The notes beneath the pieces were generated by a model. It had not been told where the DNA came from. It saw only the letters and a list, made by a program, of their open reading frames with translations, and made no database searches. Shown here piece after piece: positions 1 to 64,000 of a stretch of 64,000 bases of DNA; position 1 is the first letter of the stretch, and each line of letters begins with the position of its first letter. Where the stretch lies: positions 7,874,001 through 7,938,000 of the forward strand of contig CP075495.1 of NCBI GenBank assembly GCA_021613535.1, read 5' to 3'. Both the position numbers and the translations under genes were made by a program. The DNA is from Adineta vaga (Eukaryota; Animalia; Rotifera).

Positions 1-1
1 T

Positions 2-259
2 ATTGCAACACCAAACTCATTACCAGATTTTAGTAACGTTTTTCCAGGCCCAAATCCTGCTCTATTCAATCCAATGGCTGCTTCAATGATGATGTTTATG
101 ATGCAACAACATTTAATGACAACAATGATGGCTGCTGCGGGTTTACCGCAATTACCTTCTGTACCAATACCACCTCCAACACCAACACCTTCGACTAATT
201 CCTCAGCGACATCTCCAAAGAAAACAAATGTTGATCGTATTACAAGATTTTGGTTATAG
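2..259 (+). CDS. 3' end of an upstream gene; Pro/Ser/Thr/Met-rich low-complexity C-terminus (5'-truncated)
   Basis: Frame is open from base 2 (IATPNSLPDFSNVFPGPNPALFNPMAAS...) to a TAG at 257-259. No recognisable domain. Confidence 0.45.
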   Translation: MATPNSLPDFSNVFPGPNPALFNPMAASMMMFMMQQHLMTTMMAAAGLPQLPSVPIPPPTPTPSTNSSATSPKKTNVDRITRFWL

Positions 260-927
260 AATAGAAAAGCAATACTCTCCAACGAACATCGCACAGATAC
301 AAACATAAGTTTTGACATTTGTTTGTTTTGTTGAAATCAATGTGATTTTGTTATTGCTGTTTTTCTATTATACTTTGTTTTGTCCTCTTTCTTTTTTCGC
401 AGTGCATTGAAATTGAAAAGGAAAAAAAGAAACTTAAGTTGTGTGCGTTTTGTGTGAGAGTAAAACTTTCTTTTTTGCGATTTTTTATCTATTAAAACTC
501 ATGAACAAAAAAATGAAACTAAATCTTCGTCTTTCAATGAAAAAAACAATTGACTAAATGTCTCCAACAAGTTATAGAGAATGACGAAACATAAAATAGA
601 TGGATTCACAATATGTGATCAGAAGAAGATTGATTAATAATCGAGGAATTTGTGCGAAGTTCACTGAAAGTGTGTCAGATACTATGGGAGAAAAAACTCA
701 TTCAGTTACTCAGCATCCTTTGTTGACGAATGCTTTTGTTATGGTTTTTAGGCAACAAAAACATAACAATTCGTTTTTTTAATTTCATTTAGTTATTATA
801 ACTAAACAAATAAGAATTCAACTAGAACTATCGATATCTTTGATTATCAATTAAACCGCTGGAGTTTTCTTTTCACTTATGTTTACATTTTTCCGAATAG
901 AATTTTTTCGAAAAGCAGAATAAATAA

Positions 928-1631
928 TCAATTGTCCTCTAATGTCGAAACTAATTGTGTAAAACGATCATCTTCTGTTGCTGTTTTTTGTATATGAGAG
1001 TGTCGATTATAAGCACTTTTCTTTCGTGCTGCAATCATATGTTTACGATTCATGACTTGTGATGAATGTGGTGCAAGAATGATTTCTAGCATAACTGGTT
1101 GAAATTGAAGGAAATTTTGTTTGATTCTTTCATTTGCTACTGCCGGAACATCATCATCAATTCCGTCGAAACGATGTAATGGAGAAATATTTACTGTCGA
1201 TGTATTTTTCGTTGGATAAATACTTGGAAGAAAAATATGGCTGGTTCGACCACTTTCTTCTGTTTTACGATTCCATGATGTTCGACATGTATCTCGAAAT
1301 GCTTTATCAGCATCAAACCATTGATGACGTTTCGATAATAAACCATAAACAAATACGTGATTCTGTGCATTACGACGGCGAATAGCATCAATATTATCTT
1401 TATCGATTTGTTTATGTTTACGATTAAGTTCACGTTGATACTCTGTTTCAGATTTTAAGAGAGTTTGATAATATAAACCTGGAAGACGATTTGTACCAGT
1501 TTTCTTCTTACTAAACAAATATATATATATATATATATGTACATATTGTGAAAGTTCAATTGTGATGTTTTCCATTAAAGATTAAAATCCTATTCCGAAG
1601 ATAAGTGAGATATTTTTACTTACAAGTTCAT
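928..1631 (-). CDS. Uncharacterised 2-exon protein (~196 aa)
   Basis: Exon 1 is 1631-1624 (ATGAACTT|gtaagt), intron 1623-1511 ends tttag, exon 2 is 1510-928. Splicing gives in-frame MNFKKKTGTNRLPGLYYQ... and replaces the (AT)n-derived N-terminus of the ORF-track call. Confidence 0.6.
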
Positions 1632-2539
1632 ATTCTAATAGAATTCTACTGTGTATATTTCAGTTGACAAATTGAGAAGAAAAGAAAAGGAAAAGGTGTC
1701 AATAATTTTGTTTCAATCGATGTTTGCTATTTGAAATACGTCATTTTTTTTATCAAGTTTAAAAGAAACAATATAAATTAATAACAATTTAATGCGTTGC
1801 GATGCAAAAAGAAAAAGAAATACGGTACTTGACACAGCAAAAATAAATGTGTCTTGTGAACTGTTGAATTTGTCTACAAAAGAAATTCAAAAATACTCTC
1901 TTCTCAAGTGTGAAAAAAATCTTCGCTTAAATAATAATAACAAATAAAGCGAAGAAAAAGAATTCTTTTCAATTACACAAAAGAAAACTAAAATAACTTC
2001 TTTGAACTGTAAAGAAATCTATCCGAAATACAAGTGCAATTTGTACAATATCTCTCTGTTTTTACTGTCTTGATTGCACTCGTTTAGCCTAATGACTCAT
2101 ATGAACGTTAACATTCGTCTATATTGTAAATATATATTGATATGAATTGATTTATTGCGTCATCATCGAAATAATTGATTTTCTTCGTTCTTTTTTCGCC
2201 TTATTTCTAGAATTTTATTTCTATGAAGTTATCATTTAGAACGTAAAATACCTAGATAAATATCAAAGAAACGAAAGCCGAACGAAAAAGAAAAATATAC
2301 TATAAGGAGATTCGTTCGATTCGATATATGACAAAAAAAAATTTCGATAATACAAGAGAATTTCTTTCATATGTCCATCACATGTGAACAGAAGAAAAGA
2401 AAGAAGATAGCCATAACTAGAATGTATGCAAACGGGCTGTTGTGAATAATAAAAGGCACGTCGTAGGTCGAAGTAAATTTTCTCTCTGTTTTTCTCTTGT
2501 ACTTATGCATTGCAAAGATTTTATCGTTTAATTTAAGTA

Positions 2540-3514
2540 ATGGATTCGTTTATTTTTGATTTTAATACTGATTCAACATTAACAAATGATACAAATAGTT
2601 CACATAGTGATTTGGATTGGACAGCTTTTCAATCAGCACCACCACCAACAACAAATAGTCCATTTTCACCCTTATGGTCCTCACAACAGGATGACGCTGT
2701 CGCACCTAGTAATCGATCAACTTCTGTAACTACACCACATGATGATGAAATTTATTTTGAAATTGAACACTTTTTCAATGGTTTAAATCAACAACAACAA
2801 CAACAACAACAAGCACTATTATTACCGATACAATCACAGCCACAACAACAGCAACAACAATATCAAGGTGCCATAGAACCAGTACATGTTAATATAAATA
2901 TTTCTGATCAAACAATGAATGATAGAGATCAAATGGAATCACCTATAACTGTAAATAACTATTGAAAAATTTCGTGTTACAATGTAGTGAATAATATATT
3001 TTTAGCCTTCAGCACATTTATCATTAGTTATCAATGAACGACCAATGTCTTGTTTACCAACACCACTTGTACCACATGTGTCTTCGTCCCGTTCGCAATG
3101 TTATCATAAATTACCTGACCATGCTGTTAAATTAATGCAAGAATGGTGAATAGAAAAATTAAATTCATTTAATATTCTTATCGATTCATTTCTTTCTAGG
3201 TACAATGCCAATTTGGAAGATCCATATCCACGTTCACCAGATAAAAAGCGTTTTATTACTGAAGGCAATATAACGGCACAACAATGTCGTTCTTGGTTCG
3301 CAAATCGACGTCAACGACTTAAACATGTGAAAAGAAATCAATTAAAATCACCATCATCATCATCATCACGTTCACACCATTCCATTCAAACAAGGTAATA
3401 ATCAAAATAAAACAATTCCTTCACACTCTTTCACATCTAAAATGTTGTAGATTTTCACAAATACCATCAGTTGAAGCACAAACTTTAGCACATGAACATT
3501 GCTATTACTGTCAA

Positions 3515-3551
<37 letters not shown>

Positions 3552-3727
3552 TGCAACTGCAACAGCAACAAATAGCATTATCACCATCATCTGTTCCATT
3601 AACAATACCAACAAATCCGACTACCACCACAACAACTACAACATTAAATGTCGTTATCAATCAACAAACAGTCGAACAACTGATTCATAATAGTCTTCGT
3701 AAATTACTCTATCCAGCTCTTATGTGA
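2540..3727 (+). CDS. Divergent TALE-class homeodomain transcription factor with poly-Q tracts, 4 exons
   Basis: Exons ~2540-2950, 3006-3145, 3200-3394 and 3451-3727, all GT-AG and in frame. Homeodomain reads HKLPDHAVKLMQEW/YNANLEDPYPRSPDKKRFITEGNITAQQCRSWFANRRQRLK, with the TALE PYP loop and WFxN helix 3. Confidence 0.8.
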
Positions 3728-3787
3728 TAGTTCATTCTCATGTTTATTTTATGTTCTTAGCACATGAAAACAAATCCTAGTCTTTTG

Positions 3788-3829
3788 TTGTGTGTGTATG
3801 TGTGCATCTGTATGTGTGTGTGTGTGTGT
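3788..3829. repeat. Interrupted (TG)n microsatellite
   Basis: tgtgtgtgtatgtgtgcatctgtatgtgtgtgtgtgtgtgt in the 3' region of the homeobox gene. Confidence 0.85.
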
Positions 3830-4448
3830 ATGTTACTTGTTTTGTTTTATTATTCTTTAGTCGAGTTGTTTCTCGTCTTATGTTTATAGAAGTCTTATTT
3901 GATTATTCTCATCAACAGTGGAACATTATAACCTAAACGTTATTTTCTTTTTCTTTCTTTTTCTTCGTTGTTGAAAGTTGTTGACATATGTTTTTATTTA
4001 TTATCTATGAAATCTGATGATTAAAACTATATTCCGTTAGTAGTTTGACAAGTGTAAAAATTCATTCTTTTTGTTTTGTTTTTTCTATTTCTGTTAGATT
4101 TTGTTTTAAACATATTACACAGTGCAATTATGATTGACTGTGATTTTCATCAAAGAAAAAACATATACAAACATCTTTTTTCATAATAGAAAAAGATCAA
4201 TCTTCGCTAGTTGTTTTATTTATTATGTAAAAGAACAAAAAGAAACTTTCTAATTATGATAATAATCTTTAGGTATAATCAAGGTCTTCATGACATTCTC
4301 GATGTTCGAATTGATAGTTTTCATTTAAAAAGTAAAGTAATTAGTAAATCTAGACGAAACATAACAAGTATTCAGATTTATATACATCAATATTTCTACG
4401 TATTCGAAGAAAATCTATATTTTATTAGTCAAATATTGAAGAAGTTCA

Positions 4449-6982
4449 TTAATGTAATGTATTATTCATTGATAGAGTAGTAGTATTAGAAAATGTACTC
4501 ATTTTGTCAATACCAAATATCGATGTTAACAAAAAGATTGATTCAATAAAAATCATTACAATACCAAACAATTTAATTCCAATACCAGCTTTGATTAAAT
4601 CTAATATTTTGACACTATCATTTGATAAAATCATAGCATTCGGTGGAGTAGCTAGAAAAAAACAACAAGATAGTAAAGAAATTTAAAAATAAAACATTTT
4701 ACCAATTGGTAACATGAATGATAATGAAACAGCCATACATGATGGCATAATTAAATAAGCAGGATGAATATATGCTATCATCGCCTGAATCGAAATGTAG
4801 ATAGAGATATGAAACAGAAGATATTTAAAAATGACTTACAATACTATGTAAAATTGGAAAGAGAATACTTGCACATGCTAGATTACTTGTAAACTCAGTC
4901 AAAATAGAACTTATTATGATAACGAAAAGAACAATAACTATTGGTGGAGCACCAACAATGAATTGAAGAAATGTTGCCATTGTACTCGATAGATCCGATG
5001 TCTATACGAATTCATTTTTCTAGTAAATCAAAAAGAAATCGACATCAAAGTTTACTTTAAATCCATCAGCAATAGCTAAACCAGCACCTTGCAACATAAA
5101 TACACCCCAAGGAAATGTTTTCGATAAATGATTCCATGGTAAAATTGGTTTATAAATCCAATTTTCTGAAAAAAAGAATAGAAAAAATAATTTCGTAAAG
5201 AGAAAAACAATTCACAAATACTATGAAATGGATTCTTATCCGGCAGGAGAAGTGGTAATGAACCAATGAACAACGCAATTGTTCCATCCGTTGCATATCT
5301 AAAAGAAAATTTCCGATTCATAAAGTCTTTGATAATTTCAAAAATATACTCTTTCGTAAATATGAATAACCAACGATGTTCGGAAAAATCTCGTATTATC
5401 CAAAGCAGAATCAAAAGTATAAAAAGACAAATAACGATGATTTCTTGCCATGATAAAACATTTAAATCTTCATATTGTTGTTTAAGAATAGAATGTAAAT
5501 GTTCTTCACGTTCTTGTTCTTTCTTACTCATTTTCCAACGAAAGAAACTATATAATCAACTAAAGAAAATCAATTGAAAACATAGTCGATAGTTACTCTT
5601 TACGATTGTATAGGATTTGTAATGATAACCAAGAAAATAAGAGCATCATCAAACCCATCGGTAATGCATAGAGAAAAAAGTTTCCAAATGATATTTCAAA
5701 TTTTAATTTTTCATCATTTTCATACATTCTAAAATATGATTGTAGATCTTATTTAAAGAGTTGTTATTAAATACATAGATTTTTACTGATCAACAAAGCC
5801 TTTGACAAATATATTTGGACCAGTACCAACTAATGTTGTTAATCCACCAATACCAGAACTATAAGCAACAGCAATAAGAAAACCTTTGAAGGAGATAAAA
5901 GATTCGTAGATTAGTAAGAAGTTTTCGAAAACATCTCTTTAAGTTATTTTTATCGATGATTATGTAACAGATCTGCTGAACTAATGAAGTCTTCAATTGA
6001 ATCAAAATAAAAACGTACCACATCTTAATTTTGAATAATCAAATATTGATCTTTCATTTTCTTTTGATGAATTATTAAATGGTATTAATCTTCAAATATA
6101 ATCCTATTTATATTAAAATTCAAAAACAAATATTTATTACTCACTCATCTGTAATATTCATTTTCACATGATGTAATAGTTCTTTATTTTCATTTTCTTC
6201 TTCAACTACTGTTTTTACATCGAATACAGCTGGAAAAAACATCTCTTACAGATGAATATAAATTGAATAGATTCTCATACGTTCACTGTCTACAGGAACG
6301 ATTTCTTGTGTTTGTTGCGCATCGACAGATGTTTTCGTCTCATAATTTTCAAGTTGATCAACAATAGCAATAGCAACAGGCATCATAATACTTGCTGCAG
6401 CTGAATTACTTATCCACATGCTGATAAAGCCTGTTACACACATCAATCCTGCCATACTCCTAATCATTAACAGAAAAAATTCATTTTCATTTCTTTAATA
6501 CATTATCAAACCATCTGATTGATGAACCAACACAACACAATACAAATAATGCTAATCGTCGATGTAAATGTATATATTCCATTGCATGTGCTAATGTCAT
6601 ACTACCAAGAAATAACGTTGTTATATCCTAAAGAAAACTTAATTTAATAAATTTCGACGAGAAAATTGTCTTCTTTTTTAACTTTGAAATAGCTATGACC
6701 AACCATTTCGCCAGGTAAAATATTTAACATAGGAAATAAAGCTAATGGAAATAGTGAAGTAACACCATAAGGTACGACTTCTGTTACCCAATAAATTGTT
6801 AAAAGAAGAACAATATAAGCACATCGTGCTTGCTAAAAGAAATTGTGTTAAATATAAACTTCTTAATTGTAGAGGAAAATTTATCGTACAGCTGAATTTA
6901 TGAGAAGAGGAAGTGGTAAGAGAATTAATGGACTTAAGAATATAATTAATAAACGCCACCAACGTTTGAATGAAGAAAGCAT
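4449..6982 (-). CDS. SLC13: SLC13/DASS family Na+-coupled di/tricarboxylate or sulfate cotransporter (INDY-like), multi-exon
   Basis: Spliced motifs LAHAMEYIHLHRRLAL, FISMWISNSAAASIMMP, YSSGIGGLTTLVGTGPN, TEFTSNLACASILFP and SFMLPI/ATPPNA. N-terminus MLSSFKRWWRLLIIFLSPLILLPLPL. Confidence 0.9.
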
Positions 6983-7767
6983 TCGTATTACTTGCGCCTT
7001 GAGACGAAATGAAAACGTAAATGATCTTTGCATGAAGAATATGTATGCATAGTTTGTAGACATTATTAACATTCATGTCTGACATTTATAAAGAATGATG
7101 AACATTATACGTTGAAATAAACTATTGTTATCAAATAGTTAAACTTACATGGTACGTGCATAGAGAACAATCCTTCATTCTTGTGATTGTATTATCGAAT
7201 TGAATATTGACAACGAATCTCAGACTTATTACATTTGAAAAATAAAACAATCGTTCTTTGTGATATATATACACAGACTGATTAAGTCAGAGAAACACAT
7301 ATATAACGATCGCATTATGATAAGCAAGACGGTAAGTAAAATACTCAACTGTTATTTCTTTTTTTAAAGATTGATAACTTTTAGTCATTAAATTTTGCTT
7401 TTTAAATATCAATTCTATTTGATATCAACATAACAATAATAAATAAATATTACCAAGTTCTTCATGTCAATTCGTATACGTGATTGATAGTCTCCAACTG
7501 TATGTTTTAGAATATTATTAATCCATCAGGAAACAAAGCATTAGAATATACTATATGTATATATATGTATGTGTAAAAAGGACAATGATCATCACTTTTG
7601 TTTTATTATTCTTATTTCAATCAATGAAAAATATGACGAAAAACACATATTCGTTTTTTCTTTAATAAACGAAAGCATATACAGAGACAACAATAAAATA
7701 GATATAGAGATTAGTTCAAAACGATTTTGTGCACATTTTTTTAGTAAATAATATGAGGAATGATGAA

Positions 7768-10700
7768 TTACACTCGTACTTTATGTTCAGCTGTTGTTCC
7801 ATTGTTCCGAGAAGATTTGTTCTTGACAACAGGTTCTTCATTCACTTGTTGTGGTTTTTTCACGTTTACAATTCGAAAACTTTCTACAAGACGACAAATA
7901 TTTTCTTTTAGTAAAACGTGTTCAAGATTAATGAAAAAATCTGATAACTTACCAAGAAATTCATTGAAATCAATTTTACCATTTTTATCAAAATCCATTG
8001 CTGATGTTAATTCTTCTACATATGCGTCATTAACATCACCTGCAGCATTTTCACCGTAGAGTATAAGTTTAATAATATCTGCAAATTCATTCCGACTTAT
8101 GAATCCTGAATGATTATAATCAATCAAATTAAATAATGCCAAAAGCATATCTTTCCACATATATAAATCTTCCATGATACCTGCATTAGACTAGAGAGAA
8201 AAAAAGTGGATGAAAATGTCATATGGAACTCAATGGGCTTTATTCGATGTATTACCATTTGAAATTTCGGATTATCTAAAATATAATCATTGAACATTGT
8301 TTGATATAAGATGCCATTGGCATCTTCTTTAACTAATTTTGTACGTAAAATAAGCCATGGTAAATCGATTTGAAGTACATCAGACATAATATCAGCCCAA
8401 GTTGTTAATGGTAGATGATCTAATATAGAACATAAGTTTGCTACAAAGAAAAAGAACAACAAATTACCATCTTTTTTTATATCTGCTTTAGCAAATTGTT
8501 TGAGAAGTGCCGTTTTATTTGTCATAATCTTTTCTATTAGCGAATGATACGCTGGATCTTCGAATAAAGTAACTCTAAAGATAAAGATTGAAATTTGTTC
8601 CATATCTGTCGCAAAAAGGTTTTTCATCATACTGTTTACTAAAACTTAATTTTTCAATATCGAGACCTTGAGTTTTAAATGAAATAATCCATGGTTCTTC
8701 TTCATTATAATCCCTAGAAAAACAATAACAATAAATCTTTCAAAATTTCTTCTATGAAACGAACCATCGTACAACAGCACCCCAATTCGAACCACCGCAA
8801 TAATTTGAAGCACTAAAAACTGTTAAAACTTTTCCACCATGATTATATTCATAACCATCCTGTTTCACTTGATGTGATCGTATAATCATCGATAAATTAT
8901 ATTTCTTTAGAAATTGATGAGTAACATCAGCACCAAAGAAACAAGCCATCTTTCGATCATCATTTTTACGACAACCTTTACGACCACGAGGATCCGGATC
9001 ACTCCAAAACAAATCTTTTAAAACATACAAAAAAAAAGAAGCATCAGTTAAATAGCACAAAATATTCTTCGACATTCTATTCTATTCAACAATAGAACTT
9101 TTCAAATTCATGATTATAAAATACATGAAGAATTGAGTTTCTCGGATAGAAATTAGTAGAATAATTATGTAAAGAACAGTTCAAATTACTTTCATAGAAC
9201 ACTTCTAACAATAGGATTTCATCTTTATCTGTGCATTCGTTTGCTTCGATTGTTAATCAGTAATATTTATGCATGATCAACATGCAATGCATAGAATAAA
9301 TTATTTTAAAAACCAAAGATAAGAATAAACAAATCAAAAAAATATATGAGTGATTTATTCTTTATATTCTATTGATTATTTTCAAACTGAGTAGTTTTCT
9401 TTCAGTTCAATAAAAGGACTATTATATGAAAGAAATTATTTCGAACAAACAATGAATCTTCAGTTCTTCTCATGAGATTTCCGTTTCGAACAAAAGTATC
9501 AAATATCCTCCTACATACTTTGTTCCTAATGAAGATAAAAATAGCAAAAAAAATATTTTTCTACCTTGTATTTGATGATATTCATTATCTTCTTCGTCAG
9601 TTAATCGTTTTCCACCACTTTTAGATTCCGGTGGTACTTCAATTGAAACATCTAAAATGCAAGTATATCAGGTAATCATCTTTTCTCTCATTCTTCTATT
9701 ACATCGATTTCTTGCTAAACTATTCAATTTTTTCAGGTTGATTTTATCGGATATTCCACCATGCATAACAATAATTTTATTTTTTCCAGCATCGACATAC
9801 GAATAAAGTGGTAACCAACTGAAAATATCTTTGAATAAATCCACTAATGGTGCTTTACGTGTCTAAATAGAACAAAAGAAATTAAAAAAAAACATTTGAA
9901 AACAATTATTGATAGAATTACGAACTCGATATTTATGATTGATTTCATTATGAAAACCATATCGAACAGTGACCATAATATCTTCATGATTACCTAAAAA
10001 TAGAGATATCGATTTAAAACGAAAAGAAATTATATATGATCATACCTCGATTAAGAAAGACTGAACTTGGATAGAGTATAAGAGCAACCATTAATAAAAG
10101 TATAACTTCAACTGAATTTCGACCTCGATCAACAAAATCTCCATTAAATATATAAGCATTGTCAGTTGAAGGAAGTCCATTCTAAATGAAAGATAGAAGA
10201 TAAAAATTTCATTTGTTTGAAAAAAGCAAAATTACCGAATTAAATATATGTAATAAGTCAGCTAATTGTCCATGAAGATCACCAACAATAAATACATGTC
10301 GAAGATTGGATAAATCCACATGATTAAAATTTGGAATTGTTTTAAGAATGGCACGTGCTTGATGCAGAATTTCACAAACATATTTTTCATGTAAAACCTC
10401 GAAAAGAAAAAGAAAAGATTTTAACTACAAATACAATCAAAAATTGATAAATTAATGAAAGAAACTATTCGATTACAAGTCATTTGTATTAGATAATTAA
10501 TGACTATGATAATAACAAATAAAATGTCACGATATAATTAGGTTCTATTTGACATTTCATTCATGTAGAAGTAACCGAATGATTCAACTTACTTGACCAC
10601 GTTGAAAAGCTTCAATTAGATTTACAAATACTTTTCGTGTAATTGGACCTTCGATATCTATAAAAAATCAATCGAACTCTTCAAATTCATTGCTCTAATG

Positions 10701-12057
10701 AAAAAAAACTTCAATCTTACGTGGCCCTCGATAACTTGGATCAATACGAATATTGTCTGGATTTGTTAATCTAAGTAGTTCTTTTTCTTCTAAAGAACAA
10801 AAGATATTGATATTATTTTGTTTTTCTTTTCAATAGAAGTTCATCTTCTAAAACTACTTTACCGACAGGTAATCCGGCTTTGTGAAGTAATTTTGTGACT
10901 GATGGCGAGAGTGTATCTGATGCTTTAATCAATTTTTCAAACATATCTTTGAGCTTAATGAAAAGAAATTAAAGAAAGAAAAAGACGGTCTTTGATAATT
11001 AAAAATATCTCTTACCTTTGCTTCAGTTTGTTCACTAGAATATTCAAGTTTTTCATGAATTTGCCAAGCTGCTTGCTTTTTTAGTTTAAGTCGAGCTTGA
11101 TGTTTACGAAATGCAGCCTGAATTTTCGACGCTGATTTGTCAACTACAATAATGATAATAAGAAAACAAGATCAATAATAGCATACCTCTCTTAACTTAC
11201 TTGATAATGTCGATAATTTTGAAACCATTTTCATTTTATCTGCTCGATCGGATAGAGCAGCAACTTGTGGTACGATCTGTAAAAGTATCATCAAATTCAA
11301 TTAACAATACAAAACAAGAATAACACATGCACAATTAGTTTGATAAGAAAAGAAAAAATAATCGATCTTTAGGTTTCCTATGTCACATATTGCTTTTTAT
11401 ACTTCGATCAAAATACAAAATAGCGAAAAAAACGAAGAAAAATACATCGATTTATTATCCTATGTTTTTCTTTCTCATCGTCATTCGACAGTTTTTTTTT
11501 GGTAGAAGGAAGAACTGATTGATTCATTCATTCGAATGTGGTGCCTATTGACCTTCATCAACTTTGTCTTATTGCGTTTTTTTTACTACATCTAGAATGT
11601 TCATCAATATTCTCTATTAATTTTCATATAGATTCTTCTTTTGCGAAGATCTATTAAATAACACAACATGTGGAAAAACGATTATTTTATACTCTTGTTT
11701 CTTCTACAATGAATGTTTTACTAATATTTTTCAATATAAATAGAAGAATAAGCTTTTCAGAATACTCGCAAGAAATCAGTTCTATCTTACGTCAACTACC
11801 GATGAAATCAAATCACTATTTTCCAACGTTTTCCTCTCTCTCGTTAAATACAATATGTCAAATAGGATCATTGAAGAATAATGATTAACTATCATGGGTA
11901 CTGTATAATCTATATATATATATTATCAAATGTCAATTGTATTTTGTTACATTTACTCGGTGATGTATAAGATAAGATACATTCAAATGAGCTAAAATCT
12001 AAATAAATATCAAAATTATTTTTTTAGTTTTACCTGTGCCAAGATCGGATGGTTCAT
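7768..12057 (-). CDS. PPEF: Ser/Thr protein phosphatase with IQ motif and EF-hands (PPEF / rdgC), many exons
   Basis: IQ motif [15 protein letters not shown] (~11100-11135). PPP motifs [34 protein letters not shown] and [10 protein letters not shown]-hands [12 protein letters not shown] and [12 protein letters not shown]. The start is uncertain: either a 24-nt in-frame exon 12057-12034 (MNHPILAQ|gt) or an ATG near 11234. Confidence 0.9.
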
Positions 12058-13725
12058 GTTATGTTTTTCGCCACGTGTAAGTCGAGGATGAAAGGATAAA
12101 AAAAGAATGAAATTGTTATAATTTTCTTGATGTTCTTCTTTTCTCTAACGCATTTATCTTGTCATCAGTTGAAGGGTAAACTTTTAACAGCCAGTTATAT
12201 TCGTGTTTATACGCCAAACACTTTAGTGATAAATGAAAAGAATCTTCAGACAATAATACAGTCAGGCTAGAAGGAAACTGAATGGTAGTTTCCAATAATT
12301 GTTGTTATTTTTTGGTATAGATGCAATGGTTACCACGAGCTAGAAACAGCAGACTAGTAATAAATGAGACACATAGAATGTAGAGAGGGAGAGAAGGAGA
12401 AAGGGAAAGGCAAGGAAAAAACTGGCAGTCTTTTACATCTCATTCTTCTCTCTGTTCTTCTTCGTCAAGTGACGCGAAAAAAAAACAGAGAAAAAAGTAT
12501 GATGCTGGCGCGTTATGCGAATGCATTGAGGGAAGATTTCCATCAAAGCTAAACAAGAATACATCCATCCTACCAAAAAAAAATCGTAATGTTATCTCTA
12601 TAAAAATTTAGCGCGCTACAAAGAATAAATCTAAGTAGTATGAATCTGAAAATAGTTCATCTCAAGTCGCCTCATTTTTCTCTTTTGCTGCCATGATAGT
12701 TAAACTAATGTCATGTCTAAACGGATGTGAATCATTTAGAAGATGCAGATGTATATATATATATAAAAATAATATTTCCTTTGTTGCTACGAGTCATAAT
12801 TCAATTTTTTACGCATAGAAAACTCCATAATTCTATTCTCAAATAAACACACATAGATACAAAAGAATAGAGCATGTTCTTCTATTCATCAACATTTATT
12901 AGATATTATTTACACTCGAATTCTATCATCGATTAGAAAATTGATTTTATTTATTATATCTGGCATTCTTTTCTTTTTCTGCTCCGTAATTAGGATAAGA
13001 TCAATTATTCTTATTCTTATCACTTGAACTATGTCAACGAGAAGAAGAAAAAAAGAGAGAGAATTATTTGTCGACAAATTCTATTTTTATTTCAATCGGA
13101 CGAAATGTTTTTATTCGCTTATTGCTTTCTATATGATCCGTAAAATAAGAATCTTTTACTAATCAATATTACTGTATGTCTCGAATATTCGTTCATACAA
13201 CTCGATTGATACCATCTATATGACAATAATTAATAGTCTCCAAGCAATTTATTGCTTTTTGTAGCGGCTAGTTTATGGATGCTTTTAGTTTTAAGCCGAA
13301 TCGACGGATTCCCTCATGCATATATTTCAATGTGAAAGAGAGAAAAAAAGATAATTTCCGTTTCTCATAAATTACATTGAGATAATTCAATTACAAAATA
13401 TCAAACCAGTCAAACAAAAAAAACTTGTGATGCAAGTTTTCATTTTTCAACAATCTTTTTGTGAATACTCAACAAAAAAAAAAGATTCTTTGTCTAAATC
13501 CTTTTTTATCCGATTAGAAACAATTAGTTTTACTGTCAGAAAAGAATAATGTATTTTAGAGAAATTGTGACAATGAAAGGATATTAACTTAGTTGATAAT
13601 GTTTTCTTTTATAAAAGGTTTTTTTGAATAGCATTTCCTAAGTATTTATTTGAATTTTAACAATAATCATCATATATATATATATATATACAATGAATGA
13701 TATTAAAATAAAAAATTCCAATGAA

Positions 13726-14907
13726 TTATTTCTTAACATCTTTATAAGCAACAACAAACATTTGTGGTACATCAAATTCTGGTGAATAACCACTATTATA
13801 AGATGAATCTTCAAATATGATACTATAAGAATCTTTGCCAATACGTGGAATACTTTCCACAATACCTTTATAAAAACAAGATGTTTGAGGATATAGTGCA
13901 AGAACAATTGTACGTCGAGAAAATAAAGCTTGAGGACATGTTAATGGACATGCTCGCCATTGTGGTAATGGAATAACATGACGTTTGTTAATATTATAGT
14001 ATCGTCCTTGGCCAGGTTCAGCATCAATATCAACAATATCATATTTGGCTTTATTTGCATGAACATTCGCCACTTCAGCTAGAATCCAATTTTCATCACC
14101 ATCTTCACCTTCAACAAAACCTGCAATAAGATCACCAACATGACAGACATGATTAACTACAGCTGGAATAGCACCACAGAGGGGTGGTGGAACATCACCC
14201 TAGAGAAAAAAACACGCATTCATAATTAGAAAAAATTCTATTCTAGTTCAATGATGTCGTATTAAATTGAAAAGAAAAGTGAAAAGTATGTGACTTTTTC
14301 ATACTGATATTTCATTGACTTCCGTTATCAAATTATTTCTAATTATAATCATACTTACTTTATTTGAACAATTTCCTGTATGCTCACTTCCATACCAAAT
14401 CTTTAGAACATATGCCATATGCGATAGAAGATCGGCAAGACCTCTTCTTGTTGTATGACTACGATTTGAATCGAGATGAGTTTTCGTTACATTGGAAATT
14501 TCAATTTGTAATTGACGAACTTGAGATATTTTGGATAGAGCTATTTTGTACATATCAATTTCATTTTGTACATTGGTTAATGCTTGTGAAACATTCGTTT
14601 TTATTGATTGAGAATTGAGATTTTCATTGGGTGATGTTGACGATTTTTGTTGTTGTTGCTGTTGTTGAATGGAAAGCCATCCATCTCGACTTTGATTATA
14701 ACATTCTTTCGTTTGTTTTAAATCATCTTGTAATTCAAGTAAAAGCTTTTGAATTGTTAATTCATTCTGATTAATAATATCTTTTGGTTCAGTGGATGAA
14801 GGTTGAGCTATTGCCGATGATGAAGAAGAGGATGTACGAGATGGAGAATGTTCAATATTATTATTATTATTATTATTATTGTTATTATTATTATTTGTGC
14901 GAGTCAT
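13726..14907 (-). CDS. SGF29: SAGA-associated factor 29 (tandem Tudor, H3K4me reader), 2 exons
   Basis: One intron (~14358-14200). PPPLCGAIP, DGDENWILAEV, IPLPQWRACP, VLALYPQTSCFYKG and FEDSSYNSGYSP match the SGF29 Tudor domain. N-terminal coiled coil and poly-N. Confidence 0.92.
14855..14893. repeat. (ATT)n trinucleotide repeat encoding poly-Asn in SGF29
   Basis: About 13 ATT/GTT units. Confidence 0.85.
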
Positions 14908-16014
14908 GGAAATTTATAATACGAAACTAATCAATTTGCTTTTTTTCTTGAATGAAAAAATGTTCAATTCAATTTTTTCTGTTCATTTGTTCAAGCCTTT
15001 GTTTGTATTATTCAAAATGATACAAGGTATACAATGGATGACCAATCAGAATAGCAATATATATATATGTTGATGAAATAGACAAAGACATGATAATTAA
15101 AAGGATTATTGAAAAGTAGATAGCATTGGTAATTACATGAATGAAATATTTCAATCCTATTTCGAATCTTTTTAAAACCTCACAGATCAATTTTCGATTA
15201 TACTATTTTTTTGGTAATTAAAATGTTTTTGTTCAAAACTACTTAGACGTAAATTCAATTGGATAAAAATCTTTTCGTAATCATCTGAAAAAAAAATGAT
15301 ACGTATGTCATGAGAGTTGAGCTTTCACGAAAGCCTCTATGTATCAAGTCTAATCTCAAACTACTGATTTCATTAATTTATATTATTGAAAAGCAAACGC
15401 TACAGAAGTTTGTATAGAAAGAAAACAGCCTTTGAAGAATTCTGTAAGTGAATTAAAAATAATGTCGTGCTGATAAGAATTTCCGCTTATTAACACATGG
15501 CATGCAACAATAAAGACAGTAAATGTGCAAAGAATGCATGATTGTAACTGTTTAGCAATCGAATTATTGAATGAAAAGAAAGAAGGCAAGAAAATGAATT
15601 ATCACGATGAATATTCTTGAAATTCTATGGTCAGAAAAAACAAGATATGATTTTTTTTGTCTTCTAATAAATCGTCAATTACAATCAGAATCGAATGTTT
15701 GAATATTAACGAAAATCAAGAAAAGAAATGTTTTTGTTCGCTAATGTAGATAAGACCTTTTTCTCTGTTTTCTTTTGTATGAATAAATTTAGAAAAGAAA
15801 CATGTAATAAACCACAAGAATAAGAAAAAAAACAAGAACACAACATTTATACAAGACAACGGTTTGTTTAATTATATATAAGTATATATATACGAAATTA
15901 CGAGACAAAAAAAAACAGGTGTTCTAGCGCCAAAAGTAATATGTTATCAGGCCTGATTAAACGCACACAATAGTGATAACAATTGATTTCTAGATCGTTT
16001 GGTCTTTGTCGTTT

Positions 16015-16980
<966 letters not shown>

Positions 16981-19900
16981 TTTTATCTAATAAAACAAGA
17001 AAGATGAAATGATAGGAACAAAAAATAACATAGGCTAAATTCCAACCTTGTGAAAGAACAAACGACGACGATGACGACGGCGATATTCGTCAAGCAACTG
17101 AATAACAGAGAAAAAAAACAAATTCTAGAAGTAAATGATTGTATGTATGTAGATGAATAATCAATATTAACATCAACAAATCATGATTCATCCACTTGAA
17201 GAAAAAAAGTGAGTAAAAAGCTAAAAATTCACCTGTTTCGACAAGAATAATATTATATAATTCTCCTTTTTACGTTTGAAATATTTGTAAGAAAAGAAAA
17301 GAAATTATCAAGACTATAGATGTCGTAAGTGAGTACATTTACTTCTATCCAGCATATACATATATACGAAAAGAAAGATTCTCTGATGATGAATGATGAA
17401 AAGCAGAAATACAAATATGGTTGGATACATAGTTATGCGCTAAGATAAATAGAACTGCTCATATTTGCTGAAAAACTTAAAATACGGAAATATTTATTTA
17501 CTAACTTGATCGAAGAAAAACACGTGTTAGTAGTCACATACGATTTCTGTTGTTCTATTAGCTTTTTCTGTCCTTCGAACATAATGATTCACGACAACAA
17601 ATCGTTTTTCTAATCTACACTAATATCGATTCGAGAATTAACGAAGTTTAAATCGCTAATATTTTCGATGTTCCTAGCATAGAAAAATTGGCAGCTCGCG
17701 AGTACTATGAAAGAAGTCCAGAGTGTGTCTGGATTTTGAAATAGTATCGTTACTCGTCAATACGTCAACATCAAAAGCGCGCAAAATATTTCTCTTATAT
17801 GGTCAGACGACAACATCGACAACAGCATTGACGATTGCCAACATACAATCAGACAATTACGATATGTTGTAAACAATATCAACTTATTTATAGTTTCTGA
17901 TCAATCTATTCGATTCTTTGATACTACCAATGCTAATAACCCCGGCAATACATTATACTTCATATACATACATACATACATATATATATAACGTAGATGC
18001 TATATTTATATTTTGTGATGACACAAACAATAGTATAATCATTGGACTAAAAAGAATTGTCTGAGATCAATTTTTATTCTATGATAATAAAATTTCTGAA
18101 AGAAATAGTACTCGTTATTAAATATGAAATAAGAAGTACCAAGGAATACATAATTATCGTCAATGATCAAAAAGAAATAAAGCAATTCTTTGCTATTCAC
18201 ATATATTCGTAGTTTCACCTTGTTGGATATCAAAAACAAAAAAACTGCAACAATCTTGATCTTATGTTCAATCTTTTCATCATAGCGATGTATCTTTTGA
18301 TTATTTCGATCGCTCGCAAATTTATATATATATATAATAGAGTACATCGTATTTTTGTGCAAAACATATTGTCTTCATGAAATGAATTTGTTATATACTG
18401 ATAAAATAGCAGAGGATTGAAACAAGATATTTATTTATCATAAACTAGACGAAGCTGAATTTAACGAAAAATTCATTTTCATCATTGTTTCGTTATATAA
18501 ATAGGATTGGATCAGTTTACTGTGCATTGATTAAAGTTTTGACAACATCTACTAAAATTCACTTGGATAGCTATATTTTTCTTGAATATATACCTTACAT
18601 TATCGAAATATAAACAAGCATTTTTTGTCTTTAGTGTATAGCTATGTTTTTACTTTCTAATCTTATTTGATAGTATTATATTTAATGATACAATAAAAAT
18701 ATACATAGTACGTTTGCACTCAGCACCTAATTCTTTTTTGTATTAACTTTCTAGATTCCTCATTTGAAGACAAGTCTTTCTATTTCTGCCTATAGCAATA
18801 TGAAAAATTAACGTCATCGTTCATGAAGCAGAAAGAGCTTTATCGATATGTGAGTAAAGATTCTCTCTTTAATTACTTCAATATATAGGATACGTTTCAA
18901 TAACCACACATAAACACACATACATCAAAAATTAAATTCATGTGTAAATGCACTCAACTTTATGACTGTCTATTGCCATAATATAATTGCATACTTTTTC
19001 TTTATAAGTAAATAAGTAACAGATATATATATATATATATATGTCACAAAAAATGACTTTGCAATATAATATTTCACTTTGAACGCATTTTAGCTTCTAG
19101 GTCATTAATCTTATATATATATATATATATATATATATTTCTGATGAAAAGGATCATTGGAGACATATGTTAAAAAAATAAAATCTTGAATAAAAATATG
19201 TAAACTCTGTATTTTACCTAAATAAAGTAATACATATATGATTCAAAGTATGACTGTTATTCATTTTATATGATTTAGATAAAACTGTAAATTATTCTGA
19301 TCTCAGATGTAAAATTTCTTTCTATTACGTTTTTCTTTGTCATTAATGGAAGAGGTTGTGTTGTTCATCGAACTACAAATAATCAACTCGTTTCATCTTG
19401 TGATGTCGAAAAAGCTTATTTATATGTTGACGGAAGTCAATAGAAGCTTTTAACTTGCCACGTCTCTAGAGTATGTCAGAAGAATTTTTGTATGCATACT
19501 TACAATACTTATTCATGATAAAATCAAATAGTTAAGTCAATAAGAAACAAACGATCGTCTGATAGCATGTATTATCACATAATCAAGTCCGATGGTATTT
19601 TGACTAGTATGGCATTTTTTTCGACATAGAATTGAACTTGTCATATAAAAAATCAGATCATTATTATACAGTGTTAAAACATATTATTTATGATACAATT
19701 GATCAAGTTTTGACATGATTATCAGTTTTTTTTCTCTCATTTAAATTCAATCTAATAGTTTATTCAACAGAATTCACGTGACATTGTACAATTCAGTCTT
19801 ATTCAACTTTGATTCTTTTCATTAAAAAACAAACATTATGTAGCACTTGTCATTTAATATACAGAATATAGACATAAATGCAGAGAAAATAGTTTTATTT

Positions 19901-21415
19901 GTTTTGTTTTAGCATATTTTATTTTACATTGACATATTCATTCCGTTTGAGAAAACAAATCATCATCACTATCCCAAATTTCAATGTCTAAGCATGTCTA
20001 ATGCGATCCTATGCCGGTTTTCTTTTGTTTCTTTAATTACAAAGTCACTGATTTCTTTAATATTCGTCTAATTGAATAGAAAGTATGTGCTGACAAAATC
20101 ATCATTATCATTCATCATTGATAGATATATATATATATACATATATCCTTCCTTTCGACATGAAACATATTGATGAAACAGCTAAGAAAGATGCGAGGAA
20201 AAGATACATGTCAAACGATACAAAATTTATTTATGGGATGAAAACAAGCTACAAACATCCATTCGACTATATCTCGACATTTGATGTGTTTTCTCTCGTA
20301 GAAGATGTATATAATATAATAGGAGAATGAGAAGAGAAACTTGTCAGCATATCTTTCAAGTTAGATTAAAACTATTTTCTTATTTACAAAAACAAAAGAA
20401 AACTAATGTTAATATACTTTTATTAACCATCTGGTATATGTATAATAAAGAAAAAACTAACAAGTGGGTTTGTCATTAGTTTTATAAGAATGATCAACAA
20501 CACTTGAGAAAAATATTAGTTACATTAGTCTTTTCTTTTCCTTTTTTTTTCTTCTTTTTTCAAAATAGTATTGTATCATAGTTATGTTATAATATTACCG
20601 TTTGAAAGAGAAAGTAAAAAGGAAAAGTCGTGTTATATCATTAAATACGTTAGGAAACTAGCGAAGAAACAAAGAGAGAGAGCGAGAGACAAATGTTTTC
20701 TATATAAAAAAAAGTAATGTGCCTAAACCTGTCTACTTGACTGTTATCTCATCAAGAAGAAGTTTAGTTGACAGTAGGAGTGTTGACAAAAAAATATGCA
20801 TGCTTTTCTCTCGAACTAACGAAACTTACTTAGATTGATATATGATATTTAGATACTATTCTCTAGAAACACAAGGTCAGTTCTGTCTTTCCAGTAGTAC
20901 ACTCATATTTTTATACGAATGAACACATCATGTCTATAAACTTTGTTTTTCTTTTGAAGTGATGATATTTGTTAAAGTGTCTACTTTTCGATAATAAACA
21001 TTCAATTCATAACTGCTCTTTTGATGTTTTTCATTTATACAAATCCACCCACACAATGAGAAAAAAAGAAGAAAACGAGAGGAATGAGAGAAGAATAGAA
21101 GAAGACGATCTCATCATTTATTCTTCTGCTCGTTTGAGTGTGTTCTCATATGTCTAGTTTTTATTTTTACGTTGCTTTCATTTCTTTTTTATTCAACGAT
21201 ACTAAACGATGATTGATAATATACTATTGTATACATATCAAGTCTTTGTTCGACAACATGAAAGTACCATTTGATTCTCATTCATTTCTTTTCTTTTATT
21301 TTCTTTTTTCGTGTCAAGCAAGAAGAAAGAATCAATAGTTCCATAGCTTTTGATTTTTATTCTCTAGAAAATCTTTTTTCTTCTATGATTATTTGTGTTG
21401 AACTACGATAGTACA

Positions 21416-23893
21416 ATGAACTCATCATTATCATCAACATGTTTATACAATGAAAGTACATGTTATTTTATTGATAGCAATAATAATTGTTTGTCCGACG
21501 ATGCTGTACTTGATTTAATTTCAAAATATGTCATACCAACATATTTTGAATGGATTTGTATTATACTCTATGTTGTTGTTTTCATTGTTGGTACTGTTGG
21601 TAATTTATTGGTCATTATTGTCATTCAACGCAATCGAAGTATGAGGTAAAGATTAACAGACAGGCGCAGACTCAAAAAAAAAGAAAGAAAGAATCGCTTT
21701 TTTTGATCTTCTTTGACATTTAATTTCCTCTGTAATGTTGTTTATTTTTAGAACAGTAACAAATATGTTTATTATGAATTTAGCAGCCGCTGATCTATTA
21801 GTTTTGGTTTTCTGTTTGCCGGCAACTGTTATACAAGATGTAACGAAAACATGGTTCTTTGGTTTAGTACTTTGTAAATTTGTTAATTATATTCAGGTAT
21901 ACGGAGAAAAAATTTAGTTATCGGCTCATATCTTTGAAGTTATTCTATGAGATCGGACTATTTCATGCATTTAATTAAGCGTAAAATGATCGGTTTGACA
22001 GTTCACAAAATTTTCCGATGAAGATATAAAGAACACTGATTTGAATGCTTTTTTTGATTGGATCGAACTAATCTCTTATCATTTATCCAATTATGACAGC
22101 TTTTCTATGTCACAGTCAACTTATTTAGTAATTCTATTTGTCTTTGTCGAGTATCAGGCAGTAGTACATGCATAATATAACAGTAAAATTTTAATAATGG
22201 CTTCCGTTCATTGTTTCTCTCACCATGTTAACATCTAACATACGTAAATGAATTAGAAAAACACAATAGCAGATGTTTAGTTGAAAAAGGTAAAATTAAA
22301 TAATCTTCGAAAAAGTGCAATTCTTTCAAGTGAATATAATAATTTAAAACAATAATTCAATTCATTGAATTATTTAAGATAATTCTATAACTTTGCATGA
22401 CATCATAGTTGGTAAAATGATTCTTTGTTTTTTCTTTAGAATATGTCTGTTTCGGTATCAGTTTTAACGTTAATGGCTATTTCAATCGAGCGATATCAAG
22501 CAATTGTACACCCACTAAAATTTAGTGGAACAAAACAACGTGCAAGAATTTTAATTCTTTCCGTTTGGATACTTTCAATACTGCTTGTTCTTCCTGGTTA
22601 GATTTTATTCTTTCAAATAATAAAGAAAAACAGTAATTTTCTATGAGAAAAAAAATTCCTTTTTTTAGACGCAATTATGATGACACTTGCTCAACAATTT
22701 GGTCCGCGACTTCATACTATTTATTTGACATAGTAAATGAACTTTTTTCTTTCATATTTCTCTAAGAATAATTTTCTTTATTTAGTTGTCAATGGGATGC
22801 TAATCCAGTATTTGATCTACTGTATCAGTTACATATATCACTTTGTTTGTTTGTAATTCCACTTTGTTTTATGGTATTTACATACTGTGGTATTGCAAAA
22901 GTTCTTTGGGGTTCATTACCAATGGAACGATTTTTTAATGATGAAAAACGAACAATTAATTCAAGTCAACATACACTTTCAGGTTTAGTTTCATTGTTGT
23001 TGTTTTTTCTTGCATATTAAATCTTTGATTTTGTTTTTCTTCCTTCAGGTCAATCAGATGAATCTCATCATTGTGGTCCTATCAATAGTAGCAGTAGTTT
23101 GGTGAATCCAACCAAATCAGCTAATTTAATTGTACAAGAAAATCGACAAAAAGCTGCAAAAATGCTTATTTCAGTCGTGATTATTTTCGCTATTTGCTAT
23201 ATACCCGTGCATGCTTTTAATTTATTAAGGTAAGATTTGTTCAATTCATATATTTTTCATGCAAAATCTTTTCATTAGATATGTTCTTACCTATATGGAA
23301 TATCGTCAAATGCCCAAAATGAATAATAATCATAATTTAACTGAAACGATGCGATGTTTTCAACCTGTATCTGTTGCACTTGATCGTACAAATACAGTTA
23401 AAGTTATAACGATTTGTGCATTAATCTCTCATTTCCTTCCTTATTTTAATTCATCAATTAATCCAATTATATACAATATTATGAGTGGTAAGTTTGGAAA
23501 AATTCAATGAATATGTTTACTTAATTAGATCAAATTTCTTTCTTTTTGTTTCTAGATAAATTTCGTCTAAAATTTCGTGAACTATTTTCATCCTGTTGTT
23601 GTTGTTGTAAATCATTTAATCGAATGAAATCAACATCATCAACAATGATACCATTTCGTGCTTCAGCTACAATGCAATGTGGAAGTCAACAACCATCACC
23701 AACATCAGCTGCGAATAATCATAATCGATATCATCTCAATAATAAACATAAACGTTTGGGAAATAATTCATTAAATATAAGTACAGCAAGTGTTCAAATG
23801 TTAACTAATTCAACTAGTAGTAATCCAGCAAAACCTAGTGTCAATACATATGGACATAATGGACCAATGGCATTTCGTTTGACTAATGTTTAA
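21416..23893 (+). CDS. Class A neuropeptide GPCR, orexin/allatotropin receptor-like
   Basis: [103 protein letters not shown] and [19 protein letters not shown] closely parallel orexin-receptor sequence motifs. Confidence 0.88.
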
Positions 23894-24136
23894 TCTGACA
23901 AATATATCTATCTATATAAACATATGACATACTGTTTTAAAAATAATAAACATGACTAATAGAACCATGTCTGAATGTTCGAATATCAGAATTTTTAAAC
24001 AAAGAACAAGCCTTCTTATGATACATCATTCGTATGTGACATGTATTTTTCTATCGATGTATAAAAAATAGTTTACTCACTATTATGTATATAAAGATCG
24101 ATTTTGTTGAAAAGAATGATTTTAAAGCAATAGTTT

Positions 24137-24636
24137 ATGGATAAACAAATGAATAATTTAGTTTCGTTCTTAATTCTATTTCTTAATATCACAAAAGTTT
24201 ACAATCGATCCGTATCTTTTGATACTCGAGAGTAAGTTATTATTTTGTTGAATAGAAAAGTAAAAAACAGAATGCATAATAATTGTATATTAGAAATTCT
24301 TATCTGAATAATAAATGGGAATCAGGTTATCATCCATTTCCAGAAATGAATCGATTTCTTAATCCATATTCACAAATACATTATCAAGAAATCAAAAGAA
24401 AAGCATTGATTCAATCAAATTATGCAGTACTTCAATATATTTGCAGGTAAAATTCATTTACATACCATTGAAATATATATCAAATCTTTCTGTTTCTTCT
24501 TAGTATTTCAAATAGTCGAAAACATATCGAAGATATTTTATTAATTTTTGGCGAAAGATTTCGTCCATTAATCAAGAAAATAATTGAAGAAGATTGTTCT
24601 CATTATGATATTGCATCGAGATTATCTTCTCAATGA
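24137..24636 (+). CDS. Small 3-exon protein (126 aa), possibly secreted; absent from the ORF track
   Basis: Exons 24137-24231, 24294-24446 and 24504-24636. The GT-AG introns of 62 and 57 nt have compatible phases and give an open frame MDKQMNNLVSFLILFLNITKVYNRS...EIKRKALIQ...DIASRLSSQ*. Confidence 0.65.
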
Positions 24637-26027
24637 ATAAAACTACAATCAAGAGACGACAAATTTTTCTTCAATGCGAATTGTCAGATACAATAAATAT
24701 CGATGAATTTCTTCTTATTAAAAAGAGAGTAATCTTTTTTTGACGTGAATATAAAAAAGTACTAAAAATTAATTTTGTTTCGCCTTTATGACTGCTGACG
24801 TCAGAATATTCAATTAATTCTTTTTGATGAATATTATCTCTTGCGTATTACATTATGAATGGCAATAAAGTTTAATTAAATGCATGAGATATAGGATAAA
24901 TTTCAATGGTATTGATGATGTCAGTATATTGAATCATTTATATAAATAAATGTTTCTATATATTTATTTATAGGAGAGATTTTTTCCGATTGTCTTTCCA
25001 TCATTTCTCTAATATCATATTAACCTTAGTCTACTTGGTACAAAAAAAGATGAAAATAAAATAAACTATCAAACATATTTTCTGATGATATTGTTTATTT
25101 AGAAAGAGATGTTTGAAAAGATGACGTATATATATGATGTATATCTCTTTTTTTTCTATTTGAATCAAAGTCACAAACTATTAAAATATACCTTCGATAG
25201 AAGGTTTCTTACGTAATAGACATCATATCAGTCATTATTGATGTTAATGAATCAAATGTATCTTGTCCATATTTCTATAGAAAAAATTCATCAGAATAAC
25301 TATCTAATATCAATGTATTATTGTTGATATTTGAGTGCATTCATTAAAATCAGACTGCTCCTACAACGCATGTTTATTACTACTCAATTAGACAAGATTT
25401 GAATCTCTTCGTCTCTCAATGTCATCCAAAACGAATTCAATATATGTAATGAAACGATTCAAGGGATCTAATACATTGCAGAGTTCAAATGAATAAACAA
25501 TTCCTTTAGCAACAGAAAAAAATGGTTCATTTATTTCAAAACATTTCTTTTATCCAACTAAATCTCTACCTATTATGTTATTATTTTTTGAACATTCTTT
25601 TCTTTCGCTTATTTTCTAAGATACATATAGTTTTACACACAGTTACAAACCAATGATACACATGAACAAATGAGAAAGAAGAGACGAAAACCTACTTTCA
25701 TTCTGTGTGTTAAAGGAGAAAAGAAAAGAGATAAGGATGATTAAATTCATAAGAACATTCTTTTGTTTTGCTTTCAAACAAGACAAACGAAAATGAGAGA
25801 ACATCGTTAAGTGGCAACATTGTGCGTACATGGAGAAGAAAAAAAAGAAAATTATCCTGAGATGTAGATAATACGAACATATGTATATAAGGGTGAATAA
25901 TAATAATAATTGAGTAAATAAGAACAAACAAACAAAATCGATAATAAGCAAATGAAGACCAATAGACAACAGCAAAGATATGTATATATATATATACATC
26001 TATTGATAAATTTTGTATATATTATAA

Positions 26028-26577
<550 letters not shown>

Positions 26578-26788
26578 TTAATTCGATCTAAAATAGTTAA
26601 AGATAAATCTTACTCAATCAATATGCAATATTCGACAGAACAAAGAGAAAGATATGTTAATGGACAATGACACGTAACCGACAACATTAAAGAGGAAAAG
26701 AAAAACAATTAGCAATATGTCGACGCAAATGTCAAGTTTGTTCTTCTTTCTGCATATGTGTTTTAAGAAAAATTCTTCTAATTTATTC

Positions 26789-26811
26789 ATTGGTTAATTT
26801 CTTTAACCAAT
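26789..26811. promoter_or_regulatory. Inverted pair of CCAAT boxes in the H3.3/SNX27 divergent intergenic region
   Basis: ATTGGTTAA-tttct-TTAACCAAT is a perfect 9-bp inverted repeat between head-to-head start codons 338 bp apart. Confidence 0.5.
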
Positions 26812-26894
26812 AGAAATCATTCATTCAACTGATGATTTTTTTTGTTTCGATTAATGAAAAAAACATCATAATCTCTTTTTCCAATAAGGAAATA

Positions 26895-29132
26895 ATGGAT
26901 GTATCTTCTTCAGCACGAAAAGTTTCATTATCAGGTATCATCACAAATTCAATTAAATCATCATCAGCATCAAATGCACCACGAAGTATCATTGTAAGAA
27001 AATCAAGTAATGGCTTTGGTTTTAACGTGCGTGGACAAGTATTCGAAGGTGGACAAGTTAAAGCTATACATGGCACACTTTATGGACCACTTCAACATGT
27101 TTCAGCTGTTTCGAATCGTGGTGCAGCTGAACGAGCAGGTCTTTGCGTAGGAGATAAAATTCTTGAAGTGTACGTAATCTTTGAAGGAAAGATATCATTC
27201 TCAATGTTTTCTGTTTCGTTTTTATAGAAATGGTGTCGATGTTGAAGGAGCATCACATAAACAAGTTGTTGATTTAATAAAACATAGTGATGATGAACTG
27301 CATCTTGTTGGTAAGAGAAAAATAAACAATGTATATATTCATCTAACAATTGTTTTTGTTTTAAGTTATTGCATCCGTTGGCGAAGAAACACATAGTGAT
27401 ATACATTCGGGAGAAGAATCGAGTGGAAGTTCAAATGATTATTCAGAAAGACGTTCATTAGCAATTACAATACCAGATTATAGTATATTAGAAGTGAATG
27501 ATGAAAAATTTTATGTAAGTATTTGGATATCTCCAACTAATAAACTTATACCATTAGATGCGTACAGTTGCCATTCAAAATAAACCAAAGGATTAAACCT
27601 TTTCAAAGTTTTATTTAAAAATAGACAGACTTTGTGTCACTGACATACTGTAAATGACAGTTACTAATCATAAAAACGACAAAAATAGAAAATGAACATA
27701 AGGACTTAAGAAGTATCTCATGTAATTAAAAAATTATTCTTTCTTCTTCTTCTTTATTTAGGTATTTAACATTCATATTGCTGGTAAGAAAAATTTTCAT
27801 TTTTTAATCATGACATGATTGAGAATCTAATTATCTTAGGTCGTCATTTATGTTCACGTCGTTATCGTGAATTTGCATCGTTACATCAACAATTAAAACA
27901 AGAATTTCCAGATTTTCCATTTAGTTCCTTACCAAAAAAATGGCCATTTAAATTATCGGATCAACAATTAGATGCTCGACGACGTGGTTTAGAACAATAC
28001 TTGGATAAAAGTAACATATAACAGAAAATAATCTTCTGTACTATGACCTTCTTTAGTCTGTTCGGTTCGTGTTGTTGGTGATTGCGATTTGGTTCAAGAA
28101 TTTCTCTCGGCCGATGTTTATGAAGTAAGATTTTGTTTTTGTTTCGAAAATGTTCTACTTTTTTTTCTTTTCGTATAGAGAGATTCAGTTTCAATTGATG
28201 TTGAAATCAAAATTATGTTACCTGATCGATCTGTTTCTGTTCTAAAAATCAAACGTTTTTCTACTGCTGATAAAGTCTATGAAGTAAATACAAATCTTTC
28301 CTTCTGTGTTCGATAAATCGTCTATTTTATTTTCTTAGGCTATAGTCGAAAAAATTGATTTACCTTCAGAAAGTGCTCCTTATTTTTATCTATTCGAAAT
28401 TCTCGATTATACTTTTGGTAAGATGACTTGTCTTTTTTTTTATACGGATTCAAACTAGAAATCAATATCATTTAGAACGTAAACTTCGTCCGACTGAATA
28501 TCCTCATCAAATATATGTACAAAATTGTTGTACAGCAAATACGACATGTTTATGTTTACGAAAATTTGTCTTTTCACCAATTGTTGAAAATCAAATTTTA
28601 AAATATCCTTTAGCACGAGATTATCTTTATCGTGAAGTAAGTTGAAACTCGTATTTGAAATAATGTTAAGAGAAAAATCTTATTTAATTAGGCAATTGAT
28701 CAATTAAGTCGTTCACAAAATTCAACAGCTGATCAACGTTCAGCTTTGAAAACATTCGATGAAATTGAATATATTAAATATGCTCAAACATTTACGGATA
28801 TTTATAATACAATAACATTTCCTCTATGTCCATGTAGTTCACGTAAAGATAATGGTTATGTCATTGTTTCATTAAATAGTACACGTCTTCGTCTACATGC
28901 TTGTTCGGATGATGGTCAATTAGAAGCAGATCAAATAGCAGATTTCGAATGGAATACTATTGGACGTTATTGTATTGATGAACAATATTTTATTTTTGAA
29001 TATAAACGTTCAACAATGAAAACAGTCAAACCGGTTAAATTACAATCGCCATTTGGACAATTTATGTACGATTGTTTCGAATGTATTCTACGAGAATTGC
29101 AATTAACAAATAATAACAAATCAGATGAATAG
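26895..29132 (+). CDS. SNX27: Sorting nexin 27 (PDZ-PX-FERM-like), multi-exon
   Basis: PDZ: [37 protein letters not shown]...[27 protein letters not shown]: [12 protein letters not shown]...[28 protein letters not shown]-like C-terminus: [13 protein letters not shown]. Confidence 0.93.
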
Positions 29133-29799
29133 AAGAACATAATTTAAAGAAGAACCACCAAAGATTTTCCTCTGCTTGGTCAATGATAATTTAGCATTTA
29201 TTAATCTCTTTATTCTAAGTGCAATCTCTTTCGCTTCCCATAAGAGATCAAATGGAACGTTGCATTTCTTTTTCTATCCTAAATGAAGTTATTTGTCTCA
29301 TATATATATATATGTATCTGAATGATCGATTTTTTTCGCTCTTTTTTTTCTGTCTTTTTGTATGTAACTAGTATGCATGATTGTCTACCCCGGTTTGTCT
29401 AGTTTTCACGTGATAATCAATCAAAAACCAATCTCTTTTACCCTTATTATATAGATATGTCTATACGCAATCAGTATTTTCGGCTTTATTTTTCATGGCG
29501 ATTAAGTTCTTGTTCTTTCGTATATAAATTTAAACAACGAATAAGATAAGAAAATGAAGATGTGTGTGTGGGTGTCTGTGCGTGTATTTATGTATATATA
29601 AGTTCATATACTCATTCTTTGTGTATGCGGGTCTACTTGTGTACATCTTTATTTTTGTCTTTGGTATTGTCTTTATATTGCTCTATTCATTATCGAACTT
29701 AAAAGAAAATTTAATCAAACAGTATTGTATCTGTAGAAAACGCGTCTTAAATTTCTAATAAAAAATACGTATGTCTATAATGATTTTCTTCAATTCTAG

Positions 29800-31113
29800 A
29801 TGTACTTCTCTATTCCTGATACGACTGAGATATCTGCGAAACGAAGTACTGAACAATACGCTTATACATTATATAATATTCATATAAATGGTCTTCATCA
29901 TTGTAGTTTACGTTATTCTCAATTACGTATATTTAATGCTGAACTTCAACGTATCTTACCTAATCTTATGCAACATATTCAACCATTTCCACCAAAGAAA
30001 TTATTTCGCTTATCATCACGTGATATTGAAGAACGACAAATGTTACTTGAACGCTACTTACAATCGATTATTCAACATAAATCTCTTATATGTTCCTCTT
30101 ATTTTAATGAATTTTTTTTCAATGCTCAAAGAGAAACTTATCTCAATGCTCTAGCAGATAGAACAATACCTGACAAAATTAATTTTACAGTTTATTTTTT
30201 AAATAATCATGAAATCATCATAGAAAATCTCTCATTACATGATACTCTCTCCAAATTATTCGAACTTTGTGCCAATAATATTCAATTAACTCATGAATAT
30301 TTCTCCTATTTTGCATTATTTCTCTATAAATTTCATGATAATCAATTAAATCTCATTCGACCATTATTTTCATTTGAATCTCCATATATTTCATTAAAAC
30401 AAGCACAAAAATTGAATGAAACTAGTTGTCTTGTTCTAAAAAAATCCTATTGGGATGTGACCTATGATCTGAAATTATTGGACAATCCTTGTACACAAAA
30501 TTTACTTTTTCTTCAATGTCAATATGATATTCAACAAAGTGAAGAATTCGATTCCGACGATATACATAAACAATTAAACATATTACGTGATAATAAACAA
30601 TTCAAAGATTATATTCTTCTAGCACGAACTTCAACATTTTCTGGATATTTATTTCTTCGTCAATGTACGATACATGATGTAACGAATGAAAATATGTCTC
30701 CATGTCTATTAGCAATTGGAAATAACGAATTAATTTGTTATTATTTAAATGAAGAAAAGAAGAATTCGTTTTTGAAAGAGATCAATTTTAAAGTAACACG
30801 TATTCGTTGTTGGAAAGTTAATTGGACAAAATCAGATTTAAATATTACATTTGAATATTTAGTTCGAAAAAATACTTTACAATGGGTTACCATACATACT
30901 GTACAAGCAGCTTTAGTTAGTACATGTTTACAAAGTATGGTAGATGAAATATTAATGAAACGAATAGATTCATCGGAATTAATAGTACATGAAACTATGA
31001 AGAATGATCGTTCGAAGACAAATGGTTCTCTTGCGACACGAACAAAATCGGATTTAGAAAGATTGAATAACAATGAGTTATTTGATAAAGGTGGTGACGA
31101 TGATGATCTTTAA
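29800..31113 (+). CDS. SNX17: Sorting nexin 17 (PX-FERM-like), intronless CDS
   Basis: MYFSIPDT...YNIHINGLHHCSLRYSQL...FPPKKLF...IEERQMLLERYLQ, FESPYISL, KKSYWD, FKVTRIRCWKV, FEYLV and QAALVSTCLQSMVDEILMK. Confidence 0.92.
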   Translation: MYFSIPDTTEISAKRSTEQYAYTLYNIHINGLHHCSLRYSQLRIFNAELQRILPNLMQHIQPFPPKKLFRLSSRDIEERQMLLERYLQSIIQHKSLICSSYFNEFFFNAQRETYLNALADRTIPDKINFTVYFLNNHEIIIENLSLHDTLSKLFELCANNIQLTHEYFSYFALFLYKFHDNQLNLIRPLFSFESPYISLKQAQKLNETSCLVLKKSYWDVTYDLKLLDNPCTQNLLFLQCQYDIQQSEEFDSDDIHKQLNILRDNKQFKDYILLARTSTFSGYLFLRQCTIHDVTNENMSPCLLAIGNNELICYYLNEEKKNSFLKEINFKVTRIRCWKVNWTKSDLNITFEYLVRKNTLQWVTIHTVQAALVSTCLQSMVDEILMKRIDSSELIVHETMKNDRSKTNGSLATRTKSDLERLNNNELFDKGGDDDDL

Positions 31114-32217
31114 AGAAAGAACAATCTCATTCCATTGCAATTTTTTCACTTTCAAGATATGTTTTTTAGTCCATTCATATAATGACAATAGAATTTACAT
31201 TTCCTTTTTATTCTTTTAAACTAGTCATCTTCGACTATATTTTGTTTTTTATTTTATTGTTATATTTCTTATCATTTGACGGAATTATTTTATTTGCAAT
31301 TTTTTTCAATTATTAATAATATAAAAGTACATAAATAGAGATATGCTTTTTTTTGCTTTGGCTCAGCCAATCAATTCATTGATACAATACATTGAAAATG
31401 ACTATTGAATAAAAAAAACCTATAAAAGGATTTGTTAAAATGTTTGAAATAATGAGAGAATTCGAGAATTCCACCTTCATGTGTCGACTCACGATAACGA
31501 CATATTTTCAAATGACACCTTTGTCTATTGTTAGATGCAATACAGTTAATAATACGTCCTTAATGGGTTGTAAATACGTATATTATAATATGTGAGCAAA
31601 TATACGTTTTAAGATTACCTTCGTATTATTCACAAGAAGTGATCACCCTTTTCTTTTACAGGGTATTATCGAGGGACTTGTTATTATAATTATGAAAATA
31701 AATTGCGCCGCTAAGAAAGTACAAAAGTCGTTTAACTATTGTAGGAGTAAAGATATATATATATGAGTTCGAAAATACCGTGAGAGAAATGATACTGCTA
31801 CGAATTTTTATCAGGTATTTGTAAAAAACGATTACATTTACAGAGTTTTTTTTCTCCTTACGATATCATTTTACGTTATTCTTGCATCACCTAGCATCTA
31901 TGAAATCAATAGCAGTCTTGACAGAAAGAAATGTATAAAGTATTTTTTTAATTTCTTTGCAAGCCTCCGTTCGCCATCGTCACAATACATGAAATAATCT
32001 TCAGAACATAGGTTGAGTTGCTTTATTTCTTTTTCATGCAAAATAGATGATTCATGTTTCTTTCTTTTAGTACTATTCGATAAGATTATTGAATAACTGA
32101 ATTTGCTGTCAAACGATAGAAGTACTATAAATGCTCGTTTAATCTGTTCTCTACGCACATTTTTTTACACGAACAAAACTTTCTTTTCTTTTTCAACAAA
32201 AAAGTACACACCGGGTT

Positions 32218-32228
32218 GGAATTTTCCC
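32218..32228. promoter_or_regulatory. Rel/NF-kB-like site upstream of TRAF-A
   Basis: GGAATTTTCCC (reverse complement GGGAAAATTCC), followed ~40 nt later by a gtaagt donor suggestive of a non-coding first exon. Confidence 0.45.
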
Positions 32229-32940
32229 AGTAGCAAAAAAGAAAAGATGGTTTTCAACATAAAATAAGTAAGTTTTTTTTGTAGTGTCTCCTATATATAC
32301 TGTGTCTAGTTTTGCCATATTTTATGAGGCATAATTTTTAGATAAACTATTTAGGAATTATTGTTGATATAGTGCATTGAAACATGACGGCATATACTTA
32401 CTTTGTTTTATATAATGATGTAAGCTTGAGTCGAAGAAAAATTTTGTATAGACATCGATAATTAAGTTAACGTAGCTCAGTTTCCAAATATTAGTAAACA
32501 TTTAAGTATATTTTGAACAAAACTCAGTTATTAAGTGCCATATCTTCGAAAAATAAACCGATTTTTATGAAAGATATTTGCATTATTTTGAGAGAACAGA
32601 GGTCATATGAAATATTAGGTAAGTTTTTAGATGTCTTCTTTTTTTTCAACAACTCTTGTAAATCTATTAGAGGTCAATAAGAACAATGTTCTTATCAACC
32701 ATAACTATAATTCAATCGATATATTTTCTAAATATCGATCGGTGTGACCTGAAAATCTTCACGGTGCACCGTTTTAATGTCTATGATATGTCCATTTCAC
32801 ATATAAGCTGCGCTCAGATCTCTTATTCAAACTTAAATGCGTTAATATCCACATCTTTTTTCCTTCAATCTTTTCAATTTAAAAAAAAGTTGTAAGTGAA
32901 TATTTTCAAATACAGATTTTTAATTTTATAATTGTGTAGA

Positions 32941-34866
32941 ATGGTCGGTCACCTAGAAAAGAGCAAAGGCGATATCAAGTCATTACGCATGTGTCAATTG
33001 TGTAATAGAATTTTGCAAGAATCTTTTAAGCTTTTATGTGGAGATCATATATGTAAATCCTGTATGCAAGGAATAACAGGGTATGATGAAATCAATTATA
33101 TTGTAGAAGTGAATATTTCTTCTTTTTTTTACTAGGAATATTATAAAGTGTCCAAAATGCTCACAAGAAACACACCTCAAACCATTCTGCGAAATCTGTC
33201 GAACAAATTTTTCTTCTAACACGACACTTGACGAACATAAACAAAAAGAATGTACTGGAACTATTGTATCATGCGATCTCAAAGAATATGGATGTTCAGA
33301 CTCAGTAAGTGATAGCCCTCTGTATCAAATTAATGATTAAATTATACTGATCCTAGCTAACATTTTTATTGGGAAATATATATCTAAATGTAGTCAAGAC
33401 ACAATTAAAAGGCTTGAAACCATTCTCCTCTACAGAAGCTTCTAAGAATATCTTTGATAAGAACATGTGAGCTGACCGATGTTGGGTATTAGAAAAAGAG
33501 AAAAATACCTGTAAGGTGTCATCAAATCCGATGGTTTTAATTATTTTCGTTCTCAGCACATTCAGATGAGTTCTTTTTGTGAGGCCAATAATATATATGT
33601 ATTTAAATCAAATGACAAAGCACTCCACGATCTATTTAGATCTATCGAGTACAACTATCTAGCACTATCTGAGTGATGTTCATCAAAATGCGATCATTAA
33701 TGTCATTCGACGTTTACCGTTTAAATCACGTAATGATCAGTTGGAACGGACATCAACTATGGATGTCGATATGGAACCAAGTGGTGTTAGTTCAATGACA
33801 ACTGAAACTCTCAATAGTCAAATGCAAGAGATCTATGAAACAATTAATGTTCTTGCTAGTGGTATTCAAACATTAAATGATGACACACAACGTATTAGTA
33901 GTGATTCTGTTCGATTACAAACATCCATTGAAACAGTAACCCAAGAATGTGCATCCTTGAAGTTGAGTATTCAAGAGCAGAGTGTTTTCCTGAATAGCAG
34001 TAAACAAAAGCAAGATATAGTTCGACAAGAAGTTGCATCAATAAAACAAAAAGTGGATGATACACAATATGTATCATATGATGGCACATATACATGGAAT
34101 ATCAAAAACGTTCGAGAAAAAATGAGTAAGTAGAACGATTTTTAATTTCTTGTCTAATACTGATACATGAACGTTCTTATGAAAACTGTATTCCTTTTTA
34201 TATTTTGTAGATGACGCTCAATCCGAAAGACAAATGTCGATTTATTCACCACCATTCTATTCTTCACCGACTGGTTACAAAATGTGTGCTCGACTGTATT
34301 TACATGGTGATGGTAATGCACGTCGCACTCACATGTCATTGTTCTTTGTTCTTATGCGTGGTCTCAATGATGCAGGGTTGGAATTTCCATTCAACTATAA
34401 AGTGACATTCTGTTTGTATGATCAAACACCTCAACAAAGACATATCATTGATTCATTTCGACCTGACATCAAATCAAATAGTTTTCAACGACCACGATCT
34501 GAAATGAATATTGCCAGTGGTATTCCAAAGTTTTGTCCACTGGTAATGATTCAACAAGAAGGCAATTCATACGTTCGTGATGACGCAATGTTCATTAAAG
34601 TGATGGTGGATTTTGGTGAGATGCCAGAGACATTGTTACCCTATGCATTCAGCTTGAATCCAGGATTACCAATGCACATTCAACAAACAATGATTAGACA
34701 AAGATCCGAACGACAAGCTTCAAGGGAAGCACAAGAACCAACGAAATCGCCACGAACTCATTATGTGACCACAGATACGGAACAAACATTGCTTGCAACA
34801 ATGGAAGTAAATACGGGTGACAATGATCAAGACTCAAACATTGCAACAAATATTGACCGTCCATAA
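32941..34866 (+). CDS. TRAF family adaptor, copy A (RING, one zinc finger missing, coiled coil, MATH); 1-nt frameshift at ~33661 unless a rescue acceptor is used
   Basis: Exons 32941-33080 (CQLC..CGDHICKSC), 33136-33304, 33640/33663-34125 and 34211-34866 (SIYSPPFYSSPTGYKM..LYLHGDG..HMSLFFVLMRG..FPFNYKVTF..SFQRPRSEMNIASG). Confidence 0.8.
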
Positions 34867-35412
34867 ATTGTCTATTGTATATACCTGTATTTACATTTTT
34901 TCGTCGAATATTGTGATACAAATGTTTTTATAGCACAGCACTCTATTAAAAATAGCTGTAAAGGTGCGTAACATTTGCTTTTTATAAAATCACAGTTCTA
35001 TAGTTTGATTGCTAAGACTTTTATTGTTAATATTTTCTACTATATGAAAAAAGTACCATGACTACTTCAGCAATAGATCTGATGTTTTTATATAACTCTT
35101 ACGTATCTAACAAAACACTAACAACAGAATAATGGCTATATTTCAGCTGAGATTGAAAAACATCTATGATGATTTGGATAAACAAAACAGACCCATGCAT
35201 AGAAATAAGTTTGATAAACTATGTCATTCAACCAAATTTCACATCTCTTCTTCTTTATCAGCAAGATAAAAACGAAAATTCAAATTTTTCGAAAAGAAAT
35301 GAAAGCGCTTGAGTCGAACCGATATAAAACATTATGTTTTAAGCCACGAAGGCGTAACTTATACACCTATGTAAAACTTGTTTTACTCTTTTTCTCCTTC
35401 TAACGTCACCCC

Positions 35413-36565
35413 GTATTTTTGCACACGTGTTCTGCAAACGAAGAATAGATTTCGAATGCTTTCTTTTCTCATAAACATGTTGCAAGTTTCATACTATGAG
35501 ACATAATCTATACTAAATCGAACTCTTTGTTGTTTCGATGATGAAATAAAAAATAAATATGCAAATTTATTGAAATCAATGGTATTATTGAACGAATTGC
35601 ATCATATATAAGTTGAAATAATTCAGAGAAAAGGAAGTCAAATTTTCATCCATCTTTGTTTCATATTTAAAAAGCAATTCATTCTCTACCAACCTTTCTA
35701 AGCTATTTTTGAAACTTTTTTTCTTCTTCTTCGTTACAAGTCAACAAAGCAGTTTCTAAAAGTACGTACTCACCAAAAGAAACTCTTTAGATTAGGTACT
35801 CTCCTCTGTCATTCCCTATCCAATAACAAATCGACAATAAGACATCCAAGTTTATTCCAGTTTACATTATTCATCTAGATAATTTCACTATCTCTACAAT
35901 ATATTTTTATTTTGGAAAAAAGATACAAACTACTTCTACTTCTACATCTACTCAGTATAGCAGCTAATACAAGTGTACGAATATCTTTAAACTTGATTAG
36001 CATAGAACGTCACGTAAGAAGTTGAGATACAGTGTTATGATCAACTAAAAATTGTAAAAGAGTTTATCTATCAACTATTTTTCTTTCGTTACACAATTTT
36101 AATGAAGGAAATAAAGTATTTATCCATCCTAGGGACAACAGTAGAAATGCTTCGGTGAAAACAAACTTCGATTGATTTCGAATTTCGAAATAGTGCAGTT
36201 TGATCAATCCTTCAAACAGTTATTTTCTATTTTGCATTAGTCATCGACACATTTATATTTCTGAGAAGTGACTCTGCGACTTAAGATACAGAAAAGGTAG
36301 ATTTTGCATGTTTTGATTCTTTTTTTTATTGCTATGCGACGCAAAAAATATTTGATCGAAATCACATACTATTTAATTCGCTTCAATTGAAAGTACTGTC
36401 AACAAGTAAACCCGAATATTTTATCGTTCTTTCCAACTCAGTTTGTTGTCTTTATCTTTACATGGCTTTTTCTTTCCTCTGGCGGGGGATGACTCACTTG
36501 GAACTTTCCAAGCCTTTCATACAAAAATGCAAAGTCTGCTGCCTACAGTGTGAAATCAAAAGGTA
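35413..36565 (+). repeat. Outer inverted repeat, left arm (~1.15 kb, partner 54861-56012)
   Basis: Near-identical reverse complement from gtatttttgcacacgtgttctgcaaacg to gcctacagtgtgaaatcaaaaggta. Confidence 0.93.
36490..36509. promoter_or_regulatory. AP-1 plus kB-like composite element, duplicated at 54917-54936
   Basis: TGACTCA-ctt-GGAACTTTCC. The partner arm reads TGACTCA-ctt-GGAATTTTCC. It is followed by a short candidate exon ending aag|gta. Confidence 0.5.
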
Positions 36566-38209
36566 GGTTGTGTTTTATTCTTTGCTTACGCTATAAAAAT
36601 CCTTTCAAAATCTCTTTAAAACGTTGACGAAAGCGTTTTATGAAGTTAACAAACTCTCAAGTCAGCCAGATTTGAAGATTTCCGATAGTTTCTGTCTGGT
36701 CTTTTGTTTACTCTCTCGCTTCCCTAAGGTTTCCGAAAATATGTAACTCAGCAGATATCCATACACATAAATATACTCTACCCCACATCCTCACCCAAAC
36801 CCTCAAGATAACTTTGCTAAGTAGCAAAAAATATCGAAAAACTAGACGTCAGACTTCGTCAGATATGTTTGTTATCGCTAAAAACGAAAAGTGTTTCACT
36901 TTTTCAAATAGTGGTACCATAAAATACTGGTTTTATTCAACCATTACTGCAACGTTTTAGTTTGCTATAAACTACAGTCGATCTTTTGAAGTCTTCGAAT
37001 ACGAAATGCTTTACTTTAACATTTAAAAAAAATGATTACGTAGTCCAAGCATATAAAAAACATGATCACGAAGATCGATCATTTTCATATCAATGTTTCA
37101 ATTGAAAAATCTGAAATTTATGTCACAGACAGAGGTCATGTCAAGCTATGCAAAGAAAAAACAATTATCTCAGTGGCTTTTATATAGGAATTGCAGCTTT
37201 CAACATGTTGTCCGAAAACCTTTTATTACTCATTACTAACAATATCAATTTTGATAATATAAACCTATTTCAAACATGAATTTGTTTACTAATTATTAAC
37301 TTCTCATACTCGAGAAGAATATATATGCAATCCTTGCTATCCAGTATCATTTTAACACACTGTAACACCTCAGTTTTTCTAATACAGAATTTTTGCGGTG
37401 CCGTCATTGAGCGTCATCTTTATTTGAAAGCTCTCAAAAAAAAATTTGATTGGCTACACACTCTCATTGCTTCGCTAAATACACCTTTTTATTTCTTTGA
37501 TAAAATCGTTACTAGCTAGAAATGCATATGCATCCTTGCAATTGCTTCATCCCATAGATTTTCTCACTCATGATATTTTTTTTTAAATTTTGTTTTGTTT
37601 ATTATAGCAAATGAAATTTTATGAAGATGATCATGCCTATTTTCTCCAGTAGATGAGGAGTTCTTCAATACCATTATATATACACATATGAAGGTATTCG
37701 AATGTTCAAACACATAAAAACCTGATAATATCTCTTATATACGCAAAAAATTATCCTGGAAAACTTTCCACAATAGAAGTCATTAAAAGTAGTTAAATTT
37801 CAATCTTTTGTTAAGTTTTTTTCTAAAAATACTATTCGCTGCAGGAGGGTTTCATTGGAGAGCGGTTGGGGTCGCGACGCATCTCCAATCTTTTGAACTT
37901 TTGTTTTTTTAGCATGATATTTTACGGGCATTTTTCCACATTTTCGAAATTTTCATAAATTTTTTATGCCTTTTCTCAGTTTTTTGCACCCCGGAACACA
38001 TTTGATTTGTTGTGACATAGATAAGAACTCGTCAAGTCATGTCACTTTTCCGTTCCCGCTGTTGATAAACGCTCTCACTACCATTCCGCTTATCAAATTA
38101 AGGCAAATAAAATCGAAAAAGGGTACAAAAAAATACAGAAAAGTGAAGTTCTTACATAAAAACTACGTCAAACTAAGAACACTATGTCCTACTTTAGTTT
38201 TATTCAACA

Positions 38210-40191
38210 ATGGTTGGCTTCGACGCCAGGAATAAGAGTTCCATTAATTCTCTCTACATATGTGGAGTATGTAACTTCATTTTACGGGAGCCTTTTCAGC
38301 TCAAATGTGGTCATCGTCAGTGCAAAACCTGTATCGAAGATACTGAAGGGTATACTTATTATCAAACAGCCGATTAGACTATTTAACACTTCTTTTCCTC
38401 TTCATTTAGGGATGTTCTCAAATGTTCAGAATGCCAAGAAGAATCATCGAAAACTGAGGTTGCCATTTCAAACATGTTTCTTCTTCTATGAAATTGTCAT
38501 TCTTTTCTTTTTCACTATTCAGATAATGCCAGATCGTGGTTTTAGAAATGATATGAAAACTCTACCAATTGTTTGTTCACTATGTGAGTGGAATGGCTTA
38601 TTCAAAGACTATGAGGTAACTTTGGAATACACATTCACTGATATTCTTACCATTGATCGACCATATTTATTGCATGAAATTGTGCAGAAGAACTTTATTC
38701 ACATATAAAGCCATCAGCATTTCACTTGTACGTTGTTTTTTGTTCTAGACCCATCTCAATAAAGTACATCCAAATCCTATTTGTGAATTTTGTGGAGAAA
38801 AGTTCACGTCTAATATTCGATTTGATGAACACAAACAAAAGGAATGTCCTAAAATCACAGTGTCTTGTCCACTCAAAGATTATGGATGTTTAGATTCAGT
38901 AAGTTGCAATTATTTATATTAAATAATAACATATGTAAAAGTATCCGAATCTATCCTCAACATCATCTTAATTGCAATGATATGATTGATAGTTTACAAC
39001 GATTTGTTTAGATCTATCGAGTACAACTATCTGAACACTATCTGAGTGATGTTCATCAAAATGCGATCATTAATGTCATTCGACGTTTACCATTTAAATC
39101 ACGCAATGATCAAATACAAAAAACATCAACCACGAACGTTCCTTTAAAGTCTGAAATCCTGAGTTCAACTGTAAGCACACTGGCAACTGAAACTCTCAAT
39201 AGTCAAATGCAAGAAATCTATGAAACAATTAATGTTCTTGCTAGTGGTATTCAAACATTAAATGATGACACACAACGTATTAGTAGTGATTCTGTTCGAT
39301 TACAAACATCCATTGAAACATTAACCCAGGAATTTGCATCCTTGAAGTTGAGTATTCAAGAGCAGAGTGCTTTTCTCGATGGTATCAAGCCAAATCAAGA
39401 AATTCTTCAACAAGAAGTTGCATCAATAAAACAAAAAGTGGATGATACACAATATGTATCATATGATGGAACATTGATCTGGAAGATTACTAGTTTTCAT
39501 GAAAAAATGAGTAAGTTCAGTCTGATGTGTCACCCGTCGAATGTGATCATAAATAGTTGAGAAAAAATAAGAATAAGTCTAAAGAATGATTGATATTTTA
39601 GTGGATGCTCAATCCGAAAGACAAACATCGATCTATTCACCACCATTCTATTCTTCACCGACTGGTTACAAAATGCGTGCTCGATTGTATTTACATGGTG
39701 ATGGTGATGGTGATGGTAATGCACATCGACCTCACATGTCATTGTTTTTTGTTCTTATGCGTGGTCTCAATGATGCAGGGTTGGAATTTCCATTCAACTA
39801 CAAAGTGACATTCTGTTTGTATGATCAAACACCTCAACAAAGACATATCATTGATTCATTTCGACCTGACATCAAATCAAATAGTTTTCAACGACCACGA
39901 TCTGAAATGAATATTGCCAGTGGTATTCCAAAGTTTTGTCCACTGGTAATGATTCAACAAGAAGGCAATCCATACGTTCGTGATGACACAATGTTCATCA
40001 AGGTGATGGTGGATTTTGGTGATATGCCAGAGACATTGTTACCCTATACATTCAGCTTGAATCCAGGATTGCCAATGCATGTTTATCAAACAAAGGTCAG
40101 AGAACAAATACAACTTCTAGCTGATATAGAGCGTAGACAACAAGAAGTGCTCCGTGAAGGAAAAGCAATTCCCAGGTCAATATGGGCATAA
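38210..40191 (+). CDS. TRAF family adaptor, copy B (RING, 2 zinc fingers, coiled coil, MATH), 6 coding exons
   Basis: True ATG at 38210 (MVGFDARNKSSINSLYICGVCNFILREPFQLKCGHRQCKTC). Exons ~38210-38349, 38410-38458, 38523-38615, 38749-38898, 39012-39510 and 39602-40191 splice in frame. Confidence 0.9.
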
Positions 40192-43100
40192 GAAGAAATA
40201 GAACTCTGTTACAAGCGTTTTGTCCATAATACTAAAACAAAATAATTAACAACATTTACGCATTATGTTTCGTTTTTTTTCCAAAAATGTCTAATAGTAT
40301 TGTATGAAAAAAATATTCAAAATTTTTTTTAAATTTGTGATACTGTTTGTATAATAGTCGGTAACTGCATTTTGTGTTCAATTTCGATGCCCTTAGGACT
40401 TCGGTATAATTTGTTTATTCTATCAAAAATGTTCCTATTCTTTCGCTGTATGAAAATATTTTTATTGTAAAACCGGTGTTTCTCTCATGTTTCTGATTTT
40501 ATCGATGGTCCTACAAACGCAACAAAATTAGCTATTCAAAATGATACAGTGCAGCTCTAATCTTTCAAATTAAATTATCCATCATACTACCAAGATGTTG
40601 ATATCACAATTCATTGATAAATATTTTTATTTCCTTATTTTCTAAACATATTTACGTTTTGTGTTTTTTGTGTATTTCTTGCTTTAATAATGAGTTAATT
40701 ATTCTATAATAATGCACATGCATTATGTGTATCTAAAAAAGTTCACTGACTATCTGAAGATATTAAAACTATTTTGAATAAAGTAAAGATTTGCAAACAA
40801 ATCATTGAAAATGAGTTGATTTATTTTTTCTTTAAAACTCATCTCAGTTTTTAAAATGCAGAATATTAAAATGAGAAGTGTAACGATAGAAAACATCAGA
40901 GCAAGTACACCGAAGTAATACTACGCAATAATCACAGCGCCATACGAATAACAACAACTTGAGTAGATAAGATTTCATTTTGAATTAAGTATTAATTCAT
41001 AAGAAAAATGATGATTATGATGACTATGAAGAAGAACATATTTCCAGAATTTGGGTCTCCATCAATTAATATTTGCATGTTTATTTTGATGCTTTTCGAA
41101 GTTTCATATCAGCAATTAATAGACCGGCATCCTGATCCATTATGCTAATTACAGCACGAACCTTAAAGGCAAAATTTATCTTTTCATGAAAACGAAGGGC
41201 AACATTTTAATGAAATTATACATTCTAATTAAAGAGTCTTTATTGACAATGAACACATTAATTATATAACGTCTGCGTAACAAATGCTACAGATGATGTT
41301 AAAAGATGCCCTACATGTCGGTGTTTTTTTGGTGAAAATATTTTCGTATTTTATATGAGGATAATAAATGATGTACATTTTGAAGTGTTTATTGTCCTTG
41401 CTTTGTTCTCTTTGCAATCTATGTAAATAACTCTCATTTTTATATACTACATAGATTTGACCGACATGCTTTTATTTATCTGAAGCACTCTAAAAAAATA
41501 GAAGTAAATTTTCCTCTAATGTTTGTCATGATCATATAAGATGGTTTATTTCCATCCTAATACTGATGTTATATTGTTTGAAAAATGATAAAATATGACA
41601 TGAATTTAGCTAATCTTAGTCCTTATGATCTGTTGTAACGAAACAAAATTATAATCAGTACGAATGAACATTTTCTCAACTAAAAAGTTAGTAGTCTATC
41701 AGAATATTATACACAATCGATTGTCGACTTACTAGTGTATTCTAAAAACATGATATATTGATAAAATCAATTGAGATTTTCAGATTATGATAGTTTTTTT
41801 AAGAGTACATCTTTACAATCAACTTTTCCTATAGATTAACTGATACTGATTCATCTCATTTGTACGTATTGTTTGTTTTGAACGATTTGTTCTAATTCAT
41901 ATTCAATATTTCATTCACTTTTTCTTTAATTATTATATTTTTCCATTGACATCAGTAGTGGGAAAGTATCCTGTGTAGTCGAAAAGAATGAATGGTATAT
42001 TCCTGTAAGGTATCGATAAAAATACGTAGTATTATATTTCATAATAAAAATGTTAGAGAGGGAAAGAAAGAACAATGATTAATAAGAAGTAAATTACAAA
42101 GAAAATACTTTCTTCTCTTCTTCAAGCAAGAGACATGATATTATAGTAAATGCACGCATATTTCTCATTGATTTTATTTTTTCTACATGCACATAAACAC
42201 TCTCAATCGCGATTTCTCTTGAGTATACGAGCGAAGTCATGTCGAATGAAAAAAAAACGCATGCACATGATTGTCTATATGTCTTAAAGCATTAAGTTTC
42301 GTGTATTTGGACAAAATAGCATACTAATATACTACAGGTGATATAGCTATAATTCTAATTACTCGATACAATCGACAAGAATAACTCTCAATAATTTAGT
42401 TAGGAAAACATCCGATATCATAAAACATATTCTACTAGTTTTTTTAAATCGACTCCAAAGTTCGTTCTTTATTCCATATAATATTCGGATATGAAATAAA
42501 AAAGCTATCGTTGTGATCGATAGATGCATTCAATGTTGTTTGTGATATAAACTTACCGAGTAGTTCAAGAGATGAGTGCAAGTTTTTTGTTCGCAATGCT
42601 ATCAATTGTAAGATTAAAAGCTAATGGGACGAGATTAAGATTCGTGGATCAAAAGTAGTCATATTTTTTTTCTTATAAGAATATATATTTGCTTACTCAG
42701 AGTCGACGTAAATGCACTCAAATAGAGAATGGTGTGATAAATTTGAACACAGTTTGAGAATGAACAGTTATTAGGGAAGAAATGAATTATTCCCATTTAC
42801 GAATATAAGTAAAAGAAATGAGTCAGACACATCCGGAATTATTCTTTATTACAGCAGGGAAAATAGAATGAATCACAGACAAATAACACATCTATAAATA
42901 TAAAAATATTCTCATTGTGGATATATGTTAATACTCTTATAAATTCTTCTGCGTACCATCAATCGAAATAAATTTCAAGTTCCGAAACAACATGTACTCA
43001 AAGTAAGTTTAATTCTGACCTCTTCGTTGCATTAAGTAGATTTTATCGTCTATAATCATTTCAATACATCATATCTTTCTGATGTAATTTAGATATCGAA

Positions 43101-44203
43101 TATTCAAAACATTGTCTAAGAAATTATTCATGAGAATATCACGTGTAATATGAATATTTTTAAAGAAACTACTAATAGCAGAGACATCGACAGGTAATCG
43201 CGAGTGAAACGTCTTTTGTGATTCTCTTGGAACTACTCGGAGAGCATTTTTTTATTTTAACGAATCTTTTCAAATTTCAGGTTGTTCAGCTCGATAGACA
43301 AGATTAAAAACAATAGTTTGACTCTTTTCTCATGCATTCATTCATAGGACTAAGCAAGTAAGTACTTCTATCTCGCTGCATCTATCCTTCAACAAGAAGA
43401 TGTTATTGATGCATTTATTCCATTCCTATTAATCGTTCTCACGATAGCACATGTTCGATGTTTTTTCTTTTCAAACAGACGTGAATATGCAATCATATAT
43501 GTCATTTCGATTATCATGTGTGACTACAATAAAACAGTCAATTTGTTAATTCTCGAGTATTTTCGTATAGGTATTATTACAAAGTTAATTTTCTTATTTC
43601 AACATTTTCATTCAAGAATGTCCGAACTCTTTTTTTTATACTGCAAAAATTATTGTCTAAATGGAAGATTAGTTGTGAAATCGCAGATAATTTAAAACAA
43701 ACACACAATGCAATCGGAATCATAATCATTTCCAAGTAGTTACAAGCGTCTGTGAATATATTGATGACATTGGTGTGATGAAATCATTTTCAAATATTCC
43801 AATTATGATTTTGAAAGAAAATGAATGAGTAATGCAATGAAAAAAACTAATTAGTGAAAATGATCGATTACACCGTTTCACTCATTTCAGGGACTTCTTC
43901 AATCGAACAAATGTATTGCTTACTCATTTTTGCCATAGTAGCATGTGAACATTCATTATGATCAAATATTGATGCAGTGAATATTCATAAAGTTCCAAAT
44001 AATTTTTTCGATCGTTTTATTTCTGAAATTTAATTTGAATATTATATTGTACGCATGAATCATTTTTAAAAAGATGAAAATCCTGCATGTATTCTATACA
44101 TATATATCTATGTACTTCGACTCTGAGTAGATCTATCAACATAGTCTTCGATCCTCATCAATCAAAAGAATTCATCTTGTTTCATTTTAAGATTTCATAT
44201 ACA

Positions 44204-45942
44204 ATGGTAGGGATCGATGCTCAGAATATCAACACTTTCGACAACAAATTCATTTGTCACATCTGTTCACTCATTCTTCGCCATCCACTACAAATCAACT
44301 CTTGTGGACATCGATTTTGTCAATCTTGTTTACATATCCACAACCAGTACGTATCACTCATCTATACACATTCATCTTCACTTTATCTCTCATCTATCAT
44401 AGAGCACCCATCAACTGTCCACAATGCCAAACACCAACAACTACAAATCAAGTAAATATATCTTTCTCTCTCTCTCTCTCTTTTTTTGCTCGCCACATTC
44501 GTACAACTCATTTAGATCATGATTGATCGTGGTTTCGATCATGACATGCAAGTGTTACCTATCATCTGCTCACTTTGTCAATGGAGAGGTACTCTAAGTA
44601 CCTATCAGGTAATTTCATTGTGACTTATTTTCCATTCTCTCTCTACCATCTGTCACTCAAACTACACAGGATCATCTTCAACAAACTCATCCACATCAAC
44701 AATGCATCCATTGTCATCAGCAGTTCAGTTTATTCGATCAGCTCAATGAACATATATCAACACAATGTCAACAGATCACTTGTGAATGTGTGTTGAAAGA
44801 TTTTGGTTGCCGTCACCAGGTATGAATGTTGAGTTTACAGTATGAGTTGTGAGTGTCTGTTGTATAGATTGTTCGACATGAAATGTTGCATCATTATCGA
44901 AGTGAAGAACACCAACAGTCTGTGATGAACATTGTTGAACAAATAAAATTACAGTTGCGAGAAGGTCAAATGCTACGGAATGAGCGAGACAATGAAGATG
45001 ACGCGAATGCACTAGTAGAATTGGAAGAAACGCTAAATATCCTGGCAAGTGGTGTTAGAGCATTGAGAGAAGAGAGTGCACAACACAACAGTGGAACAGT
45101 TGAACATGAAACTAATACATCAAGTTTAGTGGCAAATATGTCAAAAGTGAGATCGTTGATCGAAGAGCAGAATTCTCTTTTCGAGGGAACGAAGCTAAAT
45201 TGTACGATATTAAAGGAAGCAATAACATCGCTCGAAGAGGGCCTCGATGATTTGCAGCACGTATCATATGATGGCACATATACATGGAAAATCAAAAACG
45301 TTCGAGAAAAAATAAGTAAGTAGAACGATTTTTAATTTCTTGTCTAATACTGATACATGAACGTTCATATGAAAACTGTATTCCTTTTTATATTTTGTAG
45401 ATGACGCTCAATCCGAAAGACAAATGTCGATCTATTCACCACCATTCTATTCTTCACCGACTGGTTATAAGATGCGTGCTCGATTGTATTTACATGGTGA
45501 TGGTAATGCACGTCGCACTCACATGTCATTGTTTTTTGTTCTTATGCGTGGTCCCAATGATGCAGTCTTGAAGTTTCCATTCAACTACAAAGTGACATTC
45601 TGTTTGTATGATCAAACACCTCAACAAAGACATATCATTGATTCATTTCGACCTGACATCAAATCAAATAGTTTTCAACGACCAAGATCTGAAATGAATA
45701 TTGCAAGTGGAATTCCAAAATTTGCACCTGTGTCAGTGATAGAAGCAGAAGATAGTCCATATGTTCGCGACGACACAATGTTCATCAAAGTGATGGTGGA
45801 TTTTAATAATATGGCAAAAAATTTACTGCCCTATGCGCTTAGTCTCAATCCAGGAATACCAGAACGAGCACAGCAAGAAATGATCGAGAAAGAAAGAGAA
45901 AAACGTGCTAGATCAGATAATCTACAACAGCAACAATCGTAA
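44204..45942 (+). CDS. TRAF family adaptor, copy C, 6 coding exons, intact
   Basis: MVGIDAQNINTFDNKFICHICSLILRHPLQINSCGHRFCQSC..CPQC. Zinc fingers CSLC..HLQQTH and CIHC..H...C..C.....GC..H, a coiled-coil exon, and MATH exon 45401-45942. Confidence 0.9.
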
Positions 45943-46415
45943 TAATAAACACATAATAAGCAATTTATCGACTTCTACAACTTCCTTGTTTTAATAAACT
46001 TGGGAAAACAATATTTCTCCAACCTGAGCAGATGGTTAAACAAGATGTAAATATATTTAGTCAAGAAATCTTCTAAATCTATTGACATGTATAAGTGTGG
46101 CAGTAAAATGTTTTTTTATACTTTTTGTTCAAAACCGAAATCCAGAAATATATAAAAATAAATTTTGAAATAATACAACAATTTGTTATAAAATCTACAA
46201 AGGGTATAGAATGAACTGATTTTCTTTGAAAAACATTTAGGGTGTGATTGATTGTATCTTTCGCTTTTTTCATGTTTATTGAGAAATAAATGCTTTTCAA
46301 TGCCTTATAAACGCAGTTATAAAATTTTCATCATAGTTTTGAAACTGAAAAAAGAAATTTTTAATTTATATTGTTTATTAAGAGTGCTCAAGAATAGCTC
46401 TTCAAGTGTATTTGT

Positions 46416-48096
46416 TCATAACATTTGTTTTTGTATATATCTTGAAATGCCAGGATGGAGACTCACTAACTTTGATAACAATAAGTCCGGCATATCATCA
46501 AAATCCACCATCACTTTAATGAACATTGTGTCATCACGAACGTATGGATTGCCTTCTTGTTGAATCATTGCCAGTGGAAAAAATTTTGGAATACCACTGG
46601 CAATATTCATTTCAGATCTTGGTCGTTGAAAACTATTTGATTTGATGTCAGGTCGAAATGAATCAATGATATGTCTTTGTTGAGGTGTTTGATCATACAA
46701 ACAGAATGTCACTTTGTAGTTGAATGGAAACTTCAAGACTGCATCATTGGGACCACGCATAAGAACAAAAAACAATGACATGTGAGTGCGACGTGCATTA
46801 CCATCACCATGTAAATACAGTCGAGCACGCATCTTATAACCAGTCGGTGAAGAATAGAATGGTGGTGAATAGATCGATGTTTGTCTTTCGGATTGAGCAT
46901 CATCTAAGCATAATATAGAATTCTCATTACGAAAACGAACTATACTAAACATCATTTATACTATAAGTATACCTGAGTTACTTACTCATCTTTTCTCGGA
47001 TGTTTTTGATTTTCCATGTATATGTACCATCGCATGATACAGACTGTGGATCATATATTTTCTCTTCCACTGATATTATATCCTACTTCAAACGTTCCAG
47101 ATTTCCGAAAGAATTTTCCGTTTGCTTGATTTGTTGTTCGATCGATAGTTTGATTTCTGAGACATATTTCAGCAAACTTTGCAATTTAGTGTCTGACTCC
47201 ATTAGTTCATGTTGACACCATCCAATACTTTCGTTTAATACTGCAATATCACTGCTCAAGATATTCAGCATTTCGTAGAACTCTTCCACCGCATTCGTAT
47301 CATCTTCATTGTCTCTTCCATTTCGCCACATTTGAGACTATAGTATCTGTGATTTTATTTGTTCAACAATGTTCATCACAGACTGTTGGTGTTCTTCACT
47401 TCGATAATGATGCAACATTTCATGTCGAACAATCTATACAACAGACACTCACAACTCATACTATAAACTCAACATTCATACCTGGTGACGGCAACCAAAA
47501 TCTTTCAACACACATTCACAAGTGATCTGTTGACATTGTGTTGATATATGTTCATTGAGCTGATCGAATAAACTGAACTGCTGATGACAATGGATGCATT
47601 GTTGATGTGGATGAGTTTGTTGAAGATGATCCTGTGTAGTTCGAGCGAAAGATGGTAGAGAGAGAATGGAAAATAAGTCACAATGAAATTACCTGATAGG
47701 TACTTAGAGTACCTTTCCATTGACAAAGTGAGCAGATGATAGGTAACACTTGCATGTCATGATCGAAACCACGATCAATCATGATCTAAATGAGTTGTAC
47801 GAATGTGGCGAGCAAAAAAAAGAGAGAGAGAGAGAGAGAGATATTTACTTGATTTGTAGTTGTTGGTGTTTGGCATTGTGGACAGTTGATGGGTGCTCTA
47901 TGATAGATGAGAGATAAAGTGAAGATGAATGTGTATAGATGAGTGATACGTACTGGTTGTGGATATGTAAACAAGATTGACAAAATCGATGTCCACAAGA
48001 GTTGATTTGTAGTGGATGGCGAAGAATGAGTGAACAGATGTGACAAATGAATTTGTTGTCGAAAGTGTTGATATTCTGAGCATCGATCCCTACCAT
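46416..48096 (-). pseudogene. TRAF copy D: inverted partner of copy C with two in-frame TAG stops in the coiled-coil exon
   Basis: RING and zinc-finger exons and introns are near-identical to copy C. TAG at 47340-47338 and 47085-47083, both aligned to Glu codons of copy C. The MATH exon (46904-46416) is open. Confidence 0.8.
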
Positions 48097-49386
48097 TGTA
48101 TATGAAATCTTAAAATGAAAGGTAGACCATGTTTGATTTCAATGATAGAGTATGTGTTTACAGGTGCTTGTTTATCTGTGTGATGTATTATATTGCTCTG
48201 CATCATAATTGATTCATTCCTTATAGCATGACAAAATTATGTACCCAATGCAGTAGAAGAAATACAGAGTGCGTCAAAGAAAGGGAAAAGATCCCAAGTT
48301 ACTATAGTTGTCATAGAATTGAGTTGTTTTAATGTCGGTAAAAAACTTGAACTTATATAATTGTTGGTGATCAGCGTGTTCACCAAGGAAAAAGACTTAC
48401 GAATAAAATAATTGACACTTATCTGACATTGTTATATTTCAAGGTATTAATGATATGGTGTTTCTATGGTGTCACTGATATATTCAGACCAACAATACAT
48501 TTTAGCTAGTCGGAATCTACCAACTTTATTTTTTTCTGCGTTTCTTTTTGCACTTAAACACCAATGTGTCATTCAGGAATCATGAGGCGTCTAGCAAAGA
48601 AAACTTCTGTGTTTTTACTTACCGATTAGATCAACAAAAGCGTGGGTCTCGTCAACTTTTACGATTGAAATGTGAAGAAAAAATTATGATAAGCAATCGG
48701 TATATATAGAAACAAATATTAATGCTTCGTTGGAAATTCCATCGGTAGGGTTGTACAAGAGAATTAAATCAAAACATTCCAGTGCTTTATCGTTGAAATT
48801 GACTTCTATCTGTCATATAAATTTCAATAATCGATTCATTCCGTTCTTTCATGGATGTATGTTTTGTTTTTTCGATCTTTAAAGTATTTTTTATTTTAGA
48901 ACATGTAAAACTTATTTGAATATCGCTATAATATATAGAAGCTAAAGAAAACGCAACAATGTAACAATAGTTAGCTTATGAACAAAGAGAACGCAGAATA
49001 TAGTTAATAAAATAGTACAACAATTTCAAATAGTTTGTCAACAGAGTAGATTTTTCAAACTTCATTCCAGATCAATCAATATAGTATCATTTATGTGTGA
49101 TTTTCATTGCTCGATAACTTATAGAGAGAGAAAGAGGATTTTTTTTAATTGTTGGAAATTACAAAAAAATTACATCTAACTGATTTATGTTTAAACTGAT
49201 AGTCGAATATATTTATATCATAGAACGTATATTTTCTAATGCTCAATTAGTATTAATAGATGATGAAAAGACATATAATTTTTTAATGAAATCAGTTCGT
49301 ATAACAATATTATTATTAGAAAAACATTTTATGCGGATATTTTATATTCAGTCAGACTTTCCTCAGAAAATTCTATATATAATAGC

Positions 49387-49458
49387 ATTTACTTCTCACA
49401 AAATAAGCTTAGTATCCTAATGAATTAGAATACTAAGCTTATTTTGTGAGAATTAAAT
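49387..49458. repeat. 72-nt near-perfect palindrome/hairpin
   Basis: atttacttctcacaaaataagcttagtatcctaat-ga-attagaatactaagcttattttgtgagaattaaat: 35-bp arms, 2 mismatches. Confidence 0.9.
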
Positions 49459-50091
49459 AGTGGTGAATGATATATGAAAAATAATCCTCTATATATGTTG
49501 CAAATGTCTTTCTCTGTTTTATCAAACATTAACTTGAACATTTTCCCACTAAGATATGTCATTCTATCGTTATAACGCATGAAATTTATCGGTCTTTTCG
49601 TTAGGTTTTGATGATTTGTTCAAAACTAATTACAAGCGATTTCGAACTCTAACTAAATAAAATTGAATACATTTTCAAAGTTTAATTTTTTCATTTTTGT
49701 TCGCTACTATCTGACAGAATGAATTAATATTAAAAATGGAATATTGGTAGACAGCTTCCTCTGAAGTTTTACGGTTTCATCAGGGTATCTAACAAACATT
49801 TTTATCGAACAATTACAGCCATTGAAGTTTTGTCTACAACTATCGTTTTTATTAACTAAGTATATGTTAGAGTTATGGTAGACGAACTGAGGAAAACATT
49901 TACAACATATATCGAGAACTAATCTACATATATCATTCACTAAACTAACCAAGTTTATACAGAAATATATCTGAAAGAGAAATAGTTCAATCTCAGCAAA
50001 TAAATTATCAGACGTTTTGAAAATGCACATAATTACTATTTTATGATACGACTTCTGGAAGAAAGTTAAAGAGTTTCTCACATAAGTGTTG

Positions 50092-52187
50092 CTACCGAAA
50101 TGTCCCATCATTGTTAATGTTCGTTGAGGCCTGTGCTTCATTGTTATCATTGAGTATATTTAATGGTGGTGGTGGTGATGTAATTGCTGTTAGCGGTAGT
50201 TGTGTTTCATTATTTTGTGTAACACCTGGTAATGCAGCACGAGCTCCTGGTGATGATGGTGTTTGTTGCGCTTGTTGTTGAGCTCGACGATCTGTTTCTT
50301 GTCGGATCATTGTTTGTTGAATATGCATTGGCAATCCAGGATTCAAACTTAATGCATAGGGTAACAATGTCTTTGGCATATCACCAAAATCCACCATCAC
50401 CTTGATGAACATTGTGTCATCACGAACGTATGGATTGCCTTCTTGTTGAATCATTGCCAGTGGAAAAAACTTTGGAATACCACTGGCAATATTCATTTCA
50501 GATCTTGGTCGTTGAAAACTATTTGATTTGATGTCAGGTCGAAATGAATCAATGATATGTCTTTGTTGAGGTGTTTGATCATACAAACAGAATGTCACTT
50601 TGTAGTTGAATGGAAACTTCAAGACTGCATCATTGGGACCACGCATAAGAACAAAGAACAATGACATGTGAGTGCGACGTGCATTACCATCACCATGTAA
50701 ATACAATCGAGCACGCATTTTGTAACCAGTCGGTGAAGAATAGAATGGTGGTGAATAGATCGATGTTTGTCTTTCAGATTGAGCATCCACTAAAATATCA
50801 ATCATTCTTTAGACTTATTCTTATTTTTTCTCAACTATTTATGATCACATTCGACGGGTGACACATCAGACTGAACTTACTCATTTTTTCATGAAAACTA
50901 GTAATCTTCCAGATCAATGTTCCATCATATGATACATATTGTGTATCATCCACTTTTTGTTTTATTGATGCAACTTCTTGTTGAAGAATTTCTTGATTTG
51001 GCTTGATACCATCGAGAAAAGCACTCTGCTCTTGAATACTCAACTTCAAGGATGCAAATTCCTGGGTTAATGTTTCAATGGATGTTTGTAATCGAACAGA
51101 ATCACTACTAATACGTTGTGTGTCATCATTTAATGTTTGAATACCACTAGCAAGAACATTAATTGTTTCATAGATTTCTTGCATTTGACTATTGAGAGTG
51201 TCAGTTGTCACTGTCGTTGTTGTTATCATTGAGCTAGCACCACTTGGTTCCATATCGACATCCATAGTTGATGTCCGTTCCAACTGATCATTGCGTGATT
51301 TAAATGGTAAACGTCGAATGACATTAATGATCGCATTTTGATGAACATCACTCAGATAGTGTTCAGATAGTTGTACTCGATAGATCTAAACAAATCGTTG
51401 TAAACTATCAATCATATCATTGCAAATAAGATGGTGACGGGGATGCACTTAGATAGTTTCACATATATTACTCTTCAATATAAATAATTGCAACTTACTG
51501 AATCTAAACATCCATAATCTTTGAGTGGACAAGACACTGTGATTTTAGGACATTCCTTTTGTTTGTGTTCATCAAGTCGAATATTAGACGTGAACTTTTC
51601 TCCACAAAATTCACAAATAGGATTTGGATGTACTTTATTGAGATGGGTCTAGAACAAAAAACAACGTACAAGTGAAATGCTGATGGCTTTATATGTGAAT
51701 AAAGTTCTTCTGCACAATTTCATGCAATAAATATGGTCGATCAATGGTAAGAATATCAGTGAATGTGTATTCCAAAGTTACCTCATAGTCTTTGAATAAG
51801 CCATTCCACTCACATAGTGAACAAACAATTGGTAGAGTTTTCATATCATTTCTAAAACCACGATCTGGCATTATCTGAATAGTGAAAAAGAAAAGAATGA
51901 CAATTTCATAGAAGAAGAAACATGTTTGAAATGGCAACCTCAGTTTTCGATGATTCTTCTTGGCATTCTGAACATTTGAGAACATCCCTAAATGAAGAGG
52001 AAAAGAAGTGTTAAATAGTCTAATCGGCTGTTTGATAATAAGTATACCCTTCAGTATCTTCGATACAGGTTTTGCACTGACGATGACCACATTTGAGCTG
52101 AAAAGGCTCTCGTAAAATGAAGTTACATACTCCACATATGTAGAGAGAATTAATGGAACTCTTATTCCTGGCGTCGAAGCCAACCAT
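50092..52187 (-). CDS. TRAF family adaptor, copy E (inverted partner of copy B), intact, long Q/P/N-rich tail
   Basis: ATG at 52187. Same exon structure as copy B. MATH exon 50789-50092 reads GDGNARRTHMSLFFVLMRGPNDAVLKFPF. Confidence 0.9.
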
Positions 52188-54860
52188 TGTTGAATAAAAC
52201 TAAAGTAGGACATAGTGTTCTTAGTTTGACGTAGTTTTTATGTAAGAACTTCACTTTTCTGTATTTTCTTGTACCCTTTTTCGGTTTATTTGCCTTAATT
52301 TGATAAGCGGAATGGTAGTGAGAGCGTTTATCAACAAAGTCAACACCAACACCTGGAATGTGAAAGTGATTTGATTTGTCATGATCTTAGCTTATTTACA
52401 GCGAATGAGGCTTTTTATGGAAAATTTCACAAAAGATGCAAACTTAACATATTCTAATAAATTCTGTTTACAAAAAAATTCGTGGCAAATTTTCTATGTT
52501 CATAAAAAAAAGAAATAGCAGATGTCGTTGATATCTTAAAACGTATGAACATTTTCTATGTACATAATATATGTGATACTGTCTATGACTGACAGTCTAT
52601 TGTTCATTGAGAAAAAAAGTAATCAAATAAAAGAAGATAAGAAAAATGGCTAAAATGCATTGAAAGCACTTTTGAAAATATGTTGTCCCATTATTTTGGT
52701 GGCCATTTGAGGATTTAAATAATAATGAATTGTATTCTATACTCTTATAATCTTAAAGTTCTCTAGCCTATTTTTAACAATGAGCATCAGAAGAGAAAAA
52801 TTAATGAAGCGTGCGTGAGTGTATTGTTTGATTTAGGGATGAATGTAGAATTTATACCAGGCATGAGAGATGAACCATTGAAATCAGCTTTTTGACATCA
52901 AGAATCAAAACTATCTTCATCTTATTCGACGACATTATTATTTGATGACAATGGACGATCTAATTTCCCAAAAATCCCAAGTTTTCTTGTTATATCACTA
53001 ATCGTTATGTCTGCATTATAATGAGATTAGGATCTGATATGGAAAGAAATTTTGTATTCGAAAAAAGGCAAATCAATACACCGAGGACTTTGTAAGGAAG
53101 TGAAGAATAGAAAAAATAAGAGTAAAAGAACGAAAAGGAGGAAGAAAAAACGTCACCATATCGCGTTACCAAACAAAAATGTCAAAAGAAACTAAAACGT
53201 TCTAACTAGAATATATCAACATCCATCAATGTATGTAGTGATATACGAATATCAGTTTTTTTTCTACGAACGAACGGTTTATCTAGAGTACTATTATCGT
53301 TGACCAAACTGTTTCGAGAATAATTGTATTTTCTTTTTCGAAATAAAAGAAAAAAAGAAACGCGATACAGTATAGAGATCACACAATAAAATAGAAGAAA
53401 CAAATAATTAATGATGAATGCTGTGGATATTGTGCTGTTCCATTTTGTTGATACAGAGAGTACATTCGTAGATGTTGTTATGAAGAAAGTAGCAGAATTT
53501 AATTGTGATTATTGATAATGAAGAAGAATACCATCAAAAGAGGCATTTTTCATAGACTGTACGTTCTAGGTTATTACGATTCTTATGTCGACAATGTGGA
53601 TCTTATTCTAGTGCCTAAGACATTACGCTTCAACAATATTTTATTATACTTGATGAATACGAATGACTGCACACAGATATAAATTTAAGCTAAATGAAAG
53701 TATCAGCCACGTTCATCGTCTTCTTATGTAGAGTACGATGAGTTTTATCTCTACGTGAGTTCAGTCAAATTAAAAATAAATATGTGATAATTCAATTATA
53801 TAACTCGTAAATAATACTCATTGGATGTCAAAATAAGATATGCATAGCTGCACGAAAAGACATGATTTTTTCTGAGTAGTGACAAATACTTTTGCCCTTT
53901 TCGTCCACAATACAAAGTACAAAGCGTGATTTTTTTTTCGATAAAAAATACTGCATATAAGGACATCAGGTGCAAACTATACTGAGCAGAAACAGAATTC
54001 CTAAAATATGTCGATATTGATAAAGTATGCTCGCATGTATTTTTGACTTAACCGATGTTAATAACAATAAAAAAAATACTCATTAATCGCATTTAAAACT
54101 ATTTGAATTGTTTAATCGTTTATCTCATTGGAATCAAAACTTAGCATTACTACTAAATATCTATCACTATAACTAGACAGAGATGACGAATAAAAATTAG
54201 CAGAGAAAAAAATCTAAAACAGTATGTGAATAATGAATATTTTTCAGTATAATCTATCGTCTAGCGAACGATATGCGTAAATCTGAGAGTTGTAAATGAC
54301 AACACCAACCAATCCTTGGTTGCAAATCAGATATTTGGATAACCTACACAAATGTATAAAATAAGGAAAAGATAATTTTTTGTAACTAATTACATGACTG
54401 TAGGATTCTGTGAACGAGATCATGAACCGATAGATAAACACCTTCGAATCGCATGGCATCCTTTTTATTATTTTATTCTCTAAAAATTTGTTGTATTTTT
54501 CTTGAGAAAAGAAACGTCTTTAATGTCCGGAAGTGCATTATTTTCAATAATCTACGAATGTATCCTAATCTATAGGCACTTATTGATTGAACAATGAACG
54601 AATTTCGTTCACATTCATATAGATTTGAATTAAAATACAAATGGATGTTTTGATACTAATAATTTCTATTAAATCTTAGAATGTAGAATCTTAAACATTG
54701 ATTATTAGACTTCACTTATACATGAGATGAATGACTCATGGACATCTATCGCTATGAGCGAAGTGAAGATGATTCAAAAGTGATTCACAAACACTTGTTG
54801 TCTAATAGAAATATTCACAAATTCTTACGTAAAAACTACCCAAATAGATGAACAATAACG

Positions 54861-56012
54861 TACCTTTTGATTTCACACTGTAGGCAGCAGACTTTGCATT
54901 TTTGTATGAAAGGCTTGGAAAATTCCAAGTGAGTCATCCCCCGCCAGAGGAAAGAAAAAGCCATGTAAAGATAAAGACAACAAACTGAGTTGGAAAGAAC
55001 GATAAAATATTCGGGTTTACTTGTTGACAGTACTTTCAATTGAAGCGAATCAAATAGTATGTGATTTCGATCAAATATTTTTTGCGTCGCATAGCAATAA
55101 AAAAAGAATCAAAACATGCAAAATCTACCTTTTCTGTTTCTTATATCGCAGAGTCACTTCCTAGAAATACAACTGTATCGACGACTAATGCAAAATAGAA
55201 AATAACTGTTTGAAGGATTGATCAAACTGCACTATTTCGAAATTCGAAATCAATCGAAGTTTGTTTTCACCGAAGCATTTCTACTGTTGTCCCCAGGATG
55301 GATAAATACTTTATTTCCTTCATTAAAATTGTGTAACGAAAGAAAAATAGTTGATAGATAAACTCTTTTACAATTTTTAGTTGATCATAACACTGTATCT
55401 CAACTTCTTACGTGACGTTCTATGCTAATCAAGTTTAAAGATATTCGTACACTTGTATTAGCTGCTATACTGAGTAGATGTAGAAGTAGAAGTAGTTTGT
55501 ATCTTTTTTCCAAAATAAAAATATATTGTAGAGATAGTGAAATTATCTAGATGAATAATGTAAACTGGAATAAACTTGGATGTCTTATTGTCGATTTGTT
55601 ATTGGATAGGGAATGACAGAGGAGAGTACCTAATCTAAAGAGTTTCTTTTGGTGAGTACGTACTTTTAGAAACTGCTTTGTTGACTTGTAACGAAGAAGA
55701 AGAAAAAAAGTTTCAAAAATAGCTTAGAAAGGTTGGTAGAGAATGAATTGCTTTTTAAATATGAAACAAAGATGGATGAAAATTTGACTTCCTTTTCTCT
55801 GAATTATTTCAACTTATATATGATGCAATTCGTTCAATAATACCATTGATTTCAATAAATTTGCATATTTATTTTTTATTTCATCATCGAAACAACAAAG
55901 AGTTCGATTTAGTATAGATTATGTCTCATAGTATGAAACTTGCAACATGTTTATGAGATAAGAAAGCATTCGAAATCTATTCTTCGTTTGCAGAACACGT
56001 GTGCAAAAATAC
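54861..56012 (-). repeat. Outer inverted repeat, right arm (partner 35413-36565)
   Basis: Reverse complement of the left arm with only scattered substitutions and small indels. Confidence 0.93.
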
Positions 56013-58023
56013 AGATCGACATTTCAGAAAGAAAACAAAAGCCAAGAACGACGTGAAAAGCGTTTTTTATACGTATATGTTATAGATTACACAAACTTAT
56101 TACGCACATTCTGTATCTAAATTTGTAAGCAATTACGTTTCATCCAAGAAATAAAATACAGACGCAATACCCATGTAAAAAAAAGGTAAAAAATCTGATT
56201 TTCATCGATTTTTCGATGATGAAAAATCGATTTAAATGGCACGATTTACATCCGATTTTTCATCGGCAAAAAATCAATAGAAATCGATTTTTATGAATTT
56301 TTCCAAAATAATCGATTTTAATCGGTGTCATCAATATTCTTGCATAAGTGAGTGAATACCGAGCTATGTCGTACCTGGAAGTATGATAAGAGTACCGCTG
56401 GTTGCTCTACCACTGTACCTACTATTTGTCGATGCAAGGATTCTGAAAACAAGGTCGAGAAGTCTGATCGATAGTCAGAAACGAGAGAAAAACACGTTTT
56501 TTCTTCATTATGATTAAAATCGACTTTTTTGCTGAGAATTCATCGATCAAAATTTATTCTTTTCAATGGTTTAATCAATGAAAATCACTCTCTATTATAA
56601 AAATCTATTTAGATCGATTTCATAGCAGAAATCTGTTAAAATCTATTATGTGTCACGATTTAATCAGAAAATGTGGTATTTGGTTAAAAAATTCAAAACA
56701 TTGAAATCTACTGCTTGTAGAAAATTGTATCTTTAGTTCCCTCCACTAATTGTATAGTAGGTAATTCGCACGACTAGTCTACTGTTTTCTTTTGCACGCG
56801 CACGCGACAGACTATTTATGTAACAAATTAGTGTTCTATTACCTTTCCGTGTATAACTGTCTTATCGAATCATGTTGTCTATAAAAATACTTAAGCAATT
56901 TCAATTTACGAATATAAGTTAAGATTTTTAATAAGAAGATAAATATTCCATATCTTGTTTTATTCCAGAATAAATCTGGATATTTCGAAATCTTATCAAT
57001 ACATTCTCACATGCTTCTCTTTTTCTCATCTAGAATAGTTAAAGATTTTTTTTATTTACCGCGACATGTCCAGATAAGACTAGTTTTGTTTGTGTAATAC
57101 AAAAAAGAAATATTTTATTCAATGAAATACTTCTGAATTGTAAAATACTCGACAATTGGTTTGATCAAGTCGACAAAGAGGAAAACATAACTTGTTTGTT
57201 TAAATTTAATTTGTTCCAGCTTTCAATAGGTTTCCTATGATCTGGAAATACAGTTTATGTTGTCGAATATCTTTATTCACATATAAAAGCCCATTTGATG
57301 AAAAATAATCATTAGTTTATTCTTTTTCTTTGACACTAATCACTGTTATTCATCAAAATACCCACGATAAACTATTACTAAAGTACATAATAAATCGATG
57401 TTAATTGTATTTCATTGTTGTCTAAGATTAAATAACAGACTCTCATTAACAAAACGCGTGTCATACCATTCATTGATTGCATTATCTTAAAGTGAAGAAA
57501 TATCCTTTTAATATTGAAGCAACTATTACCTGTTTTATTGTAGAAGAGTATTCAGAAGAGGACTTAGATAGATTTTTATTTCTGATAAACATGTATTGAC
57601 ATCATCAGATTGTTACAATAACACAAGCTTTTTTTCCCCGTTGTAAAAATACGAAAAATAATCGTTAACATCCATCTAACGACGAACTTTCAAAAAGTGC
57701 AAATTCATCAAATGAATAAATCATAATCATGTTGAAGTCTAGGGAACGATCGTAAAAGTTGCTATGCATACTATTTTATCTTCAAGTTTCATAATAATAA
57801 AAATTTTATTCTCTTCAGTAGTCAAGTATCGTTCTTCGATACTTACCTCAATGTTGTTTGTTTTTTTCTGTTTCTAACTGAATATGATTCGATACTAGAG
57901 ATCTTAGTAGTGATTTTTACATATTTTATTGATTATTTATAACAACATACAGTAGATAGAGATCGAATATATACAGATTATAATTAGTCATTAAATCATT
58001 CGAAAAAATGAATTTGAAAGTAT

Positions 58024-59314
58024 CTAATGAGTAAGAATATTACTGTTTGGTAATCCCGATCTGATCTTTGTAGAAGATCTTTGTGCTGTACGAACGCTAA
58101 TAGATCCATCTTTGTTATGTACGACAAGAAGACTATATTGTTCTTCATTTTCCATCTGATTCGATACGGATTGACTATTTAATGTATTTAAATTAACAAA
58201 ACTAAATTGATATTGAGTTGATGTACAAATATAAAGTAATGGAATCCATATGACTGATGATTTAGCAAAACAAGCACATAGAAATGTGGCTAATGGCGAT
58301 ACTGCATAATCTTTACCTTGAAATGCTGAAACAAATAATGTAATAGCATACGGTGTCCAAGTGAAAATAAAACCACATGTTGTAATAACTATACCTAAAT
58401 GATAGATAAAAGTAAATAGTTCATTGATTGATGTCTTACTTTTAACTATACGTCGTTCCATTTCAAGACGTTTTCGACTAAGTAAAATATTGATACCATG
58501 TTCGATTTTATTACGCATACTTTTCAAACCAAAGAAAGTTATAGAATTCGAAACGAAAAGAATTATTAATGGTATAGCATATACAAATATAAATAGAAAA
58601 TATGTAAATGACACATATGAAAAACGTCGATCATACCAATTGATACAGCATGATGTACGAGCGCCCTAGAAATATAGTTCATATCATTCATTTTTTAATA
58701 TTTTTTTAAAACTAAAACGAACTTCCATCGTATATTCATTCCATCCAAGAATAGGTAAAATTGACCAAATAAAAGCAATAAATACAGCAAAACATGAGAT
58801 AACGACCGATTTTTTAATCTAAATTTTTTTTATAGAAAATCTTCTATCATCGTACAAACTATTGCTGACTTACTGTAATACTGTTAGCCTTATATGGACA
58901 TATAATAATATAGCATCGACTCATACTAACAACACAGAGTAAATAAGAACTTGAACATCCATATAAAAATGCTATAAGTGCACTCAATTGACAACCTGTA
59001 CGTGCATATAACCATTTGCAATAGATTGATGATGTACCAGTTAGTGGTAGAATTGTACATGATGCGATAAGACCCATAATTGCAATAAATAGAACATACA
59101 AATTCGATGTTGAACGAAGTGCTTTATATCGAATAAAACTGTAAATCAGAACTCCATTTAATAGAATGCCAATAAATGCTGAAATACATAAGAGTATGCC
59201 GATAATACGAACGATATCACAATTAATAGGTGTTGGTCGACTCCAGAAGAATGGATCAGTTAAAGAAAGATTTTCATCGAGTATTACAGAATAGTTGAAC
59301 CAGTTGAACGACAT
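58024..59314 (-). CDS. Opsin-family GPCR, 4 exons
   Basis: Exons 59314-58874, 58818-58723, 58666-58440 and 58394-58024. PILGWNEYTME/GARTSCCINW (E181-equivalent), TWTPYA, and TM7 FAKSS with the retinal-binding Lys (codon 58263-58261). Confidence 0.88.
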
Positions 59315-60030
59315 TGTAAACCTTGTCTTAAAATAGAATTAATCCTAAGAATAATTCAAATATACTTACCTATTCTATGTTTTTTCCGTCTTATATATTG
59401 CCCATCTCTCGGCATCATACAACTTATATTCGCATCATTTATATTCTAAAGAGGTATTTCGCTACAGTGAATTTCTTCTCACATGTATAATTTGTCGCAT
59501 CACAGTGGTGTTAGAAAATTAATTTTTGTCTCCAGAGAGGATGTGCTTGTCACCAAAAAAAAGGAAGACATTTGAACTAATTCGATAATTACATCAAAAG
59601 CATATACTCAAATATTAAGTACGAAAATATTCTTCCTTTTCTATACATCTCCACGTGTAGTTGACACGTGTCTAAAGTTCTGATTGCCAAGAGAATAAGT
59701 AGAAAGACAGATCCCATAGATATTTCTGCTAATAATGTATTTTATTATTCGTGACTAACAATATCTTTAGGCAGAAAAAAAGAACGAATTTTTTGACACA
59801 AAAAAAAACGATTTGTTCACAAAAGAAATGATTCGGACACAGCAAAACACGATTAAATATAAATAGAAAAGACGACATTAGAATAGATAAAATCAATGCA
59901 CACGAACAAATAAGATACAAAGAAAAAAGTTTAAATTACATCTAAACATCGGAAGACTAAAGAAAAATGAGATTATTTGTTTTCTTTTCATTCTTTAAAT
60001 GACTAGATTAATCATGTTATTTGATTATTA

Positions 60031-62387
60031 TTAGTTAGATGTGATCAGATCAGCAGCCGTAAGTGGACCTTCAAGAAATAATTGTCGAACATTTAACAAT
60101 GCCGATAATTCAAGAATCATTTTATGAACTTGAACATTTTCAAGAAGATCATTGGATAATTGTGGTTGAGATGATGGATAAAAACCAGATCCCTACAAAA
60201 TATTCATTCACTTTCTTTTTTTCCTTCAAAACTTCTAATCAACTTACTTTAAATGCTCGATGTAAACGTAGAACAGCATAGCAAAATACATATCGTGCAA
60301 GAAATAAACGTAAAAATTCATCCGCAAAAAAATGATAAATTGTACTATCTATTTCAATGGAAAGAAAAAACATACAACTATATTAAATCTTTAGTTTCTT
60401 TCTTACCAACAAGTTTTGATTTGAGAAAAATTTTGATTATTTCAAAAATCATTTTATTAATATGTTCTTGACACATATTCCATTGTTCATTTGTTAAATC
60501 ATTTAAATGACAAACAAAACAAAATGCATATACAGGTGATGTTAAAAATAATGTAAATAAACTGCCTTTATTTTGATAATCTATTGGAAAAGATTCAATG
60601 AAATGTATTTTATTTTCTTTGTATCTTACTATGAAATACTGTAGGTAATTTAATTGGTGAAAGTAGAGAAATCAATGGTTGTCCAAATAAATTCGGCATA
60701 TTTTGAAATGTAATACTATTATTACTATCAATAATTAAGAATAATGGTTTACGTAGAAATGGATAAAGATCTCCTGGAAAGATATTATGAGCATCTTTGA
60801 TTGATCCTGTTGTTGATGAATTTAGTGGTGGAATTGATGGTGATGACTTTTTTGCTAAGGTATTTGTTGTTGATGTTGGTGGTGAATTTGGACTTTCAAT
60901 TGTATCGTCATGACGATTATTAGTTTTGACACCACCAAAATCATACGATTGTTCAACTTTACTTTTCAAATGTGTATCATAACCATCAGCTGATATGTAG
61001 AGAAGAAGAGTACCATGAGGTGATAATTCTTTGAAGGCAGAAGCAGCAAAAGCATAGATTTGACTAAATGTTGGTTTGTAAAGTAGATATTTATGAGGAT
61101 TAGGTCGATTTTGAAAATCACCATCGTAAAAATTCTAAATTGAAAAAAGATAAAGTCAACAGTGATTATCGTTAGAACATATCAAATTAAAAGAAGAAAA
61201 AAAGAAGTTCTTATTTGATCTCTATATGTCACGATAGATTAGATCTCATGAGATTCTCAAATTAAATTCGAACAATCAATCATATTATCATACATGAATG
61301 TCACGTTGTTGATGATTTGTTGATGCTGGTGATTGAATTGTTGATTTCTCATCTAATGATGTCAAAGAATCAATAGCTTGTCTTTCAACTGCTTGTAATA
61401 TTCGATACATATCAATGGTTACTAAACGAAAGACGAAAACTCTTTCTTAAATAAACGAAATTTTTCTTTACATTCACTAAATTTAATTTGATCTTGATAA
61501 TTTCCAATGATAAGAATTTCTTCGATGACATACATTTGAATATTTGAAAGAATCTTCTCTGAACCTGTTGGTAATGGTGGTATCATTGAATTGGTTAAAC
61601 GATATGATAATGTTATTGGACTATGATCAATATTTAATTGATTATCAACATCGATAAATGAAGAGATTTCATTCAGAACCAGTTGCCATTCAAGACTATC
61701 ATCTGGATCATAAGCTTTAACATATTCATCAATTTGTCGATTTAATTCTCGTACTAATTCTCGCATAATTTTCGTTTTTTTCAAAAGAAGACAAACAACG
61801 ATAAATCGTGCGTAATAACGTAATTTTTTAACCATTAAATCCGGTTTTTCTTCACGATTGACTTTTGAATAATAAGCACGTGAACGTATGGCAGAATAAA
61901 ATGCAAATGCTTCATTTAAATAATTCGTTTCAGATGTACGAATATAAAAATGATAATAAAGTTGACCAATTTTTGAAGCAATTTCACCTATTTGATAACG
62001 TTTCAAACCATATTTTTTATCGAGAAGCACACTAGTTTAAAAAGAAAATTGAATGAACAATCATAAATCGTATTTTGTTTTTCATACCGATGTTGTTGTT
62101 GAAATTTCCATAATTTTGTATAGATATCAAATGTACGTCCAAAATAAGGTTGCCATTGTTTATGTCCATATTGTGGAAGATCTCTGTAAATAAATCTATG
62201 CATCATAGTTTATCAATTCTTGAAAATATTACCTCAATCCATTGAATAATTGTTTCGATTTTTCTAATAGATGACCAAATTCTTGAACAATTTTTTCTTC
62301 ATAATCTTCATTATGATTTTCATTAAATTGTTGTTGATCAGTCGGTGATGTATTTTTTTCTGTTGGCGTCATACCTGCTGCTGTCAT
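60031..62387 (-). CDS. SCAI: Protein SCAI (suppressor of cancer cell invasion), multi-exon
   Basis: EFGHLLEKSKQLFNGLR/DLPQYGHKQWQPYFGRTFDIYTKLWKFQQQHR, YGLKRYQIGEIASKIGQLYYHFYIRTSETNYLNEA, KKLRYYARFIVVCLLL, NPHKYLLYKPTFSQ and PGDLYPFLRKPLFLIIDS. Confidence 0.95.
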
Positions 62388-62650
62388 ACTTGTCTTATCA
62401 TGAGGAAAAAGATGTTCTTTTCGTCAAAATCTATAAAATACAAAAAAAGACTCAAATAAATCGATTAATTAGAATGTTTTTGTTCACGTTTGCATTTATT
62501 TCCATGATTAATCGCTTATTCGTTAGAGATATGGACGGAAAAATGAAATAACAACATAAATACAATTACAATATGAAGAAGCACACGGAAAGATTCAAAA
62601 AAGAAAAATTGATTCTCTAAAGTTACAAATTCACAATAAGAATACGATAA

Positions 62651-64000
62651 TTAAGCAAACATTTGCATGCTGGCAAAATTATAAAATTTATCAAGCTGTT
62701 CATTTGCATCATTCGCTGATTGACTTATAAAATCTAGAATTAGAAATTAAACATTTCTTTTTCCTTGAAAATAAGATTAAATGTTGAATCCTTACGAGGT
62801 AAATTGGAATATTTTGTTGTAAGTAAAGTTCGTAAGGCTTGTTGACATAATTGTACACAATTTGTACCAGCAAATTCCAATCCGAGTACAGGACCTTTAT
62901 TTACTAGTGAACTGTACGTTTTAATACCAGAAAATAAGCGTTCAGCACTCATTTCATTGATTGTATAAAATTTCGTCTGAACAAGTACAAGCTAAATTTA
63001 ACAAAAATGAATCTTATTATTCGATTATAGAAAGACGATTCATATACTTCAGATTGTTTGGTCATAGCGATTAATTCTCGAGCACAAGCACTAGCATTTG
63101 CATCATGAAATAATACAACTAAACAACGCTAAAATTTAATCAAGCAAATTTTTTGTTTTTCTTTCGCTACAATCAATTCGATTGATCTTACTTCTTCATT
63201 TCGATGACGATATAATTCTCCATACGTAAATGGTGTAACACTTGTTTCCATACTATCATTTATATTTAAATGACTACATGATGGATCAATTGGAATTGGT
63301 AAATGTTTAAATACATTCTCATTCTATTGCAAAACAAAATCAAACTATTGATTCAATACAAACTTCATAATCATACTTGATCAAGTAAACTGTAATTTTT
63401 TGAATCAGGAATTGAAGTAAAATCATGAATATTTCCCCAAGTATTATTCCATGGATTAATACCAGCTGAACTGTATTGTTCTAGAATTTCAATGAATATC
63501 TAAATAAATATATATCTATTCTTTTTTTGATTTATTTTTACCTGATAAATGTTGATAATTAAATGTTAAACATCCAAATTTGATATTGTGTGATGATTCA
63601 ATAATTGGTTGACTACCACAGGTTAAGTAAACATGTAGATCTCGACAATCTCGTGTACGAAATTGTTGACAGATTGTTGCTAATACACAATTTGTTGAAT
63701 CTCGAATGAAAATACTGAAAAAGAAAACATGTTTTTGATCAGATCTAATCGATATCTAAATATACCTTCCACGAACTGGACCAATAAAAATACGACAATT
63801 GGTACAATCATCAATTTGTATTTGACCAGTATGATCAAAAACATAAACAATACAATTCTATAGGAAAGAAATCAATCAATTGATAATCTAACGATTCGTC
63901 GCATTAACTCACGTCACAATTTTGTACTAGAAGACGAAAAAAAAAGTCTTTTTTTTTTAGAACAAAAACAAATGTGCAAAAGTTACCTATGAACTGTTGT
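62651..64000 (-). CDS. RP2: Protein XRP2 (TBCC/C-CAP domain plus NDPK-like domain; ARL3 GAP), 5'-truncated
   Basis: [72 protein letters not shown] and C-terminal [19 protein letters not shown]. Stop at 62653-62651. Confidence 0.93.

Follow-up and report, generated by a model that had tools for sequence, protein, structure and literature searches.

The TRAF-Like Gene Cluster

The window analyzed here is a stretch of 64,000 nucleotides from the bdelloid rotifer Adineta vaga (contig CP075495.1, positions 7,874,001 to 7,938,000; coordinates below are those of the window). Five TRAF-like copies are clustered in it, A, B, and C on the forward strand and D and E on the reverse strand, whose probable domain layout of RING finger, TRAF zinc finger, coiled coil, and MATH domain is that of TRAF-type adaptors and E3 ligases. 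The host genome is paleotetraploid and AT-rich, and the cluster, which is on contig 2, has a sister cluster on contig 5. Genome-wide, there are at least 41 TRAF-type MATH loci.

32941..34866, + strand: copy A, TRAF-like gene (RNA contig joints, translation, Pfam)
32941-33080, 33136-33304, 33640-34125, 34211-34866, + strand: exons of A (RNA joints 33079/33135, 33304/33640, 34125/34211)
38210..40191, + strand: copy B, intact TRAF-like gene (RNA joints, junction sequences, Pfam)
38210-38349, 38410-38458, 38523-38615, 38749-38898, 39012-39510, 39602-40191, + strand: exons of B
44204..45942, + strand: copy C, intact TRAF-like gene (RING and MATH matches, translation)
46416..48096, - strand: copy D, probable pseudogene (translation, alignment)
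50092..52187, - strand: copy E, intact TRAF-like gene and palindromic partner of B (alignment, translation, MATH match)

The MATH exon is open in all five copies. The TRAF-C/MATH domain (PF21355) was matched in A, C, and E with E-values of 7e-41 to 1e-40 (1.1e-40 for A and 7.8e-41 for C), and the MATH exon of E matched the TRAF-C domain structures of human TRAF2 at E = 6.9e-46. When the profiles were searched exon by exon, a RING finger was supported in exon 1 of B (PF00097, 23.5 bits against a cut-off of 21) and of C (PF13923, 29.5 bits against a cut-off of 27), with TRAF3_RING just under its cut-off. The same type of search of the single exon 1 of A gave no RING match, and the Cys/His spacing of this exon is altered. 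The zf-TRAF profile (PF02176) reached 24.2 bits against a cut-off of 27 with exon 4 searched alone, because the domain is split over several exons; in B it also remained under threshold. Exon 5, searched alone, gave weak matches of the coiled-coil type.

Both A and B are transcribed and spliced, as seen in RNA contigs. The 5'UTR intron of B spans 38143-38197, and its RNA joints are at 38142/38198, 38348/38409, and 38456/38521. The 5'UTR exon of A ends at 32267, and the loose end of an RNA contig at 32940 maps to 32238-32267. Copy A has no exon 3, and its segment 33136-33304 is exon 2 fused to exon 4. In the reference allele of A, translation of exon 5 from the RNA-validated acceptor runs for 10 codons and then meets a stop, which is due to the loss of 1 bp near 33660. 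Another allele, found in RNA, has 22 letters instead of 21 and is in frame. The coiled-coil exon of C (44868-45315) differs from those of A, B, and E. Exon 5 of D carries in-frame TAG stops at 47338-47340 and 47083-47085, and its C-terminus is truncated and diverged; the genome contains no better match to the diverged coiled-coil part. The five TRAF paralogues of the preliminary description are thus present but not all intact, D being a pseudogene and A partly decayed. For annotation, D is to be treated as a pseudogene, and the reference allele of A is frameshifted.

An Interrupted Palindrome

The B/E and C/D pairs, together with a pair of non-coding elements, form an interrupted palindrome of 20.6 kb in the order X-B-C / D-E-X'.

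35413..36569, strand not applicable: element X, outer left arm, non-coding, with only 2 copies in the genome, 98.7% identical to X'
54857..56012, strand not applicable: element X', outer right arm, inverted copy of X (alignment, Illumina contigs)
38060..40122: arm B, paired with arm E (52336-50281), baseline identity 99.4-99.8%
44180..45813: arm C, paired with arm D (48120-46491)

The identity of the B and E arms is broken by islands at 38921-38971 and 39113-39191, which are 30-50% divergent, and by a MATH block at 39725-39786. The first of these is the diverged intron island noticed previously, and it was recovered with 16/51 sites differing, compared with 5/861 upstream of it. Arms C and D, whose genes end about 0.7 kb apart, are 99% identical in their 5' part (44180-45071, 690/697), about 59% identical in the coiled coil, and about 94% identical in MATH. 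The arms are more alike than their age would permit, as the 690/697 of the 5' part lies beside a coiled-coil exon with a pS of 0.59. In the spacers between the arms, the only similarity consists of overlaps at their ends and a single match of 71 bp at 73%. The spacers are not high-copy transposons.

Mosaic Tracts Along the Copies

The genomic copies A to E were aligned with MAFFT, and all the tracts named in the preliminary description reappeared in the alignment of the five copies at the same positions.

33627..34070, + strand: B/E-like part of A, spanning the last part of intron 4 and most of exon 5
A 33740..33800 (+ strand), E ~51206-51284: tract shared by A and E and absent from B (alignment)
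34071..34241, + strand: C-type tract in A, corresponding to C 45261-45431 and running from the last part of exon 5 across the entire pre-MATH intron into the MATH exon
A 34364..34640, B 39767-40043, + strand: A+B MATH block with seven sites that set A and B against C, D, and E
46476..46907, - strand: MATH exon of D, 96.3% identical to E 50362-50793

The 5' half of A adjoining position 33627 is about 60% identical to B/E. From there to 34070, A matches B/E at 108/113, 180/184, and 30/30 sites, compared with 228/359 in the 5' exons (Fisher p = 3.7e-13). Within this part, the coiled-coil exon is like those of B and E, as had been claimed, with 180/184 sites of A 33801-33984 matching B and 179/184 matching E. 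The adjacent segment 33740-33800 (LERTSTMDV...) was said to be shared with E only, and it indeed matches E at 58/61 sites and B at 31/61 (p = 2.6e-8). The version of this segment carried by B (39100-39200) is unique in the haploid genome.

The tract of about 170 bp common to A and C matches at 168 of 171 sites, includes the whole pre-MATH intron with one difference, and contrasts with 91/184 in the adjoining sequence (p = 3e-29). The 85-bp intron within it cannot be aligned to the other intron type and is found in A and C only, while the C-type exon end is common to D also. The transfer was likely from C to A.

GLNDAGLEF and KFCPLVM are common to the MATH exons of A and B, whereas those of C, D, and E have GPNDAVLKF. 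On simple counts, the claim that the MATH variants of A match only B is weak, with 271/277 sites matching B and 262/277 matching E (p = 0.07). Copy D is also a mosaic, its 5' part being C-like (690/697) and its MATH exon E-like (97/100 to E vs. 80/100 to C, p = 2e-4). When the haploid genome was searched, no donor turned up for the intron island of B/E, for the segment 39100-39200 specific to B, or for an island in A, and these patches may be unconverted remnants instead of incoming tracts.

Informative-site patterns cluster along the gene in the five-copy alignment. The PHI statistic has a z of -11.2, with 0 of 2000 permutations as extreme. The longest runs of shared sites are significant at p <= 5e-4 for A-B, A-C, A-E, B-D, D-E, C-D, and B-E, and Fisher tests at the tract boundaries give p-values from 2.6e-8 to 1.4e-58. 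The mosaic pattern is not due to chance. In agreement with the earlier proposal that one tree does not fit all segments, the copies change their nearest relative along the gene.

In the MATH exon, an A+B clade is supported (99/99) and a B+E clade is rejected (AU p = 0.010), although B and E are near-identical outside this exon. The AU test of the MATH-exon tree against the no-conversion topology gave p = 0.25, so that the case for conversion in this exon rests on branch lengths and synonymous divergence. In the corresponding test of the A/C tract (p = 0.26), the move of A alters branch lengths and leaves the unrooted topology unchanged. Both topology tests were replaced by bootstraps of synonymous divergence and Fisher tests.

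Evidence from Independent Reads

The mosaics or the palindrome could in principle be consensus chimeras, formed when long reads or polishing reads from different paralogues or haplotypes were mixed. There is precedent in this species, since 20 palindromes of an older assembly were shown to be artefacts (10.1101/2020.06.16.155473). Moreover, in some runs the Illumina contigs lack the reference letters at 33787, 33791, 34177, and 38287 as well as the 1-bp deletion of A. The fine detail of the reference copies may thus be haplotype-mixed or mis-polished. In addition, the linkage of A from 33661 to 34635 rests on the long-read assembly, as de Bruijn contigs break at the shared tracts.

Against an artefact, exchange of a whole unalignable intron of 85 bp is beyond what polishing could do. 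In the Illumina contigs of three independent DNA studies, break points or loose ends coincide exactly with the tract borders (33627, 33799, 34071, and 35413), and the adjoining sequence is as expected: at 33799 it is B 39154-39183, at 34071 it is C 45231-45260, and at 35413 it is the flank of X'. In 4/4 runs, position 34071 is the exact point at which copy C contigs enter. In three DNA runs, a contig of B extends back to 33627, and contigs with the distinct flank of X' match X from 35413 onward. Contig depths of about 10 haplotype copies in the shared MATH core, 6 in the C/D/E-type block, and 4 in the A/C tract fit 5, 3, and 2 loci in two haplotypes each. An 808-nt contig (34635-35442), free of differences in 3/3 DNA runs, connects A at its 3' end with the unique sequence flanking it, and in RNA contigs exon 5 of A follows its unique exon 4. 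An assembly artefact is therefore a highly improbable source of the mosaics. The small interrupted palindrome is present in the chromosome-level assembly and backed by independent short reads; the large palindromes of the older assembly were artefacts.

Age of the Copies

The tree of the 5' exons has the form (c51,(A,(B,E))) / ((C,D),(c52-54)), where c51 to c54 are copies of the sister cluster. Monophyly of the copies in the window is rejected by the AU test for the 5' exons (p = 0.011) and the coiled-coil part (p = 0.019). These trees indicate that the copies are old duplicates, the split between the B and C types predating the divergence of contigs 2 and 5.

Synonymous divergence differs sharply between the two ends of the genes. 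The 5' exons are saturated in all comparisons, those between A, B/E, and C/D giving a pS of 0.73-0.88. The MATH exon has a pS of 0.05-0.31 inside the window vs. 0.5-0.84 to the copies on contig 5. In bootstraps, zero lies outside the confidence intervals of the difference (0/5000). The MATH exon is also the most uniform part of the protein, with a pN of 0.00-0.09 and an SxSFQRP...NIASG core that is invariant in all five copies.

The sister cluster repeats this pattern. Among c52-54, pS is 0.64-1.0 in exon 1 and 0-0.12 in the gene bodies, and the odd copy out changes along the gene (0/5000 permutations). Both clusters have a tail-to-tail inverted layout, homogenized coiled-coil/MATH bodies, and anciently distinct RING exons. 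GC-biased conversion left no signal, as GC3 is 0.25-0.37 in homogenized and non-homogenized exons alike.

Probable Gene Conversion Among the Copies

Interlocus gene conversion with concerted evolution among the five TRAF copies is very probably the best explanation of these data. Recurrent segmental conversion, as first proposed for this cluster, is well supported by the synonymous pattern, the short tracts flanked on both sides, and the sister cluster. Repeated short events of non-allelic homologous recombination would copy stretches from one paralogue into another. Most of them were presumably gene conversions with tracts of about 60-450 bp, and a single unequal exchange may have supplied the B/E-like 3' half of A. 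The coiled coil and MATH, which make up the 3' half, would evolve in concert, while ancient divergence would persist in the 5' RING and zinc-finger exons. A copy switches its nearest relative, and becomes a mosaic, wherever tracts of different donors meet. The molecular route may be double-strand-break repair or meiotic conversion with a paralogue as the template. In A. vaga, crossovers have been reported in oogenesis, along with conversion tracts from about 100 bp to a few kb long (PMC13564844).

It is also conceivable that conversion played no part, and that staggered partial duplications or unequal crossovers made chimeras while strong purifying selection kept the MATH domain uniform. For copy A, which is unique 5' of 33627 and B/E-like 3' of it, one unequal crossover in a tandem array could suffice, and the low pN confirms that MATH is highly constrained. 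However, selection at the protein level cannot yield identity at synonymous sites and in introns such as that of A and C. For the internal patches of 61-171 bp, where the sequence on either side has another partner, double exchanges are needed, which amounts to conversion. Nor does any single duplication date fit arms C and D, whose 99% identical 5' parts adjoin the diverged coiled-coil exon. Based on these observations, a history free of conversion is very unlikely, and conversion among the copies remains the preferred reading.

Comparison with Known Systems

Arm-to-arm gene conversion takes place in the ampliconic palindromes of primate Y chromosomes. The TRAF cluster resembles these in its tail-to-tail inverted copies and in high arm identity despite age (98.7% for X/X', about 99.5% for B/E, and 99% for the 5' part of C/D). 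Unlike them, it is small (20.6 kb), and unrelated spacers that differ in length interrupt it. Exchange is also not confined to the two arms of a pair, A having exchanged with B, C, and E, and D with E.

The chicken immunoglobulin pseudo-V genes, trypanosome VSGs, and Neisseria pilE/pilS are programmed systems of cassette conversion. The only mechanism that they share with the TRAF cluster is the homologous copying of short segments between related copies. The cluster has no dedicated expression site, silent donor array, or hypervariable target; conversion is mostly homogenizing, and there is no evidence of high-frequency switching.

Other parallels are TLR1/TLR6 of mammals (PMC2077338) and human segmental duplications (PMC3790853, PMC4467073). 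As in these, short tracts are transferred unidirectionally between linked paralogues, genes are in part closer within the cluster than to their orthologues, and the tree shifts along the gene. The genes of the rotifer cluster, like TLR1/TLR6, belong to an innate-immune family. The differences are that the rotifer cluster has five copies, some of them inverted, and that the comparator is a sister cluster from whole-genome duplication instead of other species. Exchange between a decayed copy (D) and functional neighbors is like the pseudogene-to-gene conversion of CYP21A1P/CYP21A2 (PMC3843699).

Possible Roles of Conversion

The preliminary description likened the cluster to a cassette system that assembles new domain combinations and is usable without meiotic crossing-over. 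The analogy is not supported, the main effect being to homogenize the conserved MATH/coiled-coil half, and the second premise is out of date now that crossovers have been reported in A. vaga (PMC13564844).

A stronger form of this idea would be a selected or programmed diversification in which the palindromic cluster uses partly silent copies, such as D, as donors for new adaptors. Pseudogene D does carry an intact MATH exon, B-type 5' ends occur with either MATH type (B vs. E), as do C-type ones (C vs. D), and the genome is rich in TRAF-type MATH loci (at least 41). Against this, the converted part is the most conserved one, its MATH variants differing by about 6 residues and falling into three types (A/B, D/E, and C). 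Both A and B are expressed in RNA contigs, which is at odds with a single expression site and silent donors, and a hypervariable target is lacking. The runs of four studies (2015-2024) share the same tract borders, and no new mosaics were seen in their contigs, which is weak evidence as contigs drop rare variants. Neither a GC3 shift nor any other sign of unusually intense conversion is present. Programmed diversification is thus extremely unlikely.

A milder proposal is that the layout itself is selected. Conversion would keep the trimerizing half interchangeable for co-assembly of paralogues, and distinct RING/zinc-finger heads, with occasional new combinations of head and body, would give functional variety in an expanded innate-immune adaptor family (at least 41 loci). 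This, too, seems very unlikely.

In conclusion, the TRAF cluster is a case of real but ordinary gene conversion between duplicates, with no special variation system and no new mechanism. Nothing specific to conversion in TRAF clusters was found in the literature on bdelloids, where earlier work centered on conversion between alleles, and the cluster is a clean case, with well-defined bounds, of paralogues undergoing conversion in a bdelloid genome. For the family itself, MATH-domain trees will give wrong dates for these TRAF duplications.

The TRAF Cluster and Its Setting

The window, with a G+C content of about 30% and short GT..AG introns, lies at 7.874-7.938 Mb on contig 2 of an assembly of 100.8 Mb in six contigs. 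In the chromosome-level assembly of A. vaga, chromosomes 4-6 are homoeologous to chromosomes 1-3 (10.1101/2020.06.16.155473). One gene is present in five copies between 32.9 and 52.2 kb of the window.

TRAF-like gene copies in the window
Copy A: 32941-34866, + strand, TRAF-like
Copy B: 38210-40191, + strand, TRAF-like
Copy C: 44204-45942, + strand, TRAF-like
Copy D: 48096-46416, - strand, TRAF-like
Copy E: 52187-50092, - strand, TRAF-like

Domain content was scored exon by exon. Exon 1 encodes a RING finger in B (23.5 bits, cut-off 21) and C (29.5 bits, cut-off 27), a coiled-coil exon is present, and the TRAF-C/MATH domain is strong (PF21355, E ~1e-40; human TRAF2 structures, E = 6.9e-46). The TRAF-type zinc finger falls under threshold in a single-exon search because the domain is divided among exons. 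At least 41 loci in the whole genome exceed the cut-off of the TRAF/meprin MATH profile, a considerable expansion of TRAF genes given the size of this animal genome. Just upstream of the cluster, an intron-less ORF of 437 aa (29800-31113, + strand) has the architecture of sorting nexin 17, a PX domain and a three-lobed FERM domain.

Mosaic Tracts

The preliminary description had portrayed the five genes as mosaics, and every tract that it listed was recovered in a MAFFT alignment of the genomic copies.

Best matches along copy A
5' exons: B/E, 228/359, without a close partner
33627-33739: B and E, 108/113
33740-33800: E, 58/61 (B, 31/61)
33801-33984: B, 180/184
34071-34241: C, 168/171 (B, 107/166)

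The last of these tracts spans the end of exon 5, the entire pre-MATH intron and the start of the MATH exon. Within the MATH exon, the variants GLNDAGLEF and KFCPLVM set A and B apart from C, D and E, which have GPNDAVLKF. Across exons 1-4, D agrees with C at 690/697 sites; agreement falls to 144/246 in the coiled coil, beyond which D is closer to E (97/100) than to C (80/100). B and E differ at 5/861 sites upstream of an intron island, at 16/51 within it (38921-38971), and massively across 39113-39191.

The clustered pattern of tracts is not due to chance. None of 2000 permutations gave a pairwise homoplasy index as low as the observed one, which is 11 standard deviations under their mean, and boundary Fisher tests gave p = 2.6e-8 to 1.4e-58. 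GENECONV-style longest runs, a check proposed at the outset, were significant in 7 of the 10 pairs. B and E are sisters everywhere outside the MATH exon, where the tree instead unites A and B (support 99/99) and a B+E clade is rejected (AU test, p = 0.010).

Evidence From Independent Reads

Logan contigs from three DNA runs (three studies) and one probable RNA run were compared with 32700-38699. Contigs of the other copies join the reference exactly at tract borders, and the sequences at their loose ends are the expected neighbors: C 45231-45260 before 34071, B 39154-39183 before 33799, and the flank of X', a non-coding palindrome arm, before 35413; a B contig re-enters at 33627. In run X1, with a depth of about 90 per haplotype copy, the shared MATH core reaches 909 (about 10 copies) and the A/C tract 413 (about 4 copies). 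Runs X4 and X2 give about six times the single-copy depth over the C/D/E-type MATH block. An 808-nt contig (34635-35442) ties the 3' end of A to its unique flank with zero differences in 3/3 DNA runs. RNA contigs contain splice joints of both A (33079/33135, 33304/33640, 34125/34211) and B (38142/38198, 38348/38409, 38456/38521). These borders, depths, flank linkage and splicing argue strongly against the mosaics being mis-polished chimeras. On the other side, the linkage of A from about 33661 to 34635 rests on the long-read assembly because contigs break at shared tracts, and the reference letters at 33787, 33791, 34177 and 38287 are absent from the Illumina contigs covering them, which carry the letters of E, E, C and E, respectively. 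These four places may reflect rare variants that contig building discarded, or minor errors from polishing or from the mixing of haplotypes.

Age of the Copies and the Homogenized 3' Half

Contig 5 carries a sister cluster (10,515,046-10,541,587; loci L031, L032, L034 and L035) of four intact copies.

TRAF copies on contig 5
c51, c52, c53: + strand, intact
c54: - strand, intact, inverted

The tree of exons 1-4 separates (c51,(A,(B,E))) from ((C,D),(c52,c53,c54)) with support 99/98, the RING exon has an indel of one codon that agrees with this split, and monophyly of the five window copies is rejected (AU test, p = 0.011). Thus, the B-type and C-type genes predate the split between contigs 2 and 5.

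pS between copies
Among A, B/E and C/D: 5' exons 0.73-0.88; MATH exon 0.05-0.31
Window versus contig-5 copies: 5' exons 0.64-0.82; MATH exon 0.5-0.84

Bootstrap intervals for the MATH difference exclude zero (0/5000). Purifying selection on the protein, the alternative to conversion, is unable to remove differences at synonymous sites and in introns. The 3' halves were therefore homogenized later than the separation of the two clusters. Independently, contig 5 repeats this pattern: among c52, c53 and c54, pS is 0.64-1.0 in exon 1 versus 0-0.12 in the gene bodies, which are 96-100% identical, and the odd copy out changes along the gene from c53 to c52 (0/5000 permutations). An inverted repeat of 841 bp, 99.4% identical, lies downstream.

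Palindrome and Rearrangement

An interrupted palindrome, absent from the preliminary description, spans 35413-56012 and excludes copy A. Its spacers are unequal in length and unrelated in sequence, and element X occurs just twice genome-wide.

Palindrome arms
X 35413-36569 with 56012-54857 (X'): 98.7% identity, non-coding
B with E
C with D

The spacer between X and B (36565-38059, 1.5 kb) has approximately single-haplotype depth in the DNA runs, and in run X11 a contig passes from 36564 to 38060 through 14 other letters; the spacer looks like an insertion in one haplotype only. The cluster flanks 25634-29103 and 60021-63955 match contig 5 at 10544647-10547795 (+) and 10502519-10498655 (-). Their relative orientation is opposite between the homoeologous regions, which are therefore separated by an inversion that broke within the cluster or close to it and could have arisen by recombination of TRAF copies lying in inverted orientation.

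Copies With Signs of Decay

Two features of the gene structures had been missed. Two TAG codons (47338-47340 and 47083-47085) interrupt the reading frame of D, and its tail is truncated; it is probably a pseudogene retaining an open, E-like MATH exon. A lacks exon 3, and its exon 2 is fused in frame to exon 4. A RING search of A exon 1 gave no match. In the reference A, the loss of one base near 33660 brings exon 5 to a stop 10 codons on from the RNA-validated acceptor at 33640; a second A allele, in an RNA contig, has 22 letters versus 21 and is in frame.

The 5'UTR of A contains a 672-nt intron (32268-32939); an RNA contig joins 32267 to 32940, one base ahead of the ATG. In intron 4 of A, two allelic contigs with roughly equal depth cover 33331-33517 and differ by seven sites and one indel in 187 bp. 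This difference of about 4% is far over the 1.7% mean homologue divergence reported for A. vaga.

Gene Conversion and Concerted Evolution

The tracts, the pS contrast and the contig-5 cluster bear out the proposal of gene conversion between copies. The cluster is a case of interlocus gene conversion with concerted evolution, to which arm-to-arm exchange in the palindrome is added, and is of the same kind as TLR1/TLR6 (PMC2077338) and human segmental duplications (PMC3790853, PMC4467073). The suggested analogy to cassette systems fails on the features that were tested: expression is not confined to one copy, conversion affects the conserved segment and MATH variants are few. New mosaics were absent among contigs from the four studies, a weak test. 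A literature search gave no publication describing conversion within TRAF clusters of bdelloids.

The 171-bp tract appears, fairly securely, to have been transferred from C to A, because the C-type exon end also occurs in D, the old partner of C. A search of the haploid genome for donors of the isolated divergent islands found none, and these islands may be unconverted remnants. In the proposed mechanism, a neighboring paralogue would occasionally serve as template in repair or meiotic recombination, with 60-450 bp copied; tract sizes reported for A. vaga agree with copying of this length (PMC13564844). Enough homology for this would exist only in the 3' half and, inside the palindrome arms, over the whole gene. 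As a result, the 3' half and the arms would evolve in concert, and the RING/zinc-finger heads of A, B/E and C/D would stay apart.

Follow-up and report, generated by a model that had tools for sequence, protein, structure and literature searches.

How an inverted gene cluster can hold stretches of almost perfect identity directly beside DNA that cannot be aligned at all, and which processes might produce such a patchwork, are the questions raised by a locus on chromosome 2 of the bdelloid rotifer Adineta vaga, whose genome comprises six chromosomes and 101 Mb. The window analysed here is a 64,000-nucleotide stretch of that chromosome (contig CP075495.1, positions 7,874,001 to 7,938,000), and all coordinates below refer to it. 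A first-pass annotation had described three nested pairs of inverted blocks in this stretch. Repeat search and self-BLAST recovered all three pairs where it had placed them, giving a palindrome of ~20.6 kb with its blocks in mirrored order around a unique centre.

A nested palindrome of TRAF2/3-like genes

In self-BLAST, the outer pair (35413-36569 / 56012-54857) is 98.7% identical over 1157 bp with one gap, the middle pair (38060-40122 / 52336-50281) 94.9% identical over 2071 bp, and the inner pair (44180-45813 / 48120-46491) 87.1% identical over 1654 bp. The centre (45862-46490), where the 3' ends of genes C and D face each other across ~0.63 kb of AT-rich, unique DNA, is not itself palindromic. 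Five TRAF2/3-like genes make up the locus, the largest TRAF cluster of the genome, with A, B and C on the plus strand and D and E on the minus strand. They fall into two old types, type I (A, B and E) and type II (C and D), and their order within the palindrome is I(+) II(+) to the left of the centre and II(-) I(-) to its right, where both type I genes have a non-coding block upstream. No RNA genes were found by Rfam search between 32 and 58 kb.

TRAF A (type I; about 32941-34866, plus strand) lies outside the palindrome, has no zinc-finger exon 3 and has tracts in common with B, C and E. The type I partners TRAF B (38210-40191, plus strand) and TRAF E (50092-52187, minus strand) have open six-exon models of 506 and 544 codons, respectively, in a local reading-frame check, and differ in their tails. 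For TRAF C (type II; 44204-45942, plus strand) a unique GT-AG model of 474 codons was obtained and, since joints in RNA contigs back its introns 3 and 5, this gene is transcribed and spliced. TRAF D (type II; 46416-48096, minus strand) shares the exon structure of C, and is a probable pseudogene because its exon 5 carries two in-frame TAG stops (47340-47338 and 47085-47083). Both stops lie in the unconverted part of the exon and were confirmed by zero-mismatch contigs across 46872-47381 in two independent DNA runs (X2 and X4).

The domain order predicted for these proteins, RING, TRAF zinc finger, coiled coil and TRAF-C/MATH, is that of canonical TRAF2/TRAF3/TRAF5-class adaptors. Pfam searches were run on single exons, over which the domains are distributed, and spliced models served as a reading-frame check only. 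The TRAF-C/MATH family PF21355 was matched in A, C and E with E-values of 7e-41 to 1e-40 (1e-40 in A), and a search of the genome with this family matches all five local copies. RING matches, likewise exon by exon, scored 22.9-23.7 bits for zf-C3HC4 (cut-off 21) and E 5e-4 to 8e-4 for TRAF3_RING, while exon 5 gave weak matches of coiled-coil type only. With single-exon queries to this intron-split domain, exon 4 of B reached 25.3 bits for zf-TRAF against a cut-off of 27 bits, TRAF A was weaker (zf-TRAF-like) and exon 4 of C gave no match. The best solved relatives of the MATH domain are TRAF2 (E 7e-46), followed by TRAF1, TRAF3 and TRAF5, with TRAF4 and TRAF6 far behind; 1105 close relatives were found, mostly in bdelloids. 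The signalling or immune role of the cluster is putative, being read from this homology to TRAF2, TRAF1, TRAF3 and TRAF5, and a literature search returned nothing relevant on bdelloid TRAF function or on TRAF gene conversion.

Between the blocks, the two arms are of unequal length. The left and right copies of spacer 1 (36570-38059 and 52337-54856) measure 1.49 and 2.52 kb, and those of spacer 2 (40123-44179 and 48121-50280, the latter overlapping the 3' tail of E) 4.06 and 2.16 kb. The first-pass annotation had found the spacers unalignable except for faint, decayed similarity at the block edges, and word-7 BLAST agrees: left and right spacers show no similarity apart from decayed, roughly collinear matches just upstream of the middle block, namely 37675-37841 against 52571-52399 (64%, E 8e-11) and 38005-38056 against 52406-52355 (67%), which together delimit a decayed stretch at 37675-38056 of left spacer 1. 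Repeats and transposons were rejected as the source of the spacer differences, since the spacers have no further copies in the genome except for three weak matches (70-73%) to 36594-37246. Left spacer 2, in particular, has no second genome copy and no ORF with a family match. The segment 48867-49499 of right spacer 2 is transcribed, and left spacer 1 could represent an intron in the 5'UTR of TRAF B.

The outer block (left arm 35413-36569; inverted partner 54857-56012) is non-coding, with no long ORF, no ORF with a Pfam domain and no Rfam match. It occurs exactly twice in the 101-Mb genome, and no counterpart was detectable at the homoeologous locus or on two other bdelloid contigs. Its arms differ at 15 sites, 10 of them clustered at 36243-36287, and share 664 bp with no difference. 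Both edges are razor-sharp, with no residual similarity in the flanks, and the inner edge terminates in the splice-donor-like AAAAG/GTAGGTT. The AP-1 and kB-like sites noted for this block in the first pass are present, one of each in both arms (TGACTCA at 36490 and the adjacent GGAACTTTCC at 36500), but these are single, chance-level matches that occur at about the frequency of shuffled sequence (P 0.11 and 0.05, respectively).

Identity along the arms and the exon trees

With indels aligned, identity along the arms is non-uniform, contrary to the uniform profile that the first-pass annotation had set against its own reading, and along the block pairs it is bimodal, with ~100% beside about 50-65%. 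The B/E comparison steps from 64-67% just upstream to 99-100% at 38072-38900, ~68% at 39073-39170 and 100% at 39217-39650. Between C and D, 8 differences occur in 44180-44949 (the 5' 770 bp of D), and differences are dense from 44950 onwards. Introns take part in this pattern: introns 1, 2, 3 and 5 of B and E are identical (348/348), as are introns 1-4 of C and D at 222 of 228 positions, with intron 5 of the latter pair at 45%. TRAF A is close to E at 33651-33794 (94-97%), where B reaches 68-71%, to both B and E at 33832-33932 (97-100%), and to C at 34073-34212 (98%), where B and E reach 51-66%. The MATH exon of D, in turn, is 94% identical to that of E. Third-codon identity of the MATH exon across types is 80-88% at this locus, compared with 52-58% between homoeologues or between types on chromosome 5, and runs of concordant sites are longer than permuted ones in seven of ten gene pairs (p<=0.0005).

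This pattern is mostly one of homogenisation and reshuffling of existing variants, and the self-diversifying innate-immune locus that the first pass put forward as a candidate is not supported in that form. The earlier proposal that functional blocks are still being converted holds in part: conversion from arm to arm, and also between direct repeats, is supported by the bimodal identity, the introns, the runs of concordant sites and the trees described below, but it is not restricted to functional blocks, because the stop-bearing TRAF D and the non-coding outer block are converted as well. Samples seemed to differ in the arm version they carry, which was put down to bubble-popping in contigs. 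A point against the reading preferred below is that, in the X4 DNA run, two contigs connect chromosome 3 (at 3.1723 Mb) with positions 44096 and 45886 of the window.

Trees built from adjacent exons are in conflict. In the protein tree of exon 5 (coiled coil), types I and II separate across four loci (support 94/96) and a clade uniting all five local copies is rejected (p-AU 1e-4), whereas the MATH exon unites these five copies regardless of type (support 95/94) and it is the type II clade that is rejected (p-AU 3e-74). The MATH exon sorts copies by locus and exon 5 sorts them within types, and positional orthology of the arms across loci is not recoverable. With exon 5, C and D come out as sisters with respect to R2 of A. 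ricciae and the chromosome 5 copies, while A, B and E cluster together, as do R1 and R3. Because copies cluster within species in exon 5, the trees fit either lineage-specific inverted duplications or an ancestral palindrome with earlier conversion.

The homoeologous locus lies on chromosome 5, where the partner of SNX17 is also found, and has the order I(+) II(+) II(+) II(-), its inverted arms being 96-99% identical, with an unalignable gap of ~500 bp within them. A contig of A. ricciae carries I(+) II(-) I(-), with the inverted type I pair at 93.4%, and a bdelloid-like contig that is syntenic through a GPCR carries I(+) I(+) II(-). At these related loci, arms resemble each other more than they do their counterparts elsewhere (68-83%). 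The chromosome 5 cluster also holds a Mutator-like transposon with perfect inverted termini of 592 bp; the innermost inverted pair there was rejected as a third nested arm, as it consists of the terminal repeats of this element.

Explanations for the patchwork

We consider it probable that the locus is an old inverted segmental duplication homogenised in patches by non-allelic gene conversion. An old inverted duplication had already been suggested in the first pass, and is borne out in the sense that the duplication is old relative to its near-identical tracts. Under this model, an inverted segmental duplication would have created the cluster of two anciently diverged TRAF2/3-like types, after which homologous islands would have been repeatedly overwritten by interlocus conversion, both between inverted arms (B with E, C with D, and the left with the right outer block) and between direct copies (A with B, A with C, and D with E), as sequence beyond the tracts diverged or turned over until it became unalignable. 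The outcome would be mosaic genes, a MATH exon (putatively receptor-binding) homogenised over all five copies, and a dead D that keeps near-identical tracts. Conversion would here be a by-product of recombinational break repair, and we infer an inverted arrangement older than the speciation of Adineta or the genome duplication. The razor-sharp edges of the outer block, lacking flanking similarity, also fit a one-off templated copy.

A rival account takes the inverted duplications to be young and lineage-specific, their high-identity blocks being recent copies made by fold-back or templated break repair, with spacers that differ by large indels, no long-lived palindrome and little conversion. 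The exon-5 tree (C and D as sisters; A, B and E grouped within the species), the sharp edges of the outer block and their lack of a flanking remnant, the variation of copy number and order among the four loci, and the insertion turnover attested by the Mutator-like transposon on chromosome 5 all agree with it. We nevertheless judge it unlikely: it fails on tracts of 100% that abut tracts of 45-68% inside one gene and one intron set, on the switching of the best partner along a gene, and on type II genes whose MATH exon groups with the local type I copies, and it requires at least four complete spacer replacements here and further ones on chromosome 5. Identity might instead reflect purifying selection, acting on conserved coding sequence and on a conserved enhancer in the outer block rather than through conversion. 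The MATH domain is indeed highly conserved across bdelloid genera (85-96% amino-acid identity to Rotaria and Adineta proteins), and both arms retain TGACTCA next to GGAACTTTCC. However, introns and third-codon positions match replacement sites in identity, the stop-bearing copy D shares the tracts, the outer block is undetected at the homoeologous locus and in other species, and its differences are clustered, whereas constraint would spread them. Selection of this kind is largely refuted for the coding blocks, and as an account of the locus it is very unlikely.

An assembly artefact, whether from two haplotypes or from a chimeric long read put together in inverted orientation, has a precedent in this species, as the palindromes of the first A. 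vaga draft were artefacts of scaffolding phased haplotypes (PMC8494291). Those palindromes share with the TRAF locus the species group and the presence of inverted gene-bearing segments on one scaffold, but were large, collinear and allele-like, whereas paralogues and unrelated spacers are found here, in a chromosome-level assembly. The public runs were available as short contigs (200-600 nt), which were aligned to 43500-49499; none spans the centre or a whole arm, and those of two runs tile 29/30 and 28/30 depth bins, although depths of short contigs are not rigorously usable. Contig depth was rejected as a measure of copy number, for the identical core of C and D stands at ~2x relative to unique sequence in two runs but a haplotype join predicts the same ratio, and an exact look-up of the TRAF C exon-6 ORF found no independent assembly of the whole palindrome on record. 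An artefact is still highly improbable. Alleles would be collinear, yet the spacers are unrelated and unequal in length; the genes of the arms differ in structure or state (the stops of D, the tails of B and E); heterozygous variants lie within an arm-specific spacer and the centre (phased at 49243-49307 in right spacer 2 and a 1-nt indel at 46265, each in two DNA runs); and convergent TRAF pairs of a similar kind are present both at the homoeologous locus and in two independent assemblies. That the outer blocks are terminal inverted repeats of a giant transposon carrying the TRAF genes is scarcely credible. Inverted termini of 1.16 kb at 98.7% identity, and the Mutator-like element with its 592-bp perfect termini at the homoeologous locus, invite the comparison, but the whole genome contains a single pair of these blocks, the interior lacks a transposase or integrase ORF, the outer edges show no target-site duplication, and the cluster is syntenic with its homoeologue and another bdelloid contig; a transposon origin of the outer block was rejected on the first three of these grounds. 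A long shot, finally, is an ancient, selectively retained device that predates the bdelloid genome duplication and Adineta speciation, in which conversion would share one receptor-binding MATH module among adaptors with differing RING/zinc-finger/coiled-coil effector halves, dead copies such as D would act as donor reservoirs, and the outer block would supply the type I pair with a common promoter and 5' exon. If true, the locus would amount to a germline equivalent of pseudogene-templated diversification, in an asexual animal.

Known parallels and significance

Read as an old inverted duplication patched by gene conversion, the locus is a clear example of a known process; it is no new kind of system and leaves current concepts unchanged. 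In the ampliconic palindromes of primate sex chromosomes, arms kept near-identical by intrachromosomal conversion carry multi-copy genes around a unique spacer. The TRAF locus shares with them the inverted arms around a unique spacer, the multi-copy genes and the presence of inverted pairs in related species. It differs in scale (arms of ~10 kb, as opposed to tens of kb to Mb) and in identity (a patchy 45-100%, as opposed to >99.9% throughout); its arms are, moreover, mostly no longer homologous, and conversion reaches direct copies outside the palindrome. Concerted evolution of small families, as in the inverted Hsp70 pair of Drosophila, and exon-restricted conversion, as in RHD/RHCE and the globins, provide a second parallel, with tracts of 0.1-1 kb, mosaic paralogues, grouping by species and homogenisation of part of a gene. 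Unlike these, the TRAF locus has two old types that share one exon only, a pseudogene that participates, and a non-coding island 1.5-2.5 kb upstream that is homogenised separately.

Bdelloid rotifers are textbook ancient asexuals, and palindromes in the first bdelloid genome were reportedly once taken as proof of ameiotic evolution. The TRAF locus is a small, apparently real palindrome, other in nature than those since withdrawn, and offers a testable view of non-allelic conversion in a genome subject to repeated breakage and repair. Its sharp tract edges, the conversion into a pseudogene and the homogenisation of one exon across two old types deserve attention, and its value is that of a well-characterised example and of a marker locus for conversion rates among isolates. 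Being the largest TRAF cluster, it is also well suited to the question of whether innate-immune adaptors are shaped by conversion. The many MATH copies of this genome (~39 exons in the PF21355 search) recall the lineage-specific TRAF expansions of other invertebrates, the bdelloid members being known from sequence alone; clustered, inverted members occur only at the chromosome 2 locus and its chromosome 5 homoeologue.

Palindrome anatomy and gene content

The palindrome described in the first-pass annotation is real. Repeat search and self-comparison recovered its three inverted pairs where that annotation had placed them: outer (35413-36569 / 56012-54857, 98.7% over 1157 bp), middle (38060-40122 / 52336-50281, 94.9% over 2071 bp) and inner (44180-45813 / 48120-46491, 87.1% over 1654 bp), nested around a unique centre of 0.63 kb. 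As that annotation also reported, the spacers differ in length (1.49 vs 2.52 kb and 4.06 vs 2.16 kb) and cannot be aligned; left and right share no similarity even with 7-base words, except in the ~400 bp adjoining the middle block upstream, where the arms are 64-67% alike (best E 8e-11). Genome-wide there are two copies of the outer block and no more, and the spacers have no other copies save for 36594-37246, which matches chromosomes 1, 2 and 5 at 70-73% and is possibly a small fragment of a repeat that only the left arm carries. The outer blocks, spacers and centre yielded no Rfam families and no ORFs with a Pfam match.

The window (G000:C2:7874001-7938000; GC ~30%, introns 48-133 nt) belongs to a six-contig genome of 100.8 Mb, and the proteins most similar to its own are from Adineta and Rotaria. 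The TRAF cluster is flanked by an apparently intronless SNX17-like sorting nexin (PX + FERM, 437 aa; 29800-31113, +) and a rhodopsin-family GPCR (58024-59314, -). At this locus contigs 2 and 5 are homoeologous, in line with the homoeology reported for the Adineta vaga assembly of six chromosomes (PMC8494291). The chromosome 5 locus adjoins an SNX17 partner (56% identical) on the opposite side of its TRAF cluster, consistent with inversion of the SNX17 block between homoeologues.

The cluster comprises five TRAF genes, three on the + strand (A, B, C) and two on the - strand (D, E). Domain searches, performed exon by exon, matched RING, a TRAF-type zinc finger (25.3 bits in B, slightly below cut-off) and a strong TRAF-C/MATH exon (E ~1e-40; nearest human TRAF2, then TRAF1, TRAF3 and TRAF5), and a long coiled-coil exon is also present. 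An immune role would follow by homology only, and the literature searched contained nothing on bdelloid TRAFs. By protein sequence the genes divide into type I (A, B, E) and type II (C, D). Local frame checks of joined exons gave open six-exon models of 506 (B), 474 (C) and 544 (E) codons. C is transcribed and spliced, since introns of 61 nt and ~85 nt are missing from RNA contigs. D shares the exon structure of C and is probably a pseudogene, because its exon 5 carries two in-frame TAG codons (47340-47338, 47085-47083) in a stretch that contigs of two independent DNA runs cover without mismatch.

Patchy identity and conflicting exon histories

Uniform identity along the arms was the alternative raised in the first-pass annotation; the sliding-window check instead gave a bimodal profile. 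B and E are 64-67% identical upstream, 99-100% at 38072-38900, ~68% at 39073-39170, 100% at 39217-39650 and 91-98% in the MATH exon. C and D show eight differences within 44180-44949 and dense differences from 44950, the remainder of exon 5 and intron 5 falling to ~50-57%, while their MATH exon is 96-100% identical in its first two-thirds (45402-45640) and 61-91% towards the 3' end. Neutral sites behave like coding sites: introns 1, 2, 3 and 5 of B/E are identical at 348/348 positions and introns 1-4 of C/D at 222/228, with intron 5 at 45%. The best partner also switches along the genes, A matching C at 98% over 34073-34212 (51-66% to B/E) and E at 94-97% over 33651-33794 (68-71% to B), and concordant polymorphic sites formed longer runs than in permutations for seven of ten pairs (p<=0.0005). 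Gene conversion, not uniform divergence, accounts for this pattern.

The homoeologous genes, T1 (type I) and T2-T4 (type II), serve as an outgroup. On chromosome 5 the MATH exons of the two types are 70% identical (52% at third-codon positions); in the window, cross-type identity is 80-90% (80-88%). In an exon-5 protein tree of four loci, types I and II separate (94/96) and monophyly of the five local copies is rejected (p-AU 1e-4). The MATH-exon tree unites those five copies (95/94), and here it is monophyly of type II that is rejected (p-AU 3e-74). This conflict implies that adjacent exons have different histories, and the type II MATH exons have been overwritten from type I copies, with the exception of the 3' end of the C exon, which is still type II-like.

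Bimodal identity, intron identity and partner switching thus uphold an old inverted duplication with conversion; the further claim of a candidate self-diversifying innate-immune locus was overstated, nothing showing adaptive diversification. The locus adds a new, well-resolved case to a known phenomenon and is of interest mainly to students of bdelloid recombination and gene-family evolution.

Assembly artefact and age of the inverted arrangement

Palindromes in the older draft are reported to have been mis-scaffolded haplotypes and to be absent from the new assembly (PMC8494291), and mis-joined haplotypes would be the corresponding artefact here. The TRAF palindrome differs from such cases in several ways: its spacers are unrelated, and its arms hold genes of different structure. 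Two DNA runs from separate studies tile 29/30 and 28/30 depth bins across 43500-49499, in short contigs of which none spans an arm and whose depth is unreliable. Heterozygosity within the right spacer (phased variants, 49243-49307) and within the centre (an indel, 46265) would be unexpected if each arm were a single haplotype. As for age, B/E and C/D have diverged by 32-55% in their unconverted parts, about as far as species and homoeologues differ here, so the duplications are much older than the identical tracts. Three further loci have convergent TRAF genes: chromosome 5, I(+) II(+) II(+) II(-), where T2 and a 7TM-like ORF are inverted relative to T4 and the same ORF (96-99%, with a ~500 bp unalignable gap in the arms); an A. 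ricciae contig, I(+) II(-) I(-), with an inverted type I pair (93.4%); and an ENA contig with 44% GC and synteny through the GPCR gene, I(+) I(+) II(-). Arms are 83-100% alike within each locus and counterparts 68-83% between loci, and among ~39 MATH exons in the genome inverted neighbours occur only in the window and chromosome 5 clusters. Such sequence comparisons favour an old arrangement under concerted evolution. In the exon-5 tree, however, copies group by genome within each type, as would also be expected from repeated lineage-specific inverted duplication; an origin of the inverted arrangement before speciation is quite possible, if somewhat short of probable.

The 7TM-like ORF (220 residues) lies just downstream of T2 and T4 (L004:6616-7275, -, and L006:3757-4416, +, stretches of the chromosome 5 locus), its copies 100% identical across the arms; it has no Pfam match and no counterpart in the window. 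The same cluster contains 592 bp perfect inverted repeats (L005:7187-7778, L006:647-1238; G000:C5:10532187-10536238) enclosing ORFs that match a Mutator-like transposase (PF20700, E 3e-9); the element is a MULE with long terminal repeats, inserted in the homoeologous cluster. In one DNA run only (X4), two contigs leave the window at 44096 and 45886, exactly the bounds of TRAF C with its 84 bp of upstream sequence, and join unique sequence flanking a 49 bp gap on chromosome 3 (L009/L010, G000:C3:3172340-3172448), a site with no homology to the window. A centre-plus-TRAF fragment copied ectopically in that sample, some other rearrangement or contig chimerism could explain these junctions.

Outer block and transcript ends

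The outer block, too, is unevenly conserved between arms, 664 bp of full identity being followed by ten differences in 45 bp, and it was not detectable at the chromosome 5 locus or in the other bdelloid contigs compared. The AP-1 and kB-like sites earlier ascribed to it amount to a single TGACTCA and a single GGAACTTTCC per arm, separated by 10 bp and each at chance frequency. The inner edge of the block (36560-36569 / 54857-54866) resembles a splice donor, AAAAG|GTAGGTT on the left and AAAAG|GTACGTT on the right, and a good pyrimidine-rich acceptor lies 14 nt before the TRAF B ATG (38186-38210), so the block may be a candidate promoter and 5' exon of B/E. The arrangement suggests an upstream non-coding exon and a 5' intron of 1.6-2.6 kb. 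Past the other end of E, 0.6-1.2 kb beyond its stop (- strand), RNA-like contigs from two runs cover 48867-49499 of the right spacer; this stretch holds no convincing ORF and is either a long 3' UTR or a separate transcript.
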